From Yuukianura sp. NJ FZ-2021 (lineage: Eukaryota): a stretch of DNA of 64,000 nt. This document shows, in pieces, positions 1-64,000 of this stretch (the stretch's first letter is position 1; each line of letters opens with the position of its first letter). The stretch covers positions 496,001 to 560,000 of the forward strand of contig CM102283.1 of the NCBI GenBank assembly GCA_046563655.1. The letters are read 5' to 3'. A model generated the notes under the pieces. The model was not told the origin of the DNA. It ran no database searches and worked only from the letters and a program-made list of their open reading frames with translations. The translations under genes and the position numbers were made by a program.

Positions 1-615
1 ATTCCTCTGGCTTTCAGCATATCGATATAAGCATTACTTATTAGATCGGACTCTTTAATGTGGAATCTTTCAGTCAATTCTTGAGTAAACTTAACTCCGT
101 CGGCCTCATCACTGTCCTGATCCAGGTTAACCTTAGAAAATCACAAAAATCTGTTAAAATTGATTCCCGTATTCAGTGGTTCTGTCGTCAAAAGGATTTT
201 TTCCAACCTCCAGTTCCAGGAATCTCCCGAGTCCCTCCACGTCATCAATGTGGACGCGTGACACTAGCTTTGAATTTGTGTCAGGCACAAGGTAAAGTTC
301 TCTGTGTTTCTTCACAACCCCAATAATTCCATGCGTACTTTCCAAGATTTGACGGAATTCGGTTCCATTGGGAATTTCAGTTTTGATGAAGTCGCTTCTG
401 GAAGGCCCAGTGTCGTCTGTGCGATTGTAGCCAATGAGGTGTGATCTGGAAGTCGTCCCGTTGACAGTTTCCTGCCGGAGCTTGAGTCGCCCATGGTTGG
501 CCCTGAAGAAAGTATCTGTTTGAAGCAGTTCTTCAACTCTGGTCCCCAGTTGGCTCTTGATGGATTCATATCGCTTATCGTCGTAATGTGCTTTGATCTC
601 AATATTGGAAGGCAT
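1..615 (-). CDS. CYTH-domain (CyaB-like / triphosphate tunnel metalloenzyme) protein, 3' end runs off window
   Basis: N-terminal NIEIKA (ExEK-like) motif, GRLKLR, RVHIDDVEGLGRFLELEV. GT-AG intron 207..132 (phase 0), then exon 131..1 reads VNLDQDSDEADGVKFTQELTERFHIKESDLISNAYIDMLKARG, a typical CYTH C-terminus. Confidence 0.85.
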
Positions 616-1809
616 TTTGCGAAACTAAAAAAAGAACAACATCAAGGTTAGAAACACAAAATAATTTTTGGTGTATTCATTACAGAAAAACAGCACGTTA
701 CCTTGTAGCTCTTGTAAACTAGTTTCCAAATGTTATGGAATGATTGCTGTAATCGAATAGTTGTGAATGCCGCTTTCTTGCCTAGCTAATTGATTAACCT
801 GTTCCAAATGAGTTAAATTAAAAATGTAAACTTACATTACGTAAAGTGTTTCTGTTTATGGCAAGAAGCGTGACACCCATAGCTCGGCACTTTTCGTCAG
901 CTGCCGCTCCTGCAAAGCCCGATCTGTTTCCCTACTCCCAGCTCCCGCTCATCGGATTCCTAATATTTATTTTTGTCTACCCCTAACTAGTGTTGGTGGG
1001 AATCCACTTTTTTAGCGTTTCGTCCAGGATATATCCACTGAATAAATGGATAAATCCGCCGGATGAAACCCAAACCCAGTTTCCGATGGACGAAATTGAC
1101 TTTCGTCCGGAAGAAACCTGGATATATCCACCACTTTCGAGGGTTAGTTGAAGAAATATTTTATCCATCCACCAACACTGCCCCTTAACCCCTCCCCTCC
1201 ATGATTCCGCTAGGAATGTCGATCTTCTCGTCCCGTCACAAGATATCGAGGATTGCAAAGTGCCGAGCTTTGGTGATACCAATCTCAATGTAAGCAACAG
1301 AAAGTTCCCGCCAGAAATTTGCCTTTTGCGGGGTTTGCTAATGAGTTTATATCGGCGTCGATTTATTGAATGTAGATTTTAACGGAAATAAAGATTTATT
1401 TTTTTATAACTTCTAAAAGCATTATCCTTAGTTATAACACCAAAACCTCTGCGTTAAAATTGGAAATAGAAACCGAGGCTACTTTCTGTGTAAATAATAA
1501 AAAACAAACATTTGCTTATGGTCACGAGTTTTAATTTTTTCAAAAAATTGTGAATGAAATTGTTGGATGCAATTTTGCCTGACGTTGAATTTGAGTTCAA
1601 GATCCAGTTACGTTTGGTGTGCATGTCCTCAAATAGCGGAGAAACGAGTTTCAATTCACCTAACGTTTTTTTCACAATCAATTTACTTGTGAAATACAAA
1701 ACTAAAATGCGGAAGAGATCTTTCTCCACTTGATTCAGTTTTGAAGCCACCGAGCAGCATGTAAAACTCTTCAGGTTTGTGAAAATTTTCCTTCTGCAAC
1801 TCCAACTCC

Positions 1810-3340
1810 ATGTTGCTTCATCAAATTTTGGTAAGAAACGAAGAGTGTCTCATTTTGGCCGAATTGTGATTAGTGAAGCATTTGTGCTTAATTTCATGAA
1901 GAATTTTATGAGAATGAGAATTTTATTTAATTTTATGAGAATCAATTTAAACACTTAAGTTTAATTAACTTGGATTAATTGATTCTGCATAGTTTTTGAT
2001 TCTGCTGTGGAGCTCTGACGCCATTGGACGCGAACCTTCCAAAAATGTTTCACCGAAACAAGGATTCTTTGCGTCAAAGTTCCTCAGCAAATTCCAGTCG
2101 CTCAAAAACTTCATTGCAAACTCCATTCCTTCTGCAGGTCAACGACCTGTGCTGTACAAACCTTATCTGAACTTCCGACCTGAGGGGGTCAATGCCCTCG
2201 GGTCATCAGAGCTCAATGCTCCCGTGTCATCTCAGGTCAGTGACCTTCGACCCGATGAGTTCAACAACCCTGGCGAAAATCTTGACACTCCGGGGCCGTT
2301 CGATACGCGCCAAAAGGGCACCAAGTTTAGTGTAATCCGAAACTGGAAGAAGGAGAAGAAGCAGAAAATCCAGGATGTGAAGGAGGCGTTGCAGAACAAA
2401 GTTGACGCGGATCAGGCAGCAGCCGCGGCGCAAGCGCAAACTTTAGCACAACGGAGACAAATGGCCATTTTGCGGCGTCATCACATGCATGGCGTGGTTG
2501 ACGAATATCGTCCTCCTGTGGCAGCTCCGGGGAGCGGATGGGGCTGGAACGAACCTGTGAAACGCCCAAAACCAAAAAAGAAGAAAGCGAAGAAAAAGAA
2601 AAAGAAGAAACCAAAGAAGAAAAAACAGAAGAAGAAAATGGCTGGATGGAACGAGCAGGAAAGCGCGCCTGCGCCAAGCCTAGGATGGCCAAGTACGCCT
2701 GCGCCAACAGTCGGATGGAAACCTGCGCCTAAAGCGCCAAAGAAGAAGAAAGTCAAAAAGAAAACGAAGAAAAAGGGCGGCTGGAGGGAGGAAGGTCAGC
2801 CGTTTGAGGTCAAAATCACTACAACCAAAATACCAAATTTAAAAGTGGATCCAATCCCGCCTGCAGCCGGAAGTCGCATAAACAGTGACGCCTTGACTCG
2901 ACTCGTTATTAAACAGTCTGTGAAGTCTAAAGCAAAAAATACAAAATCCCTTATCCGTAAGAACCCAAAAATCCTAAACGTGGTTCAAAAATACTTTAGA
3001 AAATGGAAAGAAACCACTTTTTTTAGTCGTTTGTTAAAGTTTTTCTTCCTTTCAGGTAAAAATGACAAAATTCTGCGTGAGGACATCAGCCATGAAAACT
3101 TTGCCCAAAGAACAGGGTTTTGGAGGGAGTAACTATGCTGCAGCGGAGGATTCCATGGCTATTGTGCAGAAACACAATTTGGAACAGACGCTAAAACGCA
3201 GAAGTGGAATGCCTACGCAGATTATGAGCGCAGAAGACGATTCGTTGGAAGAGAAGAGAGACGCTGTTCTGCTTTTGCGCCGAATGCCTTTTCTCTTCTA
3301 TGAAGACTCTCATGAAACCAGCATTTACTCTCCATACTAA
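1810..3340 (+). CDS. Secreted Lys-rich low-complexity protein with GW repeats (3' exon structure uncertain; stop at 3132 or 3340)
   Basis: Exon 1810-1830 (MLLHQIL) then GTAAG; acceptor AG at 1991-1992 gives the signal peptide MLLHQILFLILLWSSDA. Poly-K tracts alternate with GW/PAP motifs. Strong acceptor TTTCAG at 3055. Confidence 0.6.
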
Positions 3341-3733
3341 GATTTTACAAATCATTAAATTTCATAATAAATTTTCATTAATTATTTTATATAATTACTG
3401 ACTTCAGGTATTTAATTCATTACTACACAAATTTACTTAATGTGTTTAATTTTAATTTCGGAATTGCAGGTATCGATTCAGCATTTTGTGCTGCGCCCAC
3501 CACACGAACCAATAAAAAATAATTTTCAGAAAGGTTTTGTGTAAAAAAAGAAACGAAGTTGGAGAAAAGTTTTTGTTAGTTTTGTATACTTTATTGACTT
3601 ACTTTAATTAAAATGAAGAACAATAAATAAAAATTTTAAACGATAAATATTTAAAAAATGAAAAATGAAATAAAGTCAAAAAATTTTGAAATGAGTTTAA
3701 AGAATGGCCATTTTGAAGAAGGTTGGAAACTGC

Positions 3734-4660
3734 TCAGTAATTGCCAGGTCGTTGGCAGATGTAGCTGATATGAGTTTGGCAGACTTCGTCGTTGAGTCCA
3801 AAGGGGGCATCGGGGTGATGGGCTTTGACCTTGATGTCAACGCATGTCTCCGGGTATCGGTGTGGCCCAACTTCGTAGTTGTTCGGTTCTCCCTCGTTCC
3901 AGAAAGTGACATTGATTTCCTGTCTTCCGTAAATCCAGTACTGACCTTGACCTCTCTGACTGTTAATATACAGGTCAGTCCCACCCAGCCAAAATGCAGC
4001 ACCTACGAACAAATGGAATCAGTTTGGTAAGGCTAAAATTTGGAAGTAGCTTTTAAATTTTATAGTCTGAAATTATTTTCAATTACTGAATATAAATTTT
4101 TTTGCCACTTTCAATTGGCACGCGATTGACTTACGGTTGGCTTTGGTTGGAATTCCTGCAACGAACGGCTTGAGCTTCCCGCGGAGGAAGTCGAGTTGAT
4201 CTCTGTATATGATGGTAGCCAGCTCACTAACGGTTGAATTAGCTTCGCAGAAGATTTTGGCCTTGTGAAATGGGAGCTGTTTGAAATTAAAAAAAAAGTT
4301 AAATTCGTTTGGTTTAATTAATTGATAACTAAAGTGCCGTTAGATGTTCATGTTTACCGGTGGGTTAGTGTAGACGCTGTAAATCGTTTCATGCCCAAAT
4401 TTATCCGTGTATGTCCATTCAGCAAAGTTAGGAATAGCTCGTTCTTCGGCTAAAAATCAAACAGTCCAAATTTCTAAAATGAAGCACTCAACAATTATGA
4501 ATAAAACGAACATTTTTTGGATTTTGAAAATCTTACGCGGAAATTGGTCTAGGCTGAGCAGTTGAGGAAGGGCCGGCGGCTTAACAGGGTTGCATGTGTT
4601 TATAGCGACAAGACCAACACAAATTACAAGAGCCACAATCATTGCTTCTACTTTTTCCAT
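3734..4660 (-). CDS. Secreted C-type lectin (EPN, mannose-type motif)
   Basis: Signal peptide. Four exons joined by GT-AG introns give FHKAKIFCE...LATI...FWLGGTD...FWNEGEPNN...ETCV...LNDEVC...YICQ. Confidence 0.9.
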
Positions 4661-5576
4661 TTTAACTAAAAGCGTTTCGAAATTTGTTTTATTTTTTATA
4701 ATTGAAAACTGAAGGTGACACTTTGATTTCTGAGGGCAGATTGAACCCTACTCAAGGAGTTTCAGTTTGAAGCAACCGAAATGCTTAACTTTTGTTAATT
4801 TTAGAAACGAAAGCTTTAGCATAGGATTTTTAAAATTAGAAGCGAAGTGACCTGCGGACACTCTAAGCAAAAGGGATGTTTCTTTTCTCAACTAGGATTT
4901 TTTTAAACAAAAGATTTTTTGAATTAGAAAACGTCCAAAGGTATTCTAAAAACAATTCCCTTTGTCAACTTTTCTAAGTTGTCCAAAGTGTTACAAACAG
5001 CTCAAAACTTTTCGTTAGAAATTGTCAACCTTCTAAACAGTTCTAAATAGCATTCTAAACCAAAAAAAAAAAAAAAGAAATCAAAAATAGACGGAATTTT
5101 CAAAATTTTCGTTTGCGTATAGAAGCTTTTACTTGTAATTGCAATTTTTATAAAACGTATAACTTATATAAAATTTATATAATATTTCCATAATTTAAAG
5201 AATTCAACCGCACAAGTCGCATTTCCCTATATAGTTTACTAAAATTCGAGTTTCTGTAAACTCCGGAAGCAGAAAACCACAATAATTTGACGGAATTCAT
5301 GAGAAATATGACTGCAAAATACAATGCAAGGTTTCTGTTTTGACAAGTTTTTGTTACTACAACTGTTCAAACAGAACAGAATTCAATTTATTCACGCAGT
5401 TACTTAACTGAACCGAAATTTTGATGTAGTTTAAATGAGAAACAAAATTCAAGTCGAATTTATTTAAAATAATTTATATAATTTATTAATTAAATTTTGA
5501 ATTAATTCAATTTGAAATCAAATTAAGTTTGACAGTTTTTTAAATCGTTTTTTTTTAAAATTAAGTTTAGTTGTGT

Positions 5577-8072
<2,496 letters not shown>

Positions 8073-9464
8073 CCTGCACCTCTTCCAAGTCAGTTTTAGT
8101 TAAGTTAGGCTTTCCTTAAGCTAATTTTGTGTCTGCGCCACTTGTTTCCTCGTGGCCTGATAAATGAACAGTGGACAGAGGGGGAAGCGAAAGCAAGCGC
8201 TGAACTGTTCCCGTTCTAACATTTTCGGGTGGCAGTTATGATTCCTTTTTTCCTTTGTGGTTTTGATGATGGTGGTGTGGGAACTTTACAAAAGTTCCAA
8301 AGCTGAAACAGAGAGGATAAAAGCTGAAACCTAATAATTTGTCTCGATTATCCCCCCTCCCCCGTCTAACCTAACCACAATGGTTAGGGGGTGCCCCCCA
8401 CTCCCTGATCAACAACCGAAACAAAGACAAAGTCATACACTTTAAGACTTTTTGGAGAGGGATGATCTCAGGAGAGACAATGGACAAGATCTTCACACCG
8501 TTCGAAAACATCCCTCATCTTCATCTTCAAAGATTCTTCAATTTTTTATGGGAACCAAAGGCATCTTCACTGGGGAAAGAACTTACAACTTTTTTTTCAA
8601 AAGAAAATGCATCGAAAGTATCTGTTTGCGAAGAGACGAAATCAGTTTTTGTGGTTTTCAATTTACCGCATCTTTTCCTCTTGAAAATTTGAAAGCTTCG
8701 GAAAATTTGGATTCAATTTCAATCCTGTTGCGTCCAATGTAGATTTTGAGAGAATTGGATCAGGTCACTGGTTGGTGGCAATGATTTTGTTTTTCGTCGA
8801 TTTGCACATTTGTTGCAATTTCAAAATATTTTTTGGTGCGAGAAACAATTTACAATTTTTTCTAAAAATGAATTCGAATTTTGGGGATTCGCAAAAACCA
8901 AAAGTCAAGGTTTTAAATTTTTGTGTTTTTCGTGTTGTTTATGGAGAATGAAATTATTCATGGAAGGGTGTACCCTGACGCCCACAAGGGTGTTGTATTG
9001 AAAAACTAGCGCAAAGGACTACGGCAACGATACTTACTCTGAAAATGCGGAAATTTTATCACATTTAAAATTTGAGAAAAATCATCTAATCATCCCTCTC
9101 AGCTCGTTTGAAATAAAAAATTAAAGTCTCCAGAATAGAGAGAATAGAATAATCTCCAATTTTTTCTAGCGTGAATAAAAGTTGACAGATTTTACGTTAG
9201 ACTTTCTGAAGTCCACAAAACAGTGTATTTACTGTATTTATTTAATAAAAAACTGGCTTTAGTTTAATCAGGTTGAGATCACGGTAGTGTGAATCACCAC
9301 GTAGCGTGATTTGATTACCTTAAGTTATAATCAGCAGTTTCTAATTTTGTCGGCTTTAACCATTGGCGGCTATTGACGTTGGCTGTTGTAGGATTGGCAC
9401 CAACGTATTGTGCAGTTTTTAAACAAAGTGGAACAATTCGAAACCAAGCAAATCGGACTTGTCA

Positions 9465-9605
9465 ATGTGTTCTAGACATTTTAAACATTGTTTTGGTTGT
9501 TCTGAACATGTTCTAGACATTGCTAGCTTTGTTCTGAACATGTTCTAGACATTGCTAGCTTTGTTTTGAAGATGTTCTAAACATCGCTAGCTTATACGTT
9601 TCTAG
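9465..9605. repeat. Short tandem repeat, ~32-bp unit (TGTTCTAGACATT...TTGTTCTGAACA), ~4 copies
   Basis: Directly visible repeats upstream of the chemoreceptor ATG. Confidence 0.7.
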
Positions 9606-9634
9606 AATCAGAGTACGAAAAAGTCACCTCCAAA

Positions 9635-11251
9635 ATGATCCAAAAAAAAAATTTGTGGGTAAATCTAATGTACGCCTGGGCGGAATTTATGCGTTATGTT
9701 TCAATTCATTACAAATTTGGGCAAGGTGTAGTGCCTGATGTGTTTGTAAGTGCACCACAAGTATTCAACAGGATTTTTGCAGCATTTTCAGCAATTGTCG
9801 TTGGAAGTTTTATAGCCTCGATGTACTATGAAGCCTTCTTCGGCTCGGCCACAAAAATAGAAGTGTTACTTGCTATTGGCATCAACAGCGTCTTCAACGT
9901 AATGAATTTGACTCAGTGGATACTCCTTATTCCATCCACACGGAAACGCTGCATCAACGTTACCAACGTCACTTTCCATTATATGTTCCACCTTTCTCGA
10001 GGCTTACCACCATCTTACCAAATCTTTTGTTTTCTATTTTGCTGTACTTCAATCGCCTACCCATTGGTCTACTTTCCGTTCTTATATTTCCTATCATGCA
10101 GATCTCCTGGATTATTTGCTACAATGCATAGTGGAATTTCACTTGCAACAGTGCAACTTGGATACATTGAAACCGAAGGTGCTGATGCATATTTTTACGT
10201 CTTCAATCTCCTTAAATCTTGCATCATCGTGCCTATTTCTGTTGCATTGGGTCATGCAGTAGTCAACCTATTGGTTCTTGGTCATTGGGGGTTCGCATTT
10301 ATATACACAACGAGTCAAGTACTCAAGGAGCTCAATATTGATTTGTAAGTGAACACATTCGGAAAGGAAGGTTAGACAATTTGTATGTACTAGTATACAG
10401 CTCATTACATCCCAACAAATCCTTAACATTTAACATAAACATTGTCCTGTTTGGTAATCGGGAAAGTGATACGCATGCCACACTAATATCTTATCCCCAA
10501 CATATCTCACACCCAATGCAAACTGCTAATGGAAACTCAAGATTTCTTCGAGACAGCTTGGCAAGGTCTATTTTGGAACGAGATGCTGTGTGCTGAGGCT
10601 GACTGTCTAGACTTTTTCTTAGAAAAATTTGTTGAGACCATATATAGAGCTTAAGTATTCTTTTATTATTATTTATTTATTTTTTTATCCTTTTATTATT
10701 ATATACCTTTTATTATTATTAAGTATACGTATTCTTCCTTTTGAACGATATTGTTCTAATCATGTACGTTGCGTTTCAGTGAGACGCAAGAAACTTTGAC
10801 AACCGACGCTGAACACGGTATCCATTCGGCATATATGAAGCTCATGGTCGCATATCATCACTTGGAAGCAGCCTTTGGTCTTGCACTTGAAGTTTTCTTT
10901 ACGAATGTACTTGTAGCCGTAATATACTTTACTGTCATTATAATTGACACGGCTGGCATCCCTCTTTTCGTTCTGGTTGTTATTGGGGTGGCTGATTTTG
11001 TCGCTGTGCTCACTTTATATTTCGCTCTTAATATTGCAACCGGTCTGCACCTTCTTTCCAAAGACTTGCTTGAAATATCCAAAAGACGAGGAAGGACGAC
11101 TTCAGCGTTTCAATCCAAGTTCTGGGCGGGAATGACTCCGATTCGGGTTACAATTGGAAGTCTTTGTTCATTTGAAACAAGAGAGTTCATTTTGTTCATT
11201 TGGAGCGACGTAATTGTTGCCAAAATCATAGATCTCTTAATTGCTTTTTAA
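9635..11251 (+). CDS. Divergent 7TM chemoreceptor (gustatory/odorant receptor superfamily-like)
   Basis: Two exons, 9635-10344 and 10780-11251, joined by a phase-2 GT-AG intron, ~393 aa. Multiple hydrophobic helices and a C-terminal PIRVTIGS...F...I pattern typical of insect-type chemoreceptors. Confidence 0.7.
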
Positions 11252-12047
11252 AGTATTGTTGAAAAAACGGAAAAAGAAAAAAAAATGTCGCGAAACTACT
11301 ATATTCGTCACATTATACCAATACGTCTGTAGGTACTAGATTAATGTAAGTCCAATTAAAAATAATTTTACTTTTAAAAAAAGTAAACTAGTATTTCAAC
11401 TCTTGCTTTAGCTTTATTCATTTTGCAGCTTATAATGCTTCAAGTAATTTCTACTCGTTATGACGATTTAAAATATATTGTAACTTTTGTCATGAAAAGA
11501 AGTGATTCTTTAATGGTCACACCAGAATTGAATTTGATTTGGCTTGTCAGTTTTTAAGATGGAAATTGAAAAATAAAACTCTTCCGATTCGTGTTCTAAA
11601 TTCGTATAAATCTAAACCAGCGTTGTTGCCAGCATTGTTTTACATTAGCGGCTACAATTGGGTGGCGACAAGGCAAAGTTTCTCATGGACGGCTATGTTG
11701 CCGCACTTGTGTAGCCACCCATTGTAGCCACTCAAGATGGCCGATCCGCCTACTAGGCGGATGCACTGTGCGGCTACAATGACAATAGTTAAAGCTTAGC
11801 TCAACCGCACTTTTACACATCGCAGGATCAGACGATCCGAGGATTGGACAGGCAACCCCAAAGCGCGTTTTTTTAGGACTTCACTTTTCACTTTTCACTA
11901 TCCATCACTATCGTCGACAACGTAAACCGTCGATTTAATGTTTACTGTCTGAGATCGGCATTCAGTTCAGTACAGTACACTACTTAACTAACAATTTAAT
12001 TGAAGTTTTTTTAGTTAAAGTACTAATTTGGTTCGGTTGATGACTTA

Positions 12048-15000
12048 ATGGGAGTTCAAGGTCTGTGGGGTATTTTGGAATCCACTGCTCAACCTGTCAC
12101 ACCTCATTCGCTTCGTGGGAAAGTTCTGGCAATTGGTTAGTAACCGAAATTCATTATTCTGAAAAGTTAATTAACCTTAATCAAAATTATAGTTAGGTAT
12201 TATTATTATTATTATAATTAGTGTGTCGATTCCGGATTTCGTTGGGCTCAGGTTTATCTGCCTTAACTTGTGTCTTGAGTGTATGGGGAGGTCTATAAGA
12301 TAGGCGATAATGATTTACGAACTTTAACTTTAGTCTGGTTTTGACCCCTATACTACGCCAGGTCTAGTATATTAGGCTCATGAGGACTTAGGTTAAGTTT
12401 TAATGGAACAAACTTTGTTGAAAATTTTAGCCGTGCATTCACTTCATTGACGTAAATACACCCGATGGTATGACTTCCGATTCTTCGCTTCCGTCTCAAA
12501 TTCCACTTGGAAAAGAACTTCTGCTTAGTCTACTCAACAACAAGTTGATTATTTGTCTCACCGACGGTCGAACCCTTGTTGGAACTTTCGTTTGTGTTGA
12601 TCGCGAAGCTAACATCATCCTTGCCGGAGCCTCTGAATATCCCGACAGTGACATTGTCGGAGACGGAAGGATTTTGGGATTGGCCATGATCCCAGGTCGA
12701 CACGTCACATCCATCAAAGCAGAAAAGAGCTCAGTATTCGCCCAAAGTCAAAGTGTGGACGTGGAGTAACCCCATTTCAACCAAGGTTCCATCGCTTAAA
12801 CCAAATTGGTTTCCTCTCCCTATCATCGTCCATCCCAATCAACCATCGACATGGCATCGTTATCTCCCATTGCACAAGAAATGATTAGTCCCTCTGCTGC
12901 AAACAACAATGGTCCAAACAATAATGATGATGGATCTCCACTCACATCAGCTATCCCACCTCAAAACTACAAAACTGGAGAAGACGTGGATCCACTCAAG
13001 GACGAAAGGTCAGGATTGCTGCGTGAAGTTGGATGTCAAGCCATTTGGAGTTTGTCTTCTTGTAAACCAGGATACGGCGTGGACCAACTTCGTGACTCTT
13101 CTCTGGACAACTACTGGCAATCTGATGGTCAGTTGCCACACTTGGTCAATATTCAATTCAGAAGGAAGATGACTATTCGGGACATTTGCATCTATACGGA
13201 CTTCAAGTTGGACGAAAGTTACACACCGAGCAAAATCAGTGTCCGATGTGGAACTCACTTCAACGACCTTCAGGAGGTGGAAGTCGTGGAATTCAGTGAG
13301 CCGAGTGGTTGGGTTCAAATCTTCCTCAAGGACATGCGCAGTCGCCCCATCTCAACGTTCATGCTTCAGTTGGCGATTTTGAGCAATCATCAAAACGGAC
13401 GGGACACTCATCTTCGACAAGTTCGGATTCACTCACCAGTTCAAAATTTACCAGCCATGGTTTTTCCGGGAGCCTTCGCCGAGGGCCCTTCTGCGTTTAG
13501 AACATTTTCTTCCATACGCTAACTCTCAATTATTTGAATAATCAAACTCATAAGTAAATTTTTGTTAGAAATAAGTACTTATATATAGTAATCACAACAA
13601 ATCTAAAAACTAAATTAAAGCCCTACTGAAAACCATGTATGAATAGTACGGTAACTTATTGCAATTAGGGATTAGTAGAGATCGTAATTAACAAAAAAGT
13701 AATTAAGAGAAAAATTATAGTCCAATTTATTGATGTGACATGACATTGTGTTTTCATTTTTTGTTAACTAGATGTGTCAATTTGGCTTCATCAAGCAGTC
13801 AAGGGTTTCCGTGACAAAGATGGGAATCCTCTTCCGAATGCTCATCTGTTGGGCCTCTTTCATCGCATTTGCAACTTGCTTCACTCAGGCATTCGTCCTG
13901 TGTTCGTTTTCGACGGAGGAGTTCCAGCGTTGAAGCGACAGACACTGGCAGGACGGCGGCAGAAGAAAGTAGATGCAGCATCCAAGTCAGAATCTGCCCG
14001 ACGGAAACTCCTTTCCAACTACCTTCAGAGCCATGTTCAGCAAGAAGCCAAGAAAGCGTTGCCACCATCATTACGAATGGCAACCAAAATTAGAACTTTG
14101 GCAACTACGAGTTCACCCGACAAAAAACGAAGTTCACCGCAGAAGAAATATGGAGAAGACGAAGATTATGAACTGAAGGAACTACGCCAAAAACTTGGTG
14201 AGAAATTCACATTTTAGATTATTTTTTAAAATTTCATGTTTATGTTTTTTTAAATTCTTCACTTGCTTTGAAAGATGAGTACGATGAAGAGGAAGACTGG
14301 ATCCAAAGTTCGGAGGAATCAAGTGGCTCCGAAGACTTCGATGAGAGGAGCAGTAGAAACTATGCTGATGACTTCTCGACAATTACTTCTGCCCACTTCG
14401 ACTCTCTTGACTTGGAGAAGCAACATGAAATCCTGTTTCAGATGCAAGAATCCAAGAAAACCAACTCTTGGAACAAGATGGCCGAAATGCCGAGAGAAGC
14501 CGGGGAGTTCAGTTCCTTTCAAATGGATCGACTGCTGAAGAGACGTTATCTCCAGAAGAAGATCTTGTCAGTCCAGAAGGAAATGGGACAACGTCATATC
14601 CATGTTCAGAACTTAGATGAACTGTCACTGTACGAAGCTGAGTTTGGAACTGAGCCTCAAGTAGTTGGGTCCAAGGACAAGGGAGCATTGTTCCTCAAAC
14701 CAAAACCAGTGGTTTCTGGCAAGTCCTCCGATGAAGGTACCGTCAAGCCTACAACAAACCCGGACTTGGGGAAAGTTGTTGAACAAGTAAAGAAATCGGA
14801 AGATTCTAGTCCACAAACAGGTCCTTCGCGAAGAAGATATTTTGATGAGGAGGGCGCCGATATCCAGTTGGCACTTGAGTTGTCACTAAAATCTGCGGTA
14901 GGAAAAACTGTAAAGGGTGAGGATGAAGATTTGGAAAGAGCCATTCAGATGTCCATGGAGAACGAAGATACTAGCACAGTCACAACGCCCGATCGACAAG

Positions 15001-17554
15001 CGACGACACCAAAGAAAACCGTCACACAATCAGCACCACCTGAAGTAACAAATCCGATGCGACGTCGACGTAGATCACCAAAGACGGAACTTGAGAATAC
15101 TACTGCAGAGAAACCATTTGAGCAGAAGATTGCTGATGAAATGTCTACGCAGTGCTACAAGTTTTTGGGTTGGGTTGGCTTCAACGACAAAGTAGTACCC
15201 TCGTCCTCATCTCCTGTCAAATCCTCCAGAAATATTTCTCCAGGAACGACTTCCTCATCCTTACTGACTCCGCCTCCTCCACTTCAACCTCAGCCGTTTG
15301 CCCATCCAGCGTCAATATTCCTCCTACCTATGATGTCACCACATCAGGATCAGAGGATGACGATGATTTTGAGGAAGTTGTTGAAGAAACGATTCCAGTG
15401 AGTAAGCCGGATGCTTTAACTTCGTCACTTCGTCCAACTTCGGCTGAGGTCCGAGAGGCAGTAAAGAGAGACAACTCCATTTTACCGGGGTAAAAGGAGA
15501 ATCAAGTATTTAGTAACAGTAAATTAGTTGTAAAATGACAAAAATCACAATTTTTTTTATTTTCAGAATCAAAATTCGAATCACACCACAAGGAGATTTG
15601 GGTGAAGATTTGTTTGCTGACATTTTCTCAGCCGTTATTGCTGAAACAAAGCCGAAAGCTGAACCAAACGATGAAGTGGCAAAAGCAGAAGCTCCGAAGA
15701 TTGAATCCCGGGGTGGAAATAGCATTGTGTGTGCTATTGATGAGGAGGTGGAATTGGAAGAAGTCGGTGCCTCTAGCAGCCAGGAATTCATTCAAGAAAC
15801 GAATAATATCAAAGCAGACGGACAAGGTCAAACCAGCAACGCCGAACCGACCAAGATCAGCCAAAGTTGGAGTCAAGATGAACACGAAGATAATTCCCCG
15901 GTAGCATTTTCACACCGAAATCTGAATTTGGAAAAATCAGACCAGAACGACTTTGATGAAGGTCAAGTTCATCTCGAAGTAGAAGCGGGAATCGAACAAA
16001 ATGGAAGTCATAGTGAAGCGGAAACTGATACTCCAGTTACAGCTCGGAAGCAAACGGAGGAATCATGTAGTGATGAAGATATGGAGGATTTTGCAAGCGT
16101 ACCTGACTCCCGTCAGGCATCTCAACCCGCTTCATCACAAATACGCATGATCACGATGGATTTTATGCAACAGCAGGTAATTCCATTTAAAAAAAGAGAT
16201 TTTTTTTTAGTAAACTGGAGAAAAATATAACAAATCGTTTCAATTTTTAATTTTAGGAGAGATTGCTAAGTGAGAAGGGAGTACTGCGAGGTGAAATTGG
16301 ATCTCAAGAGCGTATTTCCACGTCGATCACTGATCAAATGTACTTGGAAGGACAGGAACTGTTGTCTCTCTTTGGAATTCCGTTTGTTGTGAGTCCAATG
16401 GAAGCAGAAGCCCAGTGTGCCTTCCTTGATGCAGCTTGTCTCACGGATGGAACCATTACGGATGACTCTGACATTTGGCTATTTGGAGCTCTACGAGTGT
16501 ACAAGAACTACTTTGCTCATGGAGATAAACATGTCCAGTTCTTCCAGTACGCCGATGTTGTTCGGAAGTTGCGTAAGTCATTCAATTGCTAAATCTGTTG
16601 AAAAGAAAGTTGTGATCATCGAGTCTAAATCCGCATCGTCTTCTGTGTCCAGATTTGGATCGAGAGAAACTGGTTCTGATTGCCATGTTATGTGGAAGTG
16701 ACTACACGAATGGAATAGAAGGTGTTGGACCTGTCACTGCCTTGGAAATTCTAGGTGATGAAGGGTTTCAAGGATCCTGTGCCCTGGACATCCTTCGGAA
16801 CTTCTACTCCTGGTGGTCCAGTGTGCAGGAATTGGATAGTGATGAAGAGGTGGAGCCAAAATGGAGGGAAAAGTGGCGCAAACTTCGAATTCGTCCAGGC
16901 TTTCCCTCCACCCTTGTCTACGACGCATATCTAAGTCCCACTGTGGATACTTCTACAGAACAATTCCGATGGGGCACTCCTGACCTTGATGCTTTAAGAC
17001 AATATGCCAAAAATAAGTTTGGTTGGACTCATTCTCGGACGGATTCCGTGCTAGGACCTGCGCTCAAAAACTTTGAATGTCAAGCAGCAGAAATCAAGCG
17101 CCAAACTACACTGGACTCGTTCTTATCCAGAAACAATGATCGATCCAGTTCTCCTTCAAGCCCATTCTTAGGTCAAAGTAAACGTCTAAGGAAGGCTGTG
17201 CAGAAACTGAAGAAACAAAACTTGCCGAAAGCAGCACCAGCAGAAGTTGACCTCAGCAGTTCAGACTCTGAAGAGGAAAAGCCAGGAACGAGTCAGAAGA
17301 CATCTGAGACTCCGTTACGAGGGAAGAGGAAGGCCAAGAATCAGAAGAGTGTTGGGACAAAGAAACAACGGAGATCGAAACAAGGCAACACTGAAGATGC
17401 TGAACTGGATGGAAACGTAAAAGTCAAAGGTCAACCTCGGATTCCAAAGGGGTCTGGTGCCGACATTCCACAAAGAACGAGGAGTATTGAAACTAGGAAA
17501 CTAAATAAGGCAAAGGCCATTCAAGTATTGAAACAAGGAAAAGACTCGAAGTAG
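12048..17554 (+). CDS. ERCC5: XPG/ERCC5 (Rad2/mus201) nucleotide excision repair endonuclease
   Basis: Exon 1 (12048-12135, MGVQGLW...LRGKVLAI) splices in phase 1 to 13772 (DVSIWLHQ...PVFVFDG). I-domain PMEAEAQCA..TDDSDIWLFG and H3TH GSDYTNGIEGVGPVTALE, plus a PIP-like QTTLDSFL and a basic C-terminus. Confidence 0.96.
12470..12769 (+). CDS. NAA38: LSM-domain protein, NatC auxiliary subunit (NAA38/LSMD1/Mak31), intronless, nested in XPG intron 1
   Basis: Sm1 motif ([31 protein letters not shown]) and Sm2 motif ([16 protein letters not shown]) match LSMD1. Confidence 0.88.
   Translation: [99 protein letters not shown]
12851..13522 (+). CDS. ANAPC10: Anaphase-promoting complex subunit 10 (DOC1), intronless, nested in XPG intron 1
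   Basis: LREVG..AIWSLSSCKPGYGVDQLRD...YWQSDGQLPHLVNIQF...DESYTPS...NHQNGRDTHLRQ and a C-terminal IR tail. Confidence 0.97.
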   Translation: MASLSPIAQEMISPSAANNNGPNNNDDGSPLTSAIPPQNYKTGEDVDPLKDERSGLLREVGCQAIWSLSSCKPGYGVDQLRDSSLDNYWQSDGQLPHLVNIQFRRKMTIRDICIYTDFKLDESYTPSKISVRCGTHFNDLQEVEVVEFSEPSGWVQIFLKDMRSRPISTFMLQLAILSNHQNGRDTHLRQVRIHSPVQNLPAMVFPGAFAEGPSAFRTFSSIR

Positions 17555-17893
17555 AACTTTTATAGAAAAATCTAAGAATAGCAATTACATAACTTAATTT
17601 AAGTTAGATTAGTTCATGTAAAATAACGATGTGAGTTAAAAAACCTAGTGGTAAATGAAATAAGATAATCAAATAAACTTATTTTTACCAGAGCTGATTT
17701 TGCGCCACATTGTGTTTATTTCCAGGGACAGAAAGTTCATCCATTTCAAGCTTTGATGTTTGGAGTATCCGTTGTCAGCTGTTACTCTCCATATAGGTCG
17801 TAAGGAATGACGGTAAATTCTTTATATCGAACTGAAACTGCGTATCTAAATAACGTGAAGACCAGCAGCGATTATAAACAAAGGCGTATCAAA

Positions 17894-18243
17894 TTATTGG
17901 TAGTAGAGCTCGATATTCATTCCATCGTGAATTTCATCTGCAATATAAATCAAATGATAGGCGTTAAACTTCAACCTATCAAACTTGAACTAAAACTAAA
18001 CTTACTTTTACTATAATCAGATTTAAGGAAGTCTATTATTATCGGGACATATGAATTCGACTTACAGTCTCGAAGTGTAATTTGATCTTTGAAGATGTTG
18101 TACCATTTCTTGAGAACAATTTTCTCAGGCCTCGTTCCAGTCTGAGCTGCAATCAACTTCTTGAGATCTCCAATTGTGTCATCACTGTTACATTTCACGC
18201 GAATCTTTTTCCCCAGGCGGTCGTTGCACACAATTTCAATCAT
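17894..18243 (-). CDS. UBL5: Ubiquitin-like protein 5 (Hub1)
   Basis: [37 protein letters not shown]...; intron 18065..17938; final exon [14 protein letters not shown]. Confidence 0.97.
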
Positions 18244-19148
18244 TTCTGTAAATTGGAATCTGTGGAGGTACGGGTTAAATCATATTAAAAACACAATCGT
18301 AATCGTTTCGTTCCTGCTAATTGATTAGGTATTTTAGAAAAATTACCTTTTAGTATTGATTATCCACGCACACTGATTCGATTTCGCGATTAGAAAGCCC
18401 GGTAAGTTCAATTGTTAAAGCACTCGCAACTTGGAGTTGTTAGGATACCAACCGAGTTTGTTTGTTTACTTCGCTCACCTCAAACACGGTTGGGGAGCAC
18501 TGCATAAGGCGAATGTGTATAATGCTAAAGAGATGGCAAATCCGGTGATCGCCTCGCCGGATTGTGCATCGATGCACAATTTTTGTTGAGCGAAGGATAT
18601 TCTTCGTTCAGTGTACCCGCCTTTACTTTTTAGAATTTCAGCAATGTTTTACGACTATGCTGCGTTAAGAATCTGAAGAGCTCTACTTTCCTTTCAAGTT
18701 CTATAATAGAACAATACTAATTGTAGCCCTGAATTGGTATTTAGTATAACCGTAATGGTTTATTTAAATTGTAGGTACATGAGGAGTGCCTTATTGACGC
18801 CAACCGGGATCACTGGGAAACGCTATTTTGAATTTGTTTATTTTTTTTCAAACAATTCGTCAAATGCAGTGCTCCCAGAGTAACTTGGAGTACAAATTTC
18901 AGAGACTAAATAACATTCGAACAAGGTCAAAGGTTAGGCTGAATTCATAAAAACAAAATTCAAAAACGTTAACAGCTGACTTAAATTTTGTTTTAAATTT
19001 CGCTCTTAAAAGATAAGCTACCATCCACAACTGGTAGGTGGCAGAGGACGCCGGAGAACCAAAAGTCAGCAGAGTAGGAAAAACAAGGGATAAGGGAAAG
19101 TGCAGCCAAACAAACGAGAAACGGAAACGACGACGCGTCCACGCGCTC

Positions 19149-19175
19149 TGACGTAAAATGATTTGCATTACGTCA
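19149..19175 (+). promoter_or_regulatory. Inverted pair of CRE/ATF-like sites around an octamer; probable DDX5 promoter element
   Basis: TGACGTAA (19149-56), ATTTGCAT (19161-68), TTACGTCA (19168-75), with an Inr-like TTCAGT ~40 bp downstream. Confidence 0.4.
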
Positions 19176-19966
19176 TACATTCATCAATCCCATGTTTCGT
19201 TCTCGTGTTTAGTGAGTTCAGTGTTCATTTCCTCGCCGAGGAGCGTTCTAAATCAATGAATCCCGAAAATTTTCGCAAGTATATTTTATCCAAGGTTTTT
19301 GAGTAAACCAGGTTGGTTTTTTTAAACCTACTTTTACGCATTGAAGGAACCTGGCTTAAACATTAAATTCAACCGTGAATTTTTTTAAAATCCCTTCTCT
19401 CAACCCATTAAAATAATCATAAGTAAAGCATCATCGCTATTTGTTTTAATTTTCTAAAAAACCATGGTTTTAGTATTTGCGTTAGTTTTTTTTTTTACGG
19501 TGCAAAAGAAAAGGTAAAAGAGGAAAGGAAAGTATGTATAGTAATTTTAGCACTTATATTTGTACATAGTGAGTGGAAAGGAAAACCTAACGTACGATTT
19601 TCAGGCATTGAATTTGATTTTGATTGGGGAAATCTTGTGTGACGACGACGAGTTAGCATTCTGCGGTTCTGCCTTTTAGTGTACCCTGTCTGCTTTTTTT
19701 TCGTCTTGTCTCTGGGTTTTTGAGTTGCGCATGCGTTTTGGAGTTGGGTGAGGAGAAGCACACCGCAAAAAGGAAAGGGGAATTTGCGAGTCCTCTCCGT
19801 CCTCCCTTTTGAATTTTTCTTTCTTTCCATCTGGATCTGCGAAACGGATCGGAAGTACGGATACTCCTTTAATTTTCACTAAATTTAATTAACTTTCATT
19901 GATTCCGTGATCCTAACGGTGGAATTCCAACCCTTTTACTGCTAGAAGATACAATTTAACAGGAAG

Positions 19967-25260
<5,294 letters not shown>

Positions 25261-25933
25261 TTCCGTTTAATTTCCTTCCTTTTGTTATTTTACTAATTCC
25301 ACTTACTACCATACAAAGTTTTTGTTATCCATCCACCCTCGACCCGTTTTGGCGCCTAGTTCTCCTCGTGAAGTTTGGAGATTTATCCGATGTTGTAGGT
25401 TCAAACTGTTGAGTTAGCGTTGCTACGCTGAACAATTCCCAATTAAATGTAACCTACTCTTTTTTAGTTAGATACAGAACTAAAGACGTTGCTTTTCATA
25501 GTGTAAGTGCTAAATAAATTGTACGTCGTGTATTCCACTCATGGGTTTTTTTGATTTGTTTTTGACACTACACGTGCGTAGATTGTTTTGCAAGACTCTG
25601 GAAAATTGGATCACGATAGGATTAGCGTTACTGTTGAAGCTGTCTTAAGTTCCAGCTTACTTTCTTTCATTTGAGACATATCGAGAGGGGAAAGGATTAG
25701 CTGTAAACATTGGTGTTGGAATTGGATTTTCCAGGTTTTCAAAGCTGCGAAAAGTCAAGGCTAGTTTTTTCCAGGAGTGAGGCTACAAATACTTGGACAG
25801 TCTCAGAACCGGTTTGGAACTGACGAGAACTGTAGCACAAACAAGTCTGTCACCGGAGAGCAACTTTGGATTTTTACTAAATTGTGAATTGCGATTGAAG
25901 TTTTCTAAGCAGTGAAGTTTTCAATCCAGCAAA

Positions 25934-28333
25934 ATGGGTGGAATTTTGATTCCAGTATTTGGACTATGTGTGATTGGAAGCGTCGTGGGTCTGGAGATGA
26001 CGCTGATTCATACCAACGATGTTCACTCAAGGTTTCGACAAGTGAACGCCAAAGGAGGTCACTGCACAGAAGTCGATGAGGCTAAGAACCACTGTTTTGG
26101 TGGATTTGCAAGACTCTATCACAAGGTAACGCTACTTTGTTCAGCTAAATACTTCAATGCAGAAATAATTCGATTTCTTTTTGTTTTAGGCCGAGGAAAT
26201 CCGAAAGTCTCATAAAAACGTAATTTACTTGAGCGGCGGTGACTACTTCCAAGGAACCGTGTGGTATACACTGTTCAAGTGGGAAATTGTGGCAAGATTT
26301 GTGAACAAGTTGAATCACACCGCCATGGCTCTTGGGAATCATGAATTTGACGATGGCGTTGATGGACTCTTGCCGTTCCTCAATAACGTGACTTTTCCAA
26401 TAGTATCGGCAAACATTGACGTTTCAAAAGAGCCATCTCTGCAAGGGAAGTTCAACAAGTCTATTTTGGTAGAATATGATGGTCAAAAGGTTGGAATCAT
26501 CGGATACACCACGGAAGAAACAATGGTAAGTTAAAAAAATTAGAACTTTTTGCCTGAATTTCACGACTTAATTTTTGTTTTTAACTTTTTCAGTGGATTT
26601 CGAACCCTGGCAAGAATCTCTTTTTCGGAAACGTGACGGAAGCCGTGAGAATCGAGGCACAGCGCCTACATGACGAAGGAATAAAAATCATTTTTGCCGT
26701 TGGACATGCCGGGTACGAAGTTGACATGGAAGTGGCCACTGTCCCTTGGGTTGACGTTGTCGTCGGAGGTCACACGAACACTTTTTTGTACAAAGGGAGT
26801 GCTCCGCATGATGAAATTCCGGAAGACGAATATCCCCGCGTGGTGACGAAGCAGGATGGAACTCATGTTCCCGTTGTTCAAGCGTTTGCGTTTGGCAAGT
26901 ACATGGGCTACCTCAACTTGACCTTTGACACTGATGGAAATTTGATCCATTGGAGTGGAAATCCGCTGCTACTGGATCATACTGTTCCGCAAGGTATCTA
27001 ATGGATATCTATTTATTAGTTGAATTGAAACTAATTTGTGTAACATTTTACATTTTACATTCTAAGATTCCGACATGCTGGCTGAGATTAACTTGTGGCA
27101 TGCAAAAGTTAAAGCCAAAACGAATGTGGAGATCGGACGCACGCGTGTTTTGTTGGATGGTGATCGCATGAGTTGTCGCCGTGGGGAGTGCAACTTAGGA
27201 AATCTAGTCGCCGATGCACAAGTTTTCTACGTAAGTAACTAATTCAATGTCGATTTTTTTAACACACTGGAAATTCGAAAATCGCGTTTTTTTTATCTTC
27301 AGTATCTAAAATTTGCTGATGGTGAAGATTGGGCTGATGCGACCATGGGGATTGTTCACAGCGGTAGCATCCGATTGTCAATTAGCGAACGGACACGAAA
27401 TGGTAAGATGACTTAAAAAAGAATTCTCAAAATTACAGTTAAATACGATTTGTTGTCGTACATTATGGAGTTCAATAGTTGAAATTTCAATTTGACAGGA
27501 AGTATTTCAATGAAGGACATTTTGGCTCTTCAACCGTTCGGACACAACGTTGACGTGATGACTATTCGTGGCAAACATTTGCGTGAAGTATTTGAATTTT
27601 CTGTTAACGGCTTTGACCCTGAGTACTTTGACCCTTCTGGAAAGTTCCTTCAAGTCAGTGGAATTCGAATCGTGTATGACATTACAAAGCCTAATGGACA
27701 ACGGGTCAAGGAAATTTCCGTACTTTGCAAGGAGTGTCGCATTCCGCAGTACGTTCCACTCGAAAATGAGAAGATCTATAAGGTCACTGTTCCTGGATTC
27801 CTAGTCAATGGTGGAAGTGGCTACGATGTGATGAAGCAACATGCCATTGAACATTTCACTGCTGGTAAAACTTATTTCTAGAGATTCATAAGCAGAGATG
27901 TCAAACATATTTAGTCTCCATGCCCGTAATGTTAAAAAAAAATATTTGGGGGGTTTTTGTTTCTAAATATTTATTTATTTGCCCATGCCCTTAATGTTAA
28001 ATAAGTAAATATTTGGGCGATTTTTAAAAAACATATTTTTTTGTCCATATTTCGGGGGTTTTTTAGCACATATTTTTGACATCTCTGTTCATAAGTTATT
28101 GAGTGCAACTTTCATAATATGGCTGTCGGCTATGTTCTTTAGGGGTGATGGATGCAGATGTCTTAATCGAGTACTTTTCTCGAGTTCAGCCAGTGACGAT
28201 CGGTGTGGAGGGCAGAATTCAATTTGAGACAGACAGAGACGTCAAGGCCAAATGCCTAGCAGCGGGATACGGTGGCTACCCAAATATCAAAAGTAGGTCT
28301 AATGTCCAATCGGACTCCGTGTTTTTCCCGTAG
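25934..28333 (+). CDS. Secreted 5'-nucleotidase/apyrase (5NUC/CD73 family)
   Basis: Signal peptide, HTNDVHS, GDYFQG, GNHEFD, GH, GGHTN and the C-terminal domain FLQVSG...FLVNGGSGY; seven exons with GT-AG introns. Confidence 0.95.
27893..28087. mobile_element. hAT-like MITE (195 bp) in the last 5'-nucleotidase intron
   Basis: TIR CAGAGATGTCAAA / TTTGACATCTCTG and 8-bp TSD TTCATAAG on both sides. Confidence 0.85.
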
Positions 28334-29256
28334 TATTACTCTGAGTTTGCAAATAATGTTCTTTCATCCATCATTCCAGATCCGCGACCCTCACTGCTAG
28401 TTACCGTAGATAGTCACTTTATGTCATCTACCACAGCCGCCGACCCGGGTAACACAGATTTTGAACCACCATTATCAACTCCAACCGCGGAAGAGTCTAC
28501 GACTGCCGTTAGCATGAACAAAACTCAACAAAGTACTGACACACCCACTACATCATCAACTGGACTGCCAGTATCATTTAACTAAACACATCCGCAATCG
28601 ATTGTGCATGTGAACTTAGTTGCTCAAGTGTACTAAGAGAAAGTGGTGGAGAGATAACGAGGCATTTAATGCAAAGTGAGTTATCCAGATTTCCAATTTT
28701 TCCAAGCATGTTATTAAAGTCAAACTAACTACATTTATGCTGATTCTTGGTGGTTAGGTTGGGCAAGTCCCATGCGTCTTTTTTTTGTCCAAATAGAAAT
28801 AAAAGAAAAAAAAATTATTTTTCGTTATTCTCACGTTTCATGTTTCAAACGTTTTTGGAACGTTGTGGGATCAAATAATTTTGTGGACCCCTTCACATTT
28901 TATTTTTAAATTTTGAGTCAAAATTTCCTAAGTGGGCACAGTGGGGTCGATTGATACAAACAAGGACAAGCGTTTCGGGAGAAACAATTGTTTATCAAAA
29001 TTTAAGAAATCATGAAGGGAGAATGGTGTAAAAAAATCATCATAATTTGATTAATTTAATTAATTGTGTTTAATTACATTTGTGTTTTGGCAAAGACATT
29101 AATACATACATAGAGCACTGAAAATTAACTCTACGAATGAAACTAAAACTTACTTGGTACACTTGTACATGCACAATTTGGTAAGTACAGTTTGGTTGTG
29201 AACACTTTGTTTCGTTCAAATTTGCCATGCACACTTTTGTCGTGCATAGTTTTTTG

Positions 29257-31562
29257 GGTCGAAGTAAACTTGGGCCCCCGCCTATCCCCACCCGTTCAAA
29301 TTTTCGCGCTGACTGCATTGTCCCCACCCACTGCCCCACCTGGTGGGGACAAATGTGTCCCCACCAGCCTTATAATGAGTCCCTCTAGCGGCTGAAGTGG
29401 ACCTAGCGAATTCGAGCTGGCAACGCTGTAGCATTGCTCCATTGTACCCACCCACGGCAGATGTAATTAACATAGCGACACTTAATAAGTCAAACCTACA
29501 GACGTAATCAGCATTTCGTGCTTTACCAAACCTAACGCCGCGCCTTCGGCGCGGGAAAATATAACAGTATTTACCAACTCAAAAAGGAACAAACGTTGCC
29601 ACCTTGAGTTCAGAGGTTACTGTATTGCCGCTAGGTGGACGTACTGCTTTTGCTTGTGGTGGGGACAAATGTATCCATCCGGTGGGGACAATGCAGGCAG
29701 CGCGAAAATTTGAACGGGTGGGGACAGGCGGGGGGCCCAAGTTTACTTCAACTGTTGAGGAATCAAGTGGAGATCCACCAATCTCCCTTCCTCCTTGTGT
29801 GACCTTCACTTTAGTTTTGAGTGCACTTGCACACTCGCATCCGGTCTTCCGACTCCACTTGTCACCTTGAGAGAGGACGAAGTGTCAACCTCACCGGAGG
29901 TGACGTGGCCATTCTCAAGGGCGATGAGTGGAGGCGGAATCGCCTCAACTCCTAGTTTAGTTTCAAGTTTAACACTAAGTTGCAATCCAGCACTCGCTGC
30001 GATACCTTGGGCCGAGCGGCAACTTCGTGAATTCATGGATATCGCAAGGAATGACGAAGTTCACCACTACTTGACAGACAAGTCGATTCGATGGCACTTT
30101 ATTCCACCAGGAGCACCTCATCAAGGCGGCCTTTGGGAAGCGAGACTGACGAGATGGCCACATGTCACCCTGATGTTCCAGTACTTCTGGAGACGTCGGA
30201 GTGCAGAGTACCTCACCTCGTTGCAAGAACGCTACAAATGGAAGAAGAAGACGACTAATGTGCAGGTTGGGGACTTGGTGCTGATCCGGGACGAGCAACT
30301 TCCTCCGCTGAAGTGGAAAATGGCGAGAATCACCGAAACCCACCCCGGCACTGATGGTCTAGTTCGAGTCGTCTCCCTCAAGACAGCCACTGGAAGCCTT
30401 CAAACGCCCTATCTCCAAAATTGATCCCCTACTACAACTCAACGACTAAGTTAGGGTAAAAGTATAACTTTTCTTGACCGCCACGGCAAGTCTTTAATTT
30501 TCTCAAACACTAGACCCTTAAGGCTAGCTACCCCCCAAGTTTCGCCAAAATCGGTCGTGCACAGTTGTCTGGATAATTCGTCAAACTTTTGTATAATTAG
30601 GTCACCTCTTTTAGATTAGGTATAGTATAGCATAGTTTTGAGCTAAGTTTCCTAGTATATGCTATAGTGTAAAAATTCGGTTTTTTCTTTCTCTCTAATT
30701 TTACTGACCCTACAAAAATTTGGCACCGCCACGGTACAGGGTTAATTTTCTTAGATACTAGACCCCTTAGGTTACCTTCCTGCAAAGTTTCACAAAAATC
30801 TATCGTGCACAAGATCCAGAGTAATTGGCTAAAGGTTGCAAAATTTAATTTCTTTATTATCTGGTATAGGCTTATCTATAGCTGTAGAACTATCCTTTTC
30901 ATTTGAGTTGGTGGATCTCCATGACTCTTGACGTCCGATTCCATAACGTTTTATCCCGGAATTGAGCTCATCGCTCAATTGGGGGCAGAATGTTGAGGAT
31001 TCAAGTGGAGATCCAGTGATCTCTCCTTCTCCTTGTGTGACCTTCACTTTAGTTTTGAGTGCACTTGCACACTCACATCCGGTCTTCCGACTCCACTTGT
31101 CACCTTGAGAGAGGACGAAGTGTCAACCTCACCGGAGGTGACGTGGCCATTCTCAAGGGCGATGAGTGGAGGCGGAATCGCCTCAACTCCATAGTTAGTT
31201 TTAGTTTAACTTCAAGTTGTCATCCAGCACTCGCTGCGATACCTTCCCTCTCTTCTCTTGCTCACTCGAGCCAATTGTGTTTCTCTCCAGTAGTGGTCAC
31301 TTGACCCTACTATTGTTCTAAAGTCTCTCTCCAGCACTCGCTGTAATAGTTTCTCTCTCCTTTTGCTCACTCGAGCCAAAGTAATTGTTTATACTAATAG
31401 TGGTCACTTGACCCTATTATTGTTCTAAGTGTCCCCCACTCGGGTCAAGTGTAAGTTTGCCTTGTATTGTGCCGTCCTCCTTGGAAAGTGTGCTACAATA
31501 AAGGAAATCTCTAATCATCTAGTTTTTGCACAACTTCATTCCATCCACCCATTTCATCAACC
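29257..31562. mobile_element. Non-autonomous DNA transposon with ~75-bp TIRs (Merlin-like), interrupted by a BEL/Pao insertion
   Basis: Left TIR GGTCGAAGTAAACTTGGGCCCCC...; the right copy is at 29681-29752 plus 31557-31562. 8-bp TSD GTTTTTTG at 29249-56 and 31563-70; GG termini. Confidence 0.75.
29753..31556 (+). mobile_element. Internally deleted BEL/Pao LTR retrotransposon
   Basis: Truncated 5' LTR from TGT at 29753; 3' LTR 30991-31556 after PPT GGGGGCAGAA; 5-bp TSD TCAAC. Integrase WHFIPPGAPHQGGLWE and DUF5641-like FWRR..EYL..LQ.R.KW...GDLVLI...P.KW...GTDGLVRVV. Confidence 0.9.
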
Positions 31563-32308
31563 GTTTTTTGAGTTTTTGTGTTTTCGTTCTTTCATGCATA
31601 CTTTTGCTCTGCATCAGGCATAATTTGGTTGGGCACAATTTATTCACGCCTCATTTACCTAATAAAGTTAGTTTTAAATCACGCATAAGTTAAGTTACGC
31701 ATGAACTACCTGGTGCGTAATGGTGGTACAATGCACTAATAGGAGACTTAAAATTGTGCACAAAAAATTGAATAAAATTTAGAAATCAATTAACAAATGT
31801 TGGAACTGTTTGTGGTCGAGTTCATAGAACTAGAACTACAATTGATCTCAAATAGTGATTTGTAATGTTTAATTTCGGTGGACACACTACACTAACAAGA
31901 AAATGTATTAAAGATAATACAGAATATTCTGTAATATTCTAAAAAATACCTGACCTAACCTATTGTTAGATTGTCGAACACTAAAACATTCTGCGAACAA
32001 CTAAAGCGAGGCAAGAGACTCTACTGACCCGATTTAGTGTTTTCCTAAAATGTTTTCGTAAAATATCTAAGAAAATCCAGGCGCTACATTCTCCACAAGT
32101 TGGGCAGTCCTATCTTTTGTATGGGACAAAGTTAGGATCCGCTGGCGCACCCAAATTCTGCAAAATTTGTCCTAACTTTAAAACTGCTAATTATTGAGCA
32201 TAACTCAATCCCAATTCATTTTGACACTCGTTTTTTGAAAAAAATTACGAAATGGCAGTCTCTTGGGTAATTTTAGCAGAAGATGAAGAATACGATCGAA
32301 AACGATTA

Positions 32309-32430
32309 TAACATTCATAATATACAATATATATTATATTATAATGTATATTTATAATATATATTATTATTATATTATAATGTATAATATATATTATATA
32401 CAATAAATTATAATATATCATATACAATTT
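32309..32430. repeat. AT-rich low-complexity (TATAT/ATAAT) tract
   Basis: Directly visible. Confidence 0.7.
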
Positions 32431-32589
32431 AATTTAAGAACGTAATTTTATAGTATTATATTTTAAACCAATTTGATCCCCATAGAATCTATGCAAAAGG
32501 TTCATTTCAAGTTAGGAGTCCTAAGTTAGGATCTGTCCTAAGTTTTGAACGAGTTGGGCTTGAGGAACAGCCCATCACATAAGAGAATA

Positions 32590-33114
32590 CAGTACTCCCT
32601 TGAATTCCGGAACACGAGTTCACTTTCCCTCACTGGGCGGGCTACCGTAAAGTTTAAATTTTGGAGGGAGCTTTATTGTCAACGGCTCAGAAACACAATT
32701 TCAGATTTAAGTTGTGATTTAAAGTTCAACGTGTTAATTGAACCAGTTTAACAAACTCGTTAGTTTTAGTTTGTGATTATGTCATCAGTGAAACGGTTAA
32801 CACTAGCCTGCACACTAACACTGACACTGTTAGTGTTAGTGTAAACACTAACACTGCCCAATTGGTAACCAAAAACAGAAAAATCTTATTGCTTCTGGAC
32901 AATTTTTCAGGTCATCAAGTTGAACCTACTCATCATTCAAACATCGATTTGCTTTTTTTACTTTGCTTTGAGGTTAATAAAATTGATATTTTTACGACTT
33001 AAGTGGTGCGCTTTCCACAGGGTTACTGTAATTTGAAAGTTTACGGTAAAAGAAAAAACCTTCCTCTTTCTCCTCCCTATCTCGCAATGCGTTCCGGAAT
33101 TCAAGGGAGTACTG
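32590..33114 (+). mobile_element. Non-autonomous pogo/Tigger (Tc1-mariner) element with a transposase remnant
   Basis: 24-bp perfect TIR CAGTACTCCCTTGAATTCCGGAAC and TA TSD. An internal fragment (~32872-32960) reads KNRKILLLLDNFSGHQ...SNIDLLFL, a DDE_1 motif. Confidence 0.9.
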
Positions 33115-33234
33115 TATAGTGAAAAGTGAAAGTCCACTCCTATCTTTATCCTAAAGATGGGCGCTCTTGGGAACGATGTGGAGAATGTCGCATGGTAGGA
33201 TGTCCCAGAGCAGACCCAACTTTGAGCTGGGACT

Positions 33235-33984
33235 CAGAGATGGGAATGGGCAGCGTTTCTCGGCGCCCGTCCTGTTCAGCTTCTGAGTTGGGCACCCAAA
33301 TTGAAAGCTCGCTCGCCCGGCTTATTTTTCTCAAAAACCCGCTCGCCCAGTTGACCAATTGGTCACGCCAAACAAAAATCCGCCCACCCAACTGAACCCT
33401 GTACAATTCAATATTATACAGAACAACTAATTTTTTACGTTTCTACTTGTCGGGTGTTCCAAAAGTTAATATTATCTTTTTTCTCCCTGTGTAACTGCTC
33501 CACTGCATATCTCATCTCCTACCTTTGAGTGTTTGGAGTTTATTTGTTTTGTGCAGAGAATGATGAACTAACTTTGGAACATACGATATTTAGGTATTGT
33601 TGTGAATGAAAGTAATACAAACCGCTCGCTCAGCTATGCATTTTTACATCTAAAATGGTTCCGGTGGTGGAAAAAACTCTTTCATTTGCTGTTAGATACA
33701 AGTAGAGAAGAGAAGTGAATAACTTTTAACAATTTATACGTGGCGCCGCGAATCTCCTTCCGAGAAATTGGAATAGGATTTCAGAAATCAACAGCCAGTT
33801 GGGCAAAATATTTGAGTTGGGCCCCATTTCTTCTTCCTCAAAATACCCTCCCTGTTCACTAAACTCAAGTGAAAAGCTCGCTCGCCCACGCCCAACTCAA
33901 TTTTCTGCTCGCTCGCCCAATACCCAGTTGAACAGGGTGAGCAACAGGGCCCCAGTTGGGTACAGGGTCCCATTCCCATCTCTG
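33235..33984. mobile_element. hAT-like MITE (750 bp)
   Basis: 16-bp TIR CAGAGATGGGAATGGG, 8-bp TSD CTGGGACT and subterminal GCTCGCTCGCCC repeats. Confidence 0.88.
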
Positions 33985-35369
33985 CTGGGACTGCCCGACT
34001 TAGAACAATCCCAACTCAATGTGGAGAATGTAGCCCGCGGTCCCTAACCATTCTATGGATAAGGAGAGAAAAGTTGGGTTGGAGAGTAAGTAGGCATGAT
34101 GTGTGCAAAATAAGTAAACTGTCAATCAAAATAATGATTAACAGGTATGGGCTTTGTATTGGTCTTGGGTTAGGATAGGGTAATTAAAAAAAAACTAATT
34201 AATAAATAAATACATAAATTAATTAATTAGATGGTGTGTGATGGGGCTGGGGGTGGTTAAACAGGATTCTAACCAGTCAACAACATGCCATCCGTTAGAA
34301 AATTTTATTTCGACGACCACGAAGCTACTCAAGACCGCAGACAAGGTAAAGTCAAAGTATAACCCGTTCCCTGATTCCGATTCCCTTTTCTCACTTTCGA
34401 CTTTCTCTTTAGAGAATTATGCAAGGGCAAGGCCTTCGATTGTCAGCAGACTGCGGGAACGAGACGGTAAATTTGCACTTGCAAAAACAAATAAACTTTT
34501 CCGAGACTTATTTATTTTTATAGTAGAGCAAATTGAAAAAGTTGTCAACGGCCCACCTGACGCGCTTTCTCTTTTGACTCGAGGAATGGATGAATGCGAG
34601 GATATTGTTGAAACCGACGACCACTCACATGCAAACGTCACCGAAATTTCTCAGCCGCAATTGGACTACTTTAGAGCAGCAAGACAGCAGCTCTTAAACT
34701 CAGTTTCCGCTGAAAAATATTTTTGCAACAGGAAACTTGTCCATCATTTTGGAATTGCAACTGCATGAAAGCAAGATTTGACTTTTGCGAACCGTCGGGA
34801 GTAGGAAGGAAATTTTTTAGCAGCAAATATAGCGTAAAAAAATTCTATGCTAATTTTCAGATGTGGAAAGTGTTCATTTACAAACCAAATTCAAACTGCC
34901 GCCCCTCGATTGTCTCGATTAGTTATCCCGAAATTGACAAGTTTGTTCAGGTCTTGGAAGAAATTTTGCAAAAGATTCAACATGGAAACGAAACTGGAGT
35001 TGGATATTTGAAACCAAAAGGGGAGTTGGATTCTGACTGGATGCCTGATCGTTCAGACAACTTGGGTTTTGGCAAAAGGACATTACATATCTTGGCAGTA
35101 GTTGGCTCAGGATTCGGCCGTTATGGAATTTTGACAACTATGCAATTTAAATTAATAATCCGTCAGACTACAGTTCTTTTGAAAATTTTTTTTTTGGCCC
35201 AAATATTAGATTGGCTCCTAAAGAGGCGGAAATGCTCTTGGCCATTTTGGCCAAGATCACTTCCAAATGCCCGCCATGTATGGCCATGTTCGATTTCCTG
35301 CATCAGGAGTAATATTGTCCTGTGGGTCAATTTTCTGTAAATAAATTCCGCATTCAAGGCAACTTTGAA

Positions 35370-37650
35370 AGTTGGGTATAAATTCTACGTCATTTATGAA
35401 AAAGTCCTCATTCTTGAGAAACTGTCTCCGAGAAAACATGGATTCTGATAAAGAACTTTCTGAAATTGTGCAAAAATTCATTGGCAAAAGCACTTTGGAT
35501 AGAAAAAGAGTTAGGATTCTTAGAAACCTCACCGATTGTCAACTTTCTAAAATTGTAAACATTGTACTACGTTCAACGGCAAACGATTTGGGTGTTTGGG
35601 TTCACTGTCATAAGCTTTCCAAATTGGCTAAAGCAGCAATTCGGAAAAGGAGGAGCAAAGGGCTCAGGGGTGTTTTTATTCAATACCGCAATCAACTACT
35701 GTGCCTTCTACGCCATCGGGCATGGCTATCAAGAGAAGAGGAGCTAATCCGGGCCCTATGTTGCTCCTAAGCTTTATCCTATTAATTCAAATAGCTACTG
35801 CCCGCACTCCCTTGAACTGACTTTAATTCCGTTTATTTAACAACGCACCTTCGGGAAAAATTGTCAGTAGGCAGTTATCAAACTAAAAGGAAGTATCAAA
35901 TTGAAATCTAAACCTCTGTTCAATAATGTCCACATTTGACATTGCTGTGACAAGAAGGGAACTGCATGCCGGATGTGTTTACACATGCCGGCTAATCGGC
36001 TCAAAGAAAAAGTATTTCACAATAGAAATTGTGTGTCCTTCGACAAAGAAGAGTAACGTCATTCCTGGCCAACGATCCGACCATGTCTTGGACATGGGAA
36101 TGTGCCTCGAAAACTGCGACTCAACAGGATTCAAAAAAATCTAACATGTAAGTTCCTATTTAACTAGTCTTTACCCAAACGTCAATCATTCATAAAGCAA
36201 ATTTGATACAAATAAAATAATTATGTTCCAGGAAATTGCCTCAACCTGTAAAATATTAATTTGCCATGAGGACAATACAATGGGCGCATTTCCTCTAATC
36301 CAACATTCTATGAAGGCTATGTTAACTTTCAAAAATATCTTTGAAATGGATCCACCACCGATTACCTGCGAATCCAGCTTCCGGGAGCATATCAGAGGCA
36401 TGAATAACGGAATATTTAAGCCGTCAATTTTATTGCGTCTAATGTCGGTTTCAGGTAAGCTTTTGCGCTTTGATTTAGTTGGGTATAAATTCAACGCCAT
36501 TTATGAAAAATCCTCATTCTTGAAAAACTGCTTCTGCAAAAACATGGATTCTGACAAAGACCTTTTTGAAATCGTATAAAAATTCATTCGCAAAAGCACT
36601 TTGGATAGAACCAGAGTTAGGATTCTTAGAAACCACAGCGATGGTCAACTTTCTAAAATTGTAAACATTGTACTATGTTCAACGGCAAACGATTTGGGTG
36701 TTTCGGTTCACTGTCATAAGCTTTCCAAATTGACTAAAGCGGCAATCCGAAAAAGGAAGAGCAAAGGGCTCAGGGGTGTTTTTATTCAATAACCGCAATC
36801 AACTACTGTGCCTTCTACGCCATCGGGCGTGCCTATCAAGAGAAGAAAAGCTAATCCGGAGCCTATGTTGCTCCTAATCTTTATTCAATTAATTCAAAGG
36901 GCTCCAGGCTGCAATACTTGCTTTCGTGATTTGACTTCTCCGATTACCTTTCTATATAAATGCATCTTCGGTAAAACTTTTCAGTTGATAGCTATCAATG
37001 AGAAAGTCCTCATCAAGTTCAAATCTGAGTCCAATAATGTCAACAACATACTACATTGCCGTGACTATAAAAGGGCTGCCTGCCGGATGTGTTTACACAT
37101 GCCGGCTAAGCGGCTCCAAGAAGAAGTACTTGCAAATAAATATTGTGTGCCGGTCTACAAAGCCTCACAACATCATCCCTGGCCAGGTAAGGCCATGTCC
37201 TTAACATGGGAAGATGCCTGGAAATGTGTACCTCGTTTGAATTCAAAAAGTTTTTGAGTGTAAGTGTGCAATTTAATTTCATTATTACTTGCAAATAAGT
37301 ACCTCTACATCTTTCTGGACACTCGGTGTTGACTGTCTTTGTGGACAGTATGACCGAAATTTGCATGAGTGCAAAAGAAAAACTAAAACTTTGTATTTAG
37401 GAAGTTTCATCAACTTGTCAAGTTCTAATTAGCCACGACGAGACCACCCTTGATGTGTTTTCGGCGATTCTACATTCAATGAAGGCTGTTTTAACTTTCA
37501 CAAATACCTTCGAAATTGATCCACCACCGATTAGCTGCGAATCAAGCTTCCGGGAAGATATCAGAGGCATGAATAACGGAATATTTAAGCCGTCAATTTT
37601 ACTGCGTCTAATGTCGGTTTCAGGTAAGCTTTTGCACTGTGATTCAGTTA
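35370..37650 (+). repeat. Tandem segmental duplication (~1.1-1.2-kb unit, 2 copies) of an unknown spliced gene, decayed
   Basis: 35372-35790 matches 36478-36897, 35930-36140 matches 37045-37260, and 36231-36480 matches 37401-37650. Splice-like AG/GTAAG sites are shared; stops and frameshifts differ between copies. Confidence 0.75.
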
Positions 37651-37753
37651 GCTTGGGAGGATTTAAATAATGTCGACTTCGCAGCTCGTTTCTTTTCGAC
37701 TCCCGAAGCCACTAGTCAAACTATGGTCTCTGGCGTTGCTGGTTTTCTGAACA

Positions 37754-38672
37754 CTACAACTGGAAGCATCGCAACTGACAAAGCAATGGCTTCAACTTCT
37801 GCAGCAGCAACCGACCCTGCTCCTCTAGTTTCAGAAGAAACGGCCACCGATGAGACTTCCCCAAACTACCGCTTGGTGTGTCAAGCATGACAGTGTTGTC
37901 TTCCGTGGGAACTTGAATCTTTGACTCCGGAGACTCATTTGTGACGCTTGCCTCCGTGGCCCAATGATGGGTTGAAAACGTAGGCGGAAGGGTGGTCGAA
38001 ACCGTGGTTAGAACTTCAGTGGTAAATTCCGCAGTGTCTCCGGAAGCATTACCTATTGGCATGGTAGCATCACTGAAAGTTGGTGTCACCATAACATCTA
38101 CACTGGGTGTGGCAAGGGGTCAGGGCGTAGGTACGACCGTGGCGGTCTCGGAGGTGTCATTTAAAATTGGCTCAGCCATTGGCCTAGAGATTGAAGGCTG
38201 ACGAGTAACCTGGTATTGTTGAACTTTGACACCTTGATTCAAGTCGCCGTTCCTAGTCTTCGTTTCAATTTGTTTACCTAGTGCCAATAATATTGAAATT
38301 AAAATACAGCAGCCTAAAATGGCAACGCCAAAGTGACACAGGCGCAGCGTTGTTGCCAAATACGAAAACTTTCTCACCATTTAAATTTGCGCAATCATCT
38401 AGTGAAAATACTTTGCGTATCCCTATGGAAGCGATTGAAGTGGAAACGCAAATGGTGCCATGTTTCGTTTTTACAAACTTAGAACCTTCTTTGATGCACC
38501 GGTCACAATCTGAAACATTGTCACAGGTAGTCTCCACACCTGTGATTAGATTAAACCAGAGAAAAAAAAACAAACTAAAACACATTTCGAAAAGTGAGAA
38601 TGTTGATCGAGAAACGAGAACACGTTTTATACTTTTAGTAAAATGAAATTTCGTTTTAAAGTTGTGTGACAA
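37754..38672 (-). pseudogene. Fragmented secreted/membrane protein (signal peptide, small Cys domain, TM, Thr-rich tract)
   Basis: MCFSLFFFLWFNLITGVETTCDNVSDCDRC..., a hydrophobic segment and a Thr/Ser-rich stretch spread over three frames. Confidence 0.35.
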
Positions 38673-40704
38673 TTATGAAAGTCAAATGGCGACTGACAAG
38701 AATACTGCAAGTTGGGACACGTAACCCACAAAGTGACTCATACTGGACCTTTGGTTTGTCTTTAGTATTGGGGTCAATCCATTCTCAAGTATCGGAATTC
38801 ATTAGGTTTGCCTACTAAAAGCAATTTTTGTTCATACAAATGACTAATTACGTATCGTCGTGCGAATCACTGTTGGCGTCTGCTGCGTAGGCTTAGTAGC
38901 CATAAGATTATATCTTATTGAGATTTGGCAGAGATGCGGCGAGTGGAGTCGCGGGAGTTTTGAGATGTGGCGAGGTAGAAAGAGGGATGTATTTTGTATA
39001 TAGAGTTCAGTCTGGGATTGGCTTTAGAGTGAGTCGGGAGATCAGTAGTTATGATCATTTATTTTTCAGTTGTTATTTGAGTTTATTTCATCGGTTCATT
39101 AAATATATTTTATATATTTATTTCACCGATGTTTGGTTCTTTGCAGTGGTGATTTCTTTTGAGGTTATTTGGGTCTGAGAGCCTGTAGGCTCAGAGAGTA
39201 GTCTGGTGGAGTGTTTTTCAGTTGTTTAGCGTCGTAGAGCGTTACATCACGCAGTAAAAGGCGTTTATATAACTTGTACAGTTGGTAATGCGTAGATGGT
39301 ACTTTCACTTACACAGTAGATCACTAACTACCACTTACACACAGTGGAAGCATTGTGTGCTGCAGGGGTTAAGGTCACTTTCACTTTACGCAACGGAACG
39401 ATTGAAATTGCTAAATCTGATAATTGGAAATAAAATTAAACTTAGATAAAATTCAAAACTACAGAAAATACAAGGCACTTTACGCAACTTGGGTGTGGTG
39501 GATTTGGTTTTTCCTTTCCTTTGTGTATAGAAGATGAAAAGTGCGTATAGTATGCTGACTGCAATTTACGCATGGGTACTACCGTGGTAATCAGTGGGAC
39601 TAAAAAGTGCGTAAAAAGTGTGTGAGAGTGGCAACACGGGAGTTTACCGTCGTAGTATTCAACCAGGGGAAATAGGCCATACGTACCTACAATGGTGCCA
39701 TAGTCACAAGATGACTTTTCATCTCTGCCGTACTACAAGGGTAGCACAAGTCAGGGACGGTTGATAACTTTTCACTATGGCTCTTCCCGGCCTAGGATTA
39801 AAAATACTACAGGAACGGGCGGAGACTTAGGCAAAAAGATTCAAGGAAAGGGCGGAGTCTTAGCGAGACGGCTTCAAGGAACGGGCGGAGTTATTACTCA
39901 TTTTAGCTTAACGTTAGCAATAACATACAGTGGTAGGATATGTAAAATGGACTTTTTTCATTTGTAGTAATTTATATTATTGCTGGCCATTAGTAGAAGG
40001 TAGGAGGGTGCTGATGACGCCACTTATTTTAACAATCGTATTTCACTTTTTTGCAATACTCAGTATTTTCTCGAGATAAGACAGTTAGTCTCATGGGGAG
40101 ACATATGCGTTCCTTTGAGTATACCAGTTAGAGTAGACTGTCCTACCAAACAGGGGGTGCTTAGTTTCGCAACTTCGAATATAATAGTAGAGCAGACCAA
40201 CGCCCAGTTTTGGGTGCGGTTGGTAATTTCGACTTTAGGCTGAAGCAAGTCACGCACTTTCGCTTCCATGCGTACGCGTGGAGTGGGGAGGTGACCTACT
40301 TTCACGCCATCCAAGGAGACAGACTAGCTGAAATAGACGCGTCTTTTGCCAAAAAGGCGAGAGTCTGTTTTTCGCAACTTTTGAAATAACATCTACTTCA
40401 AGGTACTCCATTACCACGAAGTGGTCGAAGTTTTGTCTTCCTTTGTCAACTCTCTTTTCTTTCTACACTAAATACAGTTTCAGGTGTAAAGTGATCCGTG
40501 GGAAACCGTACTTTTGGTCTATTGAAAACATCTAACTTAACGAGTTACAAAACGTACTCGCCTTTTTCAGTACAGATTGGATTTGTTTAAATTGGATTCT
40601 TCATTCGGTGAGACAAAATTTTCCGGATTCATTTCAATTATCGACCTTTCTTTTTTCCTTCCTTTTTACGTTAACACACACTATCTTTTCTTTCATTAGT
40701 AAGA

Positions 40705-43700
40705 ATGAGTAGATCTACCAGTCCTAGGGATAGGGGAACAAATAACCTACACGCTTTTCCTTTGATGCCTCCATTAATTCCTGCACCACCACCATTGCCC
40801 GCAGTAGCTCCTCCAGTCAGCACCATCCTTAATGCTCCTACAATAATGCCTACTGCTTCGGCGGCAACTTCCCCAACCAAACTCAATGTAGTGGCGCAAT
40901 CAACTCCACCGTTGCCGCAGCGAGTTTCGGTACCATTTCCACGATTTGGGGGAACAAAATCTGAATGTGTTCATAGGTTTTTGGTAAAATTGGAGTTAGC
41001 CGCGATGGCTAATAGACTTCCACCAGCAACTTGGGGACTTTTCTTACCTTCATCTTTAGAAAAAGTGGCAGAAGACTGGCTAGTAAATTTTTTGGAACAA
41101 CAACGGGTTACGGCCCCACAGAATACGGCGGTCATCAGCTAATTACGATCTTCGAAACGAGTTGCTTAAGGTTTTCGGCACGGTTGACTCCATTGCGGCG
41201 GAAGATCGTGCTCAGAACAGAAAACAACAAGTCGATGAAAGCATCGAAGCGTACACTTACGATTTACTAAATATCCTGCAACAACTTGATCCCTCTTTAA
41301 CGGAGCCTCGCAAACTAAAATATCTGATTAGAAATCTTCGCCCTTCGTATCTTCAGCAGATGGCGTTGTTAAATCGTAAAACAATAGCCGAGTTTATCAG
41401 TATCGGGAAGACTATCCAAGAAGCTAACTCCATGTTGAACCATCAAAGGGACGTTTTTGCACTTGAACAAGCTCGTGATAGGGTTTCTCTTGAGCCCACT
41501 GTGGGGATACCTTCTACGATTAATGCGGTTAAAACGGCTTATCCTCATCTTTATCCTAACACTGACAAATTTTTAGAAGATACGACATTGGTTCGTAACT
41601 CGAATCTCTATCGCGATGCTACGATGTTTACCCCAAATCCAGGGACAGGGCCTTCTCAAGGTCACCATCGAGGACCAGTAGTGTGTAAACGATGTAATCA
41701 AAGTGGTCATCTGGCACCCAATTGTCCTCAAATCGTTTGTTATCGTTGTGGGCAGAAGGCTCATATCGCTTCGAGATGCCAAGCGGAAGTGTTTTGCTCC
41801 AATCATAATACCAACACACATGCCACAGTAGTTTGTAGGATGCGGAATCAGCAACAACCTTCTGTGCTGAGTCCAGAGAAATATTGTAACTACCACAATA
41901 GCCGCTCGCATAATACGACGGATTGTCGGGCTTTAAAAAACCAGCAGAACGGGACGACACAAGGGGATCGTCCTGTTCAGACGAAAAACCCCTTGATCAA
42001 CTCTCTCAATACGAGATACCAATCCAATTTGAGCAACAACTAATTTTTCACATCGGTATTGCTGAATTGTTGCGAGTCGCTGGCACAGTTAATCACCATC
42101 CTGCAATTATTTTGTTAGATACAGGAGCTCAGGCCTCCCTCATAGACTCTTCTTTAATACCTTCGGATCAACTTCAAACTTTGCCTCACAGTCTCACTCT
42201 TTCAGGCATAGGAGCTACAAAGATTGAACCAGTTGGTAGAACACAAGTCATTATTAATTTACCTAATTTTAGTGTGAACCATGAGGTTCTCGTTGTTCAG
42301 AATTGTCCACTCAAAGTCCTTCTAGGTATGGATTTCTTACAAAAGCATAACGTCAAAATTGACCTTCGTACACAACATGTAACCATGGGGCATACAACGT
42401 TCCCCATCTTTCGTCCTTCCCGTTCGGAGGACATGATTTTCACAACTCTCACAGATGACACGCAGCAAAGACTCTATGTTATTGATACTTCACATTTAAA
42501 ATTAAGCTCCTCGGCCGGGGAAACGGACGAAATTGCTGGTTCTATGCAGGAATTGAACCAGCATATTCAGCCATTACAGGAAAATAGTCTAGAAACCGTA
42601 TTCTTACCAGAGTCAACAGAGAATATGTCTTTCGCGAAGCAACTCTCTTATATGGATTTTGATAGGATGCCTCTGACGAGAGGTGCACTTTCTTACCAGT
42701 CTCTTACCAGCGATTCAAGTATCGGCCATCCTCTTACAAGGGCCACAGTATTACCTTCGTAGTCTTTATTGTGTGGAACCACGAAACATGTTCAGTTTAA
42801 CGATGATCTAGAGGATGAGAATCATAAGCGGCTTTCCTTAGAGGATTTTGATGCTCATTTACAAAATTTGTATTCCCGAATCAATCCTGAGTTGGAGGAA
42901 CCTCAACAACTCCAACTTCGGAAGTTATTTAAATCTTACAATGATGTGTTTTCTTTCAAAGATGAAATTGGTCTTATCAAAGATTATGTGCACCATATTG
43001 TTTTGAAAAAAGATGCTAAACCATTTCGACACCAACCGGCACGGCGAAGCAAAGAGGCCATGGATGCCGAAAATAATACGATTAAAGAACTACTCAGGCT
43101 TGATAAAATTGAGCCTAGTAACTCCAACTTTCTTTTTCGGACGGTTATGGTTTCCCAGGGTATAACTCAGGCGTTATGATCCAAAACCGGTTATTCCCTC
43201 CAGGCAAAGTTATGATCAAAGGCCACCTACATACCAGTTGATCCCAACGGCTCCCTTGGCAGTTCCTCCTGAACTTTACACTCAAGGCGAAGGTTTCATC
43301 TGGAAAGGGATACCGCGTCCAGCATAGTGAATCCAGTCTTTTCTTCAGTACAATACGAGTCTATTTTACCCTTTGTTTCATCATGCACTCTACTGTCTTC
43401 ATTGGCTTCTTAGGCCTCATATGCTCGGCCCAATCAACTATTGTCCGAACGCTATCCGACATCTCAACAGTTACTAACCTTTCGACAGCACTATCGCATG
43501 ATGTATCAGAAAATCGTCAACTATGGGACAATCGGCGCGAGTTTAATGAGTCCCATTCCAAAACTCACCGTTGGATTATTGGAGTTTTAAGTTCTTACCG
43601 ACAGCCACAGGCTCTTCCTCTGCATCACGCCACATTAGCTTCCGTCGAATTTACTGTTCATGCGAGCCAAGGAAATCCACGAATAGCGTATGTGTGTACT

Positions 43701-46594
43701 AGTACTCGTTCCTCAGTGCACAAATACGCCTCGGTTCGTTTGGGAGACATCACAACGTTCTATTATGATTATGGGACTGTTTTTCTTAACAATAATTTTA
43801 CCCTGGAACAGTGTTACGACATGATTTTACATAAACTAGATCCCATTGGCAGAACTCTCTCGCCAGCTTCAACCATTTTCGCAATTTTTTGTATATTTCC
43901 ATTTACCTCTCACGCATTCTAAGTTTCCGGTTTATTCGACATGGGTAACTCCTAAACTACGGCCCAGTTTTCAAGATCGCAATTTACGACTACCCAAACG
44001 TTTTCACCCTAATGAAGAAAATATTTACACTGATTATCATGTTCATCAAGTACATTTGGATGTAGATCCCATTTCACAACAAGTTACTAATAAGGATATC
44101 TTCTTATCCTTGCAATCCTGTTACTTCGGACAACAAGTTTGTGCCCTTCTTAATGGATTTTTGATTCAAGATCATCTCACGGATCCCACAGCGCCCTCTT
44201 GTTCCTACACGACTTATACGGATTTTATGTGTTTTGTGACTCCAGCCATTATTTTTTGTCCTAACTCCCGCACTCACATCTCGCCACATCAGATGCATAT
44301 CCGACTACGGCAACCGACGCTTGTGAAGATAACTACTTCTCCAGGAGCCATTACCTTGTCCACTAACACGACGCAATTTATTGCGGATTCAGAATTCCAT
44401 ACCCTGGTTGAACAATTGGCACAACAACCTAATACCTTTCTACAAGTTAAACAGTTGGGTGTTTGTTGATCAGTGTCCAGTTCTGCGCCCTTTGACGGAC
44501 TTCCTTTTTATTTCCAGACTATCATGCTTCCTATCACGGCGATTCTCTTAACGGCAACTTATAGCCACCTCATGTTGACTTGCGTTGCTGAAATTCGGAG
44601 TATTACAACCCAATTTGATTCTATGGCACGGGTAACCAAGTTCACGCAGACCGACGTTCCAGAGTTACTCGCTCCATCGAATCAGACGCGTGTTTGGACT
44701 CTGGGAATGTTGCGGACTCGACCGGAGAGTTGTCCCTACAATTTACAAGATTCTGCAATGATTTCTGCGGCCTTATGGAGCGGGGTGTCCTCCGATCTTT
44801 ATGCCCAAGGATACCACTGCATCTTGGAAGTTAAGGAATTCTACCACAATCTTCAGCAGCCCAGAACGTTTACTACAAATGTGACAATGTTTCCACGAGC
44901 GTTGACCTCAGCTAAATGCATTCATATGCATTTAACACGGACGGATCCGGACGGATATCCCATGGCAGTCATCAATGAAACCACGATCGCAACACGTAAC
45001 TAGCTTGTTACGAACGATACACAGTTTGCTCAACGTGAACCGTGGGGTGTTCGCATTATCAACTATTACATCACGTTGGTCAAAATTAAACATGATCCGT
45101 ACTCAGGCAACATTTGGGCTCCTTACTTACCGGATTTAGAGTATCCTTGTGCATTTAAAGCAACATCCTGTTGGACCAAGAGGGGCTTGTTCGTCTGGCG
45201 ATTCCCAGGACTTCAGGACACGACTTGCTCGTTACGTAAACGGCTGGCGTCCAATTGTTTCTTAAACCCCCGACAATTGGTCTGCCCGGAATTGGCCATT
45301 ACGATTACGGATTATTATAATGCTTCTTCTGAGGAATGTGGAACACCTTTGGGGGTTTGTCGCAGTATCATTGAGACAAAGGAAGGGCTCCCTCAAGAGG
45401 ACATTAATACCATTGATACTACCCAAACGTTCCACATTGAAATGGATTCTACGCATCTTTATCACGGTATCCGGTGGGGAAAACAGAGTTTGCTCAAAAT
45501 TCTACATAAAGGGTCTTGTGAGCTGCCGGAAAAACGATCCATTTATCAAGTAACAAGACAGTTTCGCGACCGCTCGCAGACGTTCATCAACATGACGCAT
45601 TACTCACCTTTCTTTCACGACTCTCACGACAACCTTGGACAAATCCCTCAACAGAGGGCAACGGAATGGGATGAAACTAACGATGTCGAAACTTTTTGAT
45701 TAACTTGACTCGAACCAGCCAGAGCCAAATGGAACAACTTTCCCTGGAAAAGTATCCGTTTACGTCTGAAGCACAACGTTCACACTGGACTCTCGGCATC
45801 ATGTCCTCAACGCTGAGGTCTACCGCGTCCTGTGTGGGGGATCGACAACCGACCGAGGCAATGGTTACACTCGATGTTCACACCACGGAGAATCTTATGG
45901 AACCAAATCGAGCTCTCGAGTGCCAACGTGAGATTCTATTCGAATCGAAGACGCTGTACTTTTTCGGCATCTATTATCCCTTTGCAAGCAGGGAAGCAAG
46001 CAAGCCACGACCTATCGAGATCCAGAGGGGGTTCCACTCCTACAACTTAATGAAACGACTTACGGCACTACCCGTCAACCTCTCACTTGGTACAAATGGC
46101 CAACGACCATTTCAAGCCGCGTTACCAACTACTACTTAACGGTTCGAGAATTTGGGGTCGACTCGACCAATGCCATCGTGGTGAAGGACATGAAATCCTT
46201 GATGCCTTGCGATTATTCGGCGGGCGTCTGTGACATGATCTATTCAACTATTGTTTGGGGCCCTAAATACAAGATATTTCATCCTACTCAACAACAGTGC
46301 GAAGCCAAAACATATACTAATCTAACTTGTCTTCTAGGGGAAACCTTCATAAGATGCCCTGCCATTGGACTTTACATCTCTTCCATGTTCCGAGAGCCGC
46401 AGTGTACTCGCCGCTTAGGATACGCACGAGTTGTGTGGACGACAGATCGACGAGCACGGGAACTCACGGACACCACCGATTTTTTGCCCCTCACGAACGA
46501 ATTTGATGAGATCCTTCATCGAGGACGAGAGGAACCTTCGTTGTCTCTGCTGGCGATTCAAGTGGCCCGATGTCACAATTCCACTACTATGTAA
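40705..46594 (+). mobile_element. Decayed Ty3/gypsy-like retroelement 1: gag, protease, truncated RT, long env-like region
   Basis: Gag (PRFGG, retrotransposon gag core, four Zn knuckles), protease LLDTGA..LLGMDF, RT N-terminus (HHIVLKKDAKPF...KIEPSNS) then a deletion, and signal-peptide-led Cys-rich ORFs at 43383-46594. Confidence 0.88.
43383..46594 (+). pseudogene. Env-like glycoprotein region with three tandem Cys-rich domains
   Basis: Signal peptide MHSTVFIGFLGLICSA and NxT sites. The motif Y.C...C..M.....DP.G...N.TT...NYY...C......C......VW...C...C...CP recurs three times; stops and frameshifts present. Confidence 0.65.
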
Positions 46595-46831
46595 ATGGGG
46601 TGCTTTAATACACTAACCTTTACAAATAATCCTCTTAGTCGCATTGTTCAATGCTAGCTATGTTCAGCACATATTACGTAGTTACTCGTAGAACTTGCAC
46701 TTTAAAAAATCCAATACAAAAATTCAAAATGTTACGATTTAAACGATTTTTTTTGGGTCATCTTTTACCATACTAACACCTTAGACTTGTAACGATCCTG
46801 GCACAGTACTCTCAACTGGAAGGGGGGTGTA

Positions 46832-47214
46832 TGTGAGGGTCTCTTACGGGGATAAGAGACCTCACACCGGATTGGGTGTCGGTATGTCCTTTGTCGAGTG
46901 AGGAGAGGATATGCGGAGACCCGGGAGAAAGGAGACAGTACTCGGGTAGAGGTCCTCCAGTGAGGATCTCTATCCGAAAAAGACTACTCGAGTAGCATTA
47001 CCGGTTTAGTATAGTTGAGAGTCCTACCTGTGATCGAGGGTTTGGTTGTGGTGAATAAAGATCCTTGGTTTGGCCTAGTCGGATGAGTTGTCGTGAGGGT
47101 TATTGTTCAGCGTGTTGTGAGTCATTGAGCCAGGCCGTTCGGTATGCGGGACGACGATGCTCTCCATGAGTCGACATCGGCGTGTGAGGAGACACCTACG
47201 ACAGGGATCCCACA
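46832..47214 (+). mobile_element. Probable LTR (383 bp) of an unrelated element
   Basis: Preceded by polypurine GGAAGGGGGG; TGTG...CACA termini; internal AATAAA; 5' hairpin TGTGAGG(G)TCTCTTA/TAAGAGACCTCACA. Confidence 0.5.
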
Positions 47215-47399
47215 CATGACAACCAAATTCACATTCAACAACTCAATCAATTCTACGTCGCGATTACGCTACCAAAACAAGAACCACCCACGCAATTACG
47301 GGAGGAACGCAGGCACGAAACACATACAACAATTAATACCACGACACCATACGGCACAATTTTAATCAAACTACAATGCAACTGCATTATCACGGCCAA

Positions 47400-48011
47400 C
47401 GGCAAGATCATAATTCAAACACCTTTTCCCCGTACACAAGAACATGACGCGAGCAACGCTACACTACTGATTCCAATACAGTGGACCTATGCGAATATTA
47501 CAGACAACGAATGCTGCGATGACATTCCCACACACTAAATGCTGAATCCAAATTGGCATCTACTAAACCATCACATCAACATTTCGTTGCCGCCGATTAA
47601 CGAGACCACCTTACTCACACATCAAGACATTCAACCCATCATGAATCAATTCTCGGTAACTGTGGTCTCACCTCTCTCTTGGATTGGATTTTGAAAATTG
47701 TTTTCTATGTATGGGCCCTCTGGATGCCCTTCATGGTTCTGAAACCAAACATGCTCGGAGGACTCTTCCCGATGCTGAATTTACTGCCAGGAGCCAGAGC
47801 GTTTGACATCCTAAATCTTATTGCCAACATACTTGATGACATGATTTTAATCTTAATCCTGATCACACTTATTTTCATTTTTTTGCTTTTATGCAGACTC
47901 AAGCATTCACTTCTTCGGATTATTCAACATTCACCCATACTTCGCCCAGCTCTGCTCCGAGAAAGACAGCCAGCACCTCAACCACCCAGAGAAAGCCAAA
48001 TGTTCTACTAA
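47400..48011 (+). pseudogene. C-terminal fragment of an env-like membrane protein
   Basis: NxT-rich ectodomain remnant followed by strongly hydrophobic segments (ILILILITLIFIFLLLC) and a short tail. Confidence 0.4.
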
Positions 48012-48750
48012 TCACCACTGGGTACATATTCACCCTGCACTTTCGCTCTAGGAGATGTGAAAAAAGGTGGACTGATCCACTGAAGGACATCACCATCATT
48101 TTCTACATCTTAAAATTAAGGAAACTTGTTTCAATACAAGTTTTCGGTACTAATTCACACCCACATACACGCTACACCCCACCTATTAACAACAAAAACA
48201 CATTAATTTAAATTGAACTTTCTATAATGAACAGTTTAGTTTTAAATTGTTACGTTTTACGTTATGATGCACGCATCCTAAAGATGTAACTTTCCGCCTT
48301 ATGAAAATCTGAAATTTTAACACCTGTTAGATTTATATTTTCACAAATATTATAAAGTAGATTTAAATTAATATTCAGACACGTATCTGATAGTCACCCC
48401 GAGATACATACCATACATACCATTTCACCAATCCAACTACACTGTAGCACGAACTACACAACTTAATACACACTACACTTAAGAACACTGTAATCTTTAA
48501 TCGACTTCCGTTGTTACACAACACAAGAGATATCACAAGTCACTTATTTTGCACTCAATTACTTATTTACAAGACAATTTTATGTGTGTTAGGGAGTGCG
48601 AGGGAAGTTCTATCTGCCCACCACCTAATCAAACCACGACCTTGTCACACCATTAGAGTTAAGTATAAAATAAGCAAAAGCGCATGAATAAAAGAGAGAC
48701 AAGCAAGTAAAAGTGAAAACCCAACAATGGGATACTAGCATCATTTAACA

Positions 48751-49071
48751 ATGCTGTACTGGGAACATCCGGATGTGTACTGCACGGAGACTCTTGGCTT
48801 CCGAATGCGGTTTCTTAATGTGTGTCAAAAACACTACCAAATCGTCATGAACTTTCCAATTGTTGAGTATTCCAAGTACGAGAACTACTTTGGTGAGTAA
48901 AAAAAAGCATAAATCTAGGCTTTAACTCAGTTTTTTTTTGTACCTCTCTGCATTTTATTAATAATCGTTTTAATACTTATAGGTCCGCGTCTCATCTTTT
49001 GCCGCAGCGACTTGGACGGATTCGTGGACGTCGTCACAGCCATCTGCGAAAACGTTGGAAAAAAATATTGA
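48751..49071 (+). CDS. Candidate 76-aa two-exon orphan protein
   Basis: Exon 48751-48892, GTGAGT...TAG intron, exon 48983-49071 in frame; upstream TATAAAA at 48664, downstream AATAAA at ~49143. Confidence 0.4.
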
Positions 49072-49999
49072 AATTTATGTTTCTACATTTCGACTGATTT
49101 TTCGTTAAAAAAAGCAATGAAACTTGAATTTCTTTTTTTCAAAATAAAAATTTTTAATCACTTATAACCACATGAAATTTATTCACCAAAATAGCTGGTA
49201 ACAAAGAAGTGAATTTTTGAAACAAAGCTTATAAGGAGATGGAGTTTACAAGAGAACCAACTTTCGAACCAAGTCTGTTTAGGTTAGAATTTTAAAATGT
49301 ATCGCCAAGTTGACTTTAAACCCACTTTTCTCAACACGCCATTTTGACATTTCATCTGACTCTATTTTACCTTCTCCCACTCAGAGCGCATTCACGTCGG
49401 AGTTTTTTTTTCTTGTATTAAGTTTTCAGATTGGGGTTTGTTAGTTAGGTTTGTGACTTTGTTAGTTAGTGACCTTGAACCAGCTTTTGGGGTGACGCCA
49501 TTTTGAAGTTAACTCAATTTTTCCTCGACACCGCCATTTTTAACTGCACACCGAATCCATGTTGTTTTTTTCCAAAATGGCGGAAAAGCATTTCAGATTC
49601 TCTGAATATATAAACTTTGTGCATGGACAAACCAAGTTTAGATTCGGAGTTCCATCTAGTTTCCTGGGAACTTTCTTTTGAGGGTGAATTCTCGTACTAG
49701 GGGATGATTCCTGCCCGGGGTGTCACCCCCCAGAAGCCAGAGTTACGATAGGGTGAACTGAGTAGGGTGAACAGCGCAATAAACGGATGACGCCACAACA
49801 GTTTTGGCCTTGTGTGTTTCTTTCACGGTGCGATACCTGCGGATTGGAGGGTGTACACACCTGGGACCAGGTCTCCCGCCAAGTTGACCAGCCTCTCAAT
49901 GGTGCCCGATGCAGGTTTGGCATTAGCCTGGCTGATTAGCATACGAACATATCTGCAACACAGCCTCAACAGAGATCACGGAAAAGAGTTTGGTTAGTG

Positions 50000-50945
50000 A
50001 GTGGCGGGTGTCCTGGACAATGACCTCACACGTTCCCCCTATCGAAGCTGGCCTGAACATGACCACAAGACTCGTGACAACAAGTTTCCTTTATCCCCTT
50101 GACCACAATAGTTGAGGGTCAGTTGTGGCAGTCAACATTGGGTAACAAACTGTGTCTCATTACGAAAAAAGTATTTTTGAGGACTGTGGCGGCAACTGTC
50201 CTGGAAAAAGACCTCACATGATCCCCGGAGTGACTTTGGCCAGCACATGACCACAAGACTCGTGACAATAAATTTTTTCATCCCTTGACCCACTACAGGT
50301 CAGGGTCACCACTGGTGTCACATTGTGTGGGAGTCCGTTAATGTGGAGGAAAATAAAAACGAAATTCTGAGAAAGGAGTGACAGTTGAGGAGACTGTCCT
50401 CGACGGTGACGTCACACGATCCCCCGAGTGTCTCTGATCAAAACATGACAAAGAGACCCGGGAAGTTTCTTTCATCCCCTTGACCACAACAGGTCAGGGG
50501 ATGTCACGTCTAATGTCTAACCCAATGTCACGCCACTCACTGGCGTGACATTGGGTGGGAGTCTGTTAAAGAAGAAGAAAATAAAACACAGAGTTTTGAG
50601 AGGGAAATGGCCGTAGCGGAGACTGTCATGGACATTGACCTCACACGATCCCCCGAGTGACACTGGCCACAACGTGCCCAAATGACTCGTCAGAACAGGT
50701 TTCTTTCATACCTTGGCTCACAACAGGTCGGGTTCGCAACTGGCGTCACGTTGGGTGGGGGTCTGTCTGGGTAGAGGAGAATAGGAAAGGAACTTTGAGC
50801 ATGGCTGACTAGAGGAGACTGTCCTAGGCGGTCACCTCACACGATCCCCCGAGTGACACTAGCCTCAAAGTGACAGGGTGACTCGTCACTACAACTTTCT
50901 TCCATCCCCAGGCCCACAATAGGTCAGGGTCACAAGTGGCAGTCC
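50000..50945. repeat. Diverged tandem array, 5 units of ~190-230 bp
   Basis: The core TGTCCT...GACCTCACACGATCCCCCGAGTG...ACTCGT...CCCTTGACCACAAC.GGTCAGGG recurs at 50009, 50197, 50395, 50624 and 50820. Confidence 0.85.
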
Positions 50946-51876
50946 ACTGGTGCCCATTATATTTTAGGGGTGAAATCTTATTGGGGCTGTAAAAAAGTGT
51001 AAATGTAGAGGGGTAGCAATGCAGAATTAAATTGAGAACAATGGTTAACTAGTTGTTAATTATCGAATAGGTAGAGACGCACTGTAGTCTAATTTAGGTC
51101 ACCACTTCCTCATTTTAATTTTTTTAGGACACGCACGAGGCGTGATCGCACATTAGAGGAGTTTAAAGGCTTGAGGCTACGAAACCACATCCTCCACAAG
51201 GGGGACAAGGAAAAAGTTTTGGGTGTGCAAATCAAAAAGTGGGCCATGGTAAAAAAATTTTTAATGAGAAATGAAAAATTTTAATAAGAAAAACTGCGTG
51301 TAGGTAACCACATCCTTTTCCAAGAAGGAGGGAAAATGCAACTCTAGTGAGTGGTCTGTGGTGTGTGCGAAAGAAAATGGGTTTGCGAGGGGGAGATCTT
51401 TTCAACTCCTTTATTAACATGCGAAATTAGAATGCGGAAGTTAGGCACGCACTTTTGGGTGGGGTCGAAGTGGGTCAACTGTAAACCTATAACGTTCACG
51501 CGCACACATCAAATCGGGGCCATTTTCAATTCGGAAACGGGTCTTACTTTAATCCATTTTGCTTCAATCTGTTGAAACTTTCTGTTCTAAAGTATTCCTA
51601 ATTTGTTCAAAACTCTCTCTTCTAAACTCAGAATTTGTGGACTCTTTTGTCAAGTAACTATCAAGTTGAAAACATTTTTGCGCTACTTGGGGTACCACTC
51701 AAAGTAATTTGGGAACAAGTAGAAGGGACGTTTGTTATCAGGAATTCGCAACTTCGAGGTACGGTGAGGATTATGGAATTCTAATCCCTGTGTTTTTTTA
51801 CGTGATTCGTGGTAAGATTGCCATCCACAAGGACCTGTCAAGGTAAGAATCCAAAATCAGTCTTTAGTCCTCTAGC

Positions 51877-54800
51877 ATGGGTAAGGTACGCATCCTATTA
51901 CCCCGTTTTTCGGGTGGCAAGGACGAAGATGTAGCATCATTTTTGACAAAATTTGAGTTAGCATTTTTAGCTAGTGGATCGGATCGAGAGAAAATGGCCA
52001 CCACTTTATGTTGTCACCTAGATGGTACAGCTGAACCATGGATTTGTTACTACATAGCACCTAGAGCAGTTACGTAGTGACCTACGTCCGGGTGGCCAAG
52101 TACGCATTAAATCATTAGATTAAGGACAAACTGCTAGAGATTTTTGGGGTAGTTGATTCTGTGTCAGCTGAACTCAAATACAAAGAGAGGAAGCATAAGA
52201 TTGGGGAGACAGTGGAAAGTTACACCTCTGATTTACTAAAACCGATTGACCAAGCTGATCCCACTATGGACGAGCCCAAGCGGGTTAAACATTTGATCAA
52301 AAACGCTAGGCCAACTTTTTCAAGTCAAATCTCGTTAATAAATCCGCAAACAGTGCAAGAATTATTAACACTTGCGAAAAACATTGAGGCAAACAATATT
52401 ATCTCACATCAGAGGGACATTGACATTCTCGAAGGGGTTTTGGAGGCTAAAGTGGCTAACATGAGAAAAATCTCATCCCTTGAACAAAAAATGGAAAAAT
52501 TGAAAATTATGGTAGCAATGCCACAGAAAAATGATCGAGTCAATTCACCAAATGTACATGACCATGGAAAGCAGAATAATCTAGAACGCTCCGATCTATA
52601 TAACCAACCAGGTATGTCCCGCAGAGCACAAGGGGATAATTACACTCCAAGGAATGTACAACCTAGTGGTAGGCTAGGGCTGAAATGCAATTCATGTGGG
52701 CAGGAGGGTCACTTCGCTCATTAGTGCGCACAAATCAAATGTTATAAATGTTATGGGTTTGGGCACATAGCAGCGAATTGCAAAAATCGAAAAAACCAGT
52801 ACTGCCCGCATCATAAAACCAATAGCCATGATGGGTCCAGTTGCAGGGCAATGGCCAATAGACAATCTGCTGGAGAGGTTTGGTGCTCTTACCATCAGTC
52901 TCGCACTCATTCTGAACAAGAATGCAGAGCAAAAAACTCTCTGCGGGGGAGGAGGAACGGAGCTGCTCCACCAACAGAAGTCAGACAGACTCAGTAATAC
53001 CACCTCGGGTAGAAGTTAATCCATTACAAACAAACATATATATTAATTTAATTCCCATCCTGGCCATCGGAACAGGGAACTTACTTTTGGTTAAAGCTTT
53101 CATTAACGACAACCCAATGATGGTATTAATGGATATGGGAGCCGCGGCAAGAGTCATTTCTCAGGAATTGCTAGCAGATGATCAGGTGGAGAGAGGAGCC
53201 AACAAAATTACATTATAAAGTTTGGGAGAACAAAAAGTGGAATCAGTGGGCAGTTATCTCGTGTCCATTCAATTTGTACCTCAAGCTTACTATCATCAAA
53301 TAGTTGTTGCCCCAAACTTTAAATTGAAAGTGTTGTTGGGGGGTGATTTCTTGGATAAAACGGGAGCAAAAATTGACTTTCAAAACAGAACAGTTACATT
53401 TAATTATACAAAGATTTCAATGCTAGAAAATATTGGGGAATCAGAAAATGTCAATGAGATACGAGAGAGGATACACATTTTGCAACAGGGAGTTCGTTTA
53501 CACAAAGGTCATCATTCCGAGTCCAGCATCATACAGCATTCAAGCAGCGCAGGGGATGATACGGCCGTTGGGGAAGAGAAAGTGAATTTGATGTCACTTG
53601 CTAATTTAATCTCGGGCCCAGTGACTTTCGATAGTGATGGGAAGTCGAATCTACTTTCTCCATCGGGAGAAAACACAAGAATACGAGAGAGAAAGTGAGA
53701 AGTATAAACATATTGCGGAAAAGCTCAGAAGACAACTTCTTACCAGAGAGCATGATCATAGACACATTTCCGACCCAGTTTGTAAAAATGAAGTTTATGA
53801 GAAGATCGATATTGTAGGCCAGGAAGTCACAGCAGGCATGGAGATTGATCCAAATTTCCATATCAACCAACTACCATTACATTTTCTACAGGATCATATT
53901 TCCAACATTCATTCTCAAATAAGTCCAGAACTCACTCCCGAACAACAAATAGATTTAAAAGTACTTCTAACCGAGTTTGCGGATGTGTTTGCTTATGGAA
54001 AACAAGTACGGGTAATAAAAACTACACCCATCACATTCTATTAAATCCAGGAGCACAACCTATTTAGGCACAACCCAGTTAAGCGAAATGCGCAAGCTCA
54101 GGAATTCGAACGAAAGGCCATTCAGCAACTTCTAAAAACACATAAAATACGACCATCAAACTCTAGTTATGCGTCAAGGACCGTAATGGTCCCCAACGCC
54201 ATGACTGGAGACGATGGATCGAAAATATGGAGGTTATGCATAGACTATACGTCGTTGAACAAGCAAGTTCAAGATGTAGAATTTTACATGACGGGCATAC
54301 AAACTATCATCAATTGGTTATCCGAAAGATCATTTCGGTACATCTCATTAGGTGACGTCACAAAAGGGTATTACGATATTCCATTAGACGAGTCATCTAA
54401 ATATTTAACAGCATTTATCACCATGGATGGTTTTTGGGAATGGGAGGTGCTCCCTTTTGGCATAAAAACGGCGCCATTTTCATTTTGTCGGGCTGTTTAT
54501 AACATGTTACGAGCATGCGTCTATGAAAGTGTATGTACATACATCGATGATTTGATCTGGACAGACAAACAGTGGCATGATCACTTGCATTATTTAAGAG
54601 CCGTATAGTATTAAAGACTCCATCATGATTTCTCTTTCACTGTGGAGTGGCATTTAACCCGCCGAATCAATGTCTGGATTTCACTGCGTCAAAATTATCA
54701 CTTTAGCTTACAACCGACCGGAAAACAAATTCGAACCTGTTAGGCTGAAAAACGTCTACACGGATCCAATAAACGCTTCAAGTTGTTCACAAATGTATTC

Positions 54801-55599
54801 CCAACATGTGCATCCTGACGGATAAAAAATGTATAAAATCAATTCAACAACTTATGGTACAAGGAATCATTTAGTCATCAACGACACGTCACACAAGATT
54901 TCTTTGGGCATAACCTACACGGGTTATGTGCGTTCACCAGAAGTTCCCAACATGCAAGAAAATTGTGAATTTGATGGCCACGAATGCCCTAGCTCCGATG
55001 GAATTGTAGTTTGGCAGATCTTCGCCCACAACAGAAATAACTCTACGTTAAGGAAACGCACTGCTTCGAATTGTTTTAATAATCCAGAACATATAATTTG
55101 CAAAGACCTAGCTTTAAGCATAACGGACTATTATGACAAGTCAAAGGACAGTTGTGGAGTTCGACTTGGCATTACTCGAAGTATAATTGAAGCTACCGAC
55201 ACTTTAGAGCAAGAGGACACCATGGACACATCTACGCAATTCAAAATTGAATCCAGATTCTCGGACTTATACGAAACAATCAAGCTTGGGCAACTAACTT
55301 TTCTCAAAGTACTGCATATAGGGTCGTGTGACTTTTCAAAGGGTCCTCCAAACAGTGACGTCCCGATTCAACAAGACCAGAGACCACAGAAAATAATATC
55401 TGTTCCATCACCATCCATATCTTCTACGACGCATCAGGAAAAGGAGCAGTCGGATTCTCATAAAGTTGACAAGATAGACGTTACTCTTACAAAGCTCTTA
55501 CGTAACTCCCATGACGAAGACTTTGGCAATGACAATAGGTCTTTTGTCTCTCCTACGATGACAAACCCTTTAGCCGAAAGAACAGCAAATTCCTGTTGA
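51877..55599 (+). mobile_element. Decayed gypsy-like retroelement 2, same family as element 1
   Basis: Gag LPRFSGG, four Zn knuckles, protease LMDMGA..LLGGDF, RT WRLCIDY..LPFG..YIDD, and an env fragment (LRKRTASNCF..C.DLA.SITDYY...RSIIE..LKVLHIGSCD) that aligns to 45230-45520. Confidence 0.88.
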
Positions 55600-56522
55600 C
55601 ATCAAAAATATTATGGAAGAATTTGGAGTGGACGAAAATAGCGGAATCAACAACTACAGTTTCACCTTCTCCTTATTTTATGTACAAGATTCCTTATTCC
55701 ACTTTCCTCTTACTCCTCACTCCTGAAGAAATTAAAAACAATCTCACAAATATTCTGCTTCATAACACCATTTAACACAAATTTAATATAAACTAACCCA
55801 CACAGTATGTTAATATTAACTATGCACAATTAAGATCACTCAGTTTATAATAACATTAGGACATTGTAACGTCGGATTTTGAACATCCCGGATTTCGTGA
55901 ATTTCGGGATGAGTCAAAATCAGACTATAGTTAATTAAGCATAATTTAAAGAGTACAAGACTAGTATGCAAATTGATAAGGTTGCTTTTTGAGACAAAGT
56001 TGCAAAGATTAATGTTAATTGATCTTTGCAATGACAGGTCAGAAGAAGGCTGACGCGACAGTTTTACTTGTCCAACAAGTTTAAAACTTGTTGGACATGT
56101 GAAGTCATGCCACCCGCGAGTGATTTTCATACAAACTAACATCGTTGTCAATTTGCATACGATCACAACTTTGTCCGATATCAGACATTACTGACAGAAC
56201 TGGATCATAAATCCTGGTCATTAACGTCTGATCACGGACTAGAGTCCAAAAGGTGTTGCCAAGGGTTATGAGGTCAAGGGCCTCATAGGAGAGTTAGTTT
56301 AAGTGTTTAGATTAATTAAAACTAAATTAGTTAGTTAGGGCGAATGCCCATAAGTGTTTGTCCCCTGTCTCCCTCTCCTTTTGGAGTCGGCAGAGCCGAC
56401 AGAAGAACCCAGCAGCACTTCTCCTGCAGCAGCCACGCCGTCAACAGCTCTGCCTTGCTCCGTCCAGCCACAAGTCTGCTTCCCCGGTCAACTGGAGGTC
56501 AACCAGGTCAGATCAGCGTGTG

Positions 56523-56610
56523 GCCAGTGATTGGCCTAGCCAGTGATTGGCTTGTGGTGGCCAGTGATTGGCCGTAGCCAGTGATTGGCTTGTTGTGGCC
56601 AGTGATTGGC
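56523..56610 (-). promoter_or_regulatory. Five tandem GCCAGTGATTGGC units (reverse CCAATCA / NF-Y-like boxes)
   Basis: Copies at 56523, 56539, 56560, 56577 and 56598. Confidence 0.6.
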
Positions 56611-57215
56611 CTCCCTTCCCCCGGATCCGCATTTCGGTTGGTTATGGCCCTTAAGGCCCGTTAGTTTAGCCACAAGGGCTCCTTTGTATTTAGTTAGGGT
56701 TTGTTTGTTTCGTTCGCTACGATTTAAAATAAATCGTAGCCACAAAGATCATCGGTTTTGGGTTTGTTTTTGTTTATTTCATTGTGAGGCTGGAGCAGTG
56801 CAGAGAGGCACTGCTCAAGCCTCATATCTGGTGCCCCGAGCATTAACTGCCCCTTCAGTCATTGTTTTCATGGGTATCGATGATTAATCAGTGATTAATC
56901 ATCGATTCATCGTTAAATTCGTAGAAAAATCGGTTGAGGTGCCGCTCTGGGGGTGGTAAAGGCATGGTCCCCACCTTTTAGTACATGAACCGTATGAAAC
57001 GGTACGGTTTTGCGCATATGTTTTAAAGTCACATTTTTGATTTCAATTTTTCTTTTGAGCGCGGTCCGCACCCAACTTCAAATTTTGAATTTCATTTTCA
57101 TTTCTTACCAAAGTCAATTTCTTAGTAAATGTACATGCATTTAACTTAAATTTACCGATTCCTAATCAAAGTTTGCGTTCCTAAAACTGAGTTTTTGTTC
57201 TAATTCTGTAGATAC

Positions 57216-58448
57216 ATGGTCCTCACTCGTAGTAAAAGCAAGGAATTAACGAATTCTCAAACGGAAGTACCCGCTCCGCCCGCGCTCAGACCGCTCACAC
57301 CCGTGCGTGCAAGCAGCGCACCCCCATTTGTTTTAACGGTTTCTCCCGCTACTCCTAAATCGGAAACAGAATCGGAGGAAGAGTTTTTAGATTCTTTTGC
57401 AAACATGGCAACTAACGACGCGAAAGACGCGGAGATTGCCAGTTTACGTGCGCAGTTACTCACAATGCAGACAGCCATGGATGACATGCGTGCACAGTTG
57501 CAAATTGTCGCCGCGCCCGCTCCGGCCGCGCCCGCTCCGGTCACCGCACCCGCTCCTAACGTACAGCCGCCTTCCGCTCCACAAGTGCTATACGTAGAAC
57601 AGGCACCTGTGATTCCTATTCCTAAATATACGCCAAGAATTCCTATTACTTCCTTTTTCAAAGAAGCAGAAGATTATTTTGTTCTTAAAAATTTAAATGA
57701 AGAGTCAAAACTTGTTCTAATTAGCCGAATGTTTCCGAGAGATTCGGACATTTTGCGTTGGTGGCTCGACATTCAAGCCAATATTGCGACATGGGATGAA
57801 TTCAAGGTCGCTTTTCTAAATTATGAGGGGATTGGTCAATCCAAAGATAAACTTTTGTCGGATCTTTTCGCTAAAAAGCAATTCTTTTCGGAGGCTTTCG
57901 AAACTTTTGCATGGGACGTTGCCAATTCTTATAAACGAATAGTCCCAGACGCTTCGAGTGAAACGATTAGAGAACGAATTGTAAACGCTTGTCTTCCTGA
58001 AATTTCTATTTTGCTCAGATCTTCTCCAGCTACTAACATTGCTGAACTCATTGCTCATGGGAAGAGAATTGTATGCGATTTGAATCGAACTCGACGTTTT
58101 GAAAACAAACCTTTGATTCGTTCTCAAGCTTCTGACGATTTTTCGGAATTCAATCAAAGACTTAAAGACAGAGCAGGCGCACGGCAACCGGCTAAAGCTC
58201 CTTACGTTCCAAATTCCTATTCACAGCCTCGTCCTGCTGGGCCTAGTTCAGTCCCACCTGCAAATCCCGGGACAAGTCGGCCTCCTTATACGAATGGGCC
58301 TAGACCTAGCAGTTCGGGTCAACCACCTCCGGCAAAAGAGTGGTCGATTGATCAAGTCCAGTGTTTCCGATGTGAACGTTATGGGCACTATGCAACGACT
58401 TGTAAATTTCCCGCCAAGAAAAATTCTGGGGGTGCCCCAAAAGGTTAA
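57216..58448 (+). CDS. Retrotransposon Gag (410 aa, open)
   Basis: MVLTRS N-terminus, capsid-like core (WW...TWDEFKVAF...KQ..E.F..F) and a single CCHC knuckle. Confidence 0.9.
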   Translation: MVLTRSKSKELTNSQTEVPAPPALRPLTPVRASSAPPFVLTVSPATPKSETESEEEFLDSFANMATNDAKDAEIASLRAQLLTMQTAMDDMRAQLQIVAAPAPAAPAPVTAPAPNVQPPSAPQVLYVEQAPVIPIPKYTPRIPITSFFKEAEDYFVLKNLNEESKLVLISRMFPRDSDILRWWLDIQANIATWDEFKVAFLNYEGIGQSKDKLLSDLFAKKQFFSEAFETFAWDVANSYKRIVPDASSETIRERIVNACLPEISILLRSSPATNIAELIAHGKRIVCDLNRTRRFENKPLIRSQASDDFSEFNQRLKDRAGARQPAKAPYVPNSYSQPRPAGPSSVPPANPGTSRPPYTNGPRPSSSGQPPPAKEWSIDQVQCFRCERYGHYATTCKFPAKKNSGGAPKG

Positions 58449-59029
58449 GGAGGAGTGACTCAGAGGAGAAGGTCGCTCTTCCGTCTTCATTTAATTCTCC
58501 CAATTCGGATCCAGTTTTTTCTGCCATGATTCCTAAACAAACTAAAATTCAGTACGTTACCGGTGACGCTACTCAACCACATTTAAATTCCAAGCGCGGT
58601 ATTTTGGCTCATATTTGCAATGATCAAGGTTTTTGGGGAAAAGGTTTTGTTCTTTCTCTTTCCAAAGCATTTAAAGCTCCAGAGTTAGAGTACAAGAAAC
58701 TCCAAGCTCCAATTCAAAAAGGTTTTGTTCAATTCATTCCAGTTTCTCAAAATCTTGAAGTTGCAAATATGGTGGCCCAGGGACATCCCAAGGAACCAGT
58801 CCCCATTGATTATGACGCTCTCCATGTAGCGCTTCGGACAGTTTGTAAACGCGCTCTTGAGACTGGAGCCGCGGTTCACATGCCAGAAATTGGTGTTGGT
58901 TTGTCTCGTGGAAGGTGGAACATCATCGCTCACATTATTTTTCTGGAGCTATGTATGAACGGCGTAGAAGTTACCGTCTATTCCCTTCCACAGAGAGTTC
59001 CAAATCCGCCAAACCTACAAGGAAGGTAG
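58406..59029 (+). CDS. Macrodomain (SCO6735/ALC1-TARG1-like ADP-ribosylhydrolase) in the -1 frame relative to gag
   Basis: IQYVTGDAT.P, ILAHICNDQGFWGKGFV.SLS, VANMVAQ, IDYDAL, VHMPEIGVGLSRGRW, GVEVTVY. The frame is open from 58406 (first ATG 58526) with no stops. Confidence 0.9.
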   Translation: MSRQEKFWGCPKRLRRSDSEEKVALPSSFNSPNSDPVFSAMIPKQTKIQYVTGDATQPHLNSKRGILAHICNDQGFWGKGFVLSLSKAFKAPELEYKKLQAPIQKGFVQFIPVSQNLEVANMVAQGHPKEPVPIDYDALHVALRTVCKRALETGAAVHMPEIGVGLSRGRWNIIAHIIFLELCMNGVEVTVYSLPQRVPNPPNLQGR

Positions 59030-59349
59030 GACGGGAGTTCCCTAGCCTTCCTAAATCGGATTTTTCAAAAGCAGCTCCCACAATTAAATTAAAAATCAGA
59101 CATTCAATTCATTCTGCCCATTTAGATTCATTGTCTACTTATTCGATTATTTCTGCTTCTTTGGCTAAACAACTCGGTTTGGTTATTAAGCCAGGGCAAA
59201 TTCAATTAACGATCGGTGACTCCAGTACAATCAGTACTTCCGGAACTTGTGAGCTACATTTCAAAATTTATACGGACGAATACATTCAAACAGTCCATGT
59301 GCTCCAGTCTCCGCCGTTCCCTATTATTCTCGGACTTGACTTTATTCGG
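59008..59349 (+). CDS. Retropepsin-like aspartic protease (start of pol), truncated by insertion
   Basis: PTIKLKI...AHLDSLSTYSIISASLAKQLGL...IGDSS...G...ILGLDFI in the -1 frame relative to the macrodomain; the active site is DSL rather than DS/TG. Confidence 0.75.
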
Positions 59350-59564
59350 TGTGGTGTATTTGGCAATTTAAATAAACGATTATTTAATTAACTCAAAAAA
59401 CTTAATACTAAATTAAGTGTGTGCTGAGCGGCACTCAAACATTGAGTGCCAAAACTATGTGATTTTGAGAGAGTGGTGGTGACTTAAAAGTAACCGCCAC
59501 TCTGGACACAAAACTTAACTTACGGGGAAGTTGAGACTGCGCTGAAAAGCGCAAATACATTACA
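59350..59564 (-). repeat. 3' LTR (215 bp) of element 4
   Basis: Minus-strand PPT GAGGGGAAGGAA then TGTAATGTATTTG...CAAATACACCACA (imperfect terminal inverted repeat). Confidence 0.85.
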
Positions 59565-59844
59565 TTCCTTCCCCTCTAAGAAAGATCGCTTTCCAAAACG
59601 TTTTGGAGAAGGAAAGAGAAGGAAAGGGACCCCAGCATCTTGGTACTTGGTGGGAGCCACTGCTTTTGAGATGGAGGTGGACGAGGCCTCCAGCAGCACC
59701 AAGGTTTTGCAAAAACCATCCGCTGAGGGGGTAAGGTAGGTTAAGGTACCGGAAGGAGAGTGACCTTTCTCTGAGAGGAGGTTACAATCAGAGAACTGGG
59801 ACCTTAACTTATACTTACAGTTATGTACACTAAACCGTTACAGT

Positions 59845-62800
59845 TCAGTTTTTCTTGCCTTTAGCGGCACGCGGAAGAACTGGACGACGTTGAGTCGGCG
59901 CAGGGACTGGAGTTGCTTCCGGGGAGGTTATCGGACTTTGGTTAGGGGACGGCGTAGTGTAGTCGTCCTCGTCCGGGGATTCGTATTCCGATGACGGTTC
60001 GGAATCAGCATTTGAGTACTCCGTAGGTAGGTGCGGAGTTAGAATCGGAGCAAACGAGTGAGGAGACGGGACTTTGGCTGGCGTTTTCGGAGTCAGACTA
60101 GACTTTGGAGTGGACTTAGAAGTTGGTGACGTCACTGGCTTTGCAGTTTCGGAGTTTAACGCCACTTCCTCCTCCTCCAAGTTTTGAAACGAAAACGGAG
60201 AGGTCCGTGCGTCGAGTAATTGGTCCTGGTGACGACGGTACCTACTAGTCTCAAACTGGACAACAACAGTTACGGGACCTTTGAATTCGACAATTTCACC
60301 TAATGACCATTTTGGATAATCTTTTTTGAATGATTTAAACCAAACCCGTTGACCAATGTGAAATTCCCTGTGTCTCGCTCCTTTGTCGAAATTTGACTTC
60401 TGCCGTTCCTGCTGAGACGAGACAGTCTGTTTGACGTCAGGACGGAGAAGATCGAACAGTGAACGTAGACGACGACCTTGGAGTAACTCGCATGGTGCGA
60501 CTCCAGTGGTGATATGAGGAGTAATCCTGTATTGGAACAAGAAATTTTGCACAAAATAATCCAAATCACCCTTACTTTCAATTGACTTTTTGAAGGTGTT
60601 GACGAAGTTCTCCGCTTCGCCATTGGACCGAGGATGGTAAACGGAACTTGTCGTGTGTTTCACGCCGTTCGACTTCAGGAATTGTACAAATTCGGTTGAA
60701 GTGAACTGGCGTCCGTTGTCTGTGACCACCTGTCTAGGAATACCGAAACGGACAAAACACTCACGGAATTTGGTAATTAGAGCCTGAGATGTGGAATTAG
60801 AGTTCAAACAAAATACCTCTGGCCACTTACTATGTGCGTCTACGATTAGTAGCCACATTTTACCTTTGAATGGACCGGCCAGATCTGCGTGGAGACGGTG
60901 CCACGGCTTTTGGGGAAACTCCCAAGGATGAAGTTCCGCTGGTGGTGGATCCTTTGCTGACTCACGGCAGTGTGTACAACGTTTTGTGACTTGTTCAATG
61001 TCAGAATCCAGTTTCGGCCACCAGAAAAATTCTCGGGCAAGAGATTTCATCTTCACGATTCCAGTATGAGCAGAATGAAGTTCCTGGAGAAGATTCTCTC
61101 GTAGTTTTTCTGGGATGAGTACCCGAATACCCCATAGGACAACGTTACTGGCAATTGTCAATTCTTCCTTCCGTAGGAAGTATGGGTACAGTAGGTCGGT
61201 CTTGTCCACTTTCTCTGGCCAGCCGTCACGAATGTACCTAAAAACCTGCGATAAAATTTTATCCTTTTTAGCGTACCTCTGGATCTCTGTGGAAGTGATG
61301 GTGACGGATTCGGTGGCAACTTTCACTGCGTTGACGAGACCTTCGTCGTCGTCGTCAAAAGTCACGTCATGGCCAGAAGTTGGGAAGCGTGAAAGGGCGT
61401 CTGCATTCCCATGTTCCGTCGTCTTCCTGTAGTGGACATCGTAGGAGAATTGTTGAAGGAACAGACTCCAGCGATGAACACGAATCGCAGCGAAGGACGG
61501 AAGCGCCTTGTTTTTGCCAAAAATGTGGACGAGAGGCTTGTGGTCGGTTACTAGGGTGAAATGTCTACCTAGAAGATACTTGTAAAACTTTTTGCATCCA
61601 AATACAATTGACAAAGCCTCTTTTTCGATTTGAGAATATTTTTGCTCAGTTTTGGTAAGAATTTTAGACGCGTACGCAATTGGTTTTTCCTTACCATCTG
61701 CCATTCTGTGGAATAGGACAACCCCTAGACCAATACCTGAAGCGTCGCAGGAGATCCCAAGGGGCAAATCCTGGTTGTACAAGGTGAGGACTTCAGTAGA
61801 TGACAGTTTCCGTTTGATTTGGTTGAAAATCTTTGTGTGTTGACTTGTCCACTTCCAGTCTACGTCATCGTGTGTCAATTTGTAAAGTGGAGCTGAAAAT
61901 TCTGCGAAATTGTCAACAAAACCACGGTAAAAGTTTACCAGACCCAGAAATGAACTCATTTCCTTTTTGTTGGTCGGCTGGGGCATCTCGAGAATCGACT
62001 CCACGAGTTTTGGAGAAGCGCTAATTCCCTCCGAGGTCAACCTAAATCCAACAAAATCAACATTTTCCCGCATGAACTCACATTTTTCCCTCTTCAGAAA
62101 AAAGTTGCGGTCCCTCATCCGCGACAGAATGAGGCGTAGGGTGTTGAGGTGGGTTGTCTCATCATGCCCCGTGCAGATGACGTCATCCATGTAAGCACCA
62201 GCTTTTGGAATTCCAGTCAAGAGTCCATCCATGAACTCTTGGAAAATCGATGGTGACGATGAAATGCCCTGAGGAAGTACGTTGTACTGGTATAACCCCT
62301 TGTGAGTGTTGACTACCAAGTACTTTCTGCAACTTTCGTCTACTGGGATTTGGTGGAAGGCGTCAGGGCCATCTAATTTTGTGAATTTCTGTCCACCAGA
62401 AAGCAAGTTAAACAAATCCTCAGTACGAGCAATGGGATACTGGTTAATGTTCAGTTGGCAATTAACAGTGTTTTTGAAGTCCCCTGTAATTCTGACTTTA
62501 CCGTTGGGCTTTAAAACGCAAACGAGAGGTGATGCCCAGTCAGAATGCTCGACTATTGTCAGTACTCCTTGACTCACCATTAGATCCAATTGTTCGTCGA
62601 CCTTTGACCTGAGTGCGAACGGAATTGGACGAGCCTTGAGGAATCTGGGTTGTGCGTCTTCCTTCAGGACAATTTTTGCACGAAAATCCGTGACTGACCC
62701 AGTTGGATTTTCAAAAACCTGAGAAAATTCAGTTAGCACACTTTCCAGGGTTAAATTTTTCATCATGTTACAATGAGACAAATTTTTTCCAATTTCAACC

Positions 62801-63990
62801 CAATTTAGTTTTACCTTTCCCATTAAGTCACGACCAAGTAGGGAAGAACCAGTTGTCACTGGAAATTGGTGTGACACTTTTTGACCATGGTACGTGACTG
62901 TCGTTGGTAACTCACCCTTTGGTCGAAACGTCACGTCAGGATATCCTTTGAAGACGAGGCTGGACTTTTTCAAAGTCGGAGATCCGAGACTGGCCCAAAA
63001 ATCCTCCGAGAGCAGACTGTGCTCACAACCTGTGTCTAATTCAAAGGAATGTGGAACACCATTGACAATTAGACTTACGCACAGTTCCTTACGTTTCCCA
63101 TAATGAACATGGTTGACAGACGAGATGTTTGAAACTTTCCCGTGTCCAGAATTGTCACGTTGGGCAGGGACTGACTTGCCCTTTGACCTGCAGTATTTTG
63201 CGTAGTGGCCCTTTTTCCCACACGAGTGACATTCTACGTCCTTCTTGTCACAGTCCTTGGCAGTCGAGTGACGATTGGATCCACAGTTCGGACAATTCTT
63301 CTTCTGATTTTGACTTTCCTGTGGAACATGATTAGGTTTCGGTTTAAACTTTTTACCGTTTCCTTTCCCTTTACGTTGAAATACTGCGTTGACTGTTTCC
63401 TCTTTTTGCTCTGTTTTCCCGTCTCGGATCAGCTGTTGTGATTTAATCGCAAGTTCGTGCGATTGAGCGAGAGAGAGTACGTCAGCCAGGGAAATATCAT
63501 CTTCCTTCGTGAACAGTTGTTTTTGTGCAGCAGCATTTCCTAAACCTAGAATGAACTGGTCACGGAGGCGAGTATCGAGACAACAAGTGAATTTGCATGT
63601 AGTTGCCAATTTTCGCAATTCGGCCAAAAATTCAGCAACCGACTCACCATGTTGCTGTACCCTTTTTCCAAACTTAAAACGTTCGGAAATTACCTTAGGA
63701 GACGGTTTGAAGTGCTTAGAGAGTGTATCGATTAGCACTTGCAGTGTTTTGGATGTAGGATCCTCCGGCGAAAGGAGATCCTTTAGGAGCGTGTACGTAC
63801 GCATCCCTAGAGACGAGCAGAAGACGGCCTTACATCTCGTGTCCTGTTCCTTTTCGTCGATACCGTTAGACAGGAGGAAAAATTTGAATAAGTCCGTCCA
63901 GTCGTCAAAGTCATCTTTGTCATGATCAAAGGACGGAACGGAGCCGATGACGTTAACGAACTGAGTCGTTTTAGAAGAGCCAGAAGCCAT
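59845..63990 (-). mobile_element. Ty3/gypsy (Mag-like, K02A2.6-type) LTR retrotransposon, intact single gag-pol ORF (1381 aa)
   Basis: Gag with two CCHC knuckles, protease LDTG, RT LPQG/YMDD, RNase H CDAS..EKE..TDH, integrase HHCC plus D-D-E (HADL, TDNG, NGEAE). The 5' LTR lies beyond the window. Confidence 0.96.
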
Positions 63991-64000
63991 GTTTAGCTGT

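Follow-up and report, generated by a model that had tools for sequence, protein, structure and literature searches.

The window analysed here, 64,000 nucleotides of Yuukianura sp. NJ FZ-2021, contains a DNA-repair gene of the XPG (ERCC5/mus201) type, whose first intron, 1636 nt long, holds two complete, conserved and non-overlapping open reading frames (ORFs) on the same strand, the housekeeping genes NAA38 and APC10, with a short spacer between them (Table 1). The Pfam XPG_N domain is split over the first two exons: exon 1 matches positions 1-31 of the profile (E 5e-5), exon 2 positions 34-100 (E 4e-18). As in XPG/ERCC5 (Rad2 family), a long spacer keeps it apart from XPG_I. For the C-terminal exon, ERCC5/mus201 proteins match at 1e-34; among named relatives that cover more than half of this exon, none is above 50% identity, and ticks come top at 46%. 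The borders that the original prediction gave for exon 1 and for the start of exon 2 hold; the donor CAATTG/gttagt lies directly 3' of 12135, and the end of exon 2 was placed from CTTG/gtgaga and from the continuity of the frame into 14275 onward. Two TCAGT initiator-like motifs are found 86 and 81 nt 5' of the XPG ATG, and an Rfam scan of positions 11000-18500 (E <= 0.1) gave no match.

Table 1. Features of the XPG locus, with positions in the window.
Feature	Position	Strand	Description
XPG (ERCC5/mus201-type) exon 1	12048..12135	+	88 nt, phase 1; ATG, 29 codons and 1 base; Pfam XPG_N 1-31
Proposed short intron of a NAA38-APC10 mRNA	12136..12430	+	15 AGs that could serve as acceptors, each 60 nt or more from the donor
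Predicted uORF tail if 12430 is used	12431..12450	+	AVHSLH, stop TGA at 12448-12450
Minimal uORF ATG-GTA-TGA	12465..12473	+	Overlaps the NAA38 start codon
NAA38 ORF (NatC auxiliary subunit, Sm fold)	12470..12769	+	99 aa, intronless; Pfam LSM 1.7e-11
Intercistronic spacer	12770..12850	+	81 nt; no poly(A) hexamer; single AG at 12784-12785
APC10 ORF (anaphase-promoting complex subunit 10)	12851..13522	+	223 aa, intronless; Pfam ANAPC10 2e-73
ATTAAA, candidate 3' end signal of a NAA38-APC10 mRNA	13614..13619	+	No other canonical-type poly(A) hexamer within the intron
XPG exon 2	13772..14197	+	Acceptor ttgttaactag/AT; Pfam XPG_N 34-100; homologous exon in L001 and L007
Remaining XPG exons	14275..17554	+	XPG_I region 16338-16589; C-terminal exon, stop 17554; borders mapped in part

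Both nested ORFs could be assigned by domain and structure matches, which agree with the earlier description of two complete genes 81 nt apart with no AATAAA between them, and as coding sequences they are far above chance expectation. In the PDB ranking, the first ORF is followed by human NAA38 (7mx2_C, 1e-18) and the S. pombe (8e-10) and yeast (6e-7) proteins, and only then by SmB (1e-6), and is by this measure closer to NAA38 than to the Sm/LSm paralogues; a protein search matched four proteins, two of them close. The second ORF covers positions 8-168 of the 185 of PF03256, the full ANAPC10 (DOC) domain, and matches human APC10 at 1e-70, while an ESM Atlas search yielded generic APC10 clusters only; its N-terminus carries a low-complexity extension that is specific to the clade in the alignment.

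The relatives compared were metagenome loci, eight of which form the closest clade (L001-L008), together with 35 other loci. Synteny, put forward earlier as a check on the arrangement, was found throughout this clade, with the NAA38 ORF directly 5' of APC10 in 8/8 loci (NAA38 being only partial in L005 and L006); no NAA38 match was present in any of the other 35. The full order XPG exon 1, NAA38, APC10, XPG exon 2 recurs in L001 and L007, which are both of the genomic loci long enough to show the complete nested layout, and homologues of exon 1, on which purifying selection acts, were identified in L001, L003 and L007. A tree of the single gene APC10 places the clade of Yuukianura sp. as sister to insects and L007 as its earliest branch, and dS was saturated in all 21 of 21 APC10 pairs (dN 0.10-0.26). 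Judged by these comparisons, the layout is conserved in an old clade: NAA38 and APC10 are both kept across it in spite of saturated synonymous sites, and the gap between exon 1 and NAA38 has stayed at 322-359 nt in three genomic loci.

Contigs of four relatives (L002, L003, L005 and L006) look like dicistronic mRNAs, because all four (4/4) run through the spacer into APC10 and their ends follow a poly(A) signal on the sense strand (AATAAA or AATATA), at a distance of 10, 17, 22 and 19 nt, respectively, an arrangement found in 2/66 control contig ends; in L003 the terminal signal is AATAAA. The contig series also includes L009, whose ORFs are convergent, and L022, which has a tandem copy; these two point to assembly artefacts or a DNA origin for some of its members. 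Two independent monocistronic genes, close to each other in the intron and with separate promoters and poly(A) sites, would be the default expectation for eukaryotic genes, and L007 does carry an AATAAA inside its 40-nt spacer, so that some of its transcripts could end after NAA38, a point that also counts against a shared unit. This arrangement is nevertheless highly improbable, as the mRNA-like contigs of four relatives cross the spacer, no poly(A) hexamer separates the two ORFs in the window, and spacers of 35-40 nt (L008 and L007) are too small for a terminator and a promoter; across the relatives the spacers measure 35-168 nt.

Trans-splicing has been reported for some arthropod lineages, and the original prediction had raised spliced-leader trans-splicing upstream of 12851, by which an operon would be cut into monocistronic NAA38 and APC10 mRNAs, each with a spliced leader. 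We consider this extremely improbable. The only AG of the spacer lies 65 nt 5' of the APC10 ATG, with none nearer or adjoining it, the contigs of the relatives run colinearly through the spacer, and L002, L003, L005 and L010 have no sequence in common at their 5' ends; the 5' end of L003 consists of XPG 5' UTR and exon 1, and not of a common leader.

How such a dicistronic mRNA would begin is indicated by L003, the only contig that extends far enough 5' to inform on the exon 1 junction (L002, with a leader of 53 nt, and L005 and L006, which start inside NAA38, are uninformative on the 5' end). It has a 5' UTR of 80 nt, which matches the distances of the two TCAGT motifs from the XPG ATG in the window, followed by XPG exon 1 (positions 81-168). 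This exon ends in ...GCAGTTG and runs directly into ACGAAAG without a GT donor, at a site that reads G/GT in all three genomic loci; a leader of 56 nt then separates it from the NAA38 ATG. Exon 1 of L003 is under purifying selection (omega 0.07-0.30) and must therefore also serve XPG; since this use needs a donor, and the donor is absent from the contig, L003 is a spliced product. Its sequence reads as an upstream ORF (uORF) of 33 codons, MGIHG...LAVDERS-stop, whose last four codons past the junction (DERS) leave 42 nt to the NAA38 ATG, and then as NAA38 (from 225) and APC10 (from 663). The junction was seen in a single contig, and the relative that it comes from belongs to a different branch of the clade; this counts against a shared unit in Yuukianura sp.

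The best alignment of the L003 leader with the sister locus L004 starts exactly after ...ttttgtgtttag, its score being reached by 35/500 shuffles, and this is only suggestive. Against the genomic gaps, the best scores of the same leader were reached in 7-120 of the 500 shuffles, and against the 53-nt leader of L002 in 498/500, which is again no more than suggestive. Over seven loci, the leaders 5' of NAA38 could not be aligned (43% column identity), and this lack of alignment across species again counts against a shared unit.

In the window, the original prediction had named the TTTTAG ending at 12430 as the acceptor, and the reading that it gave is correct: joined to 12431, exon 1 continues as ...LAI-AVHSLH-stop and terminates 19 nt 5' of the NAA38 ATG. 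This AG is the last one ahead of that ATG, and it is one of 15 candidates; its pyrimidine tract is weak to mediocre (0.55, with higher scores for others such as 12279 and 12361, both 0.70), a further point against the shared unit. The outcome is the same in kind for 15/15 acceptors of the window, each of which would give a uORF of 30-64 codons, the frame stopping 1-35 codons past the junction and 14-171 nt before the NAA38 ATG. An in-frame fusion of the XPG N-terminus with NAA38 was considered and is ruled out for L003 and for all 15 acceptors; L001 does have in-frame AGs, after 990 and after 999, as does L007 after 4006, with no sign of use. The minimal uORF ATG-GTA-TGA that had been noticed at the NAA38 start is present, and it is probably incidental, because the NAA38 ATG of L001 has no such start-stop.

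The main rival to a shared unit is a promoter of the nested pair's own, within 12136-12469, from which the NAA38-APC10 mRNA would start, with splicing of exon 1 absent or rare and the form found in L003 either lineage-specific or a minor isoform. According to passages of the FlyBase account, it is common for a gene nested on the strand of its host to have a promoter of its own, and FlyBase does not flag such cases (PMC4528330). The weak 12430 acceptor, the non-conserved leaders and the 53-nt leader of L002, which has no exon 1 sequence, would all fit such a promoter. So would L004, where no XPG exon was found in the 650 nt 5' or the 1.5 kb 3' of NAA38-APC10, another gene following, an observation that likewise counts against a shared unit. 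We regard a separate promoter as rather unlikely, since L003, alone in extending far enough 5', has the junction, and the tight nesting behind exon 1 has been kept in three genomic loci through saturated divergence. The gap between exon 1 and NAA38 in the window also has no TCAGT or TATA-like motif, to be compared with the two TCAGT motifs 5' of exon 1, which is weak evidence in the same direction. With a promoter of its own, the cassette would be an ordinary nested dicistronic gene.

We therefore favour, with a probability of roughly 0.6, the reading that XPG, NAA38 and APC10 form one compound transcription unit, in which exon 1 is spliced alternatively and a dicistronic NAA38-APC10 mRNA is produced; one promoter probably serves all three genes. 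Transcription would begin 5' of XPG exon 1, and the exon 1 donor (12135/GT) would have two mutually exclusive uses. Spliced to the distal acceptor at 13771, it would give the XPG mRNA. Spliced to a proximal acceptor 40-270 nt 5' of the NAA38 ATG, of which 12430 is the nearest candidate, it would give a transcript that is cleaved and polyadenylated within XPG intron 1, near the ATTAAA at 13614. This hexamer lies 92 nt 3' of the APC10 stop and 158 nt 5' of XPG exon 2; no poly(A) hexamer was found 5' of it within intron 1, and AATAAA is absent from the whole intron. In the second mRNA, the XPG ATG and its 29 codons would run out of frame to a stop, forming the uORF of 30-64 codons, with the complete NAA38 and APC10 cistrons behind it. 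For Yuukianura sp. itself we infer the same splice, the acceptor used, the poly(A) site and the mode of translation from the window and from its relatives. Thus, the original prediction of one promoter yielding either XPG mRNA or a uORF-NAA38-APC10 mRNA gains from the L003 junction and from the three further spanning contigs of relatives, and its choice of 12430 in particular loses to the number of candidate acceptors and the mediocre tract.

NAA38 and APC10 might be translated by reinitiation after the uORF, or partly because some ribosomes scan past the XPG ATG (leaky scanning); in Yuukianura sp. this ATG has a T at -3. Leaky scanning was rejected as a general mechanism for APC10: depletion of ATGs between the NAA38 and APC10 starts, relative to codon shuffles, was not significant in seven loci (P = 0.025-0.49, with the L002 coordinates off by one), and L003 has eight ATGs in that interval. 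Both observations count against a shared unit as well.

A wider version of the proposal can be put forward only tentatively. It takes the locus as an anciently conserved unit, in a lineage beside insects, in which one promoter and one coding exon give either XPG or a tricistronic mRNA (XPG-N-peptide uORF, NAA38 and APC10), with antagonistic expression and serial reinitiation. If this were true, the DNA-repair nuclease XPG and the two nested genes, for a NatC and an APC/C subunit, would be expressed in a mechanically coupled and antagonistic way, and ribosomes would have to reinitiate serially behind a uORF of 30-plus codons to make two essential proteins at full length. If the shared-unit model holds, the locus would represent a natural and deeply conserved recycling of a host's coding first exon as the uORF of a nested dicistronic cassette, combining three "rule-bending" features that are catalogued separately in Drosophila. 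At about 1.7 kb, it would also be a compact natural system in which to study how splicing competes with intronic polyadenylation, and it would bear on the way in which two long cistrons that follow a uORF are translated in animals. Annotation would be affected too, as in this lineage standard gene predictors would either overlook one essential gene of the pair or build a wrong model of XPG.

The XPG-NAA38-APC10 arrangement can be seen as a variation on layouts already described, in which genes share an exon or lie together on a dicistronic mRNA. In the cholinergic gene locus, VAChT is nested within the first intron of ChAT. As proposed for the XPG locus, a same-strand gene in the first intron there uses the host promoter, and host exon 1 is spliced to an alternative acceptor. 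However, the exon shared in that locus is non-coding, whereas XPG exon 1 has an ATG and 29 codons and would become an out-of-frame uORF; in addition, the nested unit in XPG would itself be dicistronic, and the products of XPG, NAA38 and APC10 are functionally unrelated. Human BIVM-ERCC5 is a read-through transcription unit, in which the upstream neighbour reads into ERCC5. It resembles the unit proposed here in that XPG/ERCC5 is transcribed together with a neighbour to which it is unrelated, and differs in that it has no nested cassette using the ERCC5 first exon.

The original prediction had also named a locus shared by mus201 and Chrac-14 in Drosophila, which found no backing: mus201, Chrac-14, APC10 and CG31950 are absent from the FlyBase polycistronic and exon-sharing lists (PMC4528330, Files S1 and S2). 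Plain same-strand nesting is not flagged in these lists, so that a nesting of mus201 and Chrac-14 is compatible with their absence. Literature searches found nothing linking mus201 with APC10, only a GO gene list linking Chrac-14 with mus201, only a paper on lemmingA/Apc11 for APC10 and dicistronic genes in Drosophila, and no Naa38, APC10 or ANAPC10 among the matches listed for polycistronic, bicistronic or dicistronic genes.

Passages of the FlyBase account place 130 genes of D. melanogaster in the class "Shares 5' UTR / 5' exon(s)", with VAChT listed under "shared promoter", and 10 pairs and one triplet, among them Su(var)3-9 / eIF-2gamma, in that of "genes with CDS overlap" (PMC4528330). 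Su(var)3-9 and eIF-2gamma are described there as having a common promoter, first coding exon and start codon, an arrangement thought to stem from an insertion into an intron and conserved in a clade (PMC4528330). As proposed for the XPG locus, evolutionarily distinct genes thus have a promoter and a first coding exon in common; unlike in the XPG locus, where no part of XPG would be fused to NAA38, the shared residues there are in frame in both proteins. The same passages count 159 dicistronic pairs, 7 tricistronic and 2 tetracistronic cases in Drosophila release 6.04 (PMC4528330), and neither APC10 nor CG31950 (Naa38) is in the dicistronic/polycistronic list of File S1. The NAA38-APC10 pair resembles these mRNAs in placing two complete, unrelated coding sequences on one putative mRNA with a short spacer, and differs from them in being also nested in, and apparently fed by, a host gene.

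The original prediction placed complete NAA38 and APC10 genes within XPG intron 1, and this nested layout was borne out, with both exons and both ORFs at the predicted positions (see table) and the two ORFs 81 nt apart on the XPG strand of a 1636-nt intron. The Pfam XPG_N profile is divided between the exon 1 piece (positions 1–31) and the exon 2 piece (positions 34–100), and XPG_I is found at 16338–16589 (Pfam). The top solved-structure matches of the NAA38 ORF are human NAA38 (1e-18), S. pombe (8e-10) and yeast (6e-7), with SmB behind at 1e-6. The lack of AATAAA between the two ORFs was confirmed and extends to the entire intron. Also present in the sequence, as predicted, are the ATG GTA TGA overlapping the NAA38 start and a TTTTAG ending at 12430, to which exon 1 can be joined to read ...AVHSLH and a stop codon (12448–12450) 19 nt 5' of the NAA38 ATG.

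Features of the XPG–NAA38–APC10 locus in the window
Feature	Position	Strand	Remarks
XPG exon 1	12048-12135	+	88 nt, encodes MGVQGLWGILESTAQPVTPHSLRGKVLAI plus one base; donor end CAATTG/gttagt
Mini-uORF ATG GTA TGA	12465-12473	+	overlaps NAA38 ATG
NAA38 ORF	12470-12769	+	99 aa, LSM domain (Pfam)
APC10 ORF	12851-13522	+	223 aa; PF03256 2e-73; human APC10 1e-70
ATTAAA	13614	+	single copy in intron; 92 nt past APC10 stop
XPG exon 2 start	13772	+	frame resumes (G)AT GTG TCA after ...ttgttaactag, giving D-VSIWLHQAVKGFRD

The shared-exon interpretation was tested in relatives. Among the matches listed, the closest APC10 proteins are metagenome proteins (75–86% identity), the named arthropods reaching 66–70%. 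Scanning metagenome contigs with an APC10 protein alignment (A1) gave 43 loci (L-numbers), and in an APC10 tree of 30 rows (the window, L001–L010, L022 and 18 named proteins chosen from the 120 matches listed) the window and L001–L008 form a single clade (support 100/99), in which L007 branches first; its position as sister to insects (97/94), obtained from one short gene, is tentative. Since dS is saturated in 21 of 21 APC10 pairs and dN is 0.10–0.26, the clade is old and its genes are under purifying selection. Every APC10 of the clade carries a low-complexity N-terminal extension of 30–60 residues (Ala/Asn/Pro/Thr-rich; window 12851–12985, A1 columns 1–70), absent from named arthropod APC10 in the same alignment.

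A NAA38 ORF lies immediately 5' of APC10 in all eight loci of the clade (L005 is without the NAA38 start and L006 has just the last 20 codons), with spacers of 35–168 nt, and no NAA38 match was obtained in the other 35 loci (tblastn and ORF listing in both cases). Of the XPG exons, the first turned up in L001, L003 and L007 and the second in L001 and L007; the three weak matches to exon 1 in L014–L016 (E = 0.15) were taken as chance. The synteny check proposed earlier, run on these metagenome loci, recovered the full nested arrangement in L001 and L007, both genomic, in the order exon 1 (G/gtaag donor), gap of 322 or 359 nt, NAA38, APC10 and exon 2, the last preceded by a pyrimidine-rich ...ag/ATGT. 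L008 is too short to show whether XPG exons flank the pair. In L004, neither the 650 nt upstream nor the 1.5 kb downstream of the pair holds an XPG exon; the pair may have changed place or its host intron may be longer, and unless the intron is longer this layout speaks against universality of the nesting. Another same-strand gene (L004 2513–3220; lysine- and glutamate-rich, open to the contig end) stands about 800 nt 3' of the pair, in place of XPG exon 2.

Four short contigs of the clade (L002, L003, L005 and L006) end 10, 17, 22 and 19 nt, respectively, past a sense-strand AATAAA or AATATA, as do only 2 of 66 ends of other whole contigs (both on L019) and none of their own four opposite ends, and were therefore read as assemblies of polyadenylated mRNAs. 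Each continues from NAA38 across the spacer into APC10, which supports a dicistronic mRNA in four species and argues against separate NAA38 and APC10 mRNAs, as well as against resolution by trans-splicing, which had been raised for checking. The same contig series includes L009, with convergent ORFs, and L022, with a tandem copy, so some of its members are not clean transcripts. L022, placed beside oribatid mites by the tree, contains two near-identical APC10 copies (3–485 and 767–1306) with single-residue differences, suggestive of either an artefact of assembly or, in a mite-like lineage, a recent duplication. The AATAAA within the L007 spacer is a point against strict absence of a signal between the cistrons. 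The one-promoter uORF–NAA38–APC10 claim finds partial support, which is strong for a conserved dicistronic NAA38–APC10 mRNA nested in XPG and, for first-exon sharing, comes from the mRNA of one relative.

That relative is L003, the one mRNA-like contig whose 5' reach is informative for exon 1; it begins 80 nt 5' of an XPG start codon. Its exon 1 encodes MGIHGLWQVLEPTGRSVNIHSLRGKVLAV and continues ...GCAGTTG-ACGAAAGAAGTTGA, without GT, exactly where the three genomic loci have G/GT; a stop follows DERS and closes an ORF of 33 codons, with NAA38 42 nt further at 225 and APC10 at 663. Since this exon is under purifying selection (omega 0.07–0.30 against other loci), it must also be the XPG N-terminus in that species, a role that needs a donor that L003 is without, so the contig is best read as a spliced exon 1–NAA38–APC10 mRNA of the kind originally predicted. 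The L003 leader aligns best with its sister L004, starting right after ...ttttgtgtttag, with a score reached by 35 of 500 shuffles; leaders upstream of NAA38 were otherwise not alignable among relatives.

We give the shared-exon model a probability of about 0.6 in the window species, where, by analogy with L003, exon 1 would be spliced to the NAA38 leader. Transcription of NAA38–APC10 from an internal promoter would dispense with that splice; we regard it as unlikely, though still the foremost competitor, and little weight is left for anything else. Two TCAGT motifs precede the XPG ATG, by 86 and 81 nt, and none occurs in the exon 1–NAA38 gap, which may weakly point to a start upstream of exon 1. 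For the shared-exon model, the gap offers 15 AGs at least 60 nt into it, the last being that at 12430, with a pyrimidine fraction of 0.55 (0.70 at 12279 and 12361), and any of them would give a uORF of 30–64 codons from exon 1, ending 14–171 nt before the NAA38 ATG. The predicted NAA38–APC10 mRNA would likely end near the ATTAAA at 13614. The sole AATAAA of L001 is 28 nt short of XPG exon 2, which would set polyadenylation in direct competition with the distal acceptor. An AG is also placed 2 nt 5' of the NAA38 ATG in L001 (990–1001, cag/GGATGG; a further AG lies 11 nt before the ATG) and L007 (4005–4008, aag/GAATGG); if used with the phase-1 exon 1, these would put the 29 N-terminal residues of XPG in frame with NAA38. 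No AG is so placed in the window.

Leaky scanning was ruled out as a general route to APC10, because ATG depletion between the NAA38 and APC10 starts did not reach significance and 8 ATGs occur in this interval in L003. Reinitiation would be the remaining simple model; in flies, DENR-MCTS1 promotes reinitiation after strong-context uORFs.

We found no description of a NAA38–APC10 or XPG-nested unit in the open-access texts searched. The FlyBase 'Rule-Benders' account of D. melanogaster lists 159 dicistronic pairs, 130 genes with a promoter and 5' non-coding exons in common, VAChT among them, and 10 pairs and one triplet whose coding first exon is shared in frame, e.g., Su(var)3-9/eIF-2gamma (PMC4528330). 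The proposed XPG–NAA38–APC10 unit would unite features of these three classes: like VAChT, the nested unit sits in intron 1; as in Su(var)3-9, a coding exon would be shared, but XPG exon 1 would be out of frame, hence the uORF; and the nested unit would itself be dicistronic. Neither mus201, Chrac-14, APC10 nor CG31950, the fly Naa38 (PMC6385987, PMC10611716), is in Files S1 and S2 of PMC4528330, which means that, as far as these files go, D. melanogaster has no annotated arrangement of this kind; the suggestion that mus201 shares its locus with Chrac-14 finds no support in them, although plain nesting is not flagged there.

Elsewhere in the window, four copies of a motif of about 12–15 nt (GGCTACAAT-type; two direct, two inverted) are grouped at 11647–11781, 270–400 nt 5' of where XPG starts, and may represent either a cluster of regulatory sites or a small element with inverted repeats. 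Just past the XPG stop, a minus-strand ORF of 90 aa (17971–18243) looks by eye ubiquitin-like, presumably of the UBL5/Hub1 type. Retrotransposon-derived ORFs occupy 29759–30421 and 41087–42759, with DUF5641 (1.6e-31), a gag zinc knuckle and a retroviral-type aspartyl protease.

Follow-up and report, generated by a model that had tools for sequence, protein, structure and literature searches.

INTRODUCTION

Retroelements carry accessory enzymes and domains, dUTPase and chromodomains among them, from which one can read the host processes that these elements face. Betaretroviruses and deltaretroviruses express gag-pro-pol through two successive −1 frameshifts, and in MMTV and MPMV the middle ORF carries a dUTPase. 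Among positive-strand RNA viruses, the macrodomains of coronavirus Mac1, alphavirus nsP3, and hepatitis E virus counter host antiviral PARPs. The relation of viral macrodomains to host PARPs is also a subject of PMC10499221. According to PMC9411070, SCO6735 of Streptomyces coelicolor removed the DNA ADP-ribosylation made by DarT thoroughly and protein ADP-ribosylation only partly, with a marked preference for thymidine-linked ADP-ribose on single-stranded DNA; DarG, TARG1, and SCO6735 are all described there as removing thymidine-linked ADP-ribose from single-stranded DNA.

The only partial precedent that we found in print for a retroelement with a macrodomain comes from ray-finned fish, whose epsilon-like endogenous retroviruses carry macro-domain ORFs according to PMC4977317, which cites Basta et al. 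(J Virol 83:10152, 2009). Within the literature searched, we found no macrodomain in a Gypsy-type or other LTR retrotransposon and no paper that holds both SCO6735 and retrotransposon; most subscription journals, Repbase Reports, and supplements lay outside that search. The macro-domain gene of PMC5982333 is unrelated and belongs to a fungus-to-moss transfer.

RESULTS

A macrodomain ORF between gag and the retropepsin

In the window (the whole 64,000-nucleotide stretch of DNA that was analyzed), ORF analysis of positions 57216-59349 yields gag, a macrodomain ORF, and a retropepsin in succession, each in the −1 frame of the preceding one. The features of this macro-bearing element and of its neighbor are as follows.

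56336-56826, plus strand: probable 5′ LTR, with a fairly firm 3′ boundary and an uncertain 5′ boundary
56829-56841, plus strand: candidate primer-binding site, starting with TGG 2 nt past the LTR end and proposed from the sequence and the LTR boundary
57216-58448, plus strand: gag ORF from ATG to TAA, in a frame open from 57204, with a CCHC zinc knuckle near the C terminus
58436-58442, plus strand: slippery heptamer 1 of the gag frame (C CCA AAA), one codon ahead of the gag stop
58443-59029, plus strand: macro ORF as read after a −1 shift, with a linker of ~34 residues, the macrodomain at about 58544-58990, and a TAG stop at 59027-59029
58449-58500, plus strand: putative stimulatory structure 1, with an 11-bp stem (58449-58459 with 58472-58482) 6 nt past the heptamer
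59008-59014, plus strand: slippery site 2 of the macro frame (G CCA AAC), with a classical A-site part (A AAC) and a noncanonical P-site part
59015-59349, plus strand: N-terminal part of pro-pol (linker and retropepsin), the gene being cut off at 59349
59021-59078, plus strand: putative stimulatory structure 2, with a stem of GGAAGG and TAGG (59021-59030) paired with 59041-59044 and 59046-59051, after a spacer of 6 nt
59350-64000, minus strand: another Gypsy-like LTR element (gag-PR-RT-RNaseH-integrase), in one frame at 59845-63999, running off the window

The macro frame is open from 58406 to 59029, with its first ATG at 58526 and 167 codons from there, while the retropepsin frame spans 58861-59391. 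This reproduces the 167-aa ORF that a first-pass annotation of the DNA had placed between the gag stop and the retropepsin, and the motifs that it had read there (GDAT, HICNDQGFWGKGFV, VANMVAQ, MPEIGVGLSRGRW, and VTVY) are all present in the translation. The LTR retroelement context that it had proposed is supported. The summed contig depth over 56250-56860 is several-fold above that of the internal region of the element, and the contigs of run X4 (n = 4) match up to 56826 and then continue into unlike, mutually different sequence (agreement, 0.53), as expected at LTR ends; loose contig ends lie before 56336 in runs X2 and X3. Repeat and self-BLAST searches found neither a second LTR nor a second element copy within the window, the former because the macro-bearing element is cut off; its 3′ part lies beyond the window or has been lost, and the metagenomic contigs are too short to include both LTRs. 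The window holds no tRNA genes.

Position 59349, already given as the end of the element, is the point where the window copy stops matching other copies, and the contigs of three runs differ behind it. The truncation is explained by the minus-strand Gypsy-like element, whose 3′ end abuts this break and whose 1,384-aa open frame matches the Pfam families RVT_1, RT_RNaseH, Integrase_H2C2, and rve; contig depth jumps from 59422 on. With pol cut off at 59349, the window copy is dead and cannot transpose.

The window retropepsin matched the Pfam aspartyl-protease families with a best E value of 0.0022, below the curated cutoff, and the protease of an intact pol at metagenomic locus L004 with a tblastn E value of 2.4e-17. 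Its active-site motif is D-S-L (59125-59133), as in L004, with D-T-L in L001, in place of the canonical D-S/T-G. Since D-S/T-L is kept across the family, it is a variant rather than decay. This departure from D-S/T-G bears on the release of Macro from Gag, and we counted it against the explanation that we favor below.

A macrodomain of the predicted SCO6735/BT1257 type

A Pfam scan of the macro ORF at an E value of 0.1 gave no match, so that a routine domain scan would overlook the macrodomain. With phmmer against PDB sequences, the best matches were BT1257 of Bacteroides thetaiotaomicron (2afc, 1.1e-30; 2fg1, 1.8e-30) and SCO6735 (5e3b, 7e-29), each covering query residues 45 to 195, with 39 to 47% identity to BT1257/SCO6735 over the whole domain, a similarity that chance would not produce. 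The CHD1L/ALC1 macrodomain (about 2e-9) and TARG1/OARD1 (about 8e-3) followed, and viral macrodomains were absent among the PDB sequence matches at E values up to 1. An AlphaFold2 model of 58526-59026 (pLDDT, 95.7; pTM, 0.88) retrieved 2fg1, 2afc, and 5e3b at the top of a Foldseek search, followed by ALC1, TARG1, and DarG (TMq of 0.71 to 0.84 for ranks 1 to 10), and superposes on BT1257/SCO6735 at a TM score of 0.77 to 0.84. Sequence and predicted fold agree in assigning the domain to the SCO6735/BT1257 subgroup of the ALC1/TARG1 class, in line with the SCO6735-like identity first suggested for it. The other origin that had been considered, a retrocopy of ALC1/OARD1, is ruled out by ALC1 and TARG1 matches far weaker than the bacterial ones.

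Six SCO6735 residues, His24, Asn27, Lys34, Gln85, Lys89, and Gly128, were probed by mutagenesis and found to matter for catalysis or substrate positioning, as PMC9411070 reports. All six are matched by identical residues of the window protein in the phmmer alignment. Across an alignment of 74 rows, the Gln never varies, and conservation is 90% or more for the His, Asn, and Gly; P0038, a relative outside the transposon clade, has Arg at the Lys34 equivalent. Judged by these residues, the active site of the predicted ADP-ribosylhydrolase is intact, which argues at the sequence level against a catalytically dead domain, an outcome that the first-pass annotation had allowed for. We infer that the domain is enzymatically active.

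A Ty3/Gypsy-type family in which the macrodomain is a standing component

In all four sequencing runs compared, which bear 2 organism labels and come from 2 studies, contigs extend over gag, macro, and protease at 80 to 99% likeness; no RNA run was among the runs listed for the element. Contigs that run across the two junctions (records 28 and 12) are gapless, and the frames are therefore the same as in the window copy. Furthermore, four diverged metagenomic loci (L001, L002, L004, and L005) and a protein (P0037) combine gag and/or pol with a neighboring macrodomain. The window gag shares 38% identity with the gag part of P0037 (E value, 2e-76) and reaches L001 (6e-49), L002 (7e-18), and L005 (7e-14) by tblastn. 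In P0037, zf-CCHC was called and gag and macro are fused in one frame, which shows that a related lineage produces Gag-Macro as one protein. This protein was found by an exhaustive search of representative proteins; a word-based search for longer proteins gave no polyprotein and returned bacterial M78-peptidase fusions and one EEP-domain protein (P0011). The top row of the exhaustive search, P0033 (3,305 aa, with a 61-residue repeat), proved spurious, its score being summed over 49 weak stretches against the linker. A scan of viral contigs with the gag alignment gave 34 pattern matches, none of which was confirmed.

The three-frame layout was found in elements with gag identity as low as 34 to 41%. 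L004 holds an intact 1,107-aa frame in the order PR-RVT_1-RT_RNaseH-Integrase_H2C2-rve, with a weak Asp_protease match. By this domain order, seen in L004, where the window has only gag and the start of the protease, the family is one of Ty3/Gypsy-type (Metaviridae-type) LTR retrotransposons. All six transposon-linked macrodomains fall in one 10-row clade (SH-aLRT, 98; FastTree support, 86 in a 130-row tree). Copies with gag, macro, and protease, for which a search had been suggested, were found in 4/4 runs, and macrodomains beside gag and/or pol at L001, L002, L004, and L005. Together with the single clade, they contradict the notion of a one-off insertion, and by these sequence comparisons the macrodomain is a family trait.

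The 10-row clade also holds P0039 (a complete 229-aa ORF with a basic N terminus) and two tandem copies in L003, for which a transposon context is not shown. These members would fit a domain taken from a eukaryotic SCO6735-type host gene, or host genes that descend from the element, with no direct capture from bacteria; the nearest bacterial sequence reaches 50% identity among the matches listed, and no donor stands out. We regard such a source as doubtful, given that the family is abundant in bacteria (at least 594 of 600 pattern matches confirmed) and that the ESM Atlas clusters nearest to the domain are of bacterial or phage origin, in a comparison that covered bacterial and phage sequences. 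The capture of a bacterial-like enzyme, as the first-pass annotation had inferred, is one possible origin. Among the neighbors of three sister-group macro genes, NCBIfam gave one informative match, a B12-dependent ribonucleotide reductase with an intein beside L021.

In the same element pairs, dN is 0.30 to 0.48 for macro versus 0.58 to 0.85 for gag; because dS is saturated or undefined, omega is only rough, and the comparison is limited to dN, gag versus macro. Differences between genomic copies are synonymous in 6/10 cases in macro and in 13/18 in gag, in a nonrandom sample (30 of the best-supported 40 of 631 difference rows, those outside the three coding frames being left out). The lower dN of macro and the synonymous share of its copy differences support purifying selection on the macrodomain, the absence of which had been named as a sign against a functional module, and suggest that it is better conserved than gag.

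Conserved frameshift signals at both junctions

The frame relation is −1 at 4/4 gag/macro junctions and 5/5 macro/protease junctions. At the first, the gag/macro overlap of the window has a single canonical in-frame heptamer, heptamer 1, and the relatives have G GGA AAA (L001 and L005) or C CCA AAA (L002) at the same place. The pattern X XXA AAA is present in all four junctions, its triplet XXX alternating between CCC and GGG and always homopolymeric. In structure 1, the loop GGAGA (58465-58469) is complementary to TCTCC (58496-58500), and a possible H-type pseudoknot would result. In an alignment of four sequences, 96.9% of 64 cells are paired, as against 45 to 66% when the partners are slid; in stem 1, five pairs have changed in both letters, and the stem-2 letters are invariant, so that there is no covariation there. 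The MFE folds of 4/4 sequences include stem 1, with modest z-scores of −0.35 to −2.9.

At the second junction, the aligned sites read G GGA AAT in L001, G GAA AAA in L002, and G GAA AAC in L004 and L005. The pattern N NNA AAH is met in 5/5 junctions; it is canonical in one of the five (L001), the others having only the A-site part A AAH, and no canonical heptamer lies elsewhere in the macro/protease overlap of the window, L002, or L004. In structure 2, the loop GGAGT (59034-59038) is complementary to GCTCC (59074-59078), and 94.7% of 75 cells are paired, compared with 37 to 63% when the partners are slid. Both letters have changed in three pairs, the second stem is invariant, and single-sequence folds are no better than shuffles (z-scores of −0.58 to +0.55). 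Both RNA structures rest on four to five sequences, with single-sequence folding energies mostly no better than those of shuffled controls.

Frameshift signals are thus conserved in sequence at both junctions, and they suggest −1 frameshifting at both sites. The slippery heptamers and the compensatory changes in the predicted downstream structures lend support to the expression as a Gag fusion that the first-pass annotation had envisaged. Its description of the macrodomain as a separate ORF, in the sense of one translated independently, does not stand: 2/4 relatives are without an ATG between the frame opening and the macrodomain, no conserved ATG precedes the domain, and the −1 signal is found in 4/4 gag/macro junctions. 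What the annotation did not contain is the second putative −1 signal, which would lead from macro into pro-pol.

The C termini of the gag relatives P0187-P0191 (QEN, QGN, SKN, and EEN) are similar to the last residues of the L004 and L005 macro ORFs. They hint at the same slippery site, in protein letters from which codons are not readable.

DISCUSSION

We consider it probable, though only just, that the locus is a truncated copy of a multicopy Ty3/Gypsy element that makes Gag fusions of an ADP-ribosylhydrolase by −1 frameshifts and uses them against host ADP-ribosylation. Most ribosomes would end at the gag stop codon, while a fraction would slip −1 on X XXA AAA, aided by the downstream stem-loop or pseudoknot, and yield Gag-Macro. 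A fraction of the Gag-Macro ribosomes would in turn slip −1 at N NNA AAH before a second pseudoknot, giving Gag-Macro-Pro-Pol. As a Gag fusion, the macrodomain would be built into the particle via its Gag part, in substoichiometric amounts, where it may remove mono-ADP-ribose set by host ADP-ribosyltransferases on element proteins or on reverse-transcription intermediates. Its most likely role, as far as substrate and function can be deduced from sequence, is a counterdefense or repair activity. The cDNA is a possible target because the nearest characterized enzyme prefers single-stranded DNA. We know of no host ADP-ribosylation system that acts on retroelements in the host of this element.

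A bolder formulation, which we find possible yet improbable, is that an old and widespread Ty3/Gypsy lineage packages a bacterial/phage-type DNA/protein ADP-ribose hydrolase that shields single-stranded reverse-transcription intermediates. If so, some eukaryotes would use nucleic-acid ADP-ribosylation against retroelements, a counterpart of the bacterial-phage DarT/DarG conflict.

The hydrolase may instead serve a housekeeping role in replication, comparable to that of retroviral dUTPase, by clearing ADP-ribose-derived metabolites or ADP-ribose on RNA ends, the tRNA primer, or DNA ends for reverse transcription or integration. The slot in a frameshift-accessed ORF upstream of pol would parallel that of the betaretrovirus dUTPase, and the class acts on nucleic-acid ADP-ribosylation, as described in PMC9411070, PMC11833690, and PMC13036486. 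The choice between such a role and counterdefense hinges on whether a host modification is targeted, on which sequence is silent; we hold the housekeeping role to be unlikely.

Still less likely, in our estimation, is a reader domain that, by binding ADP-ribose or poly(ADP-ribose), would guide Gag particles or the preintegration complex to PARylated sites, such as damaged chromatin or stress granules, in parallel to the ALC1 macrodomain or the chromovirus chromodomain. The ALC1/CHD1L macrodomain, which serves PAR binding, is among the nearest solved relatives, and accessory targeting domains are known in Gypsy elements. However, the SCO6735 catalytic residues, above all the Gln85 equivalent, are kept across the transposon clade and its bacterial relatives, the domain sits on Gag rather than on integrase, and it is much nearer to the hydrolases BT1257/SCO6735 (about 1e-30) than to ALC1 (2e-9). 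Finally, that the macro ORF is a nonfunctional passenger or a private rearrangement of the window copy, truncated and unable to transpose as this copy is, hardly deserves credence, given many copies across four runs, the same three-frame layout where gag identity is only 34 to 41%, and a macrodomain better conserved than gag with its catalytic residues kept.

Returning to the Gag-fused hydrolase that we favor, such a conserved and catalytically intact enzyme would count as evidence from sequence that ADP-ribosylation matters to the replication of LTR retrotransposons. The element would also provide, outside Retroviridae, a compact natural case of −1 frameshift cassettes in tandem, and it adds a retropepsin family with an unusual D-S/T-L active-site motif. 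As Pfam-based transposon annotation misses the domain, elements of this kind are probably underreported.

Relation to known systems

SCO6735 of S. coelicolor and BT1257 resemble the window domain in sequence, in fold, and in the six probed SCO6735 residues. They are free-standing proteins of about 150 to 170 aa, whereas the window domain follows a linker of ~34 residues within the polyprotein of a retrotransposon, and in the transposon clade the loops that follow the first helix pair and the catalytic Gln are shorter. The DarG antitoxin macrodomain and human TARG1 belong to the same structural class (Foldseek E value of about 1e-10), but the catalytic residue is Lys in DarG (Lys80) and TARG1 (Lys84), as given in PMC9411070, versus Gln in SCO6735 and the window protein. 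In contrast to the DarG system, no DarT-like partner lies beside the window domain.

Like the window element, positive-strand RNA viruses are selfish replicators whose polyprotein contains a macrodomain. The viral macrodomains are of the MacroD type, however, and the model shows 15 to 18% identity with Chikungunya and VEEV nsP3, which ranked below ALC1, TARG1, and DarG. The endogenous retroviruses of ray-finned fish are likewise retroelements with a macrodomain as an additional reading frame. They are vertebrate retroviruses said in PMC4977317 to have acquired cellular genes, whereas the window family is Ty3/Gypsy-type, and its domain, of bacterial type, always occupies the slot between gag and pro, which would be reached by frameshifting.

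The gene layout is closest to that of betaretroviruses and deltaretroviruses, with which it shares three overlapping frames, two putative −1 sites, each ahead of a stem-loop or pseudoknot, and a middle frame whose accessory enzyme would be made as a Gag fusion. Unlike in betaretroviruses, the middle ORF of the window element holds the macrodomain and nothing else, the protease shares the third frame with RT, the second site is mostly noncanonical, and the accessory enzyme is a predicted ADP-ribosylhydrolase, not a dUTPase.

Reading frames of the element and its surroundings

Stop-to-stop ORFs were taken from the + strand, with no consensus built and no frame mended. Three of them overlap, each lying in the −1 frame relative to the preceding ORF:

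57204-58448, + strand: gag ORF, ATG at 57216, C-terminal CCHC knuckle
58406-59029, + strand: macro ORF, overlapping gag, first ATG at 58526
58861-59391, + strand: third ORF (protease), whose aspartyl-protease Pfam matches are all below threshold

Every motif listed for the middle ORF in the first-pass annotation is present in its translation. Retroelements nest within one another's neighborhood across the window, whose other features are as follows:

12800-13519, + strand: APC10/DOC domain protein, uninterrupted 240-codon frame (PF03256, E 2.4e-73)
29759-30424 (~29.8 kb), + strand: degraded BEL/Pao-type DUF5641 piece, from domain search
41087-42762, + strand: degraded pieces of CCHC gag and RVP retroviral protease, from domain search
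51868-55600, + strand: degraded gag with CCHC knuckles, protease and RT fragments, from ORFs
59845-63999, − strand: another Gypsy-like element (gag-PR-RT-RNase H-integrase), single open 1384-aa frame

The APC10 frame stands amid transposons and represents a retrocopy or else a host gene that lacks introns. The content of the window marks the host as eukaryotic and probably as an animal. Directly upstream of the retroelement cluster lies a tandem array (50009-50940) of five units of ~190-230 bp, 65-81% identical. The probable LTR holds, at 56500-56615, a run of ~18-bp direct repeats with CCAGTGATTGGC, where self-matches were also seen; its repeat copy number differs between genomic copies, as indels and joints at 56408-56575.

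The stretch is represented in four public sequencing runs (two organism labels, two studies), in each of which 78 to 353 contigs of at least 80% likeness together cover LTR, gag, macro ORF and protease. Single contigs cross the gag/macro junction (58089-58457) and the macro/protease junction (58898-59105) without gaps, and the frames are therefore the same as in the window. Past 59349, contigs of three runs diverge from the window sequence, so this copy is truncated at that point, the simplest cause being the neighboring element.

The macrodomain is of the BT1257/SCO6735 type

A Pfam scan of the middle ORF at E 0.1 returned no match. Among PDB sequences, phmmer unambiguously places its translation with BT1257 (2afc and 2fg1, E 1.1e-30 and 1.8e-30) and SCO6735 (5e3b, E 7e-29), the ALC1/CHD1L macrodomain (E about 2e-9) and TARG1 (E about 8e-3) being far weaker matches. 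An AlphaFold2 model of 58526-59026, computed from a 74-row alignment (pLDDT 95.7, pTM 0.88), gave as top Foldseek ranks in the PDB BT1257, SCO6735, ALC1, TARG1 and DarG; RNA-virus macrodomains rank after these, with only 15-18% identity. The initial assignment to the SCO6735-like class is thus supported by both searches.

Excerpts of PMC9411070 report that SCO6735 clears DarT-made thymidine ADP-ribosylation of single-stranded DNA far better than protein ADP-ribosylation, that its Gln85, the counterpart of the catalytic lysine in TARG1 and DarG, is indispensable, and that His24, Asn27, Lys34, Lys89 and Gly128 also contribute. Because the window protein matches SCO6735 at all six of these positions (phmmer alignment) and the Gln85 equivalent is invariant (74/74 rows), the macrodomain looks catalytically competent. 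These residues and the weak ALC1/TARG1 matches contradict the possibility, raised in the first-pass annotation, of a catalytically dead ALC1/OARD1 retrocopy.

A family of elements, and the origin of the domain

A one-off insertion, another possibility raised at the outset, is contradicted by the multiple contigs in four runs and by metagenomic and protein relatives. An exhaustive HMMER search yielded 3352 relatives, with P0034 (64% identity), P0036 and P0037 among the best. In P0037 (568 aa), a gag is fused in frame to the macrodomain (38% identity to the window gag, E 2e-76; 51% for the macrodomain). A metagenome scan found 347 relatives; among the best 80 of these, four contigs have transposon context, with gag and macro ORF on L001, L002 and L005 and macro ORF and protease on L002 and L004. 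L004 carries an intact 1107-aa frame with RVT_1, RT_RNaseH, Integrase_H2C2 and rve, which is the Ty3/Gypsy order.

To our knowledge, the retropepsin active site is near-universally D-S/T-G. The motif here is D-S-L in the window (59125-59133) and in the otherwise intact pol of L004 (about 546-554), and D-T-L in L001 (about 1380-1388); D-S/T-L is a conserved family variant, not the decay of a single copy.

In midpoint-rooted trees, the six macrodomains with shown transposon context form one clade with P0034, P0039 and two tandem copies on contig L003 (SH-like support 86, FastTree, 130 rows; SH-aLRT 98, IQ-TREE, 69 of these rows, picked as the clade, its neighbors and a spread of the remainder). 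Between elements, dN is 0.30-0.48 for the macrodomain versus 0.58-0.85 for gag over the same pairs, dS being saturated. Among genomic copies, 30 of the best-supported 40 of 631 differences, namely those within the three frames, were classed; synonymous differences amount to 13/18 in gag, 6/10 in the macro ORF and 0/2 in the protease.

Some relatives are without a shown transposon context. The tandem ORFs of L003 (1661 bp; 229-804 and 866-1423) are 87% identical (dN 0.07, dS 0.23); the contig matches neither gag nor protease and lacks a start codon ahead of either domain, and the pair could represent a derivative that was domesticated or amplified in tandem. P0039, a complete 229-aa ORF with a ~75-residue Lys/Arg/Ser-rich N terminus before the macrodomain, may be a host gene that either arose from the transposon domain or gave rise to it. 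In the metagenomic P0011 (472 aa), an endonuclease/exonuclease/phosphatase domain (PF03372) at the N terminus is followed by a Gly-rich repeat and then, at the cut-off C terminus, by the start of an SCO6735-like macrodomain, a further fusion context for this type.

Bacterial species-representative genomes contain at least 594 relatives, confirmed from 600 pattern matches and sharing 37-50% identity with the window protein; the matches listed include Bacteroidota, Actinomycetota, Verrucomicrobiota, Planctomycetota and others, and no donor stands out among them. The proposed bacterial capture is upheld as to the bacterial type of the domain, a family widespread in bacteria, and not as to its being taken from a bacterium. 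The closest ESM Atlas clusters are bacterial, one having phage as its commonest label: among its 130 free-standing macrodomains, the phylum label met most often is that of tailed phages. SCO6735-like macrodomains carried by phages for counter-defense against DarT would offer a natural parallel.

Two frameshift cassettes

The change of frame is −1 from gag to macro ORF in all four elements (window, L001, L002, L005) and from macro ORF to protease in all five (these and L004). At the first junction, each element has a single canonical in-frame heptamer, always one codon ahead of the gag stop: C CCA AAA (window, L002) or G GGA AAA (L001, L005). The CCC or GGG triplet is exchanged as a whole, an argument that selection acts on slipperiness rather than on the residues encoded. 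An 11-bp stem starts six nucleotides 3′ of the heptamer, and its invariant loop GGAGA is complementary to an invariant TCTCC 27 nucleotides downstream, suggesting a pseudoknot. The aligned second site is N NNA AAH, canonical in L001 alone (G GGA AAT; one of five); the others read G GAA AAC or G GAA AAA (L002, L004, L005) and G CCA AAC (window). Six nucleotides on comes a GGAAG...CTTCC stem with loop GGAGT, followed by a downstream ACTCC.

Alignments of only four to five sequences carry the structural evidence: 96.9% of cells are paired at the first junction (gap-free alignment) versus 45-66% with slid partners, with five pairs altered on both sides, and 94.7% versus 37-63% at the second, with three such pairs. 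The second stems of both structures are invariant among these sequences, and single-sequence folding z-scores at both junctions range from −2.9 to +0.55.

Independent translation of the macro ORF is unlikely, since in L001 and L002 the macro frame opens and runs into the domain without an intervening ATG. The in-frame fusion in P0037 shows that a sister lineage is predicted to make a Gag-Macro protein.

Five metagenomic gag relatives (P0187-P0191, 32-47% identity) all end in E/G/K-N right before the stop, and the L004 and L005 macro ORFs share this type of end at their slippery site. These C termini appear to fit a shared N NNA AAC signal; possibly, they belong to relatives whose gag runs straight into pol.

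Proposed role and comparison with known systems

For these elements, the sequences show how the three frames are laid out and which class the domain belongs to, and also that both its active site and the frameshift cassettes are conserved. We propose that, through two successive −1 frameshifts, Gag would be made in greater amount than Gag-Macro, and Gag-Macro than Gag-Macro-Pro-Pol, that the macrodomain would be carried into the particle on Gag, and that it would there take ADP-ribose off element proteins or single-stranded cDNA. It is also possible that the macrodomain acts as a reader or has a housekeeping role. The analogies of viral macrodomains and of DarG/SCO6735 lead us to prefer a role in counter-defense or repair.

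In the full-text literature, with Repbase Reports, most subscription journals and supplements outside the scope, no LTR retrotransposon, whether Gypsy-type or not, was found to be described with a macrodomain. A passage of the review PMC4977317, citing Basta et al. 2009, mentions that in ray-finned fish, some epsilon-like endogenous retroviruses contain ORFs that encode CNPase or else macro domain proteins. Within the same scope, these fish retroviruses are the sole precedent found. In betaretroviruses, the middle frame of gag-pro-pol carries a dUTPase, and the three-frame layout of the element parallels theirs. LTR retroelements whose accessory enzyme is accessed through frameshifting are an already known kind; new are the enzyme class, its fixed gag-pro slot, the two frameshift cassettes in tandem and a protease motif, D-S/T-L, that runs through the family.

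What the first reader, a model, noticed from the sequence alone, without database searches (positions are those of the whole stretch)
58436..58500. Gag-to-macrodomain -1 frameshift signal with a predicted H-type pseudoknot
Seen: the canonical slippery heptamer C CCA AAA (58436-42) lies in the gag frame just before the gag TAA. After a 6-nt spacer comes an 11-bp stem, GGAGGAGTGAC (58449-59) / GTCGCTCTTCC (58472-82), with two G-U pairs. Its loop GGAGAA (58465-70) can pair with TTCTCC (58495-500). The -1 frame is open from 58406 into the macrodomain. This matches the standard -1 PRF architecture and implies the macrodomain is an integral, expressed part of the element.
Basis: partly seen in the sequence, partly recalled or inferred. 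Interest (0 to 1): 0.75.

Follow-up and report, generated by a model that had tools for sequence, protein, structure and literature searches.

The report
Double frameshift brackets a retrotransposon macrodomain
A jumping gene appears to make its ribosome slip back one base twice, once before and once after a captured enzyme domain that probably strips ADP-ribose tags; the slip signal itself is textbook, but two of them wrapped around a cargo enzyme is an unusual design.

Summary
Observation confirmed base for base. The signal belongs to a young, env-less Ty3/Gypsy element. C CCA AAA, a 6-nt spacer and an 11-12 bp stem form the most conserved 47 nt between two subfamilies (44/47 against 68% overall). 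A homologous element from another organism (L040) keeps the layout with G GAA AAC, one compensatory pair and a 7-bp second stem, and also reads into a macrodomain. The domain is SCO6735/BT1257-like and under purifying selection (dN/dS about 0.06).

It is kept in 11 of 11 copies and is the apparent route to Pol. The element is therefore gag -(-1)- macro -(-1)- pol, like the two-shift retroviruses but with a cargo enzyme in the middle. Six copies lack site 1, the zinc knuckle, the macrodomain and a fourth ORF; this state arose twice. Relatives carry the domain fused in frame to Gag, or after pol.

Nothing is measured: shifting, pseudoknots and activity are inferred. This scan had already noted the macrodomain in this genome (e1-7470572). 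New variant of a known kind.

The parts
56263..56266 (+). 4-bp target-site duplication GGGT
   Evidence: repeated after the 3' LTR in L032
56267..56826 (+). 5' LTR, 560 nt, ends TATGAGG...CCTCATA
   Evidence: 1 mismatch in 560 to the 3' LTR, which lies beyond the window at L032:4267-4826
56829..56840 (+). primer-binding-site-like TGGTGCCCCGAG (tRNA not identified)
   Evidence: TGGTGCC follows the LTR in 8 of 9 other full elements printed; the ninth LTR boundary was called short
57216..58448 (+). gag ORF, 410 aa, capsid-like core and one CCHC knuckle (58362-58403)
   Evidence: weak Arc_C hit; 38% identical to Gag P0025; dN/dS 0.085
58436..58442 (+). slippery site 1, C CCA AAA
   Evidence: kept in 4 of 5 macro-bearing copies; G GAA AAC at the same place in L040
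58449..58482 (+). site 1 stem S1 (11-12 bp) with loop holding GGAGAA 58465-70
   Evidence: exact pattern in 5 places in the genome, all macro-bearing, 0 control hits; L040: 1 compensatory, 1 wobble-to-WC, 1 broken pair
58495..58500 (+). 3' arm of predicted pseudoknot stem S2, TTCTCC
   Evidence: same 6 bp and 12-nt loop in A and B; L040 has a shifted 7-bp helix sharing GGAG/CUCC
58406..59029 (+). -1 ORF; SCO6735/BT1257-like macrodomain at about 58547-58990
   Evidence: phmmer 2afc 6.6e-31, 5e3b 8.8e-29; model pLDDT 85, TM 0.80-0.85; dN/dS 0.064
59008..59014 (+). slippery site 2, G CCA AAC (T CCA AAC in subfamily B), macro frame to pol frame
   Evidence: CCAAAC-N6-GGAAGGTAGGAC in 11 places, 0 control hits; pol frame opens only 3-18 nt upstream in macro-less copies
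59021..59079 (+). site 2 stimulator: bulged 10-bp stem (59021-30 / 59041-51) holding the macro TAG; loop GGGAGT 59033-38 can pair with GCTCCC 59074-79
   Evidence: 6 of 6 S2 pairs possible in 11 of 11 copies, with U-G/C-G and A-U/G-U one-sided changes
58861..59349 (+). start of pol (protease), -1 to macro; the rest (RT, RNase H, integrase) resumes beyond the window
   Evidence: weak aspartyl-protease hits; L032:373-3312 with RT/RH/IN
59350..64000 (-). unrelated nested Gypsy (single 1384-aa ORF) that interrupts the protease; 5-bp duplication TTCGG

Best explanation
The signal is the first of two programmed -1 ribosomal frameshifts in a Ty3/Gypsy LTR retrotransposon built as gag -(-1)- macrodomain -(-1)- pol. 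Most ribosomes stop at the gag TAA (Gag, 410 aa). A fraction pause at the long-stem H-type pseudoknot, slip on C CCA AAA and make Gag-macrodomain (about 604 aa, ending at TAG 59027-29). A fraction of those slip again at (G/T) CCA AAC before a second pseudoknot and make Gag-macro-Pol. The cascade would set Gag > Gag-macro > Pol and carry an ADP-ribose-binding, probably ADP-ribose-removing, domain into the particle. Shown: sequence, frames, conservation, fold, selection. Inferred: the shifts, both pseudoknots, the ratios, packaging and enzyme activity.
For: Site 1 is the most conserved 47 nt while synonymous sites are near saturation (pS 0.63-0.73). L040 (gag 48% identical) has gag-G GAA AAC-TAG, the homologous stem and a -1 frame reading ...LHFLEGDATRPV, the start of a macrodomain. 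In subfamily B the first in-frame ATG is 84-85 codons in, mid-domain. The macro ORF has dN/dS 0.064 (bootstrap 0-0.15), with 3-12 stops in the other frames. P0025 is a homologous Gag fused in frame to the same domain. Site 2 is present in 11 of 11 copies; in macro-less copies the pol frame opens 3, 3, 6, 6, 6 and 18 nt before it, and 3 of 4 copies checked have no ATG in the first 110 pol-frame codons. In 7 of 8 metagenome relatives gag ends in G GAA AAC, A AAA AAC or G GGA AAC plus stop; the eighth, L044, ends QGN but its bases were not printed. An unrelated Gypsy in this window uses the same 11-bp + 7-bp layout.
Against: No measurement of any kind. S1 is invariant between A and B, so covariation rests on one outside sequence, which also breaks one pair. 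S2 of site 1 alone has a chance level of 3-11%. Larger-window folds are not significant. C CCA AAA is not among the four strongest heptamers named in PMC5009743, and G_CC is not among its listed XXX exceptions, though U_CC is. One of 5 macro-bearing copies has lost the heptamer and 2 of 5 carry a 1-nt deletion upstream. Subfamily A has an ATG at 58526, ahead of the domain. The stems also code for protein. dS is saturated, so dN/dS is rough. The loop after the conserved Gln is about 4 residues shorter than in BT1257.
Confidence: 0.8

Rival explanations
1. Both shifts are real, but the stimulators are plain hairpins; the loop-downstream pairings are by-products of conserved codons.
For: A 6-bp match arises in 9-11% of shuffles. 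The S2 3' arms encode Ser-Pro and Ala-Pro. S2 of site 1 shows no two-sided change within the genome.
Against: L040 changed both sides and has a longer 7-bp helix at an 11-nt loop (2.4% of shuffles). All S2 changes at site 2 keep pairing in 11 of 11 copies. The same layout recurs at 41935.
Confidence: 0.2
2. The macrodomain and/or Pol are made without ribosomal shifting, by reinitiation at an internal ATG, a spliced RNA or polymerase slippage.
For: In-frame ATG at 58526 in subfamily A; a Met before the protease motif in B1. In L043 the domain is a free ATG ORF after pol.
Against: No usable ATG for macro in B, nor for protease in A1, a1 or b3. It does not explain heptamer, 6-nt spacer and stem conserved at both junctions.
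Confidence: 0.08
3. The macrodomain is a tolerated passenger: site 1 is just the ancestral gag-pol shift and the domain gives no benefit.
For: 6 of 11 copies lack it and are as young as the rest (LTR identity 99.1-99.8% in 4 of the 6). The loss arose twice.
Against: dN/dS 0.064, as low as capsid (0.085). His-Ile-Cys-Asn and the Gln are kept. The domain recurs in three positions in this Gypsy lineage.
Confidence: 0.12

Closest known systems
-1 PRF at gag-pol of animal Ty3/Gypsy elements and Gypsy-derived PEG10/PNMA3; IBV-type long-S1 pseudoknot (PMC5009743, passages)
   Same: X XXY YYZ heptamer at the gag 3' end, 6-nt spacer, S1 of 11 bp or more, short S2.
   Different: The shift leads into a macrodomain ORF that ends in a stop, not into pol.
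Retroviruses with two -1 shifts (PMC5009743 passage; gag-pro-pol of MMTV and HTLV is recalled)
   Same: Three stacked frames joined by two -1 events, giving three nested polyproteins.
   Different: The middle ORF is a macrodomain, not protease. The element is an env-less Gypsy. Site 2 has a non-canonical P-site triplet.
SCO6735 (PDB 5E3B) and BT1257 (2FG1/2AFC), ALC1-like macrodomain hydrolases (PMC9411070, passages)
   Same: 39-44% identity, TM 0.80-0.85; H24, I for V25, N27, K34 and the catalytic-site Gln present by motif.
   Different: Retroelement-encoded; shorter loop after the Gln, no clear Lys89 equivalent, Gln for Leu29; activity untested.
Fish epsilon-like endogenous retroviruses with macro-domain ORFs (Basta 2009, seen only as cited in PMC4977317)
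   Same: A macrodomain carried by an LTR retroelement.
   Different: Different retroelement class; macrodomain class and expression route in those elements were not seen by me.

Membership tests
Canonical -1 PRF signal (site 1) | X XXY YYZ heptamer in phase inside the overlap | tested here: met
   C CCA AAA; only candidate in the overlap in A1, B1, B3
Canonical -1 PRF signal (site 1) | 5-9 nt spacer then a stable 3' structure | tested here: met
   6 nt; -17.2 kcal/mol, z -3.2
Canonical -1 PRF signal (site 1) | conservation across homologues | tested here: met
   4 of 5 heptamers, 5 of 5 stems, plus L040
Canonical -1 PRF signal (both sites) | measured trans-frame product | not testable with these tools
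   needs reporter or proteomics
H-type pseudoknot stimulator | loop-downstream helix supported by covariation | tested here: inconclusive
   three lineages at site 1, shifted register in L040; only one-sided changes at site 2
Canonical -1 PRF signal (site 2) | XXX triplet or a known exception | tested here: inconclusive
   U_CC in 6 of 11 copies is a listed exception; G_CC in 5 of 11, including the window, is not in the passage read
Ty3/Gypsy LTR retrotransposon | LTRs, PBS, PPT, TSD, pol order PR-RT-RH-IN | tested here: met
Errantivirus / retrovirus | env ORF with membrane anchor | tested here: not met
   ORF4 is Gag-like (weak PNMA, CCHC), maximum 19-residue hydropathy 0.58
SCO6735-like macrodomain | sequence, fold and Val/Ile25, Asn27, Gln85 | tested here: met
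   residue equivalence by motif and the BT1257 alignment, not by a direct 5E3B alignment
SCO6735-like macrodomain | hydrolysis of thymidine- or Glu/Asp-linked ADP-ribose | not testable with these tools
   needs enzyme assay

The most novel reading that the evidence does not exclude
This Gypsy lineage recruited an ADP-ribose eraser more than once (between gag and pol behind its own frameshift, fused to Gag, or after pol). It doses the enzyme into its particle through a two-step frameshift cascade in order to strip ADP-ribose from its cDNA, RNA or Gag, countering an unrecognised ADP-ribosylation defence against transposons in invertebrates. The macro-less, knuckle-less derivatives, which arose twice, would be cheaters relying on macro-bearing helpers.
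Probability: 0.2. Interest if true: 0.85.

Novelty: new variant of a known kind. Interest (0 to 1): 0.6.

Why it matters
Two tandem -1 shifts are known from some retroviruses. My seven paper searches found no Gypsy element that uses them to bracket a cargo enzyme. The layout shows how a retroelement can add a gene inside its polyprotein and set its dose. Purifying selection on an ADP-ribose-eraser domain, and its recurrence in three positions, makes a testable case that ADP-ribosylation acts against retrotransposons. The two short cassettes and the isolated domain can be assayed directly.

Tried and rejected
Sequencing runs: no RNA holder listed; not evidence either way. Viral contigs: 36 pattern matches, 0 relatives. 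Pfam and NCBIfam do not detect the macro ORF; PHROG 335 does at 7e-20. The first homologue search (91-293 aa only) gave 21 hits, 38-53% identical, and did not show the retroelement forms. A twelfth gag copy at C5:281346-281855 is truncated before the junction and was left out of all junction counts. Stop-codon readthrough was rejected: both downstream ORFs are in the -1 frame. T CCA AAT, 9 nt upstream of site 2 in subfamily A, was rejected as the main site because its spacer would be 15 nt and it is absent from the other 9 copies. A single loss of the macrodomain was rejected (AU p 1.8e-6, 1.4e-6, 1.9e-47 for RT-RH, IN, gag). Direct capture from bacteria is not favoured but not excluded: the quick tree (103 rows; the careful search and the clade test did not finish) groups the gag-linked domains with the host gene at SH-aLRT 90 only. 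DNA context for P0022, P0024 and P0025 was not obtained. Paper searches; none listed a Gypsy macrodomain or a double-shift Gypsy. The library lacks most subscription papers, Basta 2009 was not read and no supplements were opened.

Full report
Observation. Every coordinate in the finding is right. Gag ends GCC CCA AAA GGT TAA, so C CCA AAA (58436-42) is in X XXY YYZ phase. Six bases later an 11-bp stem with two G-U pairs begins, extendable to 12. GGAGAA in its loop can pair with TTCTCC 12 nt beyond the stem. The 34-nt hairpin beats 200 of 200 shuffles (z -3.2), but 75-78 nt windows are unremarkable (z -0.7, -0.8). Among 412 canonical heptamers on the + strand, 3 are followed by a fold this stable: this one and two overlapping hits at 41932/41935, the gag-protease junction of an unrelated Gypsy, which also has an 11-bp stem and a 7-bp loop helix.

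The element. It is an env-less Ty3/Gypsy retrotransposon: LTR 56267-56826, 4-bp target duplication, gag 57216-58448, a -1 ORF 58406-59029, then pol one more base back. A 5-kb Gypsy in the opposite direction interrupts the protease at 59350. The rest (RT, RNase H, integrase, a fourth ORF, 3' LTR with 1 mismatch in 560) lies just beyond the window. ORF4 is Gag-like with a CCHC knuckle and has no membrane anchor. I did not determine the host; earlier scan notes call it a springtail-like arthropod (unchecked).

The middle ORF. It is a macrodomain of the SCO6735/BT1257 type (phmmer 1e-30 to 9e-29; model pLDDT 85, TM 0.80-0.85). By motif it keeps His24, Ile for Val25, Asn27, Lys34 and the Gln that PMC9411070 (passages) shows to be needed for removing ADP-ribose from thymidine. 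The following loop is about four residues shorter than in BT1257, with no clear Lys89, which that paper ties to DNA substrates, so the substrate is open. Between subfamilies A and B dN/dS is 0.064 (bootstrap 0-0.15), against 0.085 for capsid and 0.038 for RT-RH; synonymous sites are near saturation, so these are rough.

Conservation of site 1. The genome holds 11 copies with the junction region; 5 carry the macrodomain. The stem is exact in 5 of 5 and the heptamer in 4 of 5. The fifth reads C CTA AAA, and it and one other copy have a 1-nt deletion upstream, real or an assembly error. The site is the best-conserved 47 nt of the gag-protease region (44/47 against 68%). A metagenome scan gave 8 relatives from 113 pattern matches. 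L040 ends gag with G GAA AAC TAG, has the same 6-nt spacer and a homologous stem (one A-U to G-C, one U-G to C-G, one broken pair) and a 7-bp loop helix sharing GGAG/CUCC. Its -1 frame runs into the first residues of a macrodomain before the contig ends. In subfamily B the first ATG of the macro frame is mid-domain; in A one lies at 58526.

The second site. Pol is -1 to the macro ORF. At 59008 lies G CCA AAC (T CCA AAC in 6 of 11 copies), again 6 nt before a stem, which contains the macro stop. Its loop can pair with GCTCCC 22 nt downstream in 11 of 11 copies, with only pairing-compatible changes. In the 6 macro-less copies the pol frame opens just 3-18 nt upstream of this heptamer, which pins the shift there. 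U_CC is a listed exception to XXX; G_CC is not in the passage I read (PMC5009743), so the window's site may be weaker.

Gain and loss. The macro-less copies join gag in frame to site 2 and lack the knuckle, site 1, the domain and ORF4 (0 of 6 tblastn hits). Trees of gag, RT-RH and integrase pair each macro-less group with a different macro-bearing subfamily, though in RT-RH the B-side macro-less copies are not a clade. A single macro-less clade is rejected in all three. With L040 as a macro-bearing outgroup (bootstrap 67 for its place), two losses are the simplest reading; recombination is not excluded. Elsewhere in the lineage P0025 is Gag fused in frame to the domain, and L043 carries it as a free ORF after pol with one gag-pol shift. 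The host has an apparently intron-bearing homologue at C7, 49% identical. A quick tree groups the gag-linked domains (88) with that host gene's group (89; together 90) and places L043's elsewhere. No such fork reaches 95, and the careful search did not finish.

Mechanism. Shown: frames, signals, conservation, fold and selection. Inferred: three nested products (Gag; Gag-macro of about 604 aa; Gag-macro-Pol) in falling amounts, the domain entering the particle, and removal of ADP-ribose from particle protein or nucleic acid. Site 1 sits where relatives have their single gag-pol shift, so it is probably the ancestral signal, with the domain and a second signal placed behind it.

Comparison and verdict. 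A heptamer with a long-stem pseudoknot at a Gypsy gag end is textbook, and two -1 shifts occur in some retroviruses (PMC5009743, passages; only the first 300,000 characters are held). Macro domains are reported in fish endogenous retroviruses (PMC4977317, passage citing Basta 2009, not read). bioRxiv 2021.11.30.470311 (passages) was not relevant. Seven searches listed nothing on a Gypsy macrodomain or a double-shift Gypsy; the library is incomplete. This scan had already noted the domain in this family and the host gene; I saw only short summaries, which do not mention frameshifts. New variant of a known kind; interest 0.6.

Noticed in passing
window 41935-41995 (+): Unrelated Gypsy gag-protease junction: A AAA AAC, 5-nt spacer, 11-bp stem and a 7-bp loop helix CAAGGGG/CCCCTTG; a second long-stem pseudoknot -1 signal.
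   Followed up: partly
L002 / G000:C11 about 446260: This copy has identical LTRs (561/561), a 1-nt deletion before site 1 and a changed heptamer, so gag ends CCC TAA with the macro frame at +1. CCC-stop is a known +1 shifty context (CCC_UGA in PMC5009743), so a switch of shift direction is conceivable; an assembly error or dead copy is as likely.
   Followed up: partly
L032:3188-3931; L023, L024, L025, L042, L047: A second Gag-like, proline-rich CCHC ORF after pol, absent from all 6 macro-less copies; similarly placed ORFs occur in two metagenome relatives.
   Followed up: partly
window about 59122-59136: Protease motif reads LDSLS instead of D-T/S-G in 4 of 4 copies translated; L041 and L043 read LDACA.
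   Followed up: no
G000:C7:7420851-7421294 (L036): Host SCO6735-like gene with an apparent GT-AG intron and a basic first exon, between rhomboid-like and SID-1-like genes (neighbour names by eye, not tested).
   Followed up: partly
G000:C9:895279-895710 and C10:530629-531060 (L037, L038): Two 95%-identical regions with a divergent intronless macrodomain ORF (36-37%) followed by a metalloprotease-like ORF and a gag-like ORF; possibly another cargo-bearing mobile element.
   Followed up: no
P0024: Macrodomain ORF ending in QGN-stop, as do Gags with a G GGA AAC shift site; may be a further macro-(-1)-pol element. No DNA seen.
   Followed up: no
window 56267-56826: LTR ends are TA...TA (TATGAGG / CCTCATA), not TG...CA.
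   Followed up: no
L025, L026, L031, L033: Several copies sit within or beside long tandem-repeat arrays.
   Followed up: no
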